From Sporopachydermia quercuum (taxonomy: Eukaryota): a stretch of 64,000 nt of DNA. Both the position numbers and the translations under genes were made by a program. Shown one piece after another: positions 1-64,000 of this stretch; positions within the stretch are counted from its first letter, which is position 1, and each line of letters starts with the position of its first letter. Location: positions 788,413 to 852,412 of the forward strand of contig BCGN01000009.1 in NCBI GenBank assembly GCA_001599295.1, given 5' to 3'. The notes beneath the pieces were generated by a model. That model had not been told where the DNA came from and made no database searches. It saw only the letters and a program-made list of their open reading frames with translations.

Positions 1-790
1 CCTTCTTTCCTACACTGATCTTCCTCAGCTTAGAGTCTTGGTAAGCCACTTGCAACCCTGTATCCAAGTAGTCAATTCTAAGGATTACTTGATGGTGTAA
101 AACATAGCACAGAACATATTCCATTCAGATGCTCTTACTTTCATTCACTAGGACATCGACCCTATAACAAGTAGATAAGTGAAAAATTGTGATTGAGGCT
201 GAATAATCCATCAAGAAACCAAACAGAATAAATAATCAGAAAAACAGTTGCAAGATTGACTAGCAAAGCATCTCTATAGCTGGCAGGTTGCCTTCAGACG
301 ATATATTATACGTACTACAAAAGAATTTCACATTAATAATTCTTATTTATTAGGTGGTGTTTCTATTTTTCTTTTCTCTTTTCTTTTTTCCTCTCCTATT
401 ACGTGAAGTTGGCTTAGTCAAGCGAACAAATTGGAAGGTGATTGTGGTTCATTGGAAAAAATTGAACACAAACCGGTAGTTGACTGTTAACAAATTATGA
501 AATAGCATAAAACAAAACTTGTATTTGTGATCAACTAATCTCATGGGTAGATAACGATCGTTTGTCCTAATCACAACTACCAACGATCATACATCAACAG
601 GCCGCCCCAACGGTAAGGATTGGCACTTATAGGAAAGAACACTTACAGGAAAGAATAGAGGTCAAACCAACGTACAAAAGATACTAGATTAGTACTTACA
701 GAGTATCAGAACTGCTGAAGGAATTCGTCCTAGAAATTTGGTACCAATTACTATATTTACTATTAGAGGATGGTCTGAGCAAAGGATACA

Positions 791-3700
791 ATGGACCGGC
801 AAGAGTATGTAGCAGAAGACCTTGATTTGCCAATGGGCGACCCAGAAACCAAAAACAACGTCAGCGAAACTAGGAAATCAGCAGAAGACATCGAAATCGA
901 AACAGACGAGCAGATAGCTTCTGAAGAACAAGAGTCAGACAAATTTCAAGCTGATGATGTTCTCGCAGACCAAAAACTCGCTCTCGCCAACTCAATCAAT
1001 CCTCCATACAAACCAAACGAAGACAGGTACGTTTTGCCAAAAGCTTGGTTTGAACAAGCACTTGGACAAAGATTTTCTACAACTACAGACTCAACTCACA
1101 TACCTCCAATTGACCTATCTTCTCTTGCGAAGGAAGACGATGTTTTGGCTGATAATATTGAAGGAGATATCGTATCCGTACCTGAAGATGCATACACCTT
1201 TTTGAAGGAGCGCTTCGGAATAAGGCAAGGATCCCCTGTAGTTGTTAGAAAGGCCATTGACGAGGAAACGATTGAGCTGTATATGCCTAAATTCTATGTC
1301 CATATAGTCAATGGTGCACCAGATGAACACCTTATAATTAGCCAACTGAACACTAGGGCAAGAAAGTCAGAATTTTTACTACCACGGAACTCAAATCTGA
1401 AAAATCTTTATAGCAAGATCGAGGGAATCATCAATACCAAAACCAAGAAGTATAAGATATGGAAGCTTTCTTCTGACGTTGCTAGAAATCTGCCACCTGT
1501 AGTATCTCCTCTGGTCAACCATGCTATTGCAAAAGAGGGCAAACAAATTATCAACAGCAAGAAGACATCGTCGTTGGAAACACTGGGGCTTGCCAATGGC
1601 GGTCACATACTATTAGAACCAAAGTTCAAGGGCCAGTCGAGAAAAGCAGAATTAGCAAACGCGAAAGCACTTGGTCGCTCTCTATCCCAAGCAGAGAGCT
1701 CTTACTCATTACAAGGAGGAACCACGGGTCTTACTAACCTGGGGAATACTTGCTATATGAACTCAGCTTTGCAATGCCTGGTGCACATTTCCGAAATCTG
1801 CGAATATTTTAGTTCCGGAGCATTTAGAATGGAGCTCAACAGAACAAATCCTTTAGGAATGAATGGACAAGTGGCAGAAGCATTCAACAAGCTGATACAA
1901 GAACTTTACGCCGACTCAAACGAAAAGGCATACTCTCCAAGGGCTTTCAAATCTGTCATAGGTAGGTATGGCCATATGTTCTCGGGATATCAACAACAGG
2001 ACTCCCAAGAACTTCTTGCCTTCTTGCTGGATGGTCTGCACGAGGATCTCAATAGAATAATCAACAAACCATACACGGAAAAGCCTGATTCCTCGGACGA
2101 TATGATGAATGATCATGAAAAGCTTTCGGAGTTTGCTGAATTATGCTGGAAACTGCATCTCCAGCGCAATGACTCTGTGATCGTAGATCTTTTTGCTGGA
2201 TTGTACGAATCCACACTAATTTGCCCTTCTTGCGGGAAAGTCAGCATCAGTTTCGAACCGTTTATGGATCTCACATTGCCTATACCAGTAGATAAAACTT
2301 GGACTCACTCAGTAGTAGTATTTCCAGAAACTGGATACCCTAAGAAACTAGAAGTGGAGATAGAAAAAGCTGCCTCGTTGAAGGATCTCAAACAATACAT
2401 TGGCAAACAAACAAAAATTAACCCGGAAGCCTTGATCGCCGCAGAAGTGTTCAATGCGAAATTTCTCCGTAACCTCGAGCCAGACGAAGAACAGCCTGTT
2501 AGTGAGCTTATTGAACCCAACGACTTGATAGTGTTTTTCGAATTGAACTTTATTCCAGGCGACATGGTGGTGCCTGTTCTGCATAAAAAAGGATTCTCAG
2601 ACGATAAGAGTGACTATTCGAGCCATGAAATGTTTGGGTTGCCTTTTTTCATTGTTCTTAATGAGACCGAACGCAACTCCTACAGTATAATCAAAAGGAA
2701 AATCGAACAGAGATATTCCCAGTTGACCAAGCTCGATAAGACTCCTACTGGGTTCTCAAAAGTTGGGACATTGGACGAGAACAAAGAAGTCGCTGCAGAA
2801 CGCATGGAAGAAGAGGTAGAAGCAGAGCCAGAGCCAGAGATAGAAAGTGGAGAAGAAATGGAAGCAAAANCGAATGGACGATCAACTGCAAATACACCGT
2901 CAGACCAGGAAGGTCCTCCTACATATACCGAAAACGTTTCTGCTTTCACAATTAAACTAATGAAACCATCAGCATCTTCGCATTACAACAGCAGTTGGAG
3001 AACTAGGAACTACAACAGTTATGACTCTGACGAATCGAAGTACGATGAAAAAGTGTTTATGCCAACTGGGTTACACCAATCGTACAACAATCTGCCTGAC
3101 TTGACACTTCAACAGAAGGTTCTTACTACGAAAGAGCCAATCGATAGTTCATCAGTCTTCAGCGATGACGATTCTTATCTTGTGAGCTCCCCGGCAACTA
3201 CCAATAAAGAGGATGACGATACAATCGGTGTGCTGACACCCGACACTGCTGATTGTCTCCAGATACAGCCAACGAATGTTTCTAACGCCGATCTCCCGAC
3301 TTTAGAAACGACTGTGGGAAATAGAAATTCTAGCAGTAGAGCTGACAATACAATCTGCTTAAGTTCAGATGAAAGAGAAAACGTAATGATAGAGGCAAAG
3401 AGCGCTCTAGTATGCCAATGGGAATCAGAAGATTTGTTTGACTACACTTTTGGTAATGGTAATGATACGTGGTCATCGGCTAATATGGAAGAACTCACTG
3501 ATGATAGTTTACTACAATTTCGCAGGAAGCGTGCTGAAAAGCTAGAAAAAGGTATAAATCTAAACATGTGCTTGGATTTATTCTCTTCTACAGAAGTCCT
3601 AGGCGAAAACGATCTATGGTATTGTCCAAGATGTAAAGAACATCGCAGAGCAAGCAAAACCATCGAATTGTGGTCAGTCCCACCTATATTTACCATACAT

Positions 3701-4384
3701 TTGAAGCGTTTCGAAAGTCAAAGAAGACTTCGAGATAAAATTGATGCCCTGATAGATTTTCCTGTAACAGGACTCGATGTTACGAAGTACGTGTCAGGCA
3801 GGAAGGAAGGAGAAACATACATCTACGATCTGTTTGCAGTAGACAACCATTATGGGGGACTTGGAGGAGGCCATTATACAACTTACGCCAAAAACTTCCT
3901 AGACGATGAATGGTACTATTTTGATGATTCATCTGTTCGACCAGTATCCGAGCATTCGTGTGTCACTAAAGCAGCATACTTGCTGTTTTACAGACGTCGT
4001 GGGACAGATGCTCTCGGTGGAGAAAAGCTGTCCAAGGCGATCGAGGAGGCAAGAAAACATCAGGAAAATTACCTTCTTCCAACTGAAGAGCGTCTAGAAG
4101 AGACAAGTAGTGGAGCCGAAAATGATGACCCCATGATTGAATCTTCAATGGCTGAACAGTACAATACGTTTTTCAGTAAGAACCAGGGAGATTTTGAAGG
4201 TGATAATCCTATGGATTATGATTTGGCAGATACCAACTTAGAAGTAGACGAACCAGAGAGTATTTCTAGCATTGTTCACCATTCACTGGAACCAGAAAAC
4301 AAAGAGGGAAAGTCCATCTGGCCAGGTGCAAACGAAGCAATGCTGAGTTTTCCTTTATCACCACCTGAACAAGAAGAGACGTGA
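791..4384 (+). CDS. UBP12: Ubiquitin carboxyl-terminal hydrolase, USP family (Ubp12/USP4-15-like)
   Basis: 1197-aa ORF. Cys box GLTNLGNTCYMNSALQCL, QQDSQELLAFLLDGLHEDLNRI, His box YDLFAVDNHYGGLGGGHYT, split catalytic domain with CPSC/CPRC zinc fingers, and an N-terminal DUSP-like region. Confidence 0.92.
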   Translation: MDRQEYVAEDLDLPMGDPETKNNVSETRKSAEDIEIETDEQIASEEQESDKFQADDVLADQKLALANSINPPYKPNEDRYVLPKAWFEQALGQRFSTTTDSTHIPPIDLSSLAKEDDVLADNIEGDIVSVPEDAYTFLKERFGIRQGSPVVVRKAIDEETIELYMPKFYVHIVNGAPDEHLIISQLNTRARKSEFLLPRNSNLKNLYSKIEGIINTKTKKYKIWKLSSDVARNLPPVVSPLVNHAIAKEGKQIINSKKTSSLETLGLANGGHILLEPKFKGQSRKAELANAKALGRSLSQAESSYSLQGGTTGLTNLGNTCYMNSALQCLVHISEICEYFSSGAFRMELNRTNPLGMNGQVAEAFNKLIQELYADSNEKAYSPRAFKSVIGRYGHMFSGYQQQDSQELLAFLLDGLHEDLNRIINKPYTEKPDSSDDMMNDHEKLSEFAELCWKLHLQRNDSVIVDLFAGLYESTLICPSCGKVSISFEPFMDLTLPIPVDKTWTHSVVVFPETGYPKKLEVEIEKAASLKDLKQYIGKQTKINPEALIAAEVFNAKFLRNLEPDEEQPVSELIEPNDLIVFFELNFIPGDMVVPVLHKKGFSDDKSDYSSHEMFGLPFFIVLNETERNSYSIIKRKIEQRYSQLTKLDKTPTGFSKVGTLDENKEVAAERMEEEVEAEPEPEIESGEEMEAKXNGRSTANTPSDQEGPPTYTENVSAFTIKLMKPSASSHYNSSWRTRNYNSYDSDESKYDEKVFMPTGLHQSYNNLPDLTLQQKVLTTKEPIDSSSVFSDDDSYLVSSPATTNKEDDDTIGVLTPDTADCLQIQPTNVSNADLPTLETTVGNRNSSSRADNTICLSSDERENVMIEAKSALVCQWESEDLFDYTFGNGNDTWSSANMEELTDDSLLQFRRKRAEKLEKGINLNMCLDLFSSTEVLGENDLWYCPRCKEHRRASKTIELWSVPPIFTIHLKRFESQRRLRDKIDALIDFPVTGLDVTKYVSGRKEGETYIYDLFAVDNHYGGLGGGHYTTYAKNFLDDEWYYFDDSSVRPVSEHSCVTKAAYLLFYRRRGTDALGGEKLSKAIEEARKHQENYLLPTEERLEETSSGAENDDPMIESSMAEQYNTFFSKNQGDFEGDNPMDYDLADTNLEVDEPESISSIVHHSLEPENKEGKSIWPGANEAMLSFPLSPPEQEET

Positions 4385-4525
4385 ATGACTAATGTGTGGT
4401 GCAATACAAACTAGGTGTCCATGCATTGAGATACTGCGAGTAGTTGGATAGAGTATTGAACCAAATATGTAGAACGTTAAGCTTACAATAGATCTAACAT
4501 GATCTTTCTACCGAGAAACCCCTCG

Positions 4526-5590
4526 TTATAGATAAGAAACCACATCTTCATACTTAGGGATACTGTCAGCAGCGCCACGTTTCATAACAGACAAACCTGA
4601 AGAGACAACTGCATACTTCAAAGCCTGTTCAAATCCCCACTCTCCTATCATTGCTGCGACCAATGAACCTAGAAATGTATCTCCGGCACCAGTAGTATCC
4701 ACCACCTCTTCAGGTTTCACGCTGAATGCAGGAATATAACCAATTTTGGTTTTAGAATCGATTACTTGACCATAGCAAACCCCCTTCGATCCCAACGTGA
4801 TCACCACAGTTTTTAGCTTTGTTGATTTAATGTCTGCCCTCATGAAATTGAACTGTTCAACCAAAACGAATGCAGTATGTTTTGCTGACTTGACAGCTTC
4901 ATCATCGTCATACGCAGTGCCATTGTCAGCATTGGCCCAGTGATCGTAGTCGTAATCAGTGTTAGATGACCACTGAGTAGCCGAGGTGAACACATTTAAA
5001 ACTTCCTGAGCTTCTGCTTCATTCACAACCAAAGTATCAACCATTGACCAGAATTTACTATCCATGACTTTGAATGGTGATGGATTGTACACTACATGGA
5101 TATCGTTCCGTGAACGGTGAACTGTTTCAACGACTGTCAATACATCTGGACGTTCATTCTGCAGAATCAAATATTCACTGGTACAACCAGATTTCTGGAA
5201 TAGACTATCATATTTCATATCTGTAGTGTCAGCATTAGCACCTAAAGAAACTAATATTCTGTTTTCGCCATTGTCTTCTACTAATATAGTAGCAACGCCG
5301 CTTCTTTTGTTCTTAGATATACTAACAGATGCCATTTCTATTCCCTCTTGAACACCTCTTTGCAGTAATTCCTTCCCAAATGTATCATTACCAACTTTTC
5401 CGATAATCCTGACTTTGGTACTTTCACCATCAATTTTTAGTCTTTGAGCAGCAATTGTTTGATTAAACCCTTTACCTCCAATATGGGTTTCAAAACCATG
5501 ACACAGAGTAGTTTCTCCTCCCTTGGGTACCTTAGATGTGTAGCTAACTAAGTCATAGTTAAGGCTACCAACACATGTAATTTGTTTCAT
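4526..5590 (-). CDS. RBK1: Ribokinase (PfkB family)
   Basis: ITCVGSLNYDLV, GGKGFNQ, GKVGNDTFG, VVNEAEA, VDTTGAGDTFLG and GAADSIP motifs. Confidence 0.9.
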   Translation of the reverse strand: MKQITCVGSLNYDLVSYTSKVPKGGETTLCHGFETHIGGKGFNQTIAAQRLKIDGESTKVRIIGKVGNDTFGKELLQRGVQEGIEMASVSISKNKRSGVATILVEDNGENRILVSLGANADTTDMKYDSLFQKSGCTSEYLILQNERPDVLTVVETVHRSRNDIHVVYNPSPFKVMDSKFWSMVDTLVVNEAEAQEVLNVFTSATQWSSNTDYDYDHWANADNGTAYDDDEAVKSAKHTAFVLVEQFNFMRADIKSTKLKTVVITLGSKGVCYGQVIDSKTKIGYIPAFSVKPEEVVDTTGAGDTFLGSLVAAMIGEWGFEQALKYAVVSSGLSVMKRGAADSIPKYEDVVSYL

Positions 5591-7319
5591 TTTTAAGCTC
5601 GATGAGAAGACAAGACAGTTGATTATAATCTAACGATTACCGCCATAATCATCTTCGGACGAGTAGTATGGATATATATGAAAGTCAGATCTATTTCTGC
5701 AGTGATTGGTAAATTTCCCCTACAGCGTTTGGTTACTCTTTTACAAAAATCTGTGGTGAATTCTCCATATTTGACATAGCTGTTGATGTTAAAGATATGA
5801 TATATGTTGGAAGCAGTTCGTAGTAATGTATTGTGTCCTCTTTTTTGTTTGTCAGCAACCTCACCTTTTCCATAAGGTGATGTTGATGATATACAAGTTT
5901 ATAAGCATTCTAATTTATAAAATATATGATGATGTGATACTTATTTATTTAATATTAGCTAATAAACTATTATGTAATACTTATCAACACTTTTTGCGGA
6001 GATGTTGACATATGATAACTAGTATTACTTTGCAACCGAAAACTACAAAAGGTAGACTTATATAGTTGATTTCGTTTTACTTCTATGCATATTTAAGTAT
6101 ATTTTTGATTTATATAATAATATTAATTGATTGATAGATGTTTAGAGTGTAATGGTAGATCCAAATCACCTAACTTACTTTTGCCCTCTTTAGACGCTGC
6201 CTTACTAATTTTCCAGGCTGTTATACCCGCCTTAGTACTGAATATATATTTTGTTAAATCTATTCTAATCTAATTACACAATCCTATATACAGTCTATAG
6301 CATTAATATAGGGGTAGATCCCTAAAAGGGTAGGCAGGAGGGATTCAAGATTCGTGCATCCGGGACCGTCGATTCTGCCCACAAGCCATGGTAATCAAAA
6401 TGTACAATAACAACACAGTATAATCGATTTCTTATTGTATATCCAAATCATCTACTTTTGGTCTGTTTTGAGTGGACTTACCTGGCTGCATATACATGTA
6501 ATTATTAGGTTTAAAGTACTGTAAGAATTGAGATTTAGAACACAGTGTTGTATTCTTGCTTCGTATCCAACATATCAGTAATGAAAGCTTGTGAAAATAG
6601 GTGAAGATTCAAGCGTACAACAGGAGGGAAACTTTTTCTTGAAGGAATTTCAAATATTCTTGGGCTGCCATTTCCGCAGCAATACTTTTTTCTGTTAATA
6701 TATATATATATTTATATATAAGAAAACTTTAGAGTTCTCTGTACTATCTTCATAGGACGTATAAACAGCTGTAAACTTCGCTGATATATTTGACCATGTA
6801 TTCTACTACATTAGAGGACAGACAGGTTCAATGATGAGGTGAGACTGAAACAACATAACCACTGTTTTACTACAAGAGACAACTCTATCGTTATTGATTG
6901 GGATTTTTTTAAGTATAACTGAACTACCCAAACTTTGTATTTTTGAATGAAATAAATTGTTCCATAATAATTGAATCATGATGAAGGAGCAACTACTTTC
7001 TAACGGGGTCTATTTTACTCTACAAATTCCAATCAAAGTACGTGCTCTGCAGATATTTGAAGATACCTAATTTTCCTTTGAATCTCTATTCCCAAATCGT
7101 AGGTAGTACTGATTGATTTTCCTTTTGTTCCTTCTTCTCTAAAGACCAGGCCTTGTTCGTACAGAGCGTGAAAGTTTCAAACGCCGTTTGCAGTGCCTCG
7201 TGCTACACATCAGTTGGAGGCGATTCTACAGCTTGTTTGTAAGTCTTAGGGTTAGGGGTAAAGTGTGACCTGTTCAACAAAATAAAACATGATTTATTTT
7301 TCGCTGCACCTCTAGTGCT

Positions 7320-8130
7320 CATGACAGACAGGCATTGCGGTGAGGATTACTATATCCTACCATAATACCCTGCAACAGTAGTTGGCGAAAATATGAAAGG
7401 TGCTTTCGGGAAGCAGCAACAAGTGTAGACAGACGCCTTAGTTTTAAATCGCCGAAGCGTATTATAAAATGGAACATATCAATATCAATGCCAATAGAGA
7501 ACATCAAATTAATGATTGAGGACGGTAAGTGATTAATGAAAAAAGAGTTGGATATCTTCAGACCAGAATTGCTCACGAAGTCTGAACTTTCTCTTGAATG
7601 GTTCAATGAATGGTTCAATTGAACGGAACATTTGGAAACCTGTGTCTACTTCTAACCATACGTTAATAAATCTTGTTGAATGATCTCCACATGTATGTGA
7701 ATGGCAAATTCCGATGAATTCATATAATAAGGGCTCAGCTGACTTATCACAAGCCTCCGCTTGGCTATCCTTCTCAGCATTGTTGAAATTGCAGCTTTGC
7801 ATCGAGAAAAGGCAATGAAAATGTGGTCAATCATATCCTCAGAAGTTCTACCTGAAAGAATAAGAAACTCATTTAATATTTTTTCCAAACAACGACTTGG
7901 TCTTGATGCAACAAATAAGCTCATCCAAATTGCCTTTGGAAGGACCGTACCAGATTCATCCGCGCATGCTTTGCAGAGTCTTCTCTAAATTTTCTCATGT
8001 ATGTATGATACGTGAAAATAAAGAACTTAGGTAAGCCAAACAGTTCGGAGATGGAAAACATCATCATAATATAGACATCTAATTTATTTAGCATGTCAAA
8101 AGACTGACGAAGGGAGTCTAACTTCAAAAT
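7320..8130 (-). mobile_element. Possible highly decayed retrotransposon Gag remnant
   Basis: Frameshifted minus-strand fragments (NLVRSFQRQFG; KILNEFLILSGRTSEDMIDHIFIAFSRCKAAISTM; VISQLSPYY) loosely resemble copia Gag helices, and they lie among clearer relics. Weak similarity, judged by eye only. Confidence 0.2.
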
Positions 8131-9482
8131 TAGTACCGCTTGCTATAATGATGTCTTAGATAACACCTTAACTTCTCTAAATATGTAATTGTGCCTTTTC
8201 TTTTTGTTAAAGGTGACATGGCTTTCTACCATCTCAATATAGTATCATAACCCATCTTCGAACTAAGAAAGAGGATATGATGATATACATATAGTACAGA
8301 GCTCAAAAACAAGATTGAATCGCTTCATACATCATTTCAGCACCGTTATTTATACATTGAATGTGTGTTATTAATTTATATATTAATTGTTTGAGAATGT
8401 ATGTGTTAGATTCATTTGAAATAAGAACAGAAGAATCTACAACAGAGAGGTCTGGCAGGAAATCTTTCCTACTCTATTATGAACACGTCAGAAGTTTGAC
8501 CTCATTATTGTATTATGTTTATCTTGTGGTAGAATTTCTTTTGGTTCCACTACAATATAGCGCTATCTTCATACTTCTGATATAACTCATTATCAACTGA
8601 TAAAAGTATTTGTTTGGGTCGTACTTATCAATTCTTCTGTGAGGAAATGTGTTGTCTGATAAATATGATAAAGTATACTCTATTTCTGGTACCTCCAGCA
8701 TGATTAAGTTCTGATGGGGAAGGAAAAAGCAATGGATAAACTTGTAAGATAGTATCTTAACCCAGGAATCAAAGGCTTACTATCATAGGAGGAACAGTTG
8801 CTGTTGCTGATAATACAACANGTGAAACAGCTTTATTAATTTGTCACTCTTTATAAGCTCTTGTCACAAAAGTGGAGGTTTAAGGACTATTGTGGACTAG
8901 ACTGTTCTTGAAAATGTATTTCAGCCACCAACCGAATAAGAAAGAAATAATTATTTCTTNTAGATAGTGCATCAGAAGTAATTCACAATAATTTGTAAAC
9001 TTTGTGATTTAAGGGCGTACTGTACTGTATGTACTCTCTTGCTGCATTTCTTCATCAAGAAGCGATCTAGCTTTCGCCCTTACAATAGCCTGAAGGTGTA
9101 AACTGCTCAAAAAAAGGATAATAGTTAGTAGCATGCAACTATAACTCAATGTTTATTACTTTAAATTCAATGCTTTTATTATTTTCGCAGATAAAGTTTA
9201 TCAGATTTACTATTTGATATCTGTTTAAGACTCTCAGCTATGGGAAGCCGATGACTTAGTCTGATTTTGTATTGCTTTTNTGGTGGTTCTTGTAAGTTAC
9301 AACACTGGAAAATAAATGGAGAAACCAAATGCAGTTAGGTAACTCTAACACTTATCGAGAAGCCTTCAGGCAACAAGCAATGCAATAAAATGGAAGAGAT
9401 TCTTATATTACTGAAAGAGAATTAAACTTCTGCTCAGGGTTATATTATATGTTAATACATTTTTAACTTTCATTTGAAAGAG

Positions 9483-10059
9483 AGTACACTCCAGATTGCT
9501 TACTCTGTAGCCGTCGCAAGTCTTTTCTTCTCTTAATATATTGGTACACGATGGAAATTGGTAAAGCGAGTTCTACGTTATTCGCAAGGAACATCAGAGT
9601 TAGGTATACAGAACTCACCACGGNACCGCATGGAATATCGGGTTGCGTTAGGTGGATACTCTGACGAAGAGTGGGCAAAAGACCTTAAGCCTTGAAAACA
9701 TGTTTCTGGAGATGTTGTTGCTTTTGCGAAGCCACCAATTTCTTGGAGGCAAACTACTTGTTGCACAATCCGTCTAGGAGCTAGGGATGCAGGGTACTTT
9801 TTACTTACGTCCTTTCAAATGAGTACTCTTGGTTGATAAACATGATTAGTTCTATGTCATTGGAATGTAGCCGTCCTCATCGCTGATAATTATTGATAAT
9901 CAATCTGCGTTACAATTTGAGCACCACTCGGAACAGTACGTCAGATCTAAGCACATTGACACCAAGCATCAAGTTATTAGGAACAGAATTGAAGGAGGGA
10001 CTCCGGATTTTGCTAATCTTAATACAAATGAGATTNCTGCTTATATTTTGACGTTAGAT
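9483..10059 (+). mobile_element. Degenerate Ty1/copia-type RT C-terminus plus RNase H remnant (may extend upstream to ~8720)
   Basis: Manual translation gives QIAYSVAVAS..*..RWKLVKRVLRYSQGTSELGI...LGGYSDEEWAKD..*K.VSGDVVAFAKPPISW. After a frameshift it reads IIDNQSALQFEHHSEQYVRSKHIDTKHQVIRNRIEGG...AYILT. These match the copia consensus HWxAVKRVLRYLKGT / GYSDADWAGD / GGPISW / DNQSA / RSKHID / ADILTK. Stops and frameshifts are present. A purine-rich GGTGGAGGG followed by TG at 10145-10155 could be the PPT/LTR start. Confidence 0.88.
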
Positions 10060-12295
10060 GTTATGTCCTGAGAAGGGACTTTAAACTTTAAATCTGCTCT
10101 AGATCAGTTTTGATAGTTAGAGCGATATTTACCTGTGCAAAATCGGTGGAGGGTGACAACAGTATAGATGTTGTTCATTAAATTTTATATGTATATCTGT
10201 AACCATATATATGTAAGTCTTTTGGCCGTTTACTGGGTGCTAAACAAGATACTGTATACTAATTTGTGGGGGCTCTTCACCATTCACGGACTTGTCTAAG
10301 TAGTGCTATTTCTTTACCATTGTCGGTTTCTCCACTGGTCAGAAGACTGGTGGGCAGCTAAAATGCAAGCGAAACAATTGAATTTGTGCGAGGCAGCCAC
10401 AAGAGTTTGCGAGTAAGAGGTCCGCTCGGAGAATGGTAAGGGACTATTGCAATGGTAAGAACTGTGAGTTTTTTTTAAGAGCGGTATTGTTCACCAGCTT
10501 ACAACTGTTTCTTATCTGTCCAATCCGAACGGGTGACTGAGGCCTCTTATAAGGCATGAATTAACTGGGTGCGTTACCTTCACTTTAAGCAGAATCTACA
10601 TATTATCAATCTATACTACAATAATAGCAAGGCTACCGAGAGCTAACTATGTATAATCCAATACTTTGCATATACTCAAGTAAGGCTCTATGCCAAGCAC
10701 TTATTGGTGCTTAGTTCAAACCATACACATTTTTGTATAGTTTTCGAGCGTAGTCAGGTTTTCTTTTCGTCAATAATAATTCCTGTGCTTGCCTACACAT
10801 GAATCTGCAAATGCTGAACTCATATCTCAAGAATCAAATCACTTTAAGAATTAGAATCAAAGAAAGTACAAGGGGGTATATATATTCGAAGTATGTCAAT
10901 AATTCACAAGAGAAATATGAACTCAAAGATGCGATGTATGCTAAGAATCTTACAAGAGCATAGTTTCTATCCAGTAGGTTGCGCTAAAGCTCTTAATGAT
11001 GAAACAATAGTGTACCCTTACAGAGGTTAATTATTGTTACCGAACGTGTTTTAGTACTTTGGTGATATCCTGGATGTTCCGCGAACGGTAGTCTGTTTGA
11101 TCACCTGCTCAATCAGCATTAAAGTAGCTGCTAAGCTGAAACTCATTAGGTTAATTTGCGCATTTTCAAGCTATAGGTTAAGCTGGTTTCCAAGTGTCAA
11201 AAATCCGTCCAGGCCACAGTGTTAGACTAAATGACAGTTTCCCTATCATGCTTTTAGTACTTCTAGTACTCGTGGACCCGCAAGAGGTTTGTCCACTTTG
11301 TAGTTGCCAAACTCAAGACTGGCAGACATTGAAACTAAAGTGCCAGAGACAATATTCAGAACTAGGTATCATGAGCACTAGAAAGCTAGAAAGATTGATC
11401 TGATCGACCCTAATTGGTTCAGGAAACGAAACATTTGGACTGGCAGCTTTGTTCCAGAGGATATAGAACCAGATGGAATTGACAAAAGACGTGGATCTGG
11501 AGATAAAGACATTGAGGNNNNCCTCATTAGCATTGCGTGTGGCCCAGAAAAGTATCATCAAGTCACACGTTATTAGAGATGATTATCTCATCTCACTCAG
11601 ATATCGAAGATCAATACCATAGATAGGCGCCACGACTTTCCAGCATCTTCCATAGACTCTGAAATATCGTCGAAATTAGTGCTAGATCTACAATGTTCCC
11701 CTATTTAGTATGTTATCATTAANATTACAGATTATCATGGAGAGTCTTACAATTGCAGATGAAGTATCAACTGCCTCTCAATAGGAGAGAGATTTTCTTC
11801 ACCTTCTTCGATTGTCCGTCCGACTGGTATATCTGTTTTCGTCAACAATGTATCTTACGTTGACTTTCAGCAAAAGGTTGAACTAGGCCGAAAACAAATN
11901 TTGTTAGATGAAATCCAAATTGGGGTTGTACACATTGCTTTATCTGAAAGCAGGTAAAAAAAGAAAGATCTGTGGATTATATTAAAAGAAAAGAAAACCT
12001 AAGAAGTTTTTGTCGAGAGAAACTAACCTTGGAATATATTTAGTTTTACTGATTCTTTAGTTTTACTGATTCGAAGTAGGCTGGGTTATACGTAGATTAT
12101 AAAGATCATCGAGTTGATTTAAGATCGAGAACTATACCCTCTTCACGAAAATCTTGTAGGTATTGCTGTGCATGTGGTAGAGATCAGCATAGAACATTAG
12201 AATTACACAAGAAATTATTAGCTAAGGGAGCTATGATAGAAGTTGCAAAGAACAAAGCGAGATATTATGCGGGGGATAAAAGTCTTGGTTTTAAA

Positions 12296-12968
12296 GGATG
12301 CNTCAAAGACAAACAAACGGAATGAAGCACTTTAACACAATCAGAAATTTATTTACAAAGGAAAGGAATGATTAGAGCTATTATACAGAAATGTTATGGG
12401 TCCGTTACCACCAAATATTGATGGATCTCTGTGAAAAATACGAATGAATTAATGGTTCGGTTTAAGAATTAAGATATACTGAAATGCACACAAAACTGTA
12501 ATCCATTACAGTTGGTGTCGGAACAATGGAGGTGAATATATGTCTAATGAGTTTATGAGATTCTTGAAGACGTAGGAACAAGACATACTAGCACTTTACA
12601 GATTTCAATTAAATTGTAAAACTGAGAGGCTATATAGATCATTAATGGATTTGGGTAAGAACATTGAAGAGTCTGCATTCTTGTTAAATTCGTATTGGTA
12701 TTTTTCTTTTTCTTTGTCATACGGACCGTTCTACATGCAATNCAATCAATCGATACAAGTTAGAGGACTTTTGAACAGGTATAATGAGAGCACGATTTCA
12801 ATTATGGTAGAAGCGATCTGATTTTAAACAAAAATACCTTAGAATGTTTAGAGTGTATTATGCATGCAAACCAGATGCCAGGCAAGCCGAAGNTATTATT
12901 TTCCAGAGCAGTTAGAGGACATATTCAGGAGTCCCTTTGAATCGACTGGGATGGGATTTAGAATATAT
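12296..12968 (+). mobile_element. Degenerate Ty1/copia-type integrase remnant (Zn-binding end, DDE core, SH3-like C-terminus)
   Basis: Manual translation: GCxKDKQT (12296), LELLYRNVMGPLPPNIDG (12372), RNNGGEYMSNEFMRFLKT*...YRFQLNCKTERLYRSLMDLGK...SYW (12519 onward), RFQLW*KRSDF..YLRMF, SRAVRG, GFRIY (12954-12968). These are colinear with copia CxKGKQ / LELxHSDVxGP / SDNGGEY / PQQNGxAERxNRTL / TPxxLW..LRVFG / GYRxY. Confidence 0.88.
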
Positions 12969-13009
12969 TGCTACTGGATGTTAGTCAAACCAGTCATTTT
13001 TGGAGCATA

Positions 13010-13868
13010 GTAAACCCATAAACCTTCTAGTTTTAAGAACTAGTCTTAAGTCCGGGTCAGGCTAGTGCATATATTTCACATAACATAAAGAAAGTTATTT
13101 CAGCCCCACTATCTAGTAGTAGCAACGTACAAGTACATAAAAAAAATTTGATCTTTCGCGTTCCCTAAGTACAGTAAACACAAGATTCACATCTACTTCG
13201 TCTGGTCTATCCAAATCAGACTCTATATCATTATTCAACAATCTGAATAATCAGTAAAAGGAATAAAATAATCATCTTCTATGGAACGAGTTAGGTACCA
13301 GTGGGAAGTCACTGACTTCTTTTGGCTCATCAACAGTACAATAAACAAGCTCATNATCAAAATCATTTACAACTACCCCTTCTTGCTTAAACCACCAATC
13401 TCTTCTTGCGTCGGTTGTACAATTCTCTCTTAGGTACCCTCTCTCTTTCTTTTGACTCTTTGAAAGTTTTTGTTTGCTTCAAGATAATCTCCAGTGTTTT
13501 TTTTAGTTTTCACGAAAGCAGTAGAACTTTCTTGACCACTAAGAGGTGGAGATTCGCGCTCTGTAATATTTGGTTCTTCAACCTAAAAGGAGGAGCTTTG
13601 CTTTGAGGAAACTCCAAATTCCCCGGTCAAATTTCTGTATATTCACAGTAAATTTCAATACCATCACTCTTTGTACCATTGGGTGTTCNCGTATCATTAG
13701 AAGATCCTTTCAACCAACCAGCAGCAGTATNTGGCATTGATTCAATTAACTCATTTTGTTCTCGAAAAAGTTCTTCGTGAGTTATTAGAGTACTTTAATT
13801 TCATACAATGAACATCATGGGCGGTCTCTTGCAAAAAGACCTCCTTCTCTTTCGCATTCAAAGCATCT
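13010..13868 (-). mobile_element. Degenerate LTR-retrotransposon Gag zinc knuckle plus aspartic protease remnant (motif context more Ty3/gypsy-like)
   Basis: Minus strand 13868-13818 reads RCFECEREGGLFARDRP, a decayed CxxCxxxGHxARDCP knuckle. Downstream, 13119-13102 reads LLDSGA within TLLLLDSGAEITFF, followed by KVYGF. The gag-to-protease order is correct and there are many stops in between. Confidence 0.6.
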
Positions 13869-16484
13869 GTTTATTAAGATTTTTTTTTTCTATTTAAACC
13901 GAGGAATCGACCTCAATGTTCCGTTGTTGATGTCCTAGAAAGCGCCCAAGAACATTCCTATCTCTTTCGAGCCGCAATCAATTGCTCCCTTGACTGCGTT
14001 CCAATATCCGCCTCCTATATACAACATCGGCATAACTCAAGTTTTCTTTCGTGACAAATTGCTGATGAGTTTTCCATGTTGTCCTTTTAACAATTACCAC
14101 TTGACCACCACCTTCGTTTCTTTGCTGTAGTTTACCCCATTTAATGAACGTTCGTATATAAGACAAATCAAACTATAGCAGCAAATAGCGCTCCGGTACC
14201 AGAATTTTCATCAAACTTCATATTGTGAATGTCGTCCATAACTTCCAACTCGTTTCCGTTAATAACCTTAAGCTCGCTTAATAGCATGGTAAATATCTTA
14301 GAGACCATCAAACCATAAAGCAAGAGTCTTAATTTTTGAAATAATATAACAAAGATTATTCAAATTTGCCCTGTTGCAGTTCTTCCGTTCTTTCCTTAAT
14401 TCAGAAGGAGGTACTTGTAGTAACTTCTTAACACCTCTAGTTTGTAAAGTGTTGATATAGATAGAGGTCGTAGTTAGCATTTGCGTTTATGTAATCTTTA
14501 TTTCAGTTCTCTGTACTTCAAAGGGAATGGATAATAATTAAATCTTTAACTCATACATNGCAAGTTTAAAGTCGCTGGTATATGTTCACAATGAATGTGT
14601 TGCATTATTCTGCTATGATACATGTTCAATATTTGTGTAAAGTCCTGTGTATGCAAAGGGGTTTCCTCCACCTCTTCGGATTTATCTATTTCACTTATTG
14701 TTTGTTTACTCATATACTTTGATGCAATCAAGGAAATCAACTCGTACAAAACACATACGTAGGTCCTACAACAATAATATTTACTTACGCCTTTAGTCCA
14801 GCTCTCTGTCTCTGTCTGTTTACCTGTCTGCTTCCTAATTACTAGCTTTGAGTATATTTTATGCAAAAGCGTATATTTATCTGTTGACACCTTTAGGAAA
14901 TTCACATCTTACAGGTAGCTGGAATAATCAACGATTTGAGATTTCTTGTAATATGTAAGGCAAAATGGAAGGTACCAGAAAGTGGAATTTGACAGTATAC
15001 AACAGGAACACAGAGAGCCAGAAGAGGATGCCACTGGTCAATGTGCTCGCCAGTTATATAGGGATTCCCTGTCGTCACAGAATCCTGCCAGAGTGACTTA
15101 TTGATTGCGGGAAGTCATTATATTTGAATATGGTAAACGACTTTACCCTAAAAGACTTGACTTAGAAATCGGGTTGCAATAAGGTTAAAGGAGCGAATCT
15201 AGTCGTTAGAGTTAACCATGCTGTTAGTTATCCCACACTATGAGAGAGACCGTAATGGGTGATCAAACTGTCATCTCATGGCCCATAATGTAATGTGTCC
15301 AAATTAAAAATTGAGTATAAAAATTGTTTATATTTTATCACATATTTATATTGTTATATAGCATTTGATTTACTACTTGCTTGAGAATGATTGTCAAAAG
15401 AATATTTATTGTATATTAAATTCTTGATGTCAGTAGATTAGAGTTTCTTCGAACCAAGAAAATTGTAACTCAAATTTAGGTTGAAAACATTAAATATGTG
15501 GAGAGATATATACTTTCGAAAGCAATTAATAATATAAAAAAATTGAAAAACTGTATTTAACTACTACTACAGGTACTCTCAAGTACAGAGGTTCTGAAAC
15601 TCTTAATACAATATTATTAGAGGATAAAAAAGTAACTATAATCTCTTTTGGAGAGATTAGATATTAGTTGATTTTTTCTTGTTTGAAAGAGAGTTCACAA
15701 ATCTGATTTTCAACTTCTCTTTATACAATAAACTCTTCTTTGCGGACGAAAAAAATTAGCACCATTTGAGACAGCCCAATGAATGAATCCCCCACTTCTA
15801 CCCATACTGAAAATGCTAGAAAATGTTAGTACTCCTTCACAGCAGTTTACCTCTTCCCCAGATCAACCTTTACATTATTAGAATAAAAATAAAGGGCTAT
15901 ATTGTAGAAACTATGTAGTTATATAGATATTAATAGTTTCCCATATTATGTTTCCTCATACCCTTATGCGATCATGTTCGATCTTCACTAAATTATTTCT
16001 GATGTCCCCTATATTAACCAAATCTTTTCTTCTGAATTTTTCGTATTATATGCTCTATTATATCAAGAATCTTAGTTCAAATTAAGGCGCTGTAGTTTAT
16101 CACAATACGCGAAACTATTATTTCTTCTTCCGTAACAATAGCATTGGCGGCATTCAGGTGAAGTCTTTTGTTTAGTCTAAGAGATAAGAAATGGTTTGAC
16201 ACTTATATTTCCATACTTGGGCTTTGGTGTCCCAATTCAGGTATATAATGTAATTAGCTATCGCCACAGCTTATCTATCAATCAGAATCGTAATCACTTA
16301 ATCAGCGAGTTACGCCATTCCTGGCGGCCCCTAGTCTAATAGAAAGTACAATAGTGTGTGTGCGTGGGCTTGCGAGTTAGGTTTCGTCGGTGACTTTAAC
16401 AGTCAAATGATAGAAATCAACGTAAATCAAATCTCAAGGTTTCATTATAAAGCTATAGACCTAACATTCATCATTATATGAATA

Positions 16485-18377
16485 ATGGCGCGAAAGTTGT
16501 TCGATAAAAACAGACCAAGAACATCACCAGAGAAGGATCCTTCTACTCTTTCAAACTATGGATTCTTTCGTGCAAATTTCACCCATTTGAACCTTCAAGT
16601 GTCCTTTGAGAGAAAAAGTATATCGGGATTTATTGAAATTGGAGTTGTAGCAACATCCACAACTGAATCAATTGTTCTGGATACATCGTATCTTGAAATA
16701 TCTTCTGTTGTTGTAAATGGTATCAGTGTACCTTTTCTTCTCAAGGAAAGAGAAGAACCGTTAGGCTCAGCTTTGGTTATTAAATATCTAGTAGAATTTG
16801 GTAAAAGTTACGTGATAAAGGTCTTTTACTCTACTACCGAAAAATGTACTGCCTTACAATGGTTAGATCCAATGCAAACCTCCGGCAAGAATAACCCATA
16901 TCTGTTCTCGCAGTGTGAATCTATTCATGCTAGATCTCTATTCCCTTGCTTCGACACTCCATCAATTAAATGTCCCTATCACATCACTGTTAACTCTCCA
17001 TACAACGTTGTTTGTAGCGGGCTTCCAGTTAAGGAAGCAGGCGAAAATAGCCCCAACGTGTATGAATTCAGTCAAAAGATCCCAATCCCCAGTTACTTGT
17101 TTGCTATTGCAAGTGGTAATATTACTTCAGCAAATATAGGACGGAGATCATTGGTTTATACTGAACCAGAAAATATTGGTGCCTGTAAATATGAATTCGA
17201 GGCTGATATGGAGAACTTCCTTGAAACTGCCGAAAAACTTGTATATGAATATGAGTGGGGCTGGTATAATGTCTTGGTTTTACCTCCATCTTTTCCTTAT
17301 GGTGGGATGGAAAATCCCAATATAACTTTTGCTACGCCGACAATTGTTTCTGGTGATCGACAAAACGTAGATGTCATAGCTCACGAATTAGCCCATTCGT
17401 GGAGTGGGAACTTGGTAACTAATGCCTCTTGGGAGCACTTTTGGTTGAATGAAGGCTGGACTGTTTACTTGGAAAGAAGGATCATCGGATCTTTGCATGG
17501 GGAAAAGTATAGGCAATTTTCTGCAATTATTGGCTGGTCGGATTTAGTTGACTCTGTTGAATCCCTGGGAAAATACTATAATAAGTATTCACAGCTAGTG
17601 ATCGATTTGAAAGACAAAAGTGATCCTGATGATTCGTACAGTAGTGTTCCTTATGAAAGAGGATTCAATTTGCTTTATCATATTGAGACAAAGCTTGGAG
17701 GGAAAGAAAAGTTCGATCCATTCATAAAATATTATTTCCGTAAGTTCAGAGGTCTTTCTCTCGATACTTATCAGTTTGTTGATACTTTATATGAATTTTA
17801 TNCCAATGAGAAAGATTTATTGGATGAGATCGATTGGGACATGTGGTTCTATTCACCAGGATTGCCTCCCAAGCCTGATTTTGACACAGGTCTTGTTGAC
17901 GAATGTTATAATTTAGTAGATACCTGGATTGGTGCTTGTAAACAGCATCAAGACTGGACTTCTGAGGATTACGTAAAAGTATTTTCATCTAAAGATATTT
18001 CAAGCTGGGTGGCAAACCAATCGTTAGTGTTTTTAGATACTTTAGTGAGTTCTCAAACAGATAGTTTTCAATGGAAAAACAATCAGGAAGCATTATTAGC
18101 TATGAGCGAAATTTATAAGGAATATGAGCAATCTCAGAACGCTGAGATAGTATTCCGATGGCTACGATTGAACATTGTTGCTAGAGTTGAGAGTTATTAT
18201 CAGAAGTTGGCCCAATGGGTAGGCACCGTTGGTCGTATGAAGTTTGTTCGTCCAGGGTATTTAATGTTGAAGGAAGTTGATGAACAGCTTGCTTTAGACA
18301 CGTTTGAGAAGTTCAAGGAGATGTATCATCCTATTTGTAGGGCACTGGTTGAAAAAGATTTGGGAATCTCGAAGTGA
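16485..18377 (+). CDS. LAP2: Leukotriene A4 hydrolase-like M1 leucine aminopeptidase
   Basis: DPSTLSNY, FSQCESIHARS, GGMENP, HELAHSWSGNLVTN...WLNEG (HExxH+E), VPYERG, GRMKFVRP. Confidence 0.95.
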   Translation: MARKLFDKNRPRTSPEKDPSTLSNYGFFRANFTHLNLQVSFERKSISGFIEIGVVATSTTESIVLDTSYLEISSVVVNGISVPFLLKEREEPLGSALVIKYLVEFGKSYVIKVFYSTTEKCTALQWLDPMQTSGKNNPYLFSQCESIHARSLFPCFDTPSIKCPYHITVNSPYNVVCSGLPVKEAGENSPNVYEFSQKIPIPSYLFAIASGNITSANIGRRSLVYTEPENIGACKYEFEADMENFLETAEKLVYEYEWGWYNVLVLPPSFPYGGMENPNITFATPTIVSGDRQNVDVIAHELAHSWSGNLVTNASWEHFWLNEGWTVYLERRIIGSLHGEKYRQFSAIIGWSDLVDSVESLGKYYNKYSQLVIDLKDKSDPDDSYSSVPYERGFNLLYHIETKLGGKEKFDPFIKYYFRKFRGLSLDTYQFVDTLYEFYXNEKDLLDEIDWDMWFYSPGLPPKPDFDTGLVDECYNLVDTWIGACKQHQDWTSEDYVKVFSSKDISSWVANQSLVFLDTLVSSQTDSFQWKNNQEALLAMSEIYKEYEQSQNAEIVFRWLRLNIVARVESYYQKLAQWVGTVGRMKFVRPGYLMLKEVDEQLALDTFEKFKEMYHPICRALVEKDLGISK

Positions 18378-18815
18378 TGGATTTGCTTTATCTGTAGATT
18401 TATTAGTGATACATAATTTATATAAATAAAGCATAGAATACTGAGTAGAGGATATGTTACTGACTTATTAAAATATTCGGTTGTTCATATGATTCAAATT
18501 GTTTTTGCAACTGACTGAAGAAAGCGAATTACATGAGAAATAACCAATCGAGTCATTTAGGAGAAAGATTGTGAATAAATTAATTAAAAATGAAAGCATG
18601 CTGATTACTGCTTGCTATTGAATCAATCGTGTGATATGATATAATTTGATATAACTTTATAATATGAATATTATAACAGTCTAAGTAGTTTGAGTAGTCT
18701 GAATAGTGATCCAGTCCTATTTGTATCATTTCTTTTCCTACATATACCTTATCATTTCTTTCTAAATATCTCTTCTCCTAATACTATATATCCTTATCAT
18801 TATATCATCTACTAT

Positions 18816-21800
18816 CTACTCCTTGCTCTTCTCTTTCCTTTGCTTAACGGAGTCCTTCTTCTCAAACTTCTTCATTAATATATCAACATCTTCCAGGCCT
18901 GAATACACTTCTCCTATAGTTTCGACCGGATTTCTTAAAACTTCAGAGATTCCACTAAACGATGTCTCAGGCAGATCCAATAGAAAATCGACTCCTGGTG
19001 ATATAACTGCTTGAATTGCACTTTTACTGTCAACATCATAATCAAGCAGCATTTGGAAGTATATCAAAAGCAGCTTGGACACCATCTCATTGGAAAACAG
19101 TCTGTTATTGGCAATTGTGGGTTTTCCTTCATCGTCTGCTGATTGTTTCATCGCGGCTATTTTTTCTCGTTCGTTCTTGAAATACTTGTTGAACACATTG
19201 ATCACGTCTACCAAGAGCTCACCAGAATGTTTCCTCACTGCCAAAGCCAAGTATGCTGTGATCTCTAAAATGTACGCCGAAACTGCTGCATCGTTAAACG
19301 GAACTGAGTGAATTCCATCTTTCAAAACAGGAATCTCGTCTGGAATGGGCGGTAATGAAGCAAGTAGGAAGTTTCCCACTTTGATGACAGTGTGAACATC
19401 TGATTCGATAACAAAGGCAAATATTTCGTTGATATGACAGCTTTTCAAACAGTCAACAGCACATAACGTGGCTTCAATTTCCTCGTCCCAGGGCTCTGGA
19501 GGCTCATCGTCATTGAATCCTTTCAAATAGCTGCTTAATGTTGACAAGAAGCCTTGTTCTTTATTCTCTGTTCGTTTGATGACATACTGGGGTTTAATCT
19601 CAGGGAAGAACGATGTTAGCTGTAATCCAGTTTTCCGAGAGAACGTTTCTCTCAGGTCTGGGAATGGTGCTACTTTCCCGTCAATCAAACGGTTCTTATA
19701 TAAGCAAATGAGTATTTCTACAATTTCTTTCCATCCCAAATCGACNATGCTACCGTTTTTCATAACAGTGCGGAATAACACTACCATAGTAAGCTGGTTT
19801 TTGAAATTCATGCCAAACCGGACTGCTGTTTGTGATACAGTGATTTCGCTAATAATGCTGTCTTCTTCGATCTCGATTTTCGTGGTGGGGATCAAATCAC
19901 GGATGCCTGCGTTTTCGTTTGTTTTCCGTTCGATTTCTGAATGAGCTGTTTCCCACATAAACTGCTGACCTTCGTCAGTGAGACCTGTTGCGTCTGCCAG
20001 GACACGTACTACTTCATCTACAACGGACTCAAGGCCTTGGAAGGCAGCTAGGCTATTGCATTTGTCCAGAGCAGTCATAACTGTAGCCATAACATGATCG
20101 TCGGTAGCTGCTTCAAACACTGTGATGAACGTCGTTAATAGATAAGGCCACAGCATAGCAAACAGTGGTCGATCATACTGAATTTGCTCTTCTGGAGTTA
20201 TAGTAGCAACCGATGTATTGCTATCATTTGTTGCTTCAGCCATTCGTACCTCTGATATAAGATTATTCCATCGTTCTTCGAAATACAGCTTGTTCTTTGT
20301 CCCTTTGTCTTTATGATCTTCTGGCATCACAATCTCCTTGTCCCGAATAGAATTATAGATTCTTTCTAAATACCAAGCAGGGAAGTCTTCACCTTGGTTG
20401 ACTCCTCTGAGATTGTTTTTATATTCAGCAAGAGACATATGTTTTTTTATCCTAGGATTATGCAAATCAGTATTGAGAAGAATGATGGAATACGATAGAA
20501 CAAACACAGCGTCAGCATCAGCTACGTAGAATGTTTCAGGAGAGTCTTCTGCTGCCTTGGTGGTTGTCCCGGTTGCCGCCTCGGTTGCTGCTTCAACTCC
20601 ACATGCTACATATCGTTTGCCGAAGCATTCAACTATTCGTTCAATCTGCTGAGACTCTCCTGGTAATCTGAAGCTTCTCAAAAGCACTCTTAATGCTTCG
20701 TCCACTCGTAATCCTGCAAACTGGAACTTGCTCATGAACTTCTCAAGCAATTCGATATTCTTAGGCTTTGAAAGATAAATCCCAAGCTCTTTTTTATCAA
20801 TTCGGCCTGACTTTGTGTAGAAGAAATCTGCAACTTGATCGAGGTCTTCTGCAGAGGAAATGAACCCATGTTGTTCTAGTTTCTTGAGTCCATCTTTAAT
20901 AGAAGTATTTAAGGCGTTGGTACAGGAGATAAATAGTGCTTTCCTATCTTTGTTAGCAATAGTTTTGATGACTTCTGTATGCGAAATACCATCAAGCTTT
21001 ATGCCAGAGTTATGATTGAGATTGACAGTGCTATGATTGCTGTTTCTTTTGCTATTACTGTTGCTATTATTGTTGCTGGTATTGTTATCTTCATTGTCAC
21101 CATTGGTACTGCCCTTCTGGTTGATATACTTCACCATTCGACTGTTCATAGCCTCCAATACAGAAATAAGCCCATCAAGACATATAGGTGGTGTAGATTC
21201 AGTAGTCCATAAAACAGCATCAGGTTGAGAATGCCTGCTAAGAAACTTTACCAGGTTCAAGCAGAGGTCAGACCTGTCAAGATTGCAGTCATAAAACACG
21301 AAGAGGTTAGAAAAGAAGTTTGGTGATAGTGTCCAGAGCAATGCAAGATGGTCTATTAGTAGTTCTTTAATGGCTGGTGGTCGATTGTTATGATATGCAG
21401 GCAAGGACAGCCCTGTAGATGATTGATTGAGCTTCAGAGCTTTCTTGTTGTCATATAAAAGGTTTGTTCGGGACCCGTTGAGAGAAGAAGCAATAGAAGG
21501 CGTAGAACTTGGCTGTACAAGCTGGTTTGGCTGTTGATTCTGCTGCTGTTCGGTCGTCGTCTCAACCGGCTCGGGGCTCGCAATAGGTGAAGAGGTACCA
21601 CTGGCAACATTACCCACGCCCAGAGGGTCGAGAGACTCAAGTTCGCCTGCGTAAATTCCTCGGAGAAGCACCTGTAGCGCCATTTCCAATTGGAGCTTCA
21701 ATTCTGTTTGCAAACAGGAAAACAGCGTCACCAGAATCTTCAAAGCTCCAGAAAGAAGAATCGGAGAGCTCTCAGGCGCTTCTATGATCTGTATCACGTT

Positions 21801-23117
21801 TTTACATAGGGAATCTGACACCAGACCTATCAAGGAAGGAAATTTGGGGAACACTGTGCCCGATACTTCTAGAGTAGTGTTTACCAAAGCTAGTGCTAGC
21901 ACTCTTGTAGATTCCATGTGGTGGAGCTGGTTGGAGGTCGAGAGCATTGAAATTAGAATGGTGAATATTTCCTTGATGGCAGGGAACCCGTAGGGCATTT
22001 GAGCTGTTGGGGTAGTTGCAGCGTTAGGATTGACAGCAGAATTAGATTGGGTATTAGAATCATCAACAGAATCAGTAACATAATCATCAGGTGGTTTGCT
22101 CTGCTTTCCAACGACAATAGCAGTAGGCTTTTTGTCGGTTTCTCTTGTCTGTTGAGGTGAATCAGCTTCTGAGTATTCTTCTCCCTCAGATGGCTGTCGT
22201 TCAAATCTTTCCTCTATAGAAGAATCGCTGTCATCATCTCCACGTTCACCAGAAATCCCAGTAACCTTCCCGCTAGCCAAATTAACACTACTGCTGTTTT
22301 CGCTACCAGGAAACAGCATATCCTTGAGCCCAGGGTCAACTACTTCACTGATGCCTACTGTTACAACTTCAGCATCGAGTTCATGCAAACGAGCAAAAAT
22401 AACTACGATTATATTCAACATACTCATCTCGGCAGCTTTCCGCATGACCTCGCTTCGTCTTTTGTTGCAGGCAAGTGATAGACATGTTTGAACGACCTCG
22501 AATACTACATCGTCAGGCAGTAAAGGACCTAACCCTGGAGATGACACAATGATCTCCAGCAAGCGAAGCACTTTCAACAAAACAGCATCGTCTTGAGCTT
22601 GTTCGGCAGCTTCGAACCTGCAGTTTGTTAAGGCAGAAACAAAATGAGGTAGCACGTATATAAGCTGTTCTTTCTTACAGTTCCCAGGCAGAATATTATA
22701 CGTGATGAACTTGTTCACTGAACTGAGTCCTAATGATGTTATATAGCCAGTGGTCGAAGAAGACTTTATAAGCAAAAGGAAAGGCTGCAAGACCGTCAAA
22801 AGGTCAATTTCCTCAATGGATTCAACTTCAAGCAGCATTTGCTTCAGCTGGATGAATCCTGAAAGCAAAGGAGACTTCTGCTTGTTATTATTGTTTGATT
22901 TGCCAGTAGATTTGCCCAAAGCAAACCTGCCCGCGAAAATCTCCTCGTCGGTGAATAACTCAGACGCACTGCTGGAGAAAATAGATGCCACGCCGGAATT
23001 TAGCCAGCGAGATTGCTTCCGCATAGCTGAGATAATATTGGTACATTCGTTGATCACTAGAACCACAGGATCCACCGACACGATAGCAATACCGTTATGC
23101 ATGTTTGACGTGTTCAT
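18816..23117 (-). CDS. GEA2: Arf guanine-nucleotide exchange factor, GBF1/Gea family (Gea1/Gea2-like)
   Basis: N-terminal DCB/HUS-type region (VINECTNIISAMRK; NCRFEA; YDC). Sec7 domain with FRLPGESQQIERIVE and FVLSYSIILLNTDLHNP. GEA1 versus GEA2 cannot be distinguished; probably a pre-duplication ortholog. Confidence 0.88.
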   Translation of the reverse strand: MNTSNMHNGIAIVSVDPVVLVINECTNIISAMRKQSRWLNSGVASIFSSSASELFTDEEIFAGRFALGKSTGKSNNNNKQKSPLLSGFIQLKQMLLEVESIEEIDLLTVLQPFLLLIKSSSTTGYITSLGLSSVNKFITYNILPGNCKKEQLIYVLPHFVSALTNCRFEAAEQAQDDAVLLKVLRLLEIIVSSPGLGPLLPDDVVFEVVQTCLSLACNKRRSEVMRKAAEMSMLNIIVVIFARLHELDAEVVTVGISEVVDPGLKDMLFPGSENSSSVNLASGKVTGISGERGDDDSDSSIEERFERQPSEGEEYSEADSPQQTRETDKKPTAIVVGKQSKPPDDYVTDSVDDSNTQSNSAVNPNAATTPTAQMPYGFPAIKEIFTILISMLSTSNQLHHMESTRVLALALVNTTLEVSGTVFPKFPSLIGLVSDSLCKNVIQIIEAPESSPILLSGALKILVTLFSCLQTELKLQLEMALQVLLRGIYAGELESLDPLGVGNVASGTSSPIASPEPVETTTEQQQNQQPNQLVQPSSTPSIASSLNGSRTNLLYDNKKALKLNQSSTGLSLPAYHNNRPPAIKELLIDHLALLWTLSPNFFSNLFVFYDCNLDRSDLCLNLVKFLSRHSQPDAVLWTTESTPPICLDGLISVLEAMNSRMVKYINQKGSTNGDNEDNNTSNNNSNSNSKRNSNHSTVNLNHNSGIKLDGISHTEVIKTIANKDRKALFISCTNALNTSIKDGLKKLEQHGFISSAEDLDQVADFFYTKSGRIDKKELGIYLSKPKNIELLEKFMSKFQFAGLRVDEALRVLLRSFRLPGESQQIERIVECFGKRYVACGVEAATEAATGTTTKAAEDSPETFYVADADAVFVLSYSIILLNTDLHNPRIKKHMSLAEYKNNLRGVNQGEDFPAWYLERIYNSIRDKEIVMPEDHKDKGTKNKLYFEERWNNLISEVRMAEATNDSNTSVATITPEEQIQYDRPLFAMLWPYLLTTFITVFEAATDDHVMATVMTALDKCNSLAAFQGLESVVDEVVRVLADATGLTDEGQQFMWETAHSEIERKTNENAGIRDLIPTTKIEIEEDSIISEITVSQTAVRFGMNFKNQLTMVVLFRTVMKNGSXVDLGWKEIVEILICLYKNRLIDGKVAPFPDLRETFSRKTGLQLTSFFPEIKPQYVIKRTENKEQGFLSTLSSYLKGFNDDEPPEPWDEEIEATLCAVDCLKSCHINEIFAFVIESDVHTVIKVGNFLLASLPPIPDEIPVLKDGIHSVPFNDAAVSAYILEITAYLALAVRKHSGELLVDVINVFNKYFKNEREKIAAMKQSADDEGKPTIANNRLFSNEMVSKLLLIYFQMLLDYDVDSKSAIQAVISPGVDFLLDLPETSFSGISEVLRNPVETIGEVYSGLEDVDILMKKFEKKDSVKQRKEKSKE

Positions 23118-26100
23118 TAGTGTATGTCTATTCGCTTGGCTGCAGATGAATTGGTGATGATTTAAACAGGAACTTTGAGATTTTACTGACAGTGTTTGAG
23201 AGCTGCTTTAAGAATAACTAAAAGTGTTTAATGCGCAAATATTCCAGTACCAATTGCAATGGTGATAGTAGTGCGCTGTAAATGAACAGAACAGAACGGG
23301 TCGCTGAAAATGGCAAGAATGTGACCGAAAGTAAGGCACACGATGCGTGTTAACTGTGATATTTTATTCGGACGGTTCACCTGTAGCGTTTTTATAGTCG
23401 ATTGACGAGAAAAACAAGGATTTTTAAGGTAAGAAGTTGGTTGTTGATCGTGATGATAGCCGTTTTGGCTGATGGATTAGTTTACGGCTAGGTTAATACG
23501 TTACGCTGATATGATTTGACTTAATTGTTTTGTGCTTTGTGGTAGTAAATAAATAGGATGACGTAATCAATAAATGATGGGAGTGAAGAACTTTATTCAG
23601 GATAGAACAGAAACTGGGTAGGCATAAAAAAATGAGTTATTGGGATCTGCTGGTCTTAGCCACAAAGAGGGTGAGGTGTCTTTGTGAAAATACTGACAAT
23701 GGTATTGGCTGGGTTATGGGACACGGAGAATTGTATAGGACTGGGATTATATATCTCTATTCTAATGTTAGCAAATAGGTCAATAAAGGTGAGATTAAAA
23801 AAAAAACATTATAAGGAGACGTGGGTTGAATTCCTTCTTTTTTGATTGGCTTTATTTATTTTGTTTTAGTTAAAAGGAATCAATATGTCAATTGATATTG
23901 CATTGGTGAGCCATCATGAGGTTGATATAGTTTCGCGGTATTCACTTGAAGGAAGTCAATGAGAGTTATTTAAATGTATAGTGTTGTTGAAATAAATGTT
24001 AGCTCTATTATTACCAGTTGATTAGTTGATACTCTGACTGAACCTGGTTATACTATCCTCAGAGTCGTATTGAGAAGAGATAGCAAGGTTGGGTGCTATT
24101 TTTTGTGTGCATATGATCGCTGTAATTCGCTAGGTATACTACTGAGCAACAAGCAAATATCAAAATACAAAGATACCCAGATTAGGACTCACAGTGAAAA
24201 AAACGGGCAAGGAAAATTTGAAGTAACAATATAAACATGATACATAGGGTGTTCTCCGATTAGTTTTATTAGATCAATAAGAAGACAACGAGAAAAATGC
24301 AAAGACGACGATCACTCGTAAGCGACTATGAATGAAAAAGTCAGACAGATCTGCTTAACCAAGAAAGCAACAAGCAAACATTTGATTTTGATCAAGTTGA
24401 ACACCGAATACATTAAATAAAGAGAATTGCTGATTAAGGCTATGAAAGCTAGATGCTAACTACCAGTAAGATATTTACCTAATTCCTATTAGTTAGCACC
24501 TCTTAGTATTTCATAATGTCTTTAGCTTTATCGTTTACATCATTCTCTAATAGTCTTTCATTCTATATGAAACACGAAAACAATTTTCCACAATAATATT
24601 TCCCTGAAAATCATATCATTATTCAGACGCTACATGATTTCCATCTAATTGAAAACAAATTGAGGTCCTTAGAGGAACTCAGCTTCTTTGGAAGGGCTCC
24701 TTTGCAGACAAAATAAGCTTTGGATTAATATGCAGGGATAGATCAGTAAATCCCAATTCATACAATTAACCGAATACTCTAACTTTAGTTTTATGAACTT
24801 TTCCTAGAAGTCAACTTCAAGTATATTTATACTTATAATAAACAACCTGTATATCAACGAGCAACAAAAAATAAAAGGACAATAACCAGTATCTCAGACA
24901 AACCAACTCCATTGACACAGAAAGTTACACTAGCGATTCATTGGAATGTTCAATAGGTAATTTTAAAAATAATAATGCTAATGCTAATAAAACCGACAGA
25001 CCTACTACTGAAAAATCAACCCATTAGGACAGTTTGGTTTTATGTGCAAAGGTTAGAGTTTTCTCGATTTATCCTTGATACAAAAAACTTTAGCAGACTT
25101 AATTAGAATAATATGAAAAATACATTGGTCCAAAGATAAGTAGGATATTGGATAGAGTTCTTAGTAGTAAATGTTGTACACTCTGGGCATTCNGAGGGTA
25201 GTGGCTGTTTTAAAGGATTAGCAATATAAGGGTTAACAATATTGGGATATTCAAATTTGATACCACTTTCTTGAAAAGTTATCAAATGATCAGGTTTGTA
25301 CAGACAGTGGAAGGAACAAGCTCCTCGTGATCAAGCACTAGCGCCTTTCATCGCTCTATTACAGTACCAGTAATGAAATAAGTATAGCTGCAATAGATTA
25401 TAGGGAACAAACACTGCAGAGGAAGCAGCAGAAGGAGGAGAGCATGAGGAGACAGGCGTCTGAAGACACTGATCTTAATATATAGGAGTAATAGGAATAG
25501 AAAAACCGTATATCAACTGTAGAGATCCGTTCTCGTTTGAAGGTGGATTTGGCGACACCCTGGCGATCAGGTAAGTCAGCATGGCTGATTGCTATGCTAT
25601 GTTCAGTGTGGACACCATGCATAAATACATCAAACCATTAGAACAATTTAAGGAATCACATCACATCAATCAAAACAATCAAGGCAGTTAAACAGGTAAT
25701 TAGTATGCTTGCAGGTATTTTATTTTTTCTATTCTCATGATTGATAGAAAGAATTTTGGCATGAATTTTTTGGGGTTTTTTATTTCATTTCAATNCTGGA
25801 ATAAACTATCAAATCTGTCTCTTACAAATATATTTATGTCTTCAATTGAAAGGTTAATTAGATGCAAAAGGACAAAAGAAACGGATAATAAACATCAACC
25901 CATCTTGCTTCTCCTCAATTGACGGCTCGTACAACAATATTTTTCTGTATTTATTGACATTCTTATCTTTGCTCAGATGTTTCAACTGGATCTCGGTCAA
26001 TCCAATCACCATCCTATACGTCTAACAACAATCCCTTGAGGTATCAATAGCCAATACATTGGATCTAGATAATGAAAAATGCATTTATTCAAACAACATT

Positions 26101-26261
26101 AAAAACAGAAAAAAAAAATAAGCCAAATGTATATATAAAACAGACTCAATCAATAAATTCGTACTACAAACAGTACAATCAAACAGAAAAGGAACGGAAA
26201 GGAACGGAAAGGAAAAACAGCACTGTAATAAAATACTGATCAACGCTAACTAACATCTTCA

Positions 26262-29200
26262 TCAAAAACCAAAGGGATTATCTGGAGTCGCATTTGAAAG
26301 GTTTGCTTTCCTTCCAGTTGCTGTAGCTTGTAAAGGTGCTGGTTGAGATCCAAATGACACTGGAGGAGGTCCTTGAGACATTTGGAATTGAGGTTGAGCA
26401 GGGTAAGCAGCCAGCGGATTGTTGGGCATAAATCCGTTTCCGGCTCCGAATCCGAACCCTGTGGCTTGAGGCTGAAGCTGGGGCTGCATCAGTGGCTGAA
26501 TTTGAGGCTGGAATTGCTGGAATTGTGGCTGATATTGCTGCTGAGGTAATCCATTTCCTCCAATAGGTCCCATATTACTAATACCAGGCTGAAATCCCAT
26601 AGGATTATTCAATGGCATTGTTTGCAAAGGAGCCATATTATTAACGCCTGTAATATTCATATTCATGCTATTCATGTTGTGCATATTGTTCATGTTCATG
26701 TTGCCTGTCATTTGATTGTTCAATGACATATTCTGCATCATTCCTGTCATTTGATTGATCTGGGTTGGAGGATTCCCCATTGGAACTTGTCCGGTGATCA
26801 TAGCTCCAAATTGGCTCTGGGGCTGGAATCCTGTTGCAGTTACAGCCATAGGCCCTGTGGCCTGGCCAATAAGAGGACCTGTGGCTTGACCGATTAAAGG
26901 CCCTGTAGCTTGACCGATTAAAGGCCCTGTAGCTTGTCCAACTAAGCNACCTGTTACCTGGCCAATCAACCCAGTAGGCTGCGATGACATATAAACACTA
27001 GCACCTGTCATTTGAGAAGCCAAAGCTCCTGGAGGGTTGGCAAAAGGATCTCTAAATGGATCACCACCTGTAGGCATAGAAATCAAGTATCCGGAGCCTG
27101 TTTTCTGGGCAGGGAGAATTCCCTGGGGAGTAACGAGAATGCCGCCAGTGACCTGTGGAACCAAAGCGTTTCCTGTTGCAACAGGTACAAGGATAGGCCC
27201 ACCAGATCCTTTACCCGAGCCCGTGCCAGTTCTAACTGGCTGCAAAGGTGCACTGTCCAGCAAATCAGCTAAAGCACCAGTAGGTTGTGCTGCAACAGAA
27301 CTTGACTGTCCCGTAGAGCTATGGTGCGACATTTGGTTTTTGCTGCTATTTTTGCTACTACTGCTAATATTATTATTGCTGCTAATATTATTCTCACTAG
27401 AAAGAGGCCGATTATATGTAGCGGCATCAGTATCGCCTGTAGTTTGAGCACTTGGCTTCACTGTCCAAGCGTCGTCGTCAAATCCATCATCGTCATACTT
27501 TGCTTGCACTTTACCAGCGTTATTATTGTCATTGCCACTGTTATTGCCGTTGGTATCGCCATTTTTAGTGCTGCTGCCATTATGGTCTGCATTACGGGAA
27601 GATAACGACAGATTTGACGCTGAGACTCCAGTTTCTCCGTTCCCAGTGCCGTTTGAGCGATTGTTCTTCAATTCTCCGCTCGGCCCTGCGAAAAGCCCCC
27701 CCGGTTGGCCCCCATCTTCCGCCTGGCCATCCGTTTTGCTCCCATCCGGTTTCTGGTCCTTATCGCGGCCGTACTTATTGTCCAAGTGTCTCACAACTCG
27801 GATGATGTCGCCCTCACGCAATCCAAGAGTTCTAAGCACGGAAGCGGTGATATCGGGCAGAATGGACTCATCCATCTGTTCTCTTTCGAAATTGAGGGCG
27901 TAGCGTTGGCAATTGTTCACGTCGACGCCACAGCCGAGGAAGAATTCAAACCAGTCATAATCGGAAGCAGGGGAGTTGCTCTGGGGGATATAATGGGGTC
28001 TAGCTGGTTTCTGCGGTGCAGAAGCCGCTGCAGCCGACGGCGAGCCGGAACCGGAACCCGTGGTAGATTCGGTTCCGTTAGGGAGCCGTTCGCGGGACCG
28101 TTCGGCTTCTCTTTCCCGTTCACGTTCCTTTTCGCGTTCGCGTTCCTGTTGTCGGAGCTTTTCCCGTTCTTCCTCCCGAATTTTGGCCCGCTCACGTTCC
28201 GTGAGCCGCTCTATCTTCCGGTCCGATTCCTTCCGCTTGACTGGCGCAACTTTAGCATAGTCTAAATTCTCACCCGTTTTCCGCTCCACATAGCTTAAAT
28301 CATCGCTGCAGAGTTTTTGAGCGGCCACAGCTATTTTCACGCCATTTTCCTTGTGGAGATGGACTTTCCCGTCGACATATCCGAGAAACTCGGCGTTCAC
28401 CTTGAAGGTTCCCGTACGGTCGGTCCAAGTGCGGAGCTTCCGAGGGTTCGGCATTTCTTTGCCTGATTTATGTTTGCGGTGCGAGGACGATTTGCCCGAG
28501 GNCTCGGCATTATTACCTGATTTGTCCTTTTTCGACTTGCTTCGGCTTAAAATCGACATGGATCTTTTCCGAGTAGACTCCTTGCCGCCGGATCCGGATC
28601 CGGACCCGATAAGGGTATTGGATCCCGAGTTAGAACCCCCGCTGATGGAGAACCGTTTGCTTTTCCTTTTAGACGGAGATGCCGTTTTTTCCGCCACAGA
28701 CGGAATCACCTCAATATAATTGCTCGGTACAACTCCTTCTTCGCCTGTGTTAGAACTCCGAACCATCCACCATTCGGAAGACTTTTTATCATCAAGAATA
28801 TAAACGGTTTCGCCTTCCAGAAGGTCAACTTCATCCGAGCCTTCAGCCCGGAAGTCATAAAGAGCTCTTCCGGATTTCAAGGAGCCAGATTTGGAAGCCA
28901 CCATTACCTCTTTGAGGCCTCTTGCATGTGCTGCGCCTCGGACTTCTCCGAGGGTCTCCGCGATTTCGTTGGCCAGATCCTTGGAGCTGCAATAAAGGTC
29001 TAGACTTCTGGCGGGGTTCTGGAAGTCCAAAAATAGGTGTTTCTTTTCTGCAGAATAGTAAATAAGGTCCTCGGCTGCCCACTTTTGAGGCTCTGAAGGA
29101 GCATAGGTGCTAGTGGAGAAGCCGGTTGGAGAGAACCAAACATAGCCGTCACTGACTCCGAGGTTGCATTTGAGTTTCTTTTTCCCACTTACTTCGGCCA

Positions 29201-29939
29201 GTTCCCAAGAATAGAAGTTTGAGTCCGTGGGGAGTTGTGGCGAAGCCGAGGAGGCTGAGGTGGTCCTTCTTGGTCTCTCGGGAGCATCATAGGAGTCGTC
29301 AGTACGTTTTCGAGAAGGCAACCGAGGGGCTTCCTCAAATTCCGAATCGTTGTAATAAGGTTCTTGAGGCGCAGCAGCGGGAGAAGGTTCCGGTGCGTAT
29401 TGCGGCTCAGACAAAGCAGGATTTGATCTCTGGGGAGGCGGTGGAAAAGCACGAGCATCGAGAGAACCGTAAGCGTTGACGGGAGTAGCTTGAGTCTGGG
29501 CCACAGGCGCTACCGCGGATGCAGGAGTAACAGACTGAGCCGCGGGAGCCCCAGATCCCATCTCTATATAATTNGACGGAATAAACCCAAACTCCTCATT
29601 CCGCAACCCGACAAGTATCCAATCCGGATCTTCCGCATCGTAAACATCAAATACATCGTTCTCAGCAAAGGAAATCTCCTCCTCTGTCTGCTTGTCATAA
29701 TCGTATAACGCTCTAGCACTACTAATAGCTGCTGCTGGCTCAATATATGTTCTAGGTACTATCCCTGAAGGCTCCTCGACATCATTGCCAACCATACGTT
29801 TCTTTACAAGCCACCAATCATCGGTTTGGGATTTTTCAAGCAAGTAAAGCAAATCACCTTCTTCAATTGATAATTCTTTGTCTGTTTGAGCTGTATAAGG
29901 ATACAGAGCTCTGTAGACACCTATGAATAGGGAAGGCAT
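26262..29939 (-). CDS. SLA1: Endocytic adaptor Sla1
   Basis: Three SH3 domains (ALYPY/ALYDY/ALYDF), SHD1 (RTWTDRTGTFKVNAEFLG), SAM-like SHD2 (DWFEFFLGCGVD), LLD clathrin-box-like motif, C-terminal QxTG repeats and terminal NATPDNPFGF. Confidence 0.95.
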   Translation of the reverse strand: MPSLFIGVYRALYPYTAQTDKELSIEEGDLLYLLEKSQTDDWWLVKKRMVGNDVEEPSGIVPRTYIEPAAAISSARALYDYDKQTEEEISFAENDVFDVYDAEDPDWILVGLRNEEFGFIPXNYIEMGSGAPAAQSVTPASAVAPVAQTQATPVNAYGSLDARAFPPPPQRSNPALSEPQYAPEPSPAAAPQEPYYNDSEFEEAPRLPSRKRTDDSYDAPERPRRTTSASSASPQLPTDSNFYSWELAEVSGKKKLKCNLGVSDGYVWFSPTGFSTSTYAPSEPQKWAAEDLIYYSAEKKHLFLDFQNPARSLDLYCSSKDLANEIAETLGEVRGAAHARGLKEVMVASKSGSLKSGRALYDFRAEGSDEVDLLEGETVYILDDKKSSEWWMVRSSNTGEEGVVPSNYIEVIPSVAEKTASPSKRKSKRFSISGGSNSGSNTLIGSGSGSGGKESTRKRSMSILSRSKSKKDKSGNNAEXSGKSSSHRKHKSGKEMPNPRKLRTWTDRTGTFKVNAEFLGYVDGKVHLHKENGVKIAVAAQKLCSDDLSYVERKTGENLDYAKVAPVKRKESDRKIERLTERERAKIREEEREKLRQQEREREKEREREREAERSRERLPNGTESTTGSGSGSPSAAAASAPQKPARPHYIPQSNSPASDYDWFEFFLGCGVDVNNCQRYALNFEREQMDESILPDITASVLRTLGLREGDIIRVVRHLDNKYGRDKDQKPDGSKTDGQAEDGGQPGGLFAGPSGELKNNRSNGTGNGETGVSASNLSLSSRNADHNGSSTKNGDTNGNNSGNDNNNAGKVQAKYDDDGFDDDAWTVKPSAQTTGDTDAATYNRPLSSENNISSNNNISSSSKNSSKNQMSHHSSTGQSSSVAAQPTGALADLLDSAPLQPVRTGTGSGKGSGGPILVPVATGNALVPQVTGGILVTPQGILPAQKTGSGYLISMPTGGDPFRDPFANPPGALASQMTGASVYMSSQPTGLIGQVTGXLVGQATGPLIGQATGPLIGQATGPLIGQATGPMAVTATGFQPQSQFGAMITGQVPMGNPPTQINQMTGMMQNMSLNNQMTGNMNMNNMHNMNSMNMNITGVNNMAPLQTMPLNNPMGFQPGISNMGPIGGNGLPQQQYQPQFQQFQPQIQPLMQPQLQPQATGFGFGAGNGFMPNNPLAAYPAQPQFQMSQGPPPVSFGSQPAPLQATATGRKANLSNATPDNPFGF
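26849..26962 (-). repeat. 24-bp coding tandem repeat (GQATGPLI, ~4-5 copies) in the SLA1 tail
   Basis: Near-identical units ggccctgtagcttgaccgattaaa on the + strand. Confidence 0.85.
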
Positions 29940-31795
29940 TGCGGCTTAGTGGACTAGGAATAGGAATAGGAAAGGATGCCACAGAGTACTCAAACAGGAA
30001 ATACGACAGCCAAAAACGGATAAATTAAGTGGGATTTTAACCTTACCTGGTCAATAAGCCACAATTTTGATTGATCCGTTATATATCTATATGTATTTAT
30101 GACCAATATCCAATAGTCCGTCTGATCGATATGCCAGAGAGTAGAAGCGAAGACAATTGATCACTAAAGGAGAACTCCGAGAAATCACGGTGCAAATACC
30201 CGAAATATCCATTTATCTAATCCCGTTGATCCCAGATTTATGANCTTTTCCGTTGATTGGTCTGAAAACATCAATCCGGTTTCCGATGCGTCCGCTCCGA
30301 ATGTTTGGCCTGGCGTTGATGATAATCGGAGAAGCAATTTGGCTCCGATCAAATGGATGCGATAACCCTGAAAATGAATATAGATTACGTGATATGAAAT
30401 GGGCTAAGGAGACAAGGGGGTATAGGAGAGACAAAGGGGCATCAGATGTAAGGGTGGACAGCAAGAGTTAGAGGGGGATGCCTGAAGACGAGAAAATGAG
30501 TAAGGGAGAAAAAAAGAAGCAAGGGAAACGGTAAGAAAAATATATGGAAGAGAAAAGGAATTGTAGATGATACAAGAGGAGGAAGTTTCAAGAGTTAAGG
30601 ATAGGTTTTCACTTTTTTGCTTCCTATTTTCTTTTGGAGATGCTGGAATGGAAATTAGTTGAATTGAGTTGGGGCACTTCGCGTCTCGTTTCAGAATGTA
30701 TCTAATAACAGGTGTATGATACTTATCTCTGTNCCAGAAGGTGAATTATCCATCGACTTTCTTCTATCTCTATGATTTAACTGAATTGGAGGACTTGAAT
30801 TATGTTTTTAGGAGAGAATTTCATGAATTGAGTATAGTTAAGCTGTTTTGCTCAGTTTTATGAGAAGATTGTCTGCAGTTGAGAAGTTTGAAGACGCCTG
30901 AAATCCGAAAAGGTGCCAATATCAGGGAATGACATTTAGACTATCAACTGTAACTTTTCCACCACATGACCCGATAATCATTATAAATAGCTAGAAATTA
31001 CTGACAAAGCTATTTTTGAATAGAAATAAATTAAGTAGTATACTGTCAATAATTCCCAGTAAAACTGCCTGCATTCCTACTATCAGTACTCATCCAACTT
31101 CCACGGTCTTTCGGAAATGAGATGTCCAATATCAGGTGATCATAGTATTCTGAACTCACTTTGGCCGTTATACGTCGTGCCAAGGAAGATGAGGAAGAGA
31201 TGAGATGGATAAGGTAATTTGGGCTTCTTATATGTTAACCATATTGATGATGAAAAGAAAAGAGGCACATAATGGAGAATAGAGGCGGAGAGATTTACAT
31301 AGTATAATTCAACGATATCAGATAGAAAGATAATGTATGTCAGGACAGTTCAATGTACGTAGACTGTAGAAATGTGCTTGCATCTCTCGTAGTTCGTACA
31401 AAGTAAATGTTATCCTACATTAGTATGGCCAACACTATATATAATAATAATCGTTATTCATAAATACATCATAGAAGAAACTAATCAAAAATAAGAAGGG
31501 ATAAACTGCTGTGCGTAGAGGCGATTTGAAAACACTTAGAATGTATCTAAGATATGTAAACCTAACAATAGTGGATTGCATTTCAACGTAACACTTCTCT
31601 AGAATAAGGGCAATTGCCTGAATATATATGCACCAAAACACACATCGCATACAATTATCAAAGATGCTGTATTTAATACAATTCATATTGGTGGTCATGA
31701 TACCAAGCTTCACACTATGTGATCCCCTGTCACATTGAACAACCTACAATCTTCATAATCATTTCTTTTCACAACTTCTACAACACTCTCATGCC

Positions 31796-32374
31796 TTAGT
31801 TGGCCTTGCTTGTCTTGAACTTAGCAATTTCTGCATCAGCAATCTTATTCATGCTGTCCTGAAGATCCTTTCTCAGACCAAAGGCAAAAAGAATCTCAAA
31901 CAATACAAAATAAGGAGCAAGAACTAAGGCCTGCACCAAATTATCAAGTAAAGCTGGTGCTCTTCTTTCAAATACACCATGACTCATAAATTGCATCAAC
32001 CAGCCAATTACAAATACCGAAACAGCTAGTTGATTGATAGTTAAGATTTTGTCACCTAATAGTGGAACAAACGATGGCACGGTGAACAAGAAAGGAAGAG
32101 CTGACACATGAATCAAATTAGTTACTTTCCATGAAAACAACAGCAAAAGAGGAGCTACGAGAAATCCAAGCTTATCAAGATAAATGTAGAACAAGGCATA
32201 TCCCAAGCTTCCGAAAGTACCAAGATTGACATAAGGATTGCTTGCAAATACAATGTTGGTGACTAATGAGATGGTGGAGAAGTAAATCAGTGGCACGAAT
32301 ACCACATGAACTAGAACGTTCACCGAGTTGTGATGATAAGCTCTGTAGAAAGCCAATTGTTCTTCGAGCTTCAT
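31796..32374 (-). CDS. MPO1: DUF962 membrane protein, Mpo1-like (2-hydroxy fatty acid dioxygenase)
   Basis: LEEQLAFYRAYHHNSVNVLVH, GWLMQFMSHGVFERRAPALLDNLVQALVLAPYFV. Confidence 0.88.
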   Translation of the reverse strand: MKLEEQLAFYRAYHHNSVNVLVHVVFVPLIYFSTISLVTNIVFASNPYVNLGTFGSLGYALFYIYLDKLGFLVAPLLLLFSWKVTNLIHVSALPFLFTVPSFVPLLGDKILTINQLAVSVFVIGWLMQFMSHGVFERRAPALLDNLVQALVLAPYFVLFEILFAFGLRKDLQDSMNKIADAEIAKFKTSKAN

Positions 32375-33437
32375 TGTATTTTTCTTTTTTGAAGTATATT
32401 CCAGAAGGTGTTACTTTATGCAAAGAAACCAATTAACCAGCTTGTTTAATAGATAACTATTGAGGTAGATAGCAAGGTAGCTAGTTCGGCTTGTGATAAT
32501 CAGTAGATCCGAATGACCCGATGTATCTTTCAACAGACATTCACTTTGACAAGACCACCAATACAATTTCTTATTACCAGCTCGAAAACTTAAACATTTA
32601 CCATTTCTTCATCTTCTATCATTATATGTTTTCCAAAGCAAGTTAGGCTGTGTATGTATAACCATTTGGATATCACCAAGTGGAAGTGAATATAGATTTC
32701 TAGGGCAAAATATGCCCTATGATTACAAACATGTCATGTGAATCTGTGATTATTATTTTGACATGTGTAATTGGCTGATAACCTGAATCTGGAGTGAGAT
32801 GTGAAGTTGGTANACACACTATACTCTGCAGGGGTAGGTACTTCAGAGAATATAAGTCAACAAGAGGAGAAGAAAGAAACCATTAATGAACCTGATGATT
32901 GAAGGAGTTAATATAATAATTCATCAAAACAGTAGACTGAATATATTAGAAATGCCGAGTATTATAGTTACGGCTGATTCCAAGTTTGCTAGATATCATC
33001 TTTTAAGCTTCACCTTAAAACTATCTCATTTAAGTGATCACATAATCATTAAACTATTCAGAACTTTGAAATACTGGCAAGNGAAAGGCAGACAAGTAAA
33101 TAAAACAACCTTTTTAATCCTTAAAACGTGTATACGCAAATCAATAAACTTAATCTATCTTCTCTGTTATTTGATTATTTATCAGAGAATTTCTTTTTGG
33201 CATCTCCAAAACAGGATTTGACCTGTTCCTCACTCATTAGNTTACGGCCACTCAACAGTACTATTAGTACAGGGAGGGTACTTGATGAATGCTCTGAAAA
33301 CAATGAAACTTAACAAAACTGATACCTGAAATTGCCTAGAGTAAGTATAACTAGTTAATAATTCGCCATCAAGTTCACTGTAAAAGATGGAAGAAGATTC
33401 TCGAGAGCGAAGAAAACTGGACAAGTTGTTCTAGCCA

Positions 33438-33516
33438 GAAAACAGGATTGGAAAACATGATTGAAAAACATGATCGGAAACCACAATTCGAAAACCGCAA
33501 TTGGAAAACCACAATT
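33438..33516. repeat. Degenerate 13-14 bp tandem repeat (~6 copies)
   Basis: gaaaacaggattg gaaaacatgattg aaaaacatgatcg gaaaccacaattc gaaaaccgcaattg gaaaaccacaatt. Confidence 0.7.
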
Positions 33517-34225
33517 AGTCATAATTTCTTGAGTTTGTCAAGTGTCGTTAGGACTACTTATAAAACCATTCTTATATGGTAATACTTGTCATACTCATCG
33601 ACTCTTCTACCAGTGAAAGGCTACGCCATTGTTCCTGATTTTGTTTTTTCCCCTTACATGCAAAGTGTGAAAAATATGCTGAAGAAAGGTTTAGCTAATG
33701 AAACAAACTTTAACCCCAACTCAAATGCATTCTTTTGGGTCTTCTTTTATTAAGAAAATCCCACTGGAAAGAGAAAACTTTTCTCCAGATACCGCTCAAA
33801 AATCACTTATGTAAAAGAATATAATAAGATTTATCATATTTAAAAAAAAATTATCATTTTTTCTTAGCATTAAACTACTATATTCCACTCAATAGTTCTC
33901 GTATATCCTCTCGAGGAAGATCAAACTGTAAACACTAACCCCAGCTGTGCCTTTTTGAACCTTATTAAAGTTTTTACTTCACCAATTTTATTCCGAACCT
34001 TATCCCAGCCTCAAATACCCTTTCCAACATTATATAATCCTGATTGTCCACTGTTCTCTACTTCCTATTCATTTATCCTAAAAGAACTTCATTAATTAGT
34101 AGAAAATCTTTAGAAATGCTTCATATTGATGCAAGCTTATCAATTGACTTCTTTTGACTCATTCTCAACTCTCAGAGCTCGCTTTATATTCAGCTAAACA
34201 ACACATAGAATTGTCATTCATCAAA

Positions 34226-36007
34226 ATGCCCTCCGATGACGATACGAAGAAAACTCCTTTCTCCCATCCATTCTCTCAGGTATCTTTTGCCGCTGGATTC
34301 AACAACAGAGGAGCTTTTGAATGGGCAATTATTGATTTTGAAACAGAAATCAGAAACAAGCCAAACTGGTGGAATAAAATCAACGATGAGACAATCACCA
34401 ATAAATGGAGAAATGAGCTAAGAACTCAATTGCTAGAAGTCAACAGGAAGAATTTGATCCTCCAAGAAGAATTAAAAAAGAAAGCTTGCGATAGTGAAAA
34501 ACACTACTCAGAATGGGAATGTCTTCAATTCACTGATAAAAATATTGAAGATATAGCTGATTTTGCCTTCAAGGACCTCCAGGAATTCAAATCCTATGTC
34601 GTTCCATCAGAGAATGGTCATTTCGCTCCTGGAGTATTTGATGGTCTGAGCTTCATTGGATGGAATGGAATAGTTCCAAAGGAGGAGCAAATCACTCTCC
34701 AAAAGGAAGTCAGTCACTATTTAGCAGATTTAGGAAAAGAAAACTACGATTATCATCCTGGTTCTGATAATCAGGTGTTGGATATAATTCATCCTTCATT
34801 GCATATGTTGCGATATGGTAAAACACCCATTGAAAAAGATGGGGAAGTGTCAATCAGCGATTTTGACTCCTTTGGTCTTAATTTAAGAACTGCTAAGCCT
34901 TATTTCCATTCAAACGCTTTATCTAAGAATTTCCAATGGCTTCCTGCTGAGATCGACCTTTCCTCGTCTCCTAAGTTCACATCTTACATCAACAACCTTG
35001 ATCCTATCGAGAACAAAGNCTTATACTCGATACTGGAAAAGCTATTTGAATTACTACTTCCTGGGCTCAATTCTTTACTCAGATTCAACGTTCTACCACA
35101 ATATATTAGAAAAGAAATCGGTTATGAATACTACAACGAAGAATATAAAAAACGTAGCGATGAAATATCAGAGAAGCGTGATTGGGATGAATATGAGGAA
35201 GTATATGAACAAAGATCTTCTAAGGATCTTATTGATCTTATGCCAAAATTTGAACCTTGGAAGGACAAACCGGATTTTTCTCTCCAGAAAGGTTCAAAAG
35301 AATACCCTCTGGATGGTAAAGCCAAGGTTATTGTTAAGATAGGATCTATTGAATTAACACCCGAGACGCCCAAATATAAGGGAGGAAGCTGGCATTTAGA
35401 GGGAGCTGTGAATGAAGATATTGTTGCTACAGCTATTTATTATTATGACTCTGAAAATATCTCGGAATCCAGATTATCGTTTAGAGCAATGCTTGAAGAT
35501 CCTCCATATGAACAGGGCGATATATTTGCTTGTAGATATATTTGGAATCTGAATGATGAAGATGATATGGTGAGAAACGTAGGAAGCATTGATTGCTTTG
35601 AAGGCCAGGCTGTATTTTTCCCAAATGTCCTACAACATCGTGTGGAGCCTTTTGAACTAAAGGATAAGTCAAAACCTGGCCATCGGTCAATTGTATGCTT
35701 CTTTCTTGTTGACCCATATAATAAGACTGTCGTTACTACTAAGAATGTCCCTCCACAGCAAGAGGAGTGGAGAAAGAAGTACACATTTAACGACGAGGAA
35801 GTTGCCGACGAGAAATCAGAATTGCTCAAAAATTTCAAATATTTGCTCAGTGAGAGCGTCAAGAGCAAAACGGATGCTATTGCCGAGCCATGGACATTTG
35901 ACTATGCTAAAGCTCAACGCGAAGAGTTGATGAAGGAAAGAGCTGCAGAGTTAGAGGATTCTTTTGATGAGCCGTATTATAGGAGTTTTTCCTTGTGTGA
36001 GCATTGA
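34226..36007 (+). CDS. DUF4246 family protein (putative 2OG/Fe(II) oxygenase-like fold)
   Basis: First ATG is at 34226 (the ORF track starts at an upstream TTG). Motifs IRNKPNWWNKI, DYHPGSDNQVLDIIHPS, FQWLP, SYINNL, VIVK..SIELTPE.P.Y.GGSWHLEG..NE.IVATAIYYYDSENISESRLSFR, FPNVLQHRVEPFELKDKSKPGHR..FFLVDP and terminal FSLCEH. Confidence 0.82.
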   Translation: MPSDDDTKKTPFSHPFSQVSFAAGFNNRGAFEWAIIDFETEIRNKPNWWNKINDETITNKWRNELRTQLLEVNRKNLILQEELKKKACDSEKHYSEWECLQFTDKNIEDIADFAFKDLQEFKSYVVPSENGHFAPGVFDGLSFIGWNGIVPKEEQITLQKEVSHYLADLGKENYDYHPGSDNQVLDIIHPSLHMLRYGKTPIEKDGEVSISDFDSFGLNLRTAKPYFHSNALSKNFQWLPAEIDLSSSPKFTSYINNLDPIENKXLYSILEKLFELLLPGLNSLLRFNVLPQYIRKEIGYEYYNEEYKKRSDEISEKRDWDEYEEVYEQRSSKDLIDLMPKFEPWKDKPDFSLQKGSKEYPLDGKAKVIVKIGSIELTPETPKYKGGSWHLEGAVNEDIVATAIYYYDSENISESRLSFRAMLEDPPYEQGDIFACRYIWNLNDEDDMVRNVGSIDCFEGQAVFFPNVLQHRVEPFELKDKSKPGHRSIVCFFLVDPYNKTVVTTKNVPPQQEEWRKKYTFNDEEVADEKSELLKNFKYLLSESVKSKTDAIAEPWTFDYAKAQREELMKERAAELEDSFDEPYYRSFSLCEH

Positions 36008-37710
36008 AGAATTCGTCAGTTTGAGTTCTTTTTTGATGGACGGATGAAAAAATGATTGGTTAGTGATGACTGATAATTTGGAATTGGTAGTACGCTTTAA
36101 TAGAAGTAAATCAATAGATGACCAGCATTGAGGGAGTATGAGTAGTAGTTGGGTGTTTATTGATGACAATATTAGTGTTTCAAGTAAAATGTATTCAGCA
36201 GAATAGTTATCACTTAATCAGAACAATCGATAGACTCTAAATCAGGGTTGATTGGATTGAGTAAAATGTGGAATTCGAGACGGGAGAAAGGGAATAAATG
36301 TGACTGAGAGTAGGCATTGACTGTTGAGAGATTGATTTGTTTTTACTGGTTAAATATGGGAAATTTCAAATCAAAGTCGTTAGAATAGTTACTGGAAGCT
36401 AAACTATGTAGAAACTTGTTAAACTATTTGAAGGAATTGAGAGTTGTGCCAACGAACCCTCATTCGCTGGTTTATATTTTTTATATTTATGACCTGAAGC
36501 ATTGATTTACTTTTTAGGAATCGACAAAAATAATAAACATACTTTATTATCTCTCTAACGATTTTGGCAAATAAATGACTTTCATTGTAGTTATCTTATG
36601 TTGTGCTATACTATGATATGCTATTATCCAAATATATTGTCTGATGATTAGTTGTTATAGTGAGAGCTCTATGCTTTACGTAAAAGCTATTTATTTCGTT
36701 GATGTTGATGATGGTCATTCAAAAGGATTCTTTCATAAATGCGAGTATTTATTCTAGAGAAAGGAAAGCTCAGTTTGAACATTTAGATGATTCAAATATA
36801 CTGATATGACATAAATTAATTTCTGCAATCGGATGGTTATTGTACAAAAATTAAGCAGAAAGTGCAGAAAGTGCAGAAATTATGGTAATAATTATAACAA
36901 TAATTACTAAATCAATTCATAGNCAATAAATCATGACATCGTTATATTAGGTAAATAATAATAAGAACCCCAATTTCTTTTTCTTTTCCTTCCACGTCAA
37001 CTTCAATTGAATACGCGATAAAAGGTGAGAAACAATGAATTTGAGTACATCAACAAACACCAACTGTCTATCTTAATCGTTTATTTTGACTAAAATACAG
37101 TAACATATTCAAATTGCCATGCTGCTCATTGATTGACTGACAGTTCTCATGCCGTTCCGTTTCACGATGTGAGAACTGTATGTTACTGAATGTTCTGCTG
37201 AGTTGCCTGATGATTTGACGATGGTCGTATTTATGACTATTGTTCACTTTATATCATTTGATTTCTGTAGTCTTTTTGAGCATTAGAGTCAGCTTCCCAC
37301 ACACATGAACAAACAAAAAAACGAAGAACAGTTTAAAAGCTCATAGCAGCTGATTTGTTGATTTATAGCTAACTAGTTGCAGAGTTTCATTCAATTGTCC
37401 GCCCCGAGAGGGATTAAGCAACTGCTGCTGAAAATCTCAATTTATTGAATGAGATCTCCAAGGTAAAGTTTCCAGTTAACAGGAATACCAACAAGTAGCA
37501 GCTTGACCTAATTACAAGGAAATAACTCACCATAGCTTAACATAACATATAAACCCAAATTCACAATTAATTCTCCAAATATACCTATACACCTATTCTA
37601 AAATTGTCCCTCTTGAAGATATTCGTGATGCTAAATTACTATTGATACTTACACATTAGACAAATTACTTCTATCACTGTCAGCTCATCTTCTGGAATCA
37701 TCATCAACAT

Positions 37711-39675
37711 CTAACATCCTGTAAGCTTGTTCTTTGGATACGTATATCCAGATTTCTCCCAACTAGTCAGATTGAAATTAGAATAAGCATTCAAATGACT
37801 CTGAATATAATCATATGTAGGATACCCAGGCGGATCACACGTTAGGCTCTCTTGACCCTTTGGTTGATATACTCGAACATAATCTATTCTCAGTGTAGAT
37901 GGGAAACTCAACCCTGGCCAATTGATATAAGCCCAATTGTTAGAAATACCTAGGTTGAGAATAATGGACATTGGTTCTTTAGAAATATATCTCCAATCAA
38001 TATTGCCATTAGGATGTAAAGCTGCTGCTTCTAGAGTGAATGTAGGATCTTTACCAACAAACCACCGAATGTAACCATCTTTATCATCGTTTAGATACTC
38101 AAAACCAAAATCTTGAAATGTGCTTTCTACTCCTTGATAGTTGNACTCGTACCATAAAGGATTTAGTGTTGAGATACCAGAGATAGCTTGTTGGAAAGGT
38201 CCTCCAGTATAAGTGTTCATATTAGTTACTGATGTGTTATGAAGTTCAATGAAATCATAGTCTGGAATGTACCAAATGTCAAATGGTGCAACTTGTAAAG
38301 ACTGTGACACTACACCGGTACCCAACGTTGTGTCAATGGATCCTTCTAGAGCATCGATCTCTGGAGCTCCTCTTCCTACACCAGGATTAGGATGATCTTC
38401 TCCTTTACACGTGCAAGAGTTGAGTTTTTGTCCTGGCAAGTAGGATATTCCATCTGCTGAGGATTGATTAGGGGTAATTCCTGCATCACAAGAATTATAA
38501 CTATAAGGCCAAACTCCTTCAGAAGTAGCAAGAAACCCAGGCCTAGCTAGGTTACCTAATGTCCATATACCAGGCCATAGACCAGAAACGTTTCCGTAGT
38601 TTGGTAGTTGAGCAGAGACTTCTAGCATTCCCTGGGAGAAACATAGCTTGTTCCAGGACTGGATCATGGCAGATCTGTAGAATAGATTATGATTCTCATA
38701 GGCATCCATTCTGATGTTAAGCGTACCATTTGCAGTTGTAGCAGCGTCCGGTGTGTACCACTCTAAGTCCTTGGTAGCATCATAATGGAAGTCAGGACCA
38801 CTCCAGAATTGATCGTCACCCTCGAAGAAAGTTCTTCCTTCCGCGTTAAACTCGTCAGAGAATACTAAAGACCATTCAGAACCGTCTCTAGCTGTATGAG
38901 TCAAAGCTGATGATGGCGTGTCAGGATCCACTAGACTGGTTCGAATTGCCGATAACTGTGGATAGACATAATATGTCAGGATTTCATATGACTGCGGAGG
39001 ACCATGAGATGATACACCTGAATATGTCAGAGCTGGAAGGACAATAAATAGTACCAAAACACCTATGATTAAAGCTAGGAAACCGAAAGCTGTCGCGATA
39101 CCTCTTCCGTCCATGTCTCGGATTGAAAACCGTTTCTTGTCGAAGAGAGCATCAGCAACGGGATCAGGATTATGCAGGTAATCATCCGCTTCCTTTTCGT
39201 TGATAAGCAGTGGGAAAGACGACACAGGATAGCCGCCAAAGGGAGAAAAATCACCATCGATCACAAATGGATTGCTGGAGTTGTCATCAGACAATAGTGA
39301 TCCTGACGAAGGTGAAGATGTCAGAGAAGCCTCTCGTCTACCTGTAGACCGCGTATTTAAAGGATATCTGTCATATTCCGATGGTGGAACAAGATTATTT
39401 ATAGAAGGTGAGTTAGACGAGAATGATGGACTTTGTACTGAATTGTCCATGTCAGAGGGTGGTGGATAATCAATTACCGGCACTGAAACATTTGGTGATA
39501 AGTTTACTAGAGGGTCATATGATCTCCCATGCTCGTCATAATCGATATCTGAGCTACTGGAAGTGCCAGAGTTGCTATTTTGATTGTTTTGAGAGTCAAT
39601 TGATTGTGCTTCGGAAGCAAAAGGATTTGAAATGATAGAAGCGGAATGTGAATTGGTAAGGTTTCGGAACGCCAT
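37711..39675 (-). CDS. KRE6: Beta-1,6-glucan synthesis GH16 protein (Kre6/Skn1 family)
   Basis: Ser-rich cytosolic N-terminus, DFSPFGGYP, EADDYLHNPDP, a single TM helix, LVFSDEFNAEGRTF, GLWPG.W..GNL.RPG, GRGAPEIDALE, IDYVRVYQP. Confidence 0.9.
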   Translation of the reverse strand: MAFRNLTNSHSASIISNPFASEAQSIDSQNNQNSNSGTSSSSDIDYDEHGRSYDPLVNLSPNVSVPVIDYPPPSDMDNSVQSPSFSSNSPSINNLVPPSEYDRYPLNTRSTGRREASLTSSPSSGSLLSDDNSSNPFVIDGDFSPFGGYPVSSFPLLINEKEADDYLHNPDPVADALFDKKRFSIRDMDGRGIATAFGFLALIIGVLVLFIVLPALTYSGVSSHGPPQSYEILTYYVYPQLSAIRTSLVDPDTPSSALTHTARDGSEWSLVFSDEFNAEGRTFFEGDDQFWSGPDFHYDATKDLEWYTPDAATTANGTLNIRMDAYENHNLFYRSAMIQSWNKLCFSQGMLEVSAQLPNYGNVSGLWPGIWTLGNLARPGFLATSEGVWPYSYNSCDAGITPNQSSADGISYLPGQKLNSCTCKGEDHPNPGVGRGAPEIDALEGSIDTTLGTGVVSQSLQVAPFDIWYIPDYDFIELHNTSVTNMNTYTGGPFQQAISGISTLNPLWYEXNYQGVESTFQDFGFEYLNDDKDGYIRWFVGKDPTFTLEAAALHPNGNIDWRYISKEPMSIILNLGISNNWAYINWPGLSFPSTLRIDYVRVYQPKGQESLTCDPPGYPTYDYIQSHLNAYSNFNLTSWEKSGYTYPKNKLTGC

Positions 39676-40269
39676 GGTGGCAGGAGTCTTATGTTCCGAG
39701 ATGCTAATTTTCGCAAAACTCCTATAATGCGTTATGTTTTCACTGAATCGACGTGGTATAATATAGGACTACTACCGTTTAGTTGTTTAATTATTGAGAG
39801 AAAAAAGATACTCTTTCATTTTTGCGCAGATAGATGGTATCTGGTGACGAGAAACAAGAAAAAAGAAAGAAAAGGAAAATTTGCTAATGAGAATCTGAGA
39901 GGAAGACAGAGACAAGGACAAAATAGTATGACAAAACGGACATTTTGAGTACAAAACAGGTAGTATACAAAGAAATGAGAAGGAAATCTTGGTGTGACAA
40001 GGAAAAAATTAAAAATAGAATATGCATTGTTGATGTAGGAATAGTTGGGGAAATGCATGAGATGCATAAGACTTAGAAGAGATGAGTTGGAATGTATGGT
40101 ACATGAATTGAATTCATTGTTTAAAGGCAGTGTAAAAGATGGATGAAATATTATAAGAGGTTGTAGGAGGGGAATGTCACGATGGAAGGAAGAAGGATAA
40201 GCCAATCGAAGCAGTTGTATGGGTTATGCAATGATGAGATGGATGGATTCTGGTTTGCAGAGGGACAAA

Positions 40270-40362
40270 ACTGGGCAAGATCTGGGCAAACTAGGCAACT
40301 AGGCAAACTGGGCACACTGGGCACACTGGGCAATACGGGAAAACTAGGCAAGCTGGGCAAAG
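40270..40362. repeat. Degenerate 9-bp tandem array (CT(G/A)GGCA(A/C)A, ~10 copies) upstream of KRE6
   Basis: ctgggcaaa ctaggcaa ctaggcaaa ctgggcaca ctgggcaca ctgggcaat acgggaaaa ctaggcaag ctgggcaaa. Confidence 0.8.
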
Positions 40363-42483
40363 TGTAGATGGAAATTTGGATAGTTTTTATTGCGATTGAT
40401 GAGAAAAGTTATTAACGTATTGAAATATATTGGTAAAAACAGACTTTACGAGAGAAATAAGTGAATTGCAGTGTGATGATGGTGAGCAATCCAATTTTAA
40501 CATTCAGATCATATTTACTCACAATACCTATTCACCATGTCGCTCTCATATCTCATTCTTGCACCTTATGCTTTGCAGCGATTTTCTTCGTCATATCTCT
40601 TTTTCCAATAAGTATATTCCACTTTATTTCATCTAGAATTGATAAGTACATTTAAGTTTAATGTCTATTTATTTATGTAAGTTATCCTGTCAAGCAGAAA
40701 GAGGAGCTTGATGGACGGATTGTCCTGTGGGTTGAGTGGTGAAAGCAACAGAAACACTTTTTGGTATGTTGTGCAATACGTCATAGTTGGAAGATTATGC
40801 ATATGTTATACATAATCTTGCATTAACTAAAAAGGAGCCTTACGCGACCATTTTAGTTCATTGAGCTTTCGGAACCTTAAATGTATGAGAGTCAGGAAAG
40901 CACAGTTATACAACAAAGATATTGTATTGCTTGTGAAACAATGAGATTGCCAAACTGGATATTCAATCTGAAGAATACATGCTTGGAGTGTTTGAAGCGT
41001 GATTATTGGAAATATTTCCCTGGTTCTAATCTGTATACTGTTTGTGATAACTTGATACCTTTGACCATGAACAAGCCATAGGTCCTCTTCTAAGACATAA
41101 TTATCTCATGTCCTATTTCGTATATCTATCTCGCGCGACAAAGTTAACTTGATGGTGAACATGGGGACTAGTGATATTACTCGTGACATCTTTACACGAA
41201 TCAATAATTCACATATTGTTTACTTCATATTGAGGGTTTATTTTATTATACCTGGTATAAACAATCATATATATATATATATCTATATTTGGTCAAATTT
41301 CCGAAGTCTGAATTTTTCATATGTATATCAACTGAATTCGTTTGTTTGTTTACTCTGGAATTATATGTTTAAAATTCCTACATAGCATGCCCACTTTTCG
41401 CCGTGACGCGTCAAACATGAGAATGCCAATATGGATCTATATGCACAGGCATGCCAGTTAATGCTAAAGTGGGCATCAGATGGCTCGATTGATTTCAAAT
41501 AACGACTGATCTACAACATATTTTTTTGATATGGTATCGTTTGATAATCGATACAACTGAAAAATTTCACACTTTAACATTTTTTCTTTCTGNAGCTGGA
41601 GAGCTGATTTCAAACTGCTGGGGTATGAATCATCCTTCAAACATTAACGAGTCATTGTAGATCTTCTCTGTAGTACTTGCCTACTCTTCAGAATGATCGC
41701 TTGGTGGCTCCATGATTCGTTTTCTTGATAGAAACCACTTCTCAAGAGTTTCAACCTGCAGTCCTTCTTTGTTACCAAATTTCTACTTTAGGAGAACAAA
41801 AATTCCTTTAATAGATCTTTTTTCACATCATAGAAAACTTATTCAGTTTGATGATGTTTCGATGAGAAAACAAAGTTTCAAACAAGCTGCAACACCTGCA
41901 GAGACATGGATGGAACAAAGTGTACCAACTCGTACCTTCAAGCAACTTTTCTGATACAAATTAATGACCAAAATCAACGCTCAAATAACTGTAAAATAAG
42001 TAAGTTCTTTTTTTGAAATCGCTTTTTACTTATATTCCAAAATCAATCTCGCTACAATGGAGGAACGGTACAACTTACAGTTATCCTGGAACAAGGTGCA
42101 AGGGTGTTCACAGATGTCCTAAAAAGTATCTATTCTGAAAAATCTCTGTTCTGATTACATCAACAAATAACAGCCTAGACTTGCATTTTACGATCTTGTA
42201 AACTACCCCTCTTTTTACTGCTAAAATCAAGAAGCTTCAGAACATCTCCAAAGGCCACCCAAAACTCAATTAGTGCATCCCGCTTTTATATCAATTGATG
42301 CCTACCAATAGCTTGGTCAAACAACTTATAATTCAACTATTTAACTAGCTGAGACTACTCCGAACATCTCAATCCTCCTTATTCTTTATCCTCCTTTCAA
42401 ATCCCCTGTATCTCTGCTCCTCAATCCCCCCAAAGACCCCCTCATCATACTTTTCTTTCTATTTTGGATTACATAATCTAAAG

Positions 42484-42494
42484 TGAAAAAATTT
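42484..42494 (+). promoter_or_regulatory. RRPE-like element upstream of PSE1
   Basis: TGAAAAAATTT about 300 bp upstream of the ATG. Short motif that could occur by chance. Confidence 0.35.
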
Positions 42495-42788
42495 CCGTCC
42501 GATAAATTTTCGTTGATTGGTACACAAACACATTTTGAAATATCCACAAACATCAACTACCCATTGTCTATCAACAACAACTATTTTCAGTTATCATCCT
42601 CATCTTTATACACGTCGTTTGACAGCTCACTGTATATATTGCACTACATTAATTGATTATCACCATTCAAATCAACTGTTAAGCCATCGTAAAATCCTTT
42701 AGGATTATTCCGTAGTGAGAGCCTTCAGTTAACAGATCATCGGAACAGATTGACGGATTCAAATCTCCGGTAGCACTCTACAACTAAG

Positions 42789-45700
42789 ATGTCGTTCAAC
42801 GTTCCGACAGAGACGATGAATGCATTACTGCATTTATTAGAATCTCTAGCATCGTCAGATAATTCAATTCGTGCCGCAGCCGAGAAATCATTAGCGGAAC
42901 AATGGCTCTCGTCCGAAGGAATCCAATATTTACTTGTTGGGCTTGCAATTCAATCCGTCTCTGGTGATTCCGATAGCCTGAGATCCTTTGCTGCTGTGCT
43001 TTTCCGAAGAATGGCTCTTAAACAGCCAGAAAACTCTACAAATCCTATTGCACGTTCAATTGATGTGATTCCAGAAGCAACTAGAAGCTATATTAAGTCT
43101 ATTCTTCTATCTGGCTTTTCAGAGAAACAGTCTAATTATGTCAGACATAAAATCAGTGATGCTATCGCTGTTCTAGCTAAACCTACTAACATCAGCGCTG
43201 ACATAGAAGAAGAATCATCTGTATATATTGACACCGATTGGCCTGAGCTTTTACCTGCATTGTTTGTTGCTACTAATAACCGGGAAGACCCCAGTTTCCG
43301 AGAGTCCGCGTTCCGAATATTTGCAGCTATTTCCAATTCAATCAATCCCGGGTATCTGGATTCCATTATTCCCGTATTTGCAACAGCTTTCACTGATGCT
43401 TCCGAAGACGTGAGAATAGCCGCTATTACCGCGTTTGTTGCCTTTTTTCAAGGATTGCCGAAGAAGGCCTGGAAATCACTTACTCCGCTTTTGCCCGAAC
43501 TTCTGAACGGACTTCCTCTTTTGCTTGATTCCGGGAACGATGCTGCTTTAGGTTCTGCTCTAGAAGCATTAATAGACCTAGTAGAATTGGCACCAAAACT
43601 TTTCAAGCCGATGTTTTCGGTAATGACGGACTTCTGCATCTCAGTCGCTAAGAACAAGTCAATGGACCATGCCCGAATCTCGGCCATTATGCTGCTTATC
43701 ACCTTCTCTGACGTATCACCTAATATGTGCTCTGCTGATCCAAACTATTCCGAAGCTATCATCTTGCAATGTATTTCCATGATGACCGAAATCTCGGAAG
43801 ACGACGAATCGGCGGCCGAGTTCTTAGCTGCTTCCGACGAGGAAGACGACTCAGACGAAATAGAAGAAGCATATTCTACAGCTAGACAAGTCCTTGACAG
43901 ATTAGCCTTGAACTTAGGGTCTCCTGCAGTGCTCCCAAGCTTATACAAATACTTGCCAATGCTTCTTTCCTCAAACCAATGGCGGGAGCGTCATGCAGGA
44001 TTGATGATGGTTTCTTCAGTAGCAGAAGGCTGTCGTGACGAGTTAATTGACGATACAGAGAAAATCTTAGACTTGGTAATACCTTTAATTGAAGACAGCC
44101 ATTACAGAGTGCAACACGCATGCTGTAATGTTCTCGGGCAGCTATCTACAGATTTTGCTGATGATATCGAACTGAACTTCCATGCCCAAATCCTCCCCGC
44201 CCTGATCTCTCGCTTACAGCACGGTTTACCACCGAAAGTTCAAGCCCACGCGGCTGCAGCGTTAGTGAACTTCACGGAGAACTCCACCCAAGAAATCCTC
44301 GATCCTTATTTAGACCAATTGCTACTTGGGTTATACCAGCTTTTATCCACTGATATAGTGTATCTCCAAGAACAAGTACTCACTACAATTGCCATTATAG
44401 CAGGTGTGTCAGATAGACATTTCGGGAAGTACTATGACGGATTAATGCCAATGCTAATGAATTTCATGCGCTCAGCATCAGAAGACATGATTGGCGTACA
44501 AGCTAAATGTATTGAATGCTCCTCGTTGATTGCGTTATCTGTTGGCCGGGAAAAGTCAGGTAAAGACTGCGGAGAGCTTATGGAGATTTACGCCAGCTTG
44601 CAGAAACTTGCGGGTGGAACCGGGGCTGGAGCCGACGCCGGAACCGAAGACTCCGATGACCCCAGAGCTGCCTATTTGGACCAAGCTTGGGGCAGAATGT
44701 GCCGGTTGATCGGAAAGGACTTCCTACCATACTTACCGACAGTATTACAGCCGGTTCTCCAAATGGCTAAACGGAAACAGGACGTCCAAATCCTTGAAGA
44801 TACTACCGATGCAGAAGAACTGGAACAAGAAGAAGGCTGGGACGTTGTCGCTGTGAGAGGTAAACATTTAGGTATTCATACAGCTTTGCTGGATGGGAAA
44901 GCTTCTGCAATTAGATTATTAACTATCTATGCAGCAGCTTTGCAAGAAGACTTTGCTCCTTACACGGAAGAAATCATCCGAGACGTTCTTTTACCAGGAC
45001 TGGAATTCTATTTCCATGATGCAGTTAGGTACTGCTGTGCGCATGCCGTCCCTGCAGTATTGAAATGTATTCAACTGGCCAGACCTACTGAGGAAAAATA
45101 CTTACTAGGTCTATGGTCACCTTTAGCTGATAAGCTATTAGAAGCTTTCTACCGAGAGCCGTTAGTGGGGCTCCTTCCAATGTACTATTCATCATTTGGA
45201 AGCTGCATTGAGTTGTTTGGAGGAAAGAAACCTTATATACTAAGCGAGGCACAGCAGAAAACCTTAGGCCAGGATGTTGTGGCTAATTTGACCGATCTTC
45301 GGGCCCGAATTGATCAAAGAGAAGCCGGAGATGATGAATACACCGAAGAAGTGGAAGAAGAAGAGGACGGAGAAGAAATTGATAAAGAATTAATCGGAGA
45401 AATGAGCAAAGCCCTTAGAAATGTGTTCCGAGCAGTCGGGGAAACATTTCTCCCGGTATTTGAATCAGACGTGTTGCCGGCGATAGTGGAAGACCTCGGA
45501 GCCAACGGAAACAACTCACGAAACTTATGTCGGGAGTTTGCCCTTAGTGTTTTGGCCGATTTCACTGAAATATACGGAAGCAAATCCGTCCCGGTTTATT
45601 CCGCCACATTCAGCCGAACTCCAATCTCAGCTTACCTTTCAGATCCGGATGCTTCAGTAAGACAAGCCGCAGCCCAGTACGTTGGAAACTTGGCCCAATA

Positions 45701-46229
45701 CGGTGGTGACCAATCATTTTATCAGCCTATCATAATCTCCTGTTTACCTCAACTTTTCTCCATCATCACCGCTTCCGACGCTAAGCTTGCAAGAAACGTC
45801 GCCACATCTGAAACAGCCCATGCGGCTATCGCCAAAATTCTCCTGTCCTATTCCGACGCCGTGAGAGCTGCCGAGCCTAGCTCTTATACCCAGCTTCTTT
45901 CCACTTGGATAAGCTTCTTCCCGGTGTATGTTGAGGACAACGCAGCCCCCTATTCCTATGGATTTTTATCAGTATTAATGGACTCCAAATCAACTGGAAA
46001 ATACGTCGCGGGAGAAGAATGGAACTCAGTGATTGAATCAGCTTGGAGTAGCATTTTCCAAGGTGTTATTAAAGCTTTGAGTGTGGGTGCTATTGGAGGT
46101 AAAATAGCAGAAGGAACAGTAGAAGCTACCAAGAGATTATTGCAGACTTGCAATCCTGACGAACGAATGAGGATAGTAGAGAGCTCTTCTGATGAGTTCA
46201 AGAGGGTTATTCAGAAATGGTTTAGTTGA
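42789..46229 (+). CDS. PSE1: Importin-beta family karyopherin (importin-5/Kap121)
   Basis: 1146-aa HEAT-repeat protein: SSDNSIRAAAEKSL, RSFAAVLFRR, ARQVLDRLAL, WRERHAGLM..SSVAEGC, RVQHACCNVLGQLSTDF, VQAHAAAALVNF, WGRMCRLIGKDFLPYL, GKHLGIHTALLD.K, FYFHDAVR. Confidence 0.9.
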   Translation: MSFNVPTETMNALLHLLESLASSDNSIRAAAEKSLAEQWLSSEGIQYLLVGLAIQSVSGDSDSLRSFAAVLFRRMALKQPENSTNPIARSIDVIPEATRSYIKSILLSGFSEKQSNYVRHKISDAIAVLAKPTNISADIEEESSVYIDTDWPELLPALFVATNNREDPSFRESAFRIFAAISNSINPGYLDSIIPVFATAFTDASEDVRIAAITAFVAFFQGLPKKAWKSLTPLLPELLNGLPLLLDSGNDAALGSALEALIDLVELAPKLFKPMFSVMTDFCISVAKNKSMDHARISAIMLLITFSDVSPNMCSADPNYSEAIILQCISMMTEISEDDESAAEFLAASDEEDDSDEIEEAYSTARQVLDRLALNLGSPAVLPSLYKYLPMLLSSNQWRERHAGLMMVSSVAEGCRDELIDDTEKILDLVIPLIEDSHYRVQHACCNVLGQLSTDFADDIELNFHAQILPALISRLQHGLPPKVQAHAAAALVNFTENSTQEILDPYLDQLLLGLYQLLSTDIVYLQEQVLTTIAIIAGVSDRHFGKYYDGLMPMLMNFMRSASEDMIGVQAKCIECSSLIALSVGREKSGKDCGELMEIYASLQKLAGGTGAGADAGTEDSDDPRAAYLDQAWGRMCRLIGKDFLPYLPTVLQPVLQMAKRKQDVQILEDTTDAEELEQEEGWDVVAVRGKHLGIHTALLDGKASAIRLLTIYAAALQEDFAPYTEEIIRDVLLPGLEFYFHDAVRYCCAHAVPAVLKCIQLARPTEEKYLLGLWSPLADKLLEAFYREPLVGLLPMYYSSFGSCIELFGGKKPYILSEAQQKTLGQDVVANLTDLRARIDQREAGDDEYTEEVEEEEDGEEIDKELIGEMSKALRNVFRAVGETFLPVFESDVLPAIVEDLGANGNNSRNLCREFALSVLADFTEIYGSKSVPVYSATFSRTPISAYLSDPDASVRQAAAQYVGNLAQYGGDQSFYQPIIISCLPQLFSIITASDAKLARNVATSETAHAAIAKILLSYSDAVRAAEPSSYTQLLSTWISFFPVYVEDNAAPYSYGFLSVLMDSKSTGKYVAGEEWNSVIESAWSSIFQGVIKALSVGAIGGKIAEGTVEATKRLLQTCNPDERMRIVESSSDEFKRVIQKWFS

Positions 46230-47526
46230 TGATTAATGATAGGGTGAATAGATAAATATCTGAGTGAATTGTTACTAGGACAGTTTAAAGCGAGAAGAAA
46301 AGAAGAAAAAGAGAGAATAAAAACTGAAAGAAGTGCTTCTTTATAGGAAATATATCCCGGTGTTGTTGCAATTGATCGTATACTTGGTAGTGTGTTAATA
46401 ACAGTTGTTTGAATGTTTTTGAATGTGTTTCATAGATTGCTTGGATAAAATGGAACATGTCGAGAGATAGCGTCATACTTTTAGCTTTAATATTTGAGAC
46501 GATAATCTAGGTTGAATTACTATTTCTCCTGGTGCAGTATGGATATCAGGAGAATCTGTTGTACGTATAGTATATTTATTCCAATGTATGTGTGACACAT
46601 GAAACTAGTAAAGTATTGGCGGAACAGAGAACGAATTAGAGAACTTGGCTGTTTGATGGTTGAAACACAGTACAATATGATGTTAAAGAAGCAATGGAAC
46701 CGTCACAATGAAAGGGTGAACTGCGGAAGATTCGATGTACGTTTTCTCCTGTGTGGGAGATCATTTGATGGTCAGATAGAATCGATGGAATTCTTATAAC
46801 AGCTGCTTCAGCAGTTGATTCAACTGTTGGTTCGATAATCAATTAGAAGCAATGTTTGATCTGTTTCAATACTTGTTGTTTGATTTATTGTTTGGTTGGT
46901 ATCAATGCTTCCTAATGATAGTGCTGAAGCATCAAGTGTACTTACTAGGTACTATGTAAGTGTGGTATGTTTATACAGGCAAATGATTGGTAACATTGTT
47001 TAAATCAACACGTTTTAATACATTTTATCGTCATTTAATANCAATTGATTTAACAATTCAAGTTATAATGCTGAAAATCCAGATTTCGTTGATTTGTTTC
47101 AATGACTATTCAATCTTATATTTAGTAGCAATGTTAAGTGTTTACGTAATCTGATATTAGAGCTTGAGGAGATGCAGCTGTTGGTTTGGTTTTCCATTCG
47201 TGAAAACTAGGTAAGATTTCTAATATAGTTCTGTTCTAAGAGAGCCTATTCTTTAGGTAAACAAGCTTCACTCTACTTTTACTGAATCACCGATTACCTG
47301 ATCTCCCAATGGTCTATCGTATTCAACAGCTCATCGCTCTCTGTCCCAACCCCTCATTTGAGACATCATCCGGGTCATTTGAATCAAAGCCTGTCATTTA
47401 TGGAACCTTTTTCCTTGTACAAACTCATCGATATAAGCCTATCTGTCTCACATCGCTTGCTCTATTCACACTATGATAGTCCAAAAACGTCCGTTCTAGC
47501 CAAATGGGTCATTAATTGACTCAGAA

Positions 47527-49135
47527 ATGTTCGGCTGGAAAGATAAGAAACAATTCTTCGGGTCAGTAGACCGGTTCTGGTCTTTCTACCACCTAGAAAT
47601 CCATGACCCGAAAATCCCCCACACACTACCAGAAGCAATCAAAATGGATGAAAACGCGAGAAACAAAAACTGGACAAATGCAATAATTGACACAATTGAA
47701 GAATACACTTATAAAAACGTATGGGTGGAAGTTGACCCTAAAGGTTTGCCGTCAAATTCCCGAGTTCTCCCTGCAAACTTTCTCTTTGATTACGAGCATG
47801 TAGCCCGCGAACATATTGAACGGAAGATATGGATCACTGTAACCTCCGAGCACACTTTCCGTTCGGCTGGAACCGGCCCCGTCCCCTGTCTCGGAGGTTC
47901 TCTTCCGATTTTTTCTCGCGTTTGCCTCCCGACAAGGACTATAATTGACCAAATTCTTCATCCCAGATATCTACCTCCACGCTGATATTCCCGACAGTGC
48001 CCCGTTGTATGCCAAGATTCCGAACGTGGGGAAAACTTACCGAGGAACAACATACAGACTTCGGAAGTGTTTATACGGTCTTCCCTATGCCGACGAATGC
48101 TGGATCCAGACAATGACCGATTATCTCAAGGCTTAAAAAGGCTATGTCAACATCCCCCAGTTCCCAGGCCTTTTTTTCTTTACCTACGAAGAAGGAAACA
48201 ATTGTTTGCTCCTATTGCATCAGGACACTGTATTATTAGCTAGCAATGGTACCTTAGCATTAGGGAAAACAATGGAAGCGATGTATTCGTTGAAATCGGT
48301 TATAANAGATAATCCGTTGTTTTTCCGAGGGTTCCAGCTTCGGACAAACTCTCGGCATGAAGTGGAGATATTTCAAATTGAGAACATAGATAAAGTTTAC
48401 TCTCGGTTGAATTTAGACGATTTTGAAGAGCTGACTAGACCCGGCGGAGAATATTTTGACGTTGTTTTGGCGGGTAATAAGTCGGAAACAGAAGAAGTCG
48501 GCGAGACTCGGAAACGCAAACAAGTCTTATCTCTCGAACAGAAAGCTAAAGTTTCCGCTTTTCCTTTTAAGCAAATCATCTCCGAGCTTTCTGCTATTGC
48601 GCAAGGAACTCGGCCAGATATCGGATGGCAAATGGAAATTATCGGACAATTGGATAAACGCGATTCTAATTACAGCCTGTTGAAAGCTCTAGAACATATT
48701 TGCACTTACTTGTATGCCACCAAAACACTGTGCATAAGGTATAAGCCGTGGAATGAGGACGATTTCGGAATATTCTCGGAAGAGTTAAGCGAGCTAGAAA
48801 CCGATCCCGACTTTCCCCTTAATGAGAGAAGTAAGCTATTCCGAGAAACGGATAAAATATACGAAGAGCTGGATAAACTATTGGAAGGAGTTCATATCTC
48901 GGGATATCTCGGGTTCACCTGGCACGAACAACTCCAGAGTTTTTCCGTGGCTTCCTTATTGAGATTTGCCGGCGGACCCGTTTCATGGAAATACGAAAGC
49001 ATCGGTTATTGCTCCCGAAAGCTGATTGAAGCTAAAGCCAAGATTTTCTGCTTAGCAGATAACATATTTGTTCTGTATATGCGATTTTATATTCCATGGG
49101 AATACATCGCATGTTCGGTGTACCATCATGACTAA
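47527..49135 (+). pseudogene. Disrupted Ty1/copia-derived RT-RNase H gene; paralog of 51507-53261
   Basis: Frame 1 reads IPHTLPEAIK..NWTNAI....KNVWVEV...RKIWI. After a +1 frameshift near 47880 it reads SPVSEVLFRFFLAFASRQGL*(47942)LTKFFIPDIYLHAD...YRLRKCLYGL....CW...DYLKA*(48134)KGY...PGLF...LLLLHQDTVLL...FRGFQL...GTRPDI...LEHICTYLYATK...SGYLGFTW...FAGGPVSWK. This is colinear with copia RT/RNase H. Confidence 0.8.
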
Positions 49136-51506
49136 TAAGGAGCTGAAATATCAGGAGGTATATGCAGATCGGGACGGAAATATGACGGATCATATGAATA
49201 GCAATGAAAAGAGCGATAAAAGCAGTAAGAAGTCCCGAAAGCAGTTGGAGATGGCGANATTTCCGAGAAGCAAGTGTTTCAGAAAGCGCCAGGATCGGAA
49301 CAGGAGCCGAGAAAAGAACGGGAACAGGTGCGGGATGATGCTCGGGAAGTATCGGTTTCAATTTCAGCAGGAAAAGATCAAAGCACTAATGAACGTAATA
49401 ATAACCTCAAAATGATTAGAGAATTGAGCTATAACAACAATATAAATTGAGAGTTCCAAATATGTTATTTACGCCGGAATCCAGCGGAGAGAATTTATTT
49501 CCTGGCCAGCTTTTGATTAAAAGTTTACCCGAGCCCGAATTCCGTTATTGTTCGGCTGCTGTTGGAATGGGCAATATTTATTTGTAGTCAGCAAGGATTG
49601 GAAGGATTGGAAGAACGGAAATATATGGTAATAAGATTTACAGTATCTTGAAACGTAATGGAAATAGGAGTTAGTTAATGTGAAACAACGCAATAACATA
49701 GTAACAAAGACATAATACACACAGTTAATCTAACAAGTAGTAAACGTATTGTTTTCTTAATTTCAGCTTATAAATTGACAATGACTTGCTAGTATTAAAT
49801 TACGGTAGTGTGCAGCTAGGTAAGAATAGGGCTTATAAACTAGTTATAATTATATGTAACGGATCAGACTAACGCCTTCGTGAGGAGACTCATCAAGATT
49901 ATATTCTGTAGCGTTCCTACAGGAGTTGATGGTAAATATGGACTTTAGGGTCAACCTATTTCATGTTATATGCTATATGTTGATCGAAACGTTCACTGGA
50001 ACACGTTTCATCGCATTAAATGGTAAATAGAATCAATATGTTAACGTTCTAGGGATAGCTACATAGAAATATGGCTTCTACGTAGAAGGAGAAGCAGAAT
50101 AGCTGCAAATTATACACTGACAATTACTACAATGTAGCAACAATAGTACCAATGGGTAACTTAATGAATCTTTCAGAAGGATCAATTTACTGGCTTTTTA
50201 TGATACAACAAAGAGTAAGGAAGAATAAATAGCTCTCACATGCTGGTTTTTTNGTCTTTTCTAGAGTATTTCCGTTCAAATTAATGCATTCTACACAGCT
50301 TCTCAGTTTCACTGAATAAACGTTCTCAGCATATACAGATCTTTCGTTGTTGGGACTGAAGGTTGAGATACTACCGAGAGGTGTCTAAGGAAGATATCAT
50401 AGAATCCGCATAGCTTATCCCAAAATCCTATGAAAAGTTGGTATATGTTCGTTGATACTAATAGTAACGTAGGAACGGTAACACATCTTCCCAGCAAGCG
50501 CAATCAATGGAACCAGCGTTGTGGACAGTAAAAGGACAACGTCCTCAAAATAATGTAGAAAAGTGGACTTGTTTGAACCCTTGTTGACGTTCAGAGGCAA
50601 TTCTACAATTACCTGCTATCAATTCAGACTTCAGCTACATACTTATAATTTAATTGATGGTTATGCTTCCTTATTCTGAAACTCTTTGATAGGGGTATGT
50701 ATGTACGATAGTTTAAGCATCTGCTCTGAACTCATCAGACTTTCAACGGTTTGCACGTGAAGGTTAAACGATGCCGAAAAGTCCCCCTGTTTTGGAATAA
50801 AGGTTCCTCTTCATTTTCTCAATATTGAAGGTTTCGGATTAATTGAAAGAGTTTAACTTCTTAATTCGGCTAAGTAGTCCAAATTTGGAAACGTTTTCGG
50901 GAGTTTCAGGGATGATACTTTATCCTTAACTATTTTATCTTATCAAAAAGTCCGATGACCGGAATTAGACAATTATTCGAGAGATAAGCTAATATATACA
51001 ATTCATTGACTTTGGCCAAAAGAAAGAATAAGAAGAGAAAACCTCCAAATAAATATAAATCACCTTTCTATCTTCTATATCATTCCTTTAAAGATTACTC
51101 TCAGTGCTTTTTCTTTGATCATATCTTATCGTTCCTTCTATTACTATAATAAACTTTTTCTTGAATTCTAGAACGAACCTTATTTTTAGAGAAGTGCTCG
51201 AGTTTTGATAAGCAACGTGAAAGTCATCTCGCTAGATCAATCCTTAGTTGAATCTTTTTGCTTTTCTCTCTCCTTTATTTTGCCGCCAGCGAGTTTTTCT
51301 ATGAACAAAGCTTCGAGAATAGGCAGTTCATATAATGTATTGCTGTATGATAATAGGTAAAAGTTATTGATATTATCATCTTTTCACTGTTAGTCTCAGT
51401 GTGTTTAGGTAGCTTATGGGTAGATACGCTACCTTCATCAAATCAGCTATTTCATTATCATTAATGGCTGATTTGTATTTATGATATTTACAATAGCTGT
51501 GTAACT

Positions 51507-53261
51507 ATGTCCTCGGATAAGCTTAACCTGGTTTCAAGGTTAGAAGCTATATTGAGGTCTAATGGTAACACGACAGCTCCTAGAAGCTGTCGTGAAGCGT
51601 TGACGTGGGACAAACAGTACGATTGGAACCCGTGGCAATGCGAATATGCTAAAGAGATTGACCGTTTGGTCAAAGCTGGTGTTATTAACGTTATGCCTGA
51701 TCCTGTTGGTTCAAATGGTTTATTGCTAAGAAAAAACTATAGTGCGAAACTTGTATTTGATCAGCAGGAAACCAGATATTCTACTGATAGAAAGGTTTGG
51801 ATCATAGCTGAACCGTTGGTTAAAACCAAAAGTCCCTATGAGAAATTAAAGGTTGAGATTGATATAGGGAAAGTGTTGTTTGGTGGCAGTAATGTGGAAG
51901 ACCCATTTGTTTCCAACGAGTCTGTCAGACTAATCACAGCAATCTCTGCAAAAAGTTCACATTATATGCGTAGTTTCAATGTTATTGCTCCTGTCGGTAT
52001 TCCAGTTGATAGTTCAGAGGATTTGGGATACATCACCTTGCCTTCTATGGGAAGGGTTAAGGGAGGAACCTATAAATTGAATAAATACATATACGGTATT
52101 GATGGCTGGAAAGAAAGATGGTTTTTCTATCTGAGTAATATGCTGGAAGCTGATCTACATTTTAAGAGCTCTAGTAAGAGCTCTGGTGTTTTTCACAAAT
52201 TAATGGTTGATAATGAATCAGGTGGTGCTAAAGCTTCTAAACAGTTATTGGCCTTCGAGTACCCTGATAAACTGTTGATATCAACTGATAATTATGAACA
52301 ACTGCTTAGCACCATTTATAAATTTCCGGTTACTAGTACAGCCCTTTCTATTCCTTCTGAATTCAAAGGATTTGAATTCAGGTTTGAAGCAAATGGGGAT
52401 ATTATTTTACATCAAAGGAAAACTGTTCTCTCAATCTGTGAGACTTACGGTAAAGGAAGACTGACTCCTGTTTATTCGCCTTACGATAGATACTTTTCTG
52501 CTATTGAACAGAACGATCGCTTCTTGATTTCAGGATCTTTGGGCTACTTTTCCTATGACAATGTGCTTCGAGAGCTGATAGATGTTGCTACTAAAACTAG
52601 ACCTGATGTTTTTAGTATAGTAAGAACATTGATAAATTCACGATCGGAAATGTATGGTAATGGCTCAAAGGAAGTTTCGCACTGTCATGAAATGGCAATG
52701 AAAAGATTATTGAATTATTTATCCTATACGAGAAATTTCGCATTGGTGTATCGGCACAGTAATGATGAAGATGACGAAATGGAGGAGGTAGATGGACAAT
52801 TATCATCTGATCGACTTTGCACCTTGTCAACTGTATCGGACACGCTGCAAGGACTAGCATTTCTGTTTAATCAGCCTGTGACTGATAACTGGGAATTTTC
52901 GAGTGTAATAAATTATGGTGGAGCGATTGTTCAGTGGAGCATTCTTCAGTTGGGCTCGGACGTTGGATTCTCTGAGAAAGCAGCCGTTGTGTGTGAAAAG
53001 GAAAGTAGAAATATCACTGAATGGTTAAACGAAATGACTGTAGAAAGTAATAGGATCAAGCAAGTCAACTGGAAAATCCCAGCAGAACAATTTGAGTCAA
53101 TCAGTTCAATGTCTGGTGCTTTGAATGAGAGTATCATTTCTACNATTGAATTATCGTCGGAGAACATTTGGTCTCCTGAGATCATTGTTAAATCAGTTAA
53201 AACGCCATATTTGGCAAAGTTGAGAAGTTCTTTAGGACTTTTCGAATGTGGTAGCTCATAA
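51507..53261 (+). CDS. Intact stand-alone Ty1/copia-derived RT-RNase H-like protein, predicted catalytically dead (putative domesticated gene)
   Basis: 584-aa ORF: APRSCREAL..W..EYAKEIDRL, ESVRLITAISA, YKLNKYIYGI....RW, FKGFEF, LHQ, KTRPDV, HEMAMKRLLNYLSYT, YGGAIVQWS, ending KLRSSLGL like a copia Pol terminus. The YVDD position reads YPDK. Confidence 0.8.
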   Translation: MSSDKLNLVSRLEAILRSNGNTTAPRSCREALTWDKQYDWNPWQCEYAKEIDRLVKAGVINVMPDPVGSNGLLLRKNYSAKLVFDQQETRYSTDRKVWIIAEPLVKTKSPYEKLKVEIDIGKVLFGGSNVEDPFVSNESVRLITAISAKSSHYMRSFNVIAPVGIPVDSSEDLGYITLPSMGRVKGGTYKLNKYIYGIDGWKERWFFYLSNMLEADLHFKSSSKSSGVFHKLMVDNESGGAKASKQLLAFEYPDKLLISTDNYEQLLSTIYKFPVTSTALSIPSEFKGFEFRFEANGDIILHQRKTVLSICETYGKGRLTPVYSPYDRYFSAIEQNDRFLISGSLGYFSYDNVLRELIDVATKTRPDVFSIVRTLINSRSEMYGNGSKEVSHCHEMAMKRLLNYLSYTRNFALVYRHSNDEDDEMEEVDGQLSSDRLCTLSTVSDTLQGLAFLFNQPVTDNWEFSSVINYGGAIVQWSILQLGSDVGFSEKAAVVCEKESRNITEWLNEMTVESNRIKQVNWKIPAEQFESISSMSGALNESIISXIELSSENIWSPEIIVKSVKTPYLAKLRSSLGLFECGSS

Positions 53262-53712
53262 GACTAGCTATACATTGGATTTCATTGGGTTTTATAGAGA
53301 GATATGGAGTTATATAGGTTATAATCTGCAAATAATAATTAATCAATAATAAGTTGTTATACATCAGTTCTTTGATGCAGTTAGAGAAATTTCGGAAATG
53401 ATGTGAAGGCTGCTGATAGAGATTTTTTAATGATTATATAATCATATATTTTCTTACCTTGCGNGTGAGTTATAACACTCAACTGTAGGATTATTATACT
53501 ATATAAAATACCAATCAACTTGATATTATTTTCTGTTTAGATCTCTTTATATCTCGTTTAATTGCAATTGAGTTCCTAGTAAAATATGGATAGTATTCTG
53601 TCCATCTGTTCTCATTATCGTTCATTTCCTTTTTGATCGGTACATCCTCAACAACATTGTATCTCGCTTCAGAAGCCTCTGTAAAGCTTCATTTGACCGA
53701 CTCCATACAAAT

Positions 53713-53723
53713 AAAAAATTTTC
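53713..53723. promoter_or_regulatory. RRPE-like element upstream of PXR1
   Basis: AAAAAATTTTC about 250 bp upstream of a ribosome-biogenesis gene. Confidence 0.4.
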
Positions 53724-53964
53724 TATATTGTTTGATAAAAGCAGCCATAAGATAATATTTATTAAGCAAGATAACTAATCAGTGAAATGGTAAGCATCGA
53801 AGAGAAATATGGTTATTGAATGGGAGAAAGAGAGATATGCCTGATAACATACATGAGGTATTGCATCAATATTGATAATCTTATCTAGAATATATCTGCA
53901 GATATACACACTCAGAGACATAGACAGATTTGTATTCTATCACAAATACTATATACAAATCACA

Positions 53965-54750
53965 ATGGGATTGGCAGGAGCTAAGAAATCTACTAGAATA
54001 GCAGCAGACCCAAGAAATACACATTGGTCAAATGATACATCACGCTTTGGTCATCAACATCTAGCCAAACTTGGATGGAAACCCGGTTCTGGTATAGGTA
54101 GAAAAGGTCAAGGAAATACTGTCCATGTGAAGGTCGCTATTAAAGATGATATGTTCGGATTAGGTGCTCAAACAGCTAGAGAAAAGAAGAAAGGAAGTGG
54201 TGATTTTGGAGATGAAAGTGTGGGTCTGGATGTGTTCCAAAAGATTTTAGGTAGATTAAATGGACAATCAGAACAAATAGAAAAAGCGTTAGAAAGCAAA
54301 CGAGTAGAGCTCATTGAAGGTAAATGGGGAATGACATTTGTCAAAGGTGAAGTGCTGAAAGCAACTTGGGATGCAGAAAGTCAAACCGTGAAACGGAAAC
54401 GAGATGATGAAAGCGAATCTGATGCTAGTGAAGATGAAAAAGAGGTAGCAGATAAAAGGAGTAAGAGAGAGAAGAAGAAGAGCAAGAAGGAAAGGAAAGA
54501 AAAGAAATCAAGGAAATCAAAGAAATCAAAGAAAGGAGATAAACGGAAGAATGGTGATGAAAGTCAGAGTGAAAAAGCAAAGAATGAAATAATATCAGAT
54601 GTCCAGTCTTCCTCAATATCTCCTTCACGATCACAATCACCAGTCCCTCCTGTTGCCGCAAGATTAGCTGTGCGGTCGAAATGGATTGCACAGAAACGAG
54701 CAGCAACAATAGATGCAAAGAGTTTGAATGAGATTTTCATGATTAAATGA
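53965..54750 (+). CDS. PXR1: G-patch ribosome biogenesis protein Pxr1/Gno1 (PinX1)
   Basis: ATG at 53965: MGLAG....DPRNTHWSNDTSRFGHQHLAKLGWKPGSGIG (G-patch), GLDVFQKILGRLNG, KKE-rich region, RLAVRSKWIAQKRAA.ID.KSLNEIFMI. Confidence 0.93.
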   Translation: MGLAGAKKSTRIAADPRNTHWSNDTSRFGHQHLAKLGWKPGSGIGRKGQGNTVHVKVAIKDDMFGLGAQTAREKKKGSGDFGDESVGLDVFQKILGRLNGQSEQIEKALESKRVELIEGKWGMTFVKGEVLKATWDAESQTVKRKRDDESESDASEDEKEVADKRSKREKKKSKKERKEKKSRKSKKSKKGDKRKNGDESQSEKAKNEIISDVQSSSISPSRSQSPVPPVAARLAVRSKWIAQKRAATIDAKSLNEIFMIK

Positions 54751-55052
54751 GAAGGGTGGGCATTTTATAGCAGTAATGAGTAGTCTGTGATATAATGGAA
54801 ATAGGATAAAGGAAACAATTTTGCATTGGGTTGAGACAAATTTATGATGAATTAGGAGTTTTGATATTCTTAATGTATTTAGAGGTTTACAAAGAATACA
54901 ATGCGTAGTTTTAGTAGTAAAACAGATTTCGTATGATACAGTCTCCACTGTTTGACCAAGTGGAGTTTATTTATTCATTTATTTTGAATTTTTATCTAAT
55001 TTACCAACAAAAAATAACACCAAAAAGATAAAACTTTTTCTTACTTTTCAGT

Positions 55053-56750
55053 TTAAAGGAACAGAACACCAGCAGTTCCTACAAACAAAGTTGAGAAGAA
55101 AGAGAAAGCCAGGATGTTCCATAACCGAACATCGACAGTACCTGCAAGATCTTCACTTTCATCGCTAGAACCAGAAGTGGATGATTCTCCTGAGCTGGAA
55201 AATGATGATCTGTCGCCGCTTCCAGTGCTAGATCCCGAACTGACAGTTGCCATTTCTCTCGCTAAACCAGTAGCTCTGGCGACAGAGATTCCACTGATGG
55301 TGCCGGTACCACTTTCACCAGCTTCAGACAACCAAGAAGAACAAGAAGATTCAACATCTTGAGCATTAACAATTTGTGCAGCGCCATCAAAGTCACAAGC
55401 AGAACTTCTTCTGTTGTTTTCTTGGTAGTATAAATTCATGACAAAAGAAAGCCTTTCTTTAGGGGAACATGGAGAAAAGGCACCATATTCACCAGTGGTA
55501 CCATTGCCAGAAATGCCATCGCAAGAGATTTCACCGCAAATGTATTGGTAATATTCTTCATAATCTTCTTCTTCAACATCATCGCTGACAACGCATTCAA
55601 GAGAACCATACATACAATCACAGACATCAACATTTGGAGGAGGAGGCAAATCGGTAGAAGCTTTCCAGAATTCCAAAGTGGATGCAGGACAAGAAATGTC
55701 AGATGTGCTAGGAGTATAGTCATCTAAGGCAACACCAGTAGGGTTGACGGTTGCCATTTGAGAAGAGAGGTATCCATAGTCGGCAAGAGTAGAGACTTCT
55801 CCATCAGGTAAAATGGTTACAATGCCATAGTTGTTTTCCTCCTCGAAATACATATAAACAATACCACCAGACCAAACATCGGTCATATTATCAGAGAACA
55901 AGACTGGGACATCAAGGAATTCTCTTGGTTGGACTTCGTTACAACCATACTCAGAAAAGAAAAGAGGAACATCAAAAACACTGAATTCTTCCGTTCTATC
56001 GGCATAGCCAGATTCTTGAAAGGTAGAATCACCGCACCATTCGTACATGTTGATACCATATATATCAGACTTGACCGATTCGTCACCACATAAGAAGTAT
56101 TCGGCAAGGTATTGTCTGGTATCGGCATCATCATTAGTGGAATAACCAACGGGGATATCTCTATAGCCCTGTTGCTTGATGTAAGCTTTGCTGTCACGGA
56201 CGGCGGCCTTGACGAATGGTGATGCATCAGTGTTTGATGCATTGTTAGTTACTTCGTTACCAGCAAAGAAACCTAAAACAGAAGGATATTCAGCCAAAAT
56301 GTCAATCACAGATGCATAACGATCAAATAAAGTCAAATCCCAGTTAGGTTGATCTCTATTTATGGAATAACCGGGTTCAGATAAATCAGCTACAATGTAA
56401 ATACCGGCATCAGCAAACATTTCAATACATTCAGTATGATCCTTGGATGTATCAATGGCGTAAACTCTCAATAAATTGGTTCTCAAGTTAATGAGATATG
56501 GCAAATCTCTTTTACAAGTTTCAGGATCTGCTAAAGGATCGTTTATAGTAACTGAACCATCCCCAGTAGCATTGGCGGTATCTTGTTGATATGCCATACC
56601 TCTGACGAAGAATTGACTACCATTGTTAGAGTAGAAGAATTTAGATCCCACAACCTCGATAGTTGGGAAACTTCCATCTTGGCTTTGAGCTGAGGTGAGC
56701 TTTGCAAGCCCAGCTAAGCATAAACCTACAGTAGACAAGGAGAATCTCAT
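55053..56750 (-). CDS. GAS1: GPI-anchored 1,3-beta-glucanosyltransferase, GH72+ with X8/Cys box (Gas1/Phr-like), copy A
   Basis: Signal peptide, [44 protein letters not shown], Cys-rich X8 domain, Ser-rich stalk and hydrophobic GPI tail. Exact ortholog (GAS1/PHR1/PHR2) uncertain. Confidence 0.88.
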   Translation of the reverse strand: MRFSLSTVGLCLAGLAKLTSAQSQDGSFPTIEVVGSKFFYSNNGSQFFVRGMAYQQDTANATGDGSVTINDPLADPETCKRDLPYLINLRTNLLRVYAIDTSKDHTECIEMFADAGIYIVADLSEPGYSINRDQPNWDLTLFDRYASVIDILAEYPSVLGFFAGNEVTNNASNTDASPFVKAAVRDSKAYIKQQGYRDIPVGYSTNDDADTRQYLAEYFLCGDESVKSDIYGINMYEWCGDSTFQESGYADRTEEFSVFDVPLFFSEYGCNEVQPREFLDVPVLFSDNMTDVWSGGIVYMYFEEENNYGIVTILPDGEVSTLADYGYLSSQMATVNPTGVALDDYTPSTSDISCPASTLEFWKASTDLPPPPNVDVCDCMYGSLECVVSDDVEEEDYEEYYQYICGEISCDGISGNGTTGEYGAFSPCSPKERLSFVMNLYYQENNRRSSACDFDGAAQIVNAQDVESSCSSWLSEAGESGTGTISGISVARATGLAREMATVSSGSSTGSGDRSSFSSSGESSTSGSSDESEDLAGTVDVRLWNILAFSFFSTLFVGTAGVLFL

Positions 56751-58916
56751 TGTTTTGGTGGGGTGGCTAGTATGAAATTAGAGATCAATTGAGAGCAAAT
56801 CAAGGAGATACCTTAGAGTATTCTACTTGATTCTAGTTGATCAGCGAGGACGTAAGAGAAAGGTGAGAAGAAGAAAAGAACTAGCAGCGATGAAAAGAAT
56901 GAAGAAGTGGAAGGATGGAAGTATTTGTTTAGTGAAATTACCACTCATTTTGTTTCCCTTGGAATCACCAGAAAGGCCAGAGAGCCAAGCAACAATACAA
57001 ACACAAACACGAATCACACGAAAAAAAAAATGCCAGAAAACTCTATATTTTAAGGTGGGTAAATAGAGTTTGAGTTATCGACCACAGTTTGAAGGGACTT
57101 GAAACTTATTTAGAGTGTAATAGAGCTTTTTCAACGAGCACTGCCTGGTAAGGTTGCGATTGCTTTAAAAAGAGAATATTGTGAGGGGCCTGAATGTAGC
57201 ATATTATAGAAACTTGTTCAAGTGAATCAGTTTTATGGGGAAAGCATTTTATAATGAAGTCTCAGATGCCACAAGCAGACATTTCCCAAAATAGTGTTCA
57301 GAGCTGAACTTGATCTACGACTACCAGAGAAAACTACTATAACCAGCTGGGTTGCTTGAAGTATGAATGAGAATATTAAGCAAGATTAATGAGATATCAA
57401 TTAGTATCCATGATTTGGTAAATCTTTTCATTCGTTTTGTTCCAAGTGGTGTATTTTCTTTGGCATTCTTGACATGAATGTATTTTTCTCTCATTTCTNA
57501 AACCAAGTTAACCTTAAACATGCAGGGCTCTTCAGGGTCCTTTAGTTTGAACGTTAGATCACAACTCAAATGTTCCATGCGACAAAGATAATGGATATGG
57601 AATTAGGATAAAATAATTATCATTATTATTGAATTGAGAAAAAGTCTGTTCAGTTAAAGCAAATGTAAGTGTTTGTAGACTGACTTGCATTCTATAAAAG
57701 ACAATATAACTATCAGCAAACGAAATATAATACAGTTAAGTTAGATAGAATAGAAAAAAAGATCAACTGGTCATACCAAACAGAAANCAACACAACCGCT
57801 AATGGTAGATAGAAAATCTGTTACAATCATCTTTATTTAACGAAATCATTTTAAATGTTCATCATTATACACTTCAATGTTACCTACAATCTAACAGTGC
57901 CCTCAAAATCCATTTGAGGATGATGTTTCTTCGAAGGAACTTTGAATAGTATTCCCGATGGGTTTGACAGGTCTCTTGCATTCAAATGGGGTAATCACTA
58001 ATTTCGCGTTCCGTCAATTGGTTTTGCTCAAATTTCTACATATATACCGCGTAATCTTATTTATTTGGAAACTACAAGGTCAATAAGTAGATATAACTCG
58101 TAAGATGCAATATATATAGAATGTCAAAGCAGTCTATTATTAGATCTTTCAAGGGAGAGCAATAATAACTCAGCAGACCACCGACAAGGAATGGATTTAT
58201 CTGGAAGGTTAAGAAGTTAATTTAACACCTCGATTCTTAGACAAAATTCTGTTCTCTTTTTCTTCTGCTCTATCAAGTCTGTCTCATTCATATGATGAAA
58301 AAAATCCTTATTGAATTCTTCTGAACGAACAAATTATAGATTGTTGATTCAAATTCCCATTCATACTCTATCNTACCATAGCCTACTGACATAGCAAGTA
58401 CTCTCCAAGTCAAGACTTGTCCTGTTTGTTTGATTAACTATTTATTTATTTCCCTTTCGTGGGTGTTTATTTATCACCAATTGTCCCANGCCAAGATATA
58501 AATTACCCTCTACATGTTTTTATAGAAAATTTCAAAACTAAGTTTAATAAATATTCGAGGATTTAAAAGGTTTGAAAATAGTTATAACTTTGTTTTTATT
58601 TAGGATATTAGAATCTTCAATTTAATGATATCTTAAACCTTAAATAGTTCATATATAAACTTTATCCTTGATCATATCTTTCTATCTTTTTTTTAATTCG
58701 TCTTTACCTGCTCTTAAAAGTATAAAACAGCTTTAACCCCTATGAATATCAAGGGTTTAATCTATTACTTTTAATTGCTTCTATGCTGAAAAATTGACCT
58801 CTTAATAAGTGCTCCAGCCCAACTTCTACCATTCTTTTTACCTTATTCAACCTATCTACAATGCAGTATCATTTAATAATATTTATACTTATTTTATACA
58901 CCTAATAATAACCAAT

Positions 58917-60608
58917 TTAAACAAGAATAGCACCAATACTGGTGATCATGACAACAGATAAAAGTGAAACAAGTGCGACTTCAGTCATAAGAGATGCACC
59001 TTGAGCAGAGTACCTTCCAGCAGCTGCGTTATCTGAAGTTTCACTTGAATCTCCACCAGTTGTAGATTCAGAACCAGATGATGATGATCCAGTAGAATCA
59101 GAAGATGAGTCTCCAGTATTAGTAACAGAATCCTGACCAGTGATGGTACCGGCGATAGAAGCAGTTATAGTTCCAGTACCAACTGATCCTGCATCGTCCA
59201 AAGCAGCAGAACAAGCTGATAGAGTTGTAGCATCGTCATTAATAACAGCTGAACCACTGAAATCGCAAGAATCAGACTTCTTTCCGCTACTTACATAGTA
59301 TAAATTCAAAACAAATGAAAGCTTTTCTTTTGGTGAGCAGAATGAGAATGAGCCATACTCACCAGTGGTACCATTAGCACTAATACCTGAGCAGTCGACT
59401 TCATTGCAGACGTAGCTGTATAAATCCTCATAATCATCTTCATCAACATCGTCGCTGACAACACAACCCAATGATAATTGCATACAGTTACATATGTTTT
59501 CATTAGGAGTTGGTGGTAAATCAGTAGAAGCCTTCCAGAATGCCAATGTTGATGCAGGGCATTCTAAATCAGCAGCAGTAGGAGTATAATCAGCTTCTTG
59601 AACAATTGTTGGACTGATTGATGCAATTTCACTGCTGAGATAACCAAAGTCTTCTAATGTAGAAACAGAATCACCATCGACAGAAACAAGTCCATAGTTA
59701 TTAGCTTCTTCGTAATACATATAGACAATACCACCAGACCAAATATCATCCATGTCAGATCCATACAAGGCTTGAACCTCAGTGAACTTTCTTGGCTGAA
59801 CTTCATTGCAACCGTATTCTGAGAAGAATAAAGGAATGCTTAAGTTCTTCAATTCTTCAGTTCTATCTGCGTAACCGGATTTTTCAAAAGTGGAATCACC
59901 ACACCATTCATACATATTGATACCATAGAAATCGGCTTTTTCATCGTCACTACCGCAAGCAAAATAATCAGCAATAGCAACTCTAGTATCGGCATCATCA
60001 TTAGTGGAATAACCAACGGGGATTTCTCTATAACCTTTATCTTTAATATATGCTTTTGAATCTCTTAAGGCAGCTTTAACAAAAGCAGAAGCATCAGTAT
60101 TGGTGGAATTGTTAGTTACCTCATTACCAGCAAAGAAACCTAGGACGGAAGTATAATTTTGTAGAGAGTCAATAACACTTGTGTATCTATTGTATAAGTC
60201 AACTGTCCAAGCAGGGCTATCACGATTGATTGACAGATCAGGTTCAGATAAATCAGCAATGATGTAAATGCCTGCATCAGCGAACATATTGATACATTCA
60301 CTATGGTCATTATCAGGATTGATAGCATAAACACGAATGACATTGGTTTGCAAATCCATCAAATACGGTAAATCTCTTTCACAAGCTGATCCATCGGCTA
60401 AAGGATCACTGTATGAATCACCTTCGGTCAAATTTGCTGTGTCTGCTTGATAGGCAATACCTTTAATATAGAATTGAGAACCATTGTTCGAGTAGAAGAA
60501 TTTATTACCTTTGATTTCAATTGCAGGAGTTTCAGCATCAGCTCCAATTGCAACCTGGCACAAAGCTGCTAAACAAACAGCTAAGATCAATGACAATTTA
60601 TCGATCAT
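58917..60608 (-). CDS. GAS1: GPI-anchored 1,3-beta-glucanosyltransferase, GH72+ (Gas1/Phr-like), copy B
   Basis: Same motifs as copy A ([17 protein letters not shown]8 domain, GPI tail); tandem paralog. Exact ortholog uncertain. Confidence 0.88.
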
Positions 60609-63224
60609 TTTGTCTTGATGATTAGTTGATAATACTGCTGATAATGGGTATCCTATTCCCTTTTTCCATATAACAAATAATCAACCAGTTGCCAAGAAAA
60701 ATAAGCAATATGAAATTTGAAAATTGATCAGATTTAGTATTTGCCAAGATGTAGTTGATGTATGAAAATAACAAGAAAGGTTCTCTTAAAAGGATACTCA
60801 ACTGGTTTTATTTACTGAAAAGGAGACAAACATTCATGTCCTCGCCTATGTTTTGATCGAAGCTTGGTTAAATTATTATTGATAAACCGACTCTGTTACT
60901 ACATTTGGTTATTTTCCAACGCCCGGCAGCAGCGAAAATGGAAGTTAAATAATAATCACGTCTACTTAAAATCAATTGTAAGATGTTTTTATGTTGTTTC
61001 GAGATGAATTTGGCAGTGCTGGAGCTGTTGTAGAGGGCCTGCTAGGAACGAGAGTCTGATATGGCAGTGAAATATGAACGAATGGACCGACTTATTGTTT
61101 ATTATGGTAATGAATGGAATGGAATAATAATTGAGAGCGTTTTCATCATTGAATAAGTGGGAAAAAAGTCTGATCGGTCGTTCAGAGATCATTTGGTTAA
61201 ACCGCTACTATTACTTACTAGTTGATGCGTGTCTACAACGTTAGAACAAAAATACTTACTATCCACAGACGTGTTTCTCTCTATCCAAAGCTAAATCCGT
61301 ATTTCCACTGCTAAACAGGCATTTGATCACCATCCCCTCAAACAATGCGCTTCTTTTATTTAACAGTTCCCTTGAATTATTCACTGTTTGGCTCCTCCGG
61401 AAGCAAACTGAGTTGAATACCAAGCTTTTCTTAAGCATGCTAAGGTTCAGGAAAATAAATTACATAATATCACTCTAAGAATCTCCCAATCAATGAAAGA
61501 GGGTCTGGATAGACTCTACTTCCATGTAATCATTTATCTCACTCAGGACAGTTGTAAACCTAATCATCAAAACGTCGTTCTATACGCGTTAAATATCTAA
61601 AAATAGATATCGACGTTTCCNCTGCATGTCTGCAGTTGTCAGAGTAACATTTTGAGATTTACCTTATTCAGTACTGTTTTGTTTGTTCCACCCAGCAACG
61701 TCGATGCGGAAAAGTTTGTGGTTGGTGTGGAATGGAATTTGGTGTATAGCGTGTTGGGTGGGGGTGGGGATGGAGATAGAGACATTGCCCAGTTGAGGGG
61801 GTAGACATAGAAGGATGAAGAGTGAGAAACGGTGGTTTTTAGGGAATTTGGAGGATTGTAAGGATATCGATGAGATTATAAAGGGCTTTGTTTCGTACGT
61901 TTAGTAAATAGTCTGTGGCTATTTTTAGTTTAGTTTTCACTACCAAGTGGATGATGAGAAGCCTTGTATTAAGTCGCTCATGAAACACACGTAGAAGTTA
62001 GCGTGGCCGTGAAAGATGAATTTATGATTATGTGATCTGTAATTTTGGAAAGACTGTAAGAGAGTTGAAATGAATGGTACGAGAGTGTTTTATGGGCAGA
62101 AAAGTATGATTCTTAGTAATAGAGTGGAACAAAATAGTTCAATTCTGCATTTTGTAGTTAACGGTTGTAATTTTATAAATTTAGCGGCAACTGAGTTAAC
62201 AGGCTGGAGAATGCTCAACTGCTCCTCTGATCCTCGTTATAAATAAGTAGATTTTGGAAACGATAACAATCCCATCAGTACATCCGAGTTCTCCGGTTTC
62301 ATCAAAACCTGATTGAGCACTTTTTTGCCCATTCACTCTTTTGATTGCCACTCACGCTCAACAATTCAAACCATTGAGTTGCGCCCAAAGCCACATTTAT
62401 ATCACTAACTTTGATATTCAACGTTGACTCGTTCAATCAGTTGGATGAACAATTCGATCAGAGGAAAGTAACTCTTATTATATATGGTTACGTAATCTGT
62501 TTATATAGAGGTATCTTTATGATTATGTCATCATGAAGTAAGCTCTAAACTCGGTTGAAGTGCACGTTTAACTATCACCATTTAAAAGCCCATTAGTAGT
62601 CTATTCACAGCTTTTCAGCACCTCAACTTTCCATTACCTACAAACTATCGTCGCCATCATATTCACTAGTAACTTCCTAGCTTCTTCCGTCTCGATAAAA
62701 ATTACCACTTTCTACGTGCATACTCTCCTCATGCTACTTCTCTCTACTCCTGTTTACATCACAACCTAAGTCTACATCATACCGCTAATATCAAATCAAT
62801 TCACAATTCAACATTATACCAAGATAACAAACAAATACTAATAATATCATTGACAGGCAAATCATGTAAAAGCGCTGTAATTACAACACTAGAAACCAAA
62901 TGAAAGCAATGAATAAGAAAACCACTTACATATCCTTTTTCACTTCATAAAATCACCTGCCAAAAACTAAAATAGAAATATAAAATAAGTAAAATATACC
63001 AGTACTAATAATAAGAAAACATTTTCCACCCTCCATCCTTCAAAGTAATAATCTATTCACAATGACAATATTCTACTTCTTATTATTCTTCTTCATCTTC
63101 TCCTACTTCACCTTAAACTTCACATAGACTATTTGTATAAGCATTGCAAGCTCCTTACTAATACAATCATGATCTAGCTCCAGCGCCAACTTCTATTATA
63201 ATTCCTTCATTACAAACAATCACT

Positions 63225-64000
63225 TTAATAATGAATAGTAGACCAGGTAACTGCTGAAGGTGTTCCTGACAGAATATATGAAGGAGCATTTGGTCCAGTA
63301 TCATTATTATTCAATCCAATCGGTTGGAATAATCCGTCAGCAAACGTCGGCAAGTCGTCAACAAACTTAGTGCCAATGTTCTTACCAGCAACAGCTGGTC
63401 CAGCAATCATTCCAACGAAAATAGCCATAATAACGAAGTACAAAGTAGAGTACTTTCTAATCATACGTTTTCTTAGCTTATTCTGCTTGATGGAGAAGAT
63501 GGGAGGTCTGATTTGTCGTGATGGTTTCAACCAGAACAACATCATAGAATGGAACTTATCAACATAAGGAATAAGAACAAATGGGGTTTGAACAAATAAG
63601 ATCCAATGGGCCAAGAAGAAATCTCCTGCAAAGTAACTCATTTCAATGATCTTACATAAGTATTCTCTTCCTGGTTGGGTGATATTCATCCATCCCATAC
63701 CACTGCCGTACCACTTACCACTCCAGAATGCTCTGTTAGCATGGTCATGCTTGAATTCACGAGTTAAACAGCAAACAATGAGGATGTTGAAAAATGCTCT
63801 TTGACAGCAGATAGATGCAATGAGACCCAATAGAGCAGAGGTGAAGTTCCAACTCTGGAAGTACCACATGACTTCAAAAAACACAACGTGGACAATAACT
63901 GCAACACCATGAGCAATACCAGCCATAACAGAGGCTGTTTGTTTACAGCAGAGACCTAATAAAGGTCCAGCGCAGCAGGCAATACCCATGAGCAAACCAC
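63225..64000 (-). CDS. FKS1: 1,3-beta-glucan synthase catalytic subunit, C-terminal part (gene continues beyond the window)
   Basis: CCAGPLLGLCCK, LTREFKHDHANRAFWSGKWY, TQPGRE..CKIIE, DKFHSMMLFWLKPSRQIRPPI.S.KQ..LRKR, GLFQP...NNDTG. Confidence 0.92.
   Translation of the reverse strand, partial: GLLMGIACCAGPLLGLCCKQTASVMAGIAHGVAVIVHVVFFEVMWYFQSWNFTSALLGLIASICCQRAFFNILIVCCLTREFKHDHANRAFWSGKWYGSGMGWMNITQPGREYLCKIIEMSYFAGDFFLAHWILFVQTPFVLIPYVDKFHSMMLFWLKPSRQIRPPIFSIKQNKLRKRMIRKYSTLYFVIMAIFVGMIAGPAVAGKNIGTKFVDDLPTFADGLFQPIGLNNNDTGPNAPSYILSGTPSAVTWSTIHY

Follow-up and report, generated by a model that had tools for sequence, protein, structure and literature searches.

A young copia-derived reverse transcriptase–RNase H pseudogene beside an intact copy with dead active sites: the probable remains of an old host gene

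Positions 47527 to 49135 (+ strand) of the window, the 64,000-nucleotide stretch of budding-yeast DNA analysed here, hold copy A, a copia-derived pseudogene of about 536 codons that comprises a reverse transcriptase (RT), a connection and a partial RNase H and carries three internal breaks. Its copia origin, its dead active sites, the reality of its breaks and the lack of long terminal repeats (LTRs) are firmly established. Copy A would be the young pseudogene of an old host gene, and the proposed history has a rough probability of 0.58. According to this history, a copia element left an RT-RNase H segment at the locus, which would have acquired its own ATG, lost dNTP-binding and catalytic residues and been kept as a folded non-catalytic protein. 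An old tandem duplication would have followed, the copies diverging to about 18-20% identity with both frames open. Copy A may later have lost its RNase H end and then, very recently, have received one frameshift and two stops (~0.02 substitutions per site; 0.003-0.08). The protein may have acted as a decoy restriction factor, a non-catalytic RT-RNase H that binds the Pol proteins or the primer-template of the element and jams copia reverse transcription, and copy A would have been freed from selection once active copia was gone from the genome.

The window corresponds to C9:788413-852412 of a 16.4 Mb, 15-contig budding-yeast genome. Its genes are long and intron-free, with Pfam matches to a ubiquitin protease, an M1 peptidase, Sec7, Sla1, Kre6, an importin, a G-patch protein and two GH72 glucanosyltransferases. 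The importin gene (end at 46229) and the G-patch gene bracket copy A and a second gene, copy B (51507..53261), both on the + strand. Copy B is a dead copia RT-RNase H gene with an intact frame of 584 codons, which ends where copia pol ends. The 2.4 kb spacer between the two (49139..51506) has no LTR-like repeat and no gag or integrase match, and is single copy in the genome. Directly past copy A, positions 49136-49500 have a GC content of 0.41; stops are scarce there in one + and one - frame (3 in 121 codons), and no profile matches. The glucanosyltransferase genes form a tandem GH72/X8 pair on the - strand (55053-56777 and 58917-60680), 3.9 kb apart and 72-84% alike in DNA blocks, a further local duplication near the RT pair.

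The first frame of copy A starts with the ATG at 47527 and is open through 47985. Its first piece (47527..47842, +) is composed of ~30 residues followed by the start of a copia RT (P..L.EA...W) and by RKIWI, in which W (47830) replaces the invariant R of KARL. The RT-like reading resumes +1 base, in the frame of 47867; that frame has a stop upstream, at 47840, and the +1 shift therefore lies within 47843..47884 (+), the distal limit being approximate. The first-pass annotation had put it at ~47880, which is inside this interval, but frameshift-aware profile alignment places it at about 47858. Two in-frame TAA codons follow, the first (47942..47944, +) directly before RT motif A, whose Asp is itself a Phe (47954), and the second (48134..48136, +) between motifs B and C. 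Motif C reads HQDT (48218..48229, +): the first Asp is kept and the second is a Thr. With X at the stops, the reading after the shift matches Pfam RVT_2 with an E-value of 1.3e-10 and 41.7 bits (cut-off 31.6), and reaches 42.8 bits in the genome search. The frames and this match bear out the earlier description: three pieces join into a single copia RT-RNase H frame, interrupted by one +1 shift and by TAA codons at 47942 and 48134.

The distal part of copy A departs further from a standard copia Pol. A rough pattern match delineates a long acidic stretch that links the connection to the RNase H (48740..48895, +); by the same kind of match, the spacing from YLxxT to W amounts to 93 residues in copy A and 73 in copy B, as compared to 50-53 in 20 of 25 references and 63-74 in the other five. 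A long acidic insert in the same part of RNase H also occurs in one reference with intact active sites. The partial RNase H (48896..49132, +) is modelled, with low confidence, as three strands plus one helix, and its catalytic Glu is a Lys (49034). GYLG (48902-48913), which like HQDT reads as first annotated, probably sits at the site of the first RNase H Asp, the alternative register being TDPDF upstream. The frame stops at the third Asp: TAA TAA (49133..49138, +) comes directly after the residue aligned with it, whereas copia pol and copy B run on for ~60 more residues. The next codons of the same frame contain 4 more stops and have no RNase H profile match, which suggests that the truncation is probably older. 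A profile search of three frames past 49138 found no missing RNase H end, the same profile also failing on the open RNase H part of copy A.

The three breaks belong to the DNA of the organism. Runs X1, X2 and X3 each yielded a contig that spans positions 42000-56148; the runs represent two samples (X2 and X3 being one), and any of them may be the window's own source. These contigs, used here in place of raw reads, have 0 other letters and no indel in either gene. The breaks at 47880, 47942 and 48134, for which the first-pass annotation had advised inspection, are all present in them, and an assembly error was rejected, the two samples agreeing letter for letter over copy A. The sole difference in 14 kb lies outside copy A, where 4 bases at window position 46589 are present in the window and X1 and missing in X2/X3; a single 4-base indel between two samples is no gauge of population variation. 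Run X4 is from another organism, and genes A and B are not covered in it. An intron or a programmed shift was ruled out as the cause of the break, with no splice signal or known heptamer at hand: positions 47401-49300 contain no GT[AG][AT]GT donor, no branch point and no Ty1, Ty3, EST3 or antizyme +1 heptamer. These data also bear on the suggestion that copy A is still expressed through recoding, splicing or a shorter protein starting at an ATG after the second stop. Such a protein could draw on the 332-codon open stretch left after 48136, but no donor, branch point or known heptamer is available, and two TAA codons in conserved RT blocks as well as the shift would all need to be bypassed, making continued expression highly improbable.

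Copy A is not an ordinary copia insertion. An RVT_2 profile search of the 16.4 Mb genome returned two candidates, both matching, and these are copies A and B, 2.4 kb apart on the same strand; as the genome searches score only the best candidates, such counts are lower bounds. The pair lies in a 7.6 kb region that occurs only once in the genome, and the flanks of A and B exhibit no common repeat longer than 34 bases and no LTR-like repeat. No recognisable LTRs that would mark an ordinary insertion, as contemplated by the first-pass annotation, thus flank copy A. A tblastn search with 39 copia proteins found no gag, protease or integrase near A or B, its earliest match being at 47608, although very old remnants could escape it. 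The only candidate for a polypurine tract at copy A is one 10-base purine run, and a target-site duplication cannot be sought without element ends. Copy A combines low copy number with the lack of element termini, as domesticated retroelement genes do. Both copies start 24-30 residues before the RT start motif, and copy A keeps the structural blocks P..EA, K.LYGL, RPDI, YL..T and GGP.SW in the order RT, connection, RNase H. An autonomous or intact Ty1/copia element was rejected: motif A lacks its Asp and motif C its second Asp, the RNase H is incomplete, and gag, protease, integrase and LTR are missing.

Comparison with 33 active-site-intact references indicates that copy A is predicted to be catalytically dead, like copy B, as had been proposed. 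The Arg of KARL is W in copy A, the motif A Asp is F, the K-Q of LKQ is P-Y and the second Asp of motif C is T; the same sites read W, N, D-G and K in copy B. In the references, the motif A Asp is present in 32 of 32 filled rows and the motif C DD in 33 of 33. These replacements in copy A require one base change at the KARL Arg, two in motif A, three in LKQ, two in motif C and one at the RNase H Glu. Among 38 columns that are at least 85% conserved in the 33 references, copy A keeps 27 and copy B 25 (references: mean 96%, lowest 86%), and those still kept in A and B are structural residues. Nine of the 11 changed invariant sites of copy A are also changed in copy B (P 2e-4), including the KARL Arg and the Asp of motifs A and C.

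The number of stops in copy A is far too low for such a degree of change to have accumulated by neutral decay. In simulations under a simple substitution model, decay that changes 4% of residues (0.02 substitutions per site) leaves 1.8 stops, whereas decay to 28% of residues changed leaves 11.5, and 0 of 1000 runs of the latter kind ended with two or fewer. Two stops correspond to ~0.02 substitutions per site of neutral decay (95% range 0.003-0.08), while the branch to copy A or B amounts to ~2 amino-acid changes per site, the references used being from other organisms. Multi-base changes at catalytic sites together with only two stops point to a frame that was under long selection after catalysis was lost and was then recently released. 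Selection on the frame of copy A after the loss of catalysis is very probable, a strong inference from the reading frame. The firmest reading is that nearly all divergence of copy A, catalytic loss included, would have arisen while stops were being removed. As copy A is now broken, the evidence concerns past selection only. The GC content by codon position of copy A is coding-like (0.48/0.35/0.47; intergenic 0.34), and the codon-bias scores of A (z 1.9) and B (z 0.4) both fall within the range spanned by host genes (-1.4 to 6.2).

Ordinary copia relics of the same genome provide a comparator outside the pair. One, a connection-RNase H relic in the window (9495..10053, +), keeps its motifs and has 4 breaks in 186 codons. 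It lies in an 11 kb region without long ORFs (5630-16480) that also contains a weak RT scrap (10609-10764, -) and a doubtful integrase scrap (~12520-12800, +; E 0.04). The other, L013, is a decayed copia RT-RNase H (L013 420-1800, or C9:940.2-941.6 kb) situated within 500 bases of the contig end, with 12 breaks in 457 codons. These relics keep KARL, DNxS and KHxD while carrying many breaks, and the RNase H motifs are kept in L013. Together they hold 16 breaks in 643 codons as compared to 3 in 536 for copy A (P 0.01); on the 386 aligned codons of copy A alone, the contrast has a P of 0.058. Long selection followed by recent loss, as the first-pass annotation had it, is well supported by the decay simulation, the multi-base changes and this relic comparison.

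Copy A could conversely be a plain fossil, from a highly divergent copia family, that never served the host as a gene; its LTRs and 5' half would have been worn away or deleted, and it would stand beside copy B by chance. It is indeed broken and has no homologue, the genome contains further copia fossils, the break-density contrast reaches only P 0.058 on the aligned core, and yeast copia families are unsampled among the references. Five key residues have nevertheless changed, three of them by two or three bases, yet there are two stops, a combination that neutral decay cannot yield; true fossils keep KARL, DNxS and KHxD and carry many breaks; and the ATG of copy A stands just before the RT boundary with no trace of integrase upstream. 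This renders the fossil reading quite improbable as compared to that of a former host gene.

The copia matches of the debris searches all fall in C9:798-942 kb, a stretch of 145 kb at the contig end and perhaps a former integration hot spot. The confinement of the debris to contig C9 makes the adjacency of A and B less surprising. No intact copia element was found in the genome searches. The only apparently intact LTR element met in them is a Ty3/gypsy element at C4:244-248 kb, with an open 1254-codon pol frame and an intact YLDD, to which belong the one integrase match and a strong RVT_1 match in the genome. At C1:296.6-300.3 kb, a telomerase-like RT is split into two open frames of 403+ and 330 codons; the 34 bases between them would suit a frameshift or a short intron.

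Searches for closer relatives of the pair were negative. No orthologue of copy B was found at E<=0.001 among 7999 candidates, and none of copy A at E<=0.01 among 4903; among 6243 longer proteins, one ordinary copia was retrieved (E 0.28). A representative-protein search with copy B gave 39 matches, 38 of which have a YVDD-type motif; the top one was discarded as a homologue, being a repetitive pseudoscorpion gene model made of ordinary copia pieces. A metagenome scan for copy B returned 0 of 405 candidate stretches, and the single match to copy A (1 of 73) was dismissed as chance, a protein with no copia profile match. In the ESM Atlas, copy B falls in generic RVT_2 clusters and a piece of copy A in unnamed clusters at 0.92-0.93 plus one RVT_2 cluster, which are leads only. 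A PDB sequence search gave no match. Fold searches with predicted models retrieved retroviral and Ty3 RTs; the models were built on copia alignments, and these matches are therefore not independent. By these protein and metagenome searches, neither A nor B has a homologue closer than ordinary copia.

Sequence identity places A and B no nearer to each other than to ordinary copias: about 18-20% between A and B, 20% between A and the references, 21-23% between B and the references, and ~34% among the references themselves. The best scores to ordinary copias are 65 bits for A and 75 bits for B, with only 43-47 bits between A and B, and no DNA-level similarity was found between them. Phylogenetic trees do pair them. 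They were built with 33 references picked by likeness to copy B, none known to be from a yeast; the repetitive top match, three cluster duplicates and six short matches were left out and one longer-protein match was added. Under LG+F+G4, A and B are sisters with an SH-aLRT support of 97.9, both in a joint alignment and when each is aligned separately to the references, and under C20-PMSF with 99.7 (supports from short searches, with no bootstrap). When the two native relics are added (branches of 1.6-1.7), A and B still pair (98.9) and the relics are placed elsewhere; with branches equally long, they are not drawn to A and B. When separate origins were simulated under a model calibrated to the identities seen, 0 of 25 runs attained the likelihood gap of 10.4, as compared to 4 of 18 under default C20, which is more prone to convergence. 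AU tests (5000 replicates, six hand-chosen trees) do not reject separate placements (p 0.07-0.13), and a tree from the first 163 columns alone splits A and B. Identical replacements at conserved columns number 7 versus 4.8 expected (P 0.21), or 4 versus 3.1 in another count. Over 195 common columns, the BLOSUM score per column is 0.81 between A and B and 0.42 for either against L013, a contrast with P 0.01, 0.05 and 0.06 under three models, the corresponding identity contrast having P 0.21-0.35.

The first-pass annotation had attributed A and B to one already modified ancestor and had called for their alignment and a clade test with copia RTs. The maximum-likelihood trees and the calibrated simulations agree with it, but the AU tests, the C20 simulations, the first 163 columns and the lack of an excess of identical replacements keep separate origins in play. 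It had also listed two motifs as derived features of the pair. Copy A contains RKIWI and PNVGKTYRGTTYRL, copy B RKVWI and PSMGRVKGGTYKL. The R-to-W change in KARL is common to both and found in 0 of 33 references, which upholds the first motif. The long acidic linker ahead of RNase H is a further trait that A and B have in common. The P..G...GGT.KL loop of the second, in contrast, is also present in the native relic L013, which keeps KARL and reads YI.GPTGLKYHGGT.KL there; its occurrence in an ordinary relic makes it weak evidence for a common ancestor.

The A/B stem (0.5-0.8 under LG) does not exceed the terminal branches that lead to active elements (0.3-1.4) and could thus be that of an unsampled active copia family. 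From the clade alone, one cannot tell whether an already domesticated gene was duplicated or one such family inserted twice. Adjacency, common strand, common start point and the trees favour the former, and tandem duplication of an already tamed gene is a likely, if not proven, source of A and B. Two separate domestications at a local hot spot, from the same or related copia families, with convergent loss of catalytic sites and later loss of A, would account for the AU results (p 0.07-0.13), for catalytic-site replacements that mostly differ (F/N in motif A, T/K in motif C, P/D in LKQ), for the lack of A-B DNA similarity, for the clustering of copia matches in C9:798-942 kb and for a GGT.KL loop that looks like a resident family trait. 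They would, however, require that a rare event happened two times over, within 4 kb, on the same strand and from the same start point, and A and B have in common the R-to-W change in KARL (0/33 references), a C-to-G and an S-to-E change, and a BLOSUM mean of 0.81, as compared to 0.42 for L013 against either. Separate domestications are thus unlikely, if less so than a fossil.

Both proteins are modelled with the RT palm, thumb and connection kept, but would be unable to bind dNTP or catalyse. The mean pLDDT of the models is 66 for copy A and 70 for copy B. The copy B model was derived from a copia alignment; superposed on the complex of Ty3 RT with RNA/DNA, it gives a Z-score of 10.8 and an rmsd of 5.4 (298 aligned). 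The RT core of copy B is basic (pI 9.3) and that of copy A acidic (pI 5.7), the median of the references being 9.1.

The putative decoy role is argued by analogy with DRT2 and p22, both capsid-derived, and is the least certain part of the history: given domestication, it is a tentative proposal. Rapid divergence, the lack of intact copia, relics more decayed than copy A and an Argonaute gene broken like copy A favour it circumstantially. It is disfavoured by the lack of a Gag to enter particles, by the acidic core of A, by the capsid origin of known yeast restriction factors and by the intactness of B though copia is apparently extinct. The Argonaute gene is the only Piwi match (C4:1039117-1041950, -) and has 3 stops (TGA, TGA, TAG) and 2 frame changes near its 5' end in ~940 codons, a break density indistinguishable from that of copy A; these breaks are read from the assembly, and introns could account for the frame changes. 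RNase III is represented by three open genes, with open frames of 623, 388 and 356 codons. The 623-codon one, which we take to be Dcr1-like from its domain layout, suggests that Dicer may be intact beside a broken Argonaute.

Alternatively, if domesticated, the pair may have had a host housekeeping role as a nucleic-acid- or protein-binding scaffold with an RT fold, A being lost as a redundant paralogue. Copy B is intact while no intact copia is found, and its RT core is still basic (pI 9.3) in a model, derived from a copia alignment, that superposes on Ty3 RT with RNA/DNA (Z 10.8). Nevertheless, ~2 substitutions per site per branch resemble a conflict gene more than a conserved scaffold, the long survival of A implies that it was not simply redundant, and the open frame of B is compatible with an equally recent release from selection (P 0.15 at 0.02 substitutions per site). 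Such a scaffold is about as likely as the decoy, and the history is common to both. A broader version of the decoy proposal sees in A and B what is left of a host family of dead copia RT-RNase H decoys acting at the Pol stage, the counterpart of p22/Drt2 at the capsid stage, which diversified in conflict and of which A decayed with Argonaute after copia extinction; this remains doubtful. Birth-and-death and a defence role, as the first-pass annotation envisaged, are both putative readings drawn from one pair.

On its own, an intact RT with dead active sites might simply be a fossil that survived by luck. With a second copy, deeply diverged and with a frame that outlasted catalysis, domestication becomes much more credible, and the breaks of copy A date a loss. 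If the decoy proposal is true, it would add a defence at the stage of reverse transcription to yeast biology and provide a testable case in which defence genes (A and Argonaute) fall into decay after their parasite has disappeared. Otherwise, the pair is still an unusual lineage-specific one in a single genome. For copy A, the history appears well supported, the paralogy probable and the function putative.

RT folds kept by hosts include the fungal rvt genes and the RT-like and RNase H-like domains of Prp8, the latter non-catalytic. Neither rvt nor Prp8 is copia-derived, and rvt proteins are active polymerases. With the RT-RNase H of Ty1/copia (Pseudoviridae) Pol (Pfam RVT_2, PF07727), copy A has in common the RVT_2 match, the domain order and the kept blocks; unlike it, copy A has no gag, protease, integrase or LTR, has its own ATG, has lost catalytic and dNTP-site residues and has a shortened RNase H, with ~20% identity to copia references. 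No copia RT-RNase H-only, non-catalytic host gene came up in searches of an open-access library of papers. RVT_2 is the sole Pfam match of A and B, with no capsid C-terminal domain. A precedent for copia-derived restriction in yeast is, according to the account cited, DRT2 (PMC10951436). Like DRT2 and p22/p18 of Saccharomyces cerevisiae, as those reports portray them, A/B would be a host locus from a copia-type element in a budding yeast, with a plausible model of dominant inhibition (PMC10951436, PMC13709905, PMC4599808). In the descriptions cited, DRT2 and p22/p18 derive from the capsid (Ty1 Gag), are close to a living element and have been tested (PMC10951436, PMC13709905), whereas A/B derive from RT-RNase H, are extremely diverged and paired, and are known from sequence alone. 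The described copia-derived yeast host genes are capsid-derived, and A/B come from RT-RNase H. The mammalian RTL1, PEG10, GIN1 and NYNRIN are likewise presented as single-copy, LTR-less host genes from LTR elements, but of Metaviridae/ERV origin and mostly from gag, protease or integrase, with no copia RT-RNase H-only gene among those that the source names; the same source argues against a silencing role for mammalian domesticated retroelement genes (PMC3670739). The Cbp1/Cbt pogo transposases of fission yeasts also form, as reported, a small paralogue family of tamed element proteins, and are linked to retrotransposon control; unlike A/B, they are described as of DNA-transposon origin and conserved with synteny across species (bioRxiv 10.1101/2022.12.06.519325; PMC7175516). 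The A/B pair resembles a domesticated retroelement gene, and stands outside both the Ty1/copia element class and the capsid-derived restriction factors.

Follow-up and report, generated by a model that had tools for sequence, protein, structure and literature searches.

The domesticated genes of LTR-retrotransposon origin include the gag-derived RTL/SIRH genes, PEG10 and Arc, as well as the integrase-derived genes GIN1 and NYNRIN. To our knowledge, nearly all such genes derive from gag, protease or integrase. They resemble ORF584, the yeast reading frame described here, in being single-copy, intact ORFs that lack element termini and represent one part of an element. They are, however, mostly related to Ty3/gypsy and found in animals, whereas ORF584 corresponds to copia RT-RNase H in a yeast, and they have orthologues under purifying selection, whereas ORF584 is known from one genome. 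The RT-like and RNase H-like domains of Prp8 exemplify a different principle, in which an RT-like fold acts as a scaffold without polymerase residues. Prp8 therefore provides a model for how ORF584, if it is a non-catalytic RT-like scaffold, might work, but it is an ancient, universal and very large protein with no sequence link to RVT_2. Autonomous Ty1/copia elements, unlike ORF584, harbor LTRs, gag, protease, integrase and the full polymerase Asp triad, the corresponding residues of which are needed for the activity of retroviral RT.

An origin almost entirely in gag, protease or integrase fits the available portions of PMC3406341, PMC8321522 and PMC3670739. In budding yeasts, the available text of PMC13756089 describes STORM, a domesticated, totivirus-derived array of tandem ORFs in Scheffersomyces. 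According to this text STORM shares with ORF584 and its broken neighbor, termed here the psi copy, a virus-like tandem arrangement, fast and asymmetric evolution, one copy under relaxed constraint and a parental fold that is still predicted. The same text gives it a capsid-like origin in an RNA virus, not a retrotransposon RT, and credits it with four intact copies, with orthologues spanning 15 My and with support from RNA-seq, whereas ORF584 is known from sequence alone. A survey of host-TE fusions (PMC10799480) indicates, in its available part, that TE-derived coding sequence is retained in TE-poor Saccharomycotina genomes. The fusions in that part join TE domains to host domains, whereas ORF584 has no host domain in Pfam; the domains it names are RVT_1, the gag-polyprotein aspartyl protease (PF13975), the retroviral aspartyl protease and helicases, and the main text of PMC10799480 contains 0 occurrences of "Copia". 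In a full-text literature search, no yeast host gene derived from the RT-RNase H of a copia element came up.

ORF584 and its relation to copia elements

ORF584 lies in a window of 64,000 nucleotides of Sporopachydermia quercuum DNA, which is the whole stretch that was analyzed (Table 1). It consists of 584 codons and a stop, and is unbroken from its ATG. The preliminary description of this DNA had reported both the uninterrupted frame and the in-frame stop ahead of it, and these were borne out by a frame check and by contigs from sequencing runs. The sole N, at 53144, falls in the codon ACN, which reads Thr for any base. Across 45001-55000 no letters differ from the contigs of three out of three DNA runs, from two studies, the one difference being a 4-base intergenic indel at 46589. 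These runs are from the same organism and are possibly the source of the present DNA, so that they confirm the sequence of ORF584 but do not constitute independent population data; of five runs listed, none of the three that contain it is recorded as RNA. A scan of 50500-51600 revealed no TACTAAC-type branch point upstream of the ATG.

Table 1. Coordinates within the window of ORF584, its parts and the other retroelement-like features
Feature	Position	Strand	Remarks
ORF584	51507..53261	+	divergent copia RT-RNase H without gag, protease, integrase
Upstream in-frame TAA closing the ORF584 frame	51462..51464	+	45 nt 5' of the next ATG, at 51507
N-terminal leader (~24 aa) and fingers-like part, aa 1-133	51507..51905	+	7/15 conserved copia columns kept
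Palm-like part, aa 134-300	51906..52406	+	10/20 conserved columns kept; site of the only Pfam match, RVT_2
Motif A site, Asn158 (SFNV)	51978..51980	+	Asp in 35/35 aligned copia proteins
Motif C, YPDK for YVDD (aa 252-255)	52260..52271	+	MAFFT and profile alignment
Thumb/connection-like part, aa 301-420 (TRPD, KRLLNYL)	52407..52766	+	12/16 conserved columns kept; best-conserved part
RNase H-like C-terminal part, aa 421-584	52767..53258	+	4/17 conserved columns kept
Psi copy, broken RT-RNase H unit	47527..49415	+	~4 kb upstream of ORF584, same strand
Decayed copia RNase H relic (control)	9495..10053	+	canonical motifs kept; 2 stops and a frameshift
Weak integrase-core relic with stops (control)	12372..12698	+	E 0.013-0.14

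The only Pfam match to ORF584 is RVT_2 (PF07727; E=3.1e-7, 30.7 bits), with aa 129-321 placed on profile positions 53-237. The score falls just short of the gathering threshold of 31.6 bits and compares with 183-245 bits for five out of five canonical copia proteins. Despite this sub-threshold score, homology is supported by phmmer, by the ESM Atlas and by a custom copia profile. Searching 1.84e9 proteins with phmmer gave 39 matches at E<=1e-3, all of 23-32% identity; the ESM Atlas feature matches belong to RVT_2 clusters in 30 cases out of 30; and the custom profile scores ORF584 at 113 bits. The two best non-artefact phmmer matches that were scanned (P0002 and P0003) are complete copia polyproteins, and RVT_2 is also present in P0007, P0009 and P0023. 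Taken at the level of sequence, these comparisons show ORF584 to be homologous to copia (RVT_2) RT-RNase H, though very divergent from it. The relatives inspected are all copia pols with the same domain order and limits, and the alignment upholds the boundaries first read for the frame, which place the start of the RT region at PxSxxEA...W...E and the stop where Pol naturally ends.

The other parts of an element had been described as absent around ORF584, and the searches agree. With 12 long copia polyproteins as tblastn queries, RT-RNase H matches alone were obtained at E<=1e-3, and relaxing the limit to E<=20 brought up no collinear match to gag, protease or integrase. The flanks hold no LTRs, there being 0 direct-repeat families of at least 20 nt within 46230-53964, and no polypurine tract adjoins the stop codon, from which the closest purine run lies 560 nt downstream. 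Among 17.1 Mb of contigs, each run yielded one matching contig and no further copy with an identity of at least 85%, and ORF584 differs from canonical copia in this apparent single-copy state also. The term "stand-alone" holds as regards other element parts but not as regards the broken tandem sister unit upstream.

Relatives closer than generic copia pols were not encountered. The phmmer search returned no orthologue, in that no match exceeded 32% identity and those inspected were of the generic kind; a word-index protein search over the near length range gave no match; and a scan of metagenome contigs confirmed no relative in any of its 112 pattern matches. The neighboring gene PXR1 has a best relative of 51% identity and no self-match, and the missing orthologues of ORF584 are consequently weak evidence either way.

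Catalytic residues and the RNase H part

The motifs LxKxIYG, TRPD, KRLLNYL and GGAIVQW are still present in ORF584, as originally noted from the sequence, and LxKxxYG, TRPD and KRxLxYL are kept in common with Ty1/copia Pol. The loss of catalytic Asp residues from the RT stands for motif A, where Asn158 is found, and for the second Asp of motif C, where ORF584 has Lys255 and 38 out of 38 copia proteins have Asp, but not for the first Asp of motif C, which is kept as D254. MAFFT and the profile alignment concur on these calls with top posterior. Within the fingers the copia sequence KARLV has become KVWII, and the conserved Arg is thus lost and reads Trp. A dead polymerase site, predicted from the replacement of two of the three polymerase Asp, is well supported.

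The RNase H part is left wholly unaligned by the copia profile. It has diverged beyond profile alignment, which canonical copia has not, and residue calls within it are hence uncertain. Around 16 aa of the conserved KHID helix region are missing. At the DEDD sites MAFFT places D429, K491 (with E490 adjacent), E527 and E558, in an alignment that is ambiguous. The MAFFT alignments do display the expected replacement of ADILTK by PEIIVK, an Asp to Glu change, with the frame stopping at the natural Pol end. The equation of GYSDADW with GLAFLFN has a more mixed outcome: strands 448-455, 462-470 and 473-482 of an AF2 model fit it without an indel, with Phe452 at the first Asp, whereas MAFFT pairs the conserved Asp with D429, and the copia profile aligns neither. 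The RNase H activity has likely been lost, with the proviso that the alignment here is ambiguous. The AF2 model, which was built with 38 copia homologues, has a pLDDT of 73 and a pTM of 0.79 and matches full-length retroviral RT; it is driven by the copia alignment and so is not independent evidence for the fold.

The psi copy and constraint on the reading frame

A second RT-RNase H unit, the psi copy, was missed in the first reading of the window. It is made up of pieces at 47527-47880, 47882-49135 and, in another frame, 49128-49415, and has its own ATG approximately 30 codons ahead of the RT start and the same domain limits as ORF584. Its motif A Asp is replaced by Phe and its motif C reads HQDT, so that the same two polymerase Asp are lost in both units, which also have in common the change of KARLV to K(V/I)WI. 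LTR, gag, protease, integrase and an adjacent polypurine tract are absent here too. The damage amounts to only two in-frame stops (47942 and 48134, both in the 47882-49135 piece) and at least two frameshifts in about 600 codons, despite a mean identity to copia of 19%, and this small number of lesions indicates that the psi copy was constrained until recently. The two units are 16% identical and share derived residues at 3 of 24 columns, a number that by a rough estimate is not clearly above chance. They cluster in a FastTree tree with a support of 0.926, but when either is included alone it joins a different long branch; the grouping is not robust and may be long-branch attraction.

How much neutral change ORF584 could have absorbed was estimated from the 68 alignment columns in which 38 copia proteins show a conservation of 80% or more. 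ORF584 retains 34 of these, whereas 36 copia proteins treated by leave-one-out keep 91% on average and 80% at the minimum. If neutral, the excess loss corresponds, by an analytic estimate, to approximately 0.26 substitutions per site, on the assumption that the element was already immobile, and at its present site, when it accumulated the excess divergence. For each substitution per site, the codons of ORF584 would be expected to acquire around 83 changes that create a stop, and the probability of finding no stop is approximately 3e-10 at that distance and smaller still with indels. It is 0.2 at d=0.02, 0.02 at 0.05 and approximately 4e-4 at 0.1, and the open frame is compatible with about 0.02-0.05 neutral substitutions per site.

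The in-frame codon usage of ORF584 scores +0.181 bits per codon, with all three thirds positive, as compared with 0.162-0.357 for 13 host genes and -0.26 to -0.59 for five intergenic controls in three frames each. The relic at 9.5 kb scores -0.55, which is the intergenic level, whereas three of the four psi copy stretches score +0.06 to +0.11 and the uncertain C piece -0.09. Conservation is also uneven between domains (thumb/connection 12/16 versus RNase H 4/17; Fisher p=0.005). The hydrophobic core is retained at 71 of 89 columns against a background of 37%, a figure to which the aligner's own preference for hydrophobic matches contributes; the broken psi copy is equally high (76/90), and the measure therefore says little about present selection. 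Overall, these results argue against neutral decay of ORF584. The reading of an open frame combined with strong divergence as selection on the frame survives the quantitative tests in a single genome, and the purifying selection originally suggested is in this way partly supported, by the neutral-decay probability, the codon usage and the uneven conservation.

Interpretation of the locus

The explanation that we consider somewhat probable is that ORF584 is a single-copy, lineage-specific host gene derived from the terminal, RT-RNase H portion of a copia-type (Pseudoviridae) element, with its frame kept open by selection and polymerisation lost. Features by which domesticated TE genes are recognized are seen in it, namely an intact ORF, a single copy at 85% identity or more and no element termini, and a domesticated pseudo-RT gene of one lineage is plausible, with a function that we can only infer. 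A unit comprising RT-RNase H alone, with a start codon of its own, would have arisen once and then undergone tandem duplication, after which both copies would have evolved fast while frame and fold were constrained, with the upstream copy beginning to decay recently. This decay implies that the family is not indispensable and counts against the explanation. The protein would act as a scaffold without catalysis, its RT-like fold preserved, and the thumb/connection region, as the best conserved, may bind nucleic acid or a partner protein. A role tied to retroelement replication or its control appears the most plausible, and the nucleic-acid binder and the dominant-negative anti-Ty factor proposed in the preliminary description are guesses. 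In a more specific form, which we hold to be quite improbable, ORF584 and the decaying psi copy represent a small tandem family of fast-evolving host pseudo-polymerases of copia RT origin, whose thumb/connection surface would restrain retrotransposition by binding Ty Pol, integrase or intermediates of replication. If true, this would be the first RT-derived, not gag-derived, retroelement restriction factor described in fungi. Should selection be confirmed, a polymerase fold stripped of catalysis would prove reusable by a TE-poor yeast, and the locus would offer a small, tractable genetic system of one intact gene and one dying paralogue for studying what a pseudo-enzyme of this kind does. Should it not be, the locus remains an example of the extent to which a relic can diverge with its frame open.

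It is fairly unlikely, in our judgement, that ORF584 is instead an unusual or non-autonomous lineage-specific retroelement, or part of an old Ty cluster, in which an odd Pol evolved under element-level selection and the two units stand for two insertions. Such a history would account for two RT-RNase H units within 6 kb and for the other Ty relics in the window, and clustered Ty5 at budding-yeast centromeres is reported in the available part of 10.1101/2025.04.25.647736. The sisterhood of the two units is moreover not robust, and the copy search reached down to 85% identity, which leaves room for diverged paralogues. However, neither unit has an LTR, gag, protease, integrase or adjacent polypurine tract, and a Pol that has lost two of its polymerase Asp together with the conserved Arg of the fingers cannot replicate an element lineage. 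5'-truncated copies with a new ATG, at the same domain boundary twice, are not normal for LTR elements; units that are only 16% identical are not recent members of one family; and the resident relic at 9.5 kb retains canonical motifs.

That ORF584 is a neutral relic, open by luck or through a very recent loss of constraint, and is not, or never was, a host gene, we regard as improbable. The absence of orthologues from the searches, the broken state of the psi copy, an RNase H part beyond profile alignment and an RVT_2 score under the gathering threshold are all in keeping with a relic, but an excess divergence of about 0.26 far exceeds the 0.02-0.05 that the open frame tolerates, the codon usage is host-like where that of true relics is at the intergenic level, and conservation differs between domains. 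A relic that has only just been released requires long prior selection, and so amounts to the host-gene explanation. Barely credible is an active polymerase or RNase H with a non-canonical active site, to which the retained D254 of motif C and the acidic character of all the MAFFT RNase H positions (D429, E490 one residue off, E527 and E558) would lend themselves; against it are the Asn of motif A, the Lys in place of the second Asp of motif C, the Trp in place of the fingers Arg, the ambiguity of the RNase H alignment, in which the AF2-strand version has Phe452 at the first Asp, and the absent stretch of about 16 aa of conserved RNase H helix.

The relics at 9.5-13 kb were confirmed to be decayed, with stops and a frameshift, in agreement with the initial reading. 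This Ty debris elsewhere in the same window counts against the host-gene reading of ORF584. Rfam gave no match over 40-64 kb, and a tRNA scan detected no tRNA genes across the whole window. The interval that contains ORF584 is flanked by PSE1 and PXR1. Reassignment of CTG was ruled out by comparing the CTG codons of PSE1 with the solved Kap121 sequence, where 11 of 12 could be checked: five lie opposite Leu, four opposite Ile, Val or Phe, one opposite Arg and one opposite Ala.

ORF584 and its setting

The copia-like RT-RNase H open reading frame referred to here as ORF584 lies in the interval between PSE1 and PXR1, in standard-code budding-yeast DNA with a G+C content of 38%. CTG is taken to encode leucine in the window because of the way in which the PSE1 CTG positions align to the solved Kap121 sequence, where the 11 of 12 codons that could be aligned face Leu in five cases, Ile, Val or Phe in four, and Arg and Ala in one each. 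ORF584 begins with an ATG, extends for 584 codons and is preceded by an in-frame TAA at 51462-51464; its sole N (53144) falls within an ACN codon, which specifies Thr whatever the base. In each of three DNA runs from the same organism, which come from two studies and possibly include the source of the window, positions 45001-55000 are covered by a single contig with no differing letters. The sole difference within the 10 kb is an intergenic 4-base indel at 46589, the bases being absent from the contigs of the 2016 study and present in both the window and the 2023 contig. Neither the open frame of ORF584 nor the breaks in a second unit upstream, the psi copy, are therefore assembly errors, and the uninterrupted frame with its upstream stop, as given in the preliminary description, is confirmed. 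The GAS-type glucanosyltransferase genes form a tandem pair adjoining PXR1.

Features located in the window
Feature	Position	Strand	Remarks
Copia RNase H relic	9495-10053		Canonical motifs kept; 2 stops and a frameshift in ~190 codons
Integrase relic	12372-12698		Broken, weak match
DUF4246 protein	34226-36007	+	593 aa; E=6.7e-108
PSE1/importin	42789-46229	+	Ordinary neighbour gene
psi copy	47527-49415	+	Broken RT-RNase H unit
ORF584	51507-53261	+	RT-RNase H frame
PXR1, G-patch	53965-54750	+	Ordinary neighbour gene
GAS glucanosyltransferase	55053-56750	-	Glyco_hydro_72 + X8; 565 aa
GAS glucanosyltransferase	58917-60608	-	Glyco_hydro_72 + X8; 563 aa

Copia ancestry and the catalytic sites

The only Pfam family recognized in ORF584 is RVT_2 (E=3.1e-7), at 30.7 bits, which is slightly below the gathering score of 31.6 bits; canonical copia proteins reach 183-245 bits (5/5). 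A phmmer search of 1.84 billion representative proteins returned 39 matches at E<=1e-3, with identities of 23-32%, and RVT_2 is present in all five that were scanned with Pfam (P0002, P0003, P0007, P0009 and P0023), four of which are full copia polyproteins. The score of the top match, P0001, is inflated, as this protein of 2851 aa is built from repeated copia fragments. All 30 clusters returned from the ESM Atlas are likewise RVT_2. When 12 long copia polyproteins were compared with the window by tblastn, the RT-RNase H part alone was matched, and no collinear gag, protease or integrase was found even at E<=20. In each run a single contig matches at 85% identity or more. Direct repeats of at least 20 nt are absent from 46230-53964, no purine tract adjoining the ORF584 stop was found, and there are no tRNA genes in the window and no Rfam matches across 40-64 kb. 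The lack of gag, protease, integrase, PPT and LTR, originally noted by eye, is thus borne out.

Motif A of ORF584 contains Asn158 where 35/35 copia proteins have Asp, and motif C reads YPDK, in which D254 is kept and Lys255 replaces an Asp found in 38/38 copia proteins; MAFFT and profile alignments are concordant on these sites. The fingers segment KARLV has become KVWII, with loss of the conserved Arg. On sequence grounds we call the polymerase dead, and the catalytic losses first proposed at both motifs hold, D254 apart.

The RNase H part is harder to align. A copia profile of 34 proteins follows ORF584 only to residue 426 and leaves the remainder unaligned, and MAFFT places the first catalytic Asp at D429, within an acidic, low-confidence insertion. 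The strands predicted here by AF2 (448-455, 462-470 and 473-482) fit, without an indel, the original pairing of GLAFLFN with GYSDADW, which would place Phe452 at the Asp position. The later Asp positions are occupied by Glu527 and Glu558, E490 may be the surviving catalytic Glu, and the conserved KHID helix lacks about 16 residues. The RNase H is probably dead as well; the alternative alignments disagree on the position of the first Asp, where the original pairing is favoured by the strands and not by MAFFT. The AF2 model (pLDDT 73, pTM 0.79), which in structure comes closest to full-length HIV and MLV RT, is not independent evidence, because it rests on the copia alignment.

Evidence for constraint on the frame

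No orthologue of ORF584 was found in protein searches, including the phmmer search, which is uninformative since the neighbouring PXR1 also lacks both a self-hit and any relative above 51% identity in the same collection. Constraint was judged by tests internal to the window. Among columns at least 80% conserved in 38 copia proteins, ORF584 keeps 34 of 68 (34 of 69 with an X column), compared with a mean of 91% and a minimum of 80% for copia proteins left out one at a time (n=36). If neutral, this excess loss would amount to ~0.26 substitutions per site; its own codons offer ~83 stop-creating changes per substitution per site, and a stop-free frame would then have a probability of ~3e-10, or ~4e-4 at 0.1 substitutions per site, indels uncounted. 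Read in frame, ORF584 has a codon-usage score of +0.181 bits per codon, which falls within the range of 13 host genes (0.162-0.357), and each third of it scores above zero; five intergenic stretches, in three frames each, score -0.26 to -0.59, the 9.5-kb relic -0.55, and the psi stretches +0.06 to +0.11 in three of four, an uncertain C piece giving -0.09. Conserved columns are retained unevenly, with 7/15 in the fingers, 10/20 in the palm, 12/16 in the thumb/connection and 4/17 in RNase H (thumb/connection versus RNase H, Fisher p=0.005, which RNase H misalignment may exaggerate). The resident relics provide a contrast: the one at 9495-10053 has canonical motifs and is broken, as is the integrase relic, so that resemblance to copia and an intact frame are opposed in this window. 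Together these tests provide good single-genome evidence for constraint. A weak or neutral result is that hydrophobic columns are kept alike by ORF584 (71/89) and the psi copy (76/90), the aligner favouring such matches. It is constraint on the frame, within the earlier proposal of purifying selection on a host-co-opted pseudo-enzyme, that gains support.

The psi copy and the origin of ORF584

The psi copy, which lies ~4 kb upstream and was absent from the preliminary list, has its own ATG ~30 codons ahead of the RT start. It is interrupted by in-frame stops at 47942 and 48134 and changes frame two or more times. Phe occupies the Asp column of its motif A, and HQDT stands for its motif C. ORF584 and the psi copy agree in which two Asp have gone and which one remains, and differ in the replacing residues; a K(V/I)WI version of KARLV is common to both. 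The two are only 16% identical, and each is closer to ordinary copia (mean 21% for ORF584 and 19% for the psi copy, copia proteins averaging 31% among themselves). FastTree makes them sisters (support 0.926) on branches of twice the usual length, a grouping that may reflect long-branch attraction, because with either left out the other joins a different long branch. Shared derived residues (3/24 columns) are a weak or neutral result. That so divergent a copy carries only ~4 disabling lesions in ~600 codons implies constraint on this unit, too, over most of its past. A 21-nt inverted repeat within it (47646-47666/47909-47929, 86% complementary, arms 242 nt apart) is probably due to chance.

With somewhat better than even confidence, we consider ORF584 a lineage-specific host gene. 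The RT-RNase H end of a copia element would have become a host gene and been duplicated in tandem long ago, its frame held open without polymerase activity, with one copy decaying at present. Because the thumb/connection is the best conserved part, we lean towards a protein that acts without catalysis, by binding or as a scaffold, possibly in connection with retroelement control. A full-text literature search found no yeast host gene derived from copia RT-RNase H; a survey of fungal host-TE fusions (PMC10799480) leaves copia unmentioned in its main text, and its supplements might list such genes. The nearest analogue found is STORM, a totivirus-derived tandem array in Scheffersomyces (PMC13756089).

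An unusual or non-autonomous family of elements, or an old cluster of Ty copies, is an unlikely source. Ty debris does occur in the window, and both relics are broken, as first described. Slightly less likely still is a relic open by luck, or only just freed from constraint, a reading against which the codon usage, the neutral expectation for stops and the uneven conservation all count. That ORF584 is still an active enzyme, with D254 in place and its two partner Asp replaced, seems very improbable.

Both decayed copia pieces lie within 5600-16480, 11 kb without an ORF of at least 150 aa, which could be an old Ty cluster by analogy with those reported at yeast centromeres; a preprint on Ty5-derived centromeres (10.1101/2025.04.25.647736) is relevant only to this debris. 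The 46 N letters, singly scattered through the 64 kb, may represent ambiguous or heterozygous calls or else masking; they seem by informal impression denser outside genes, and 18 of them, including the sole run of four (11518-11521), fall in this region.
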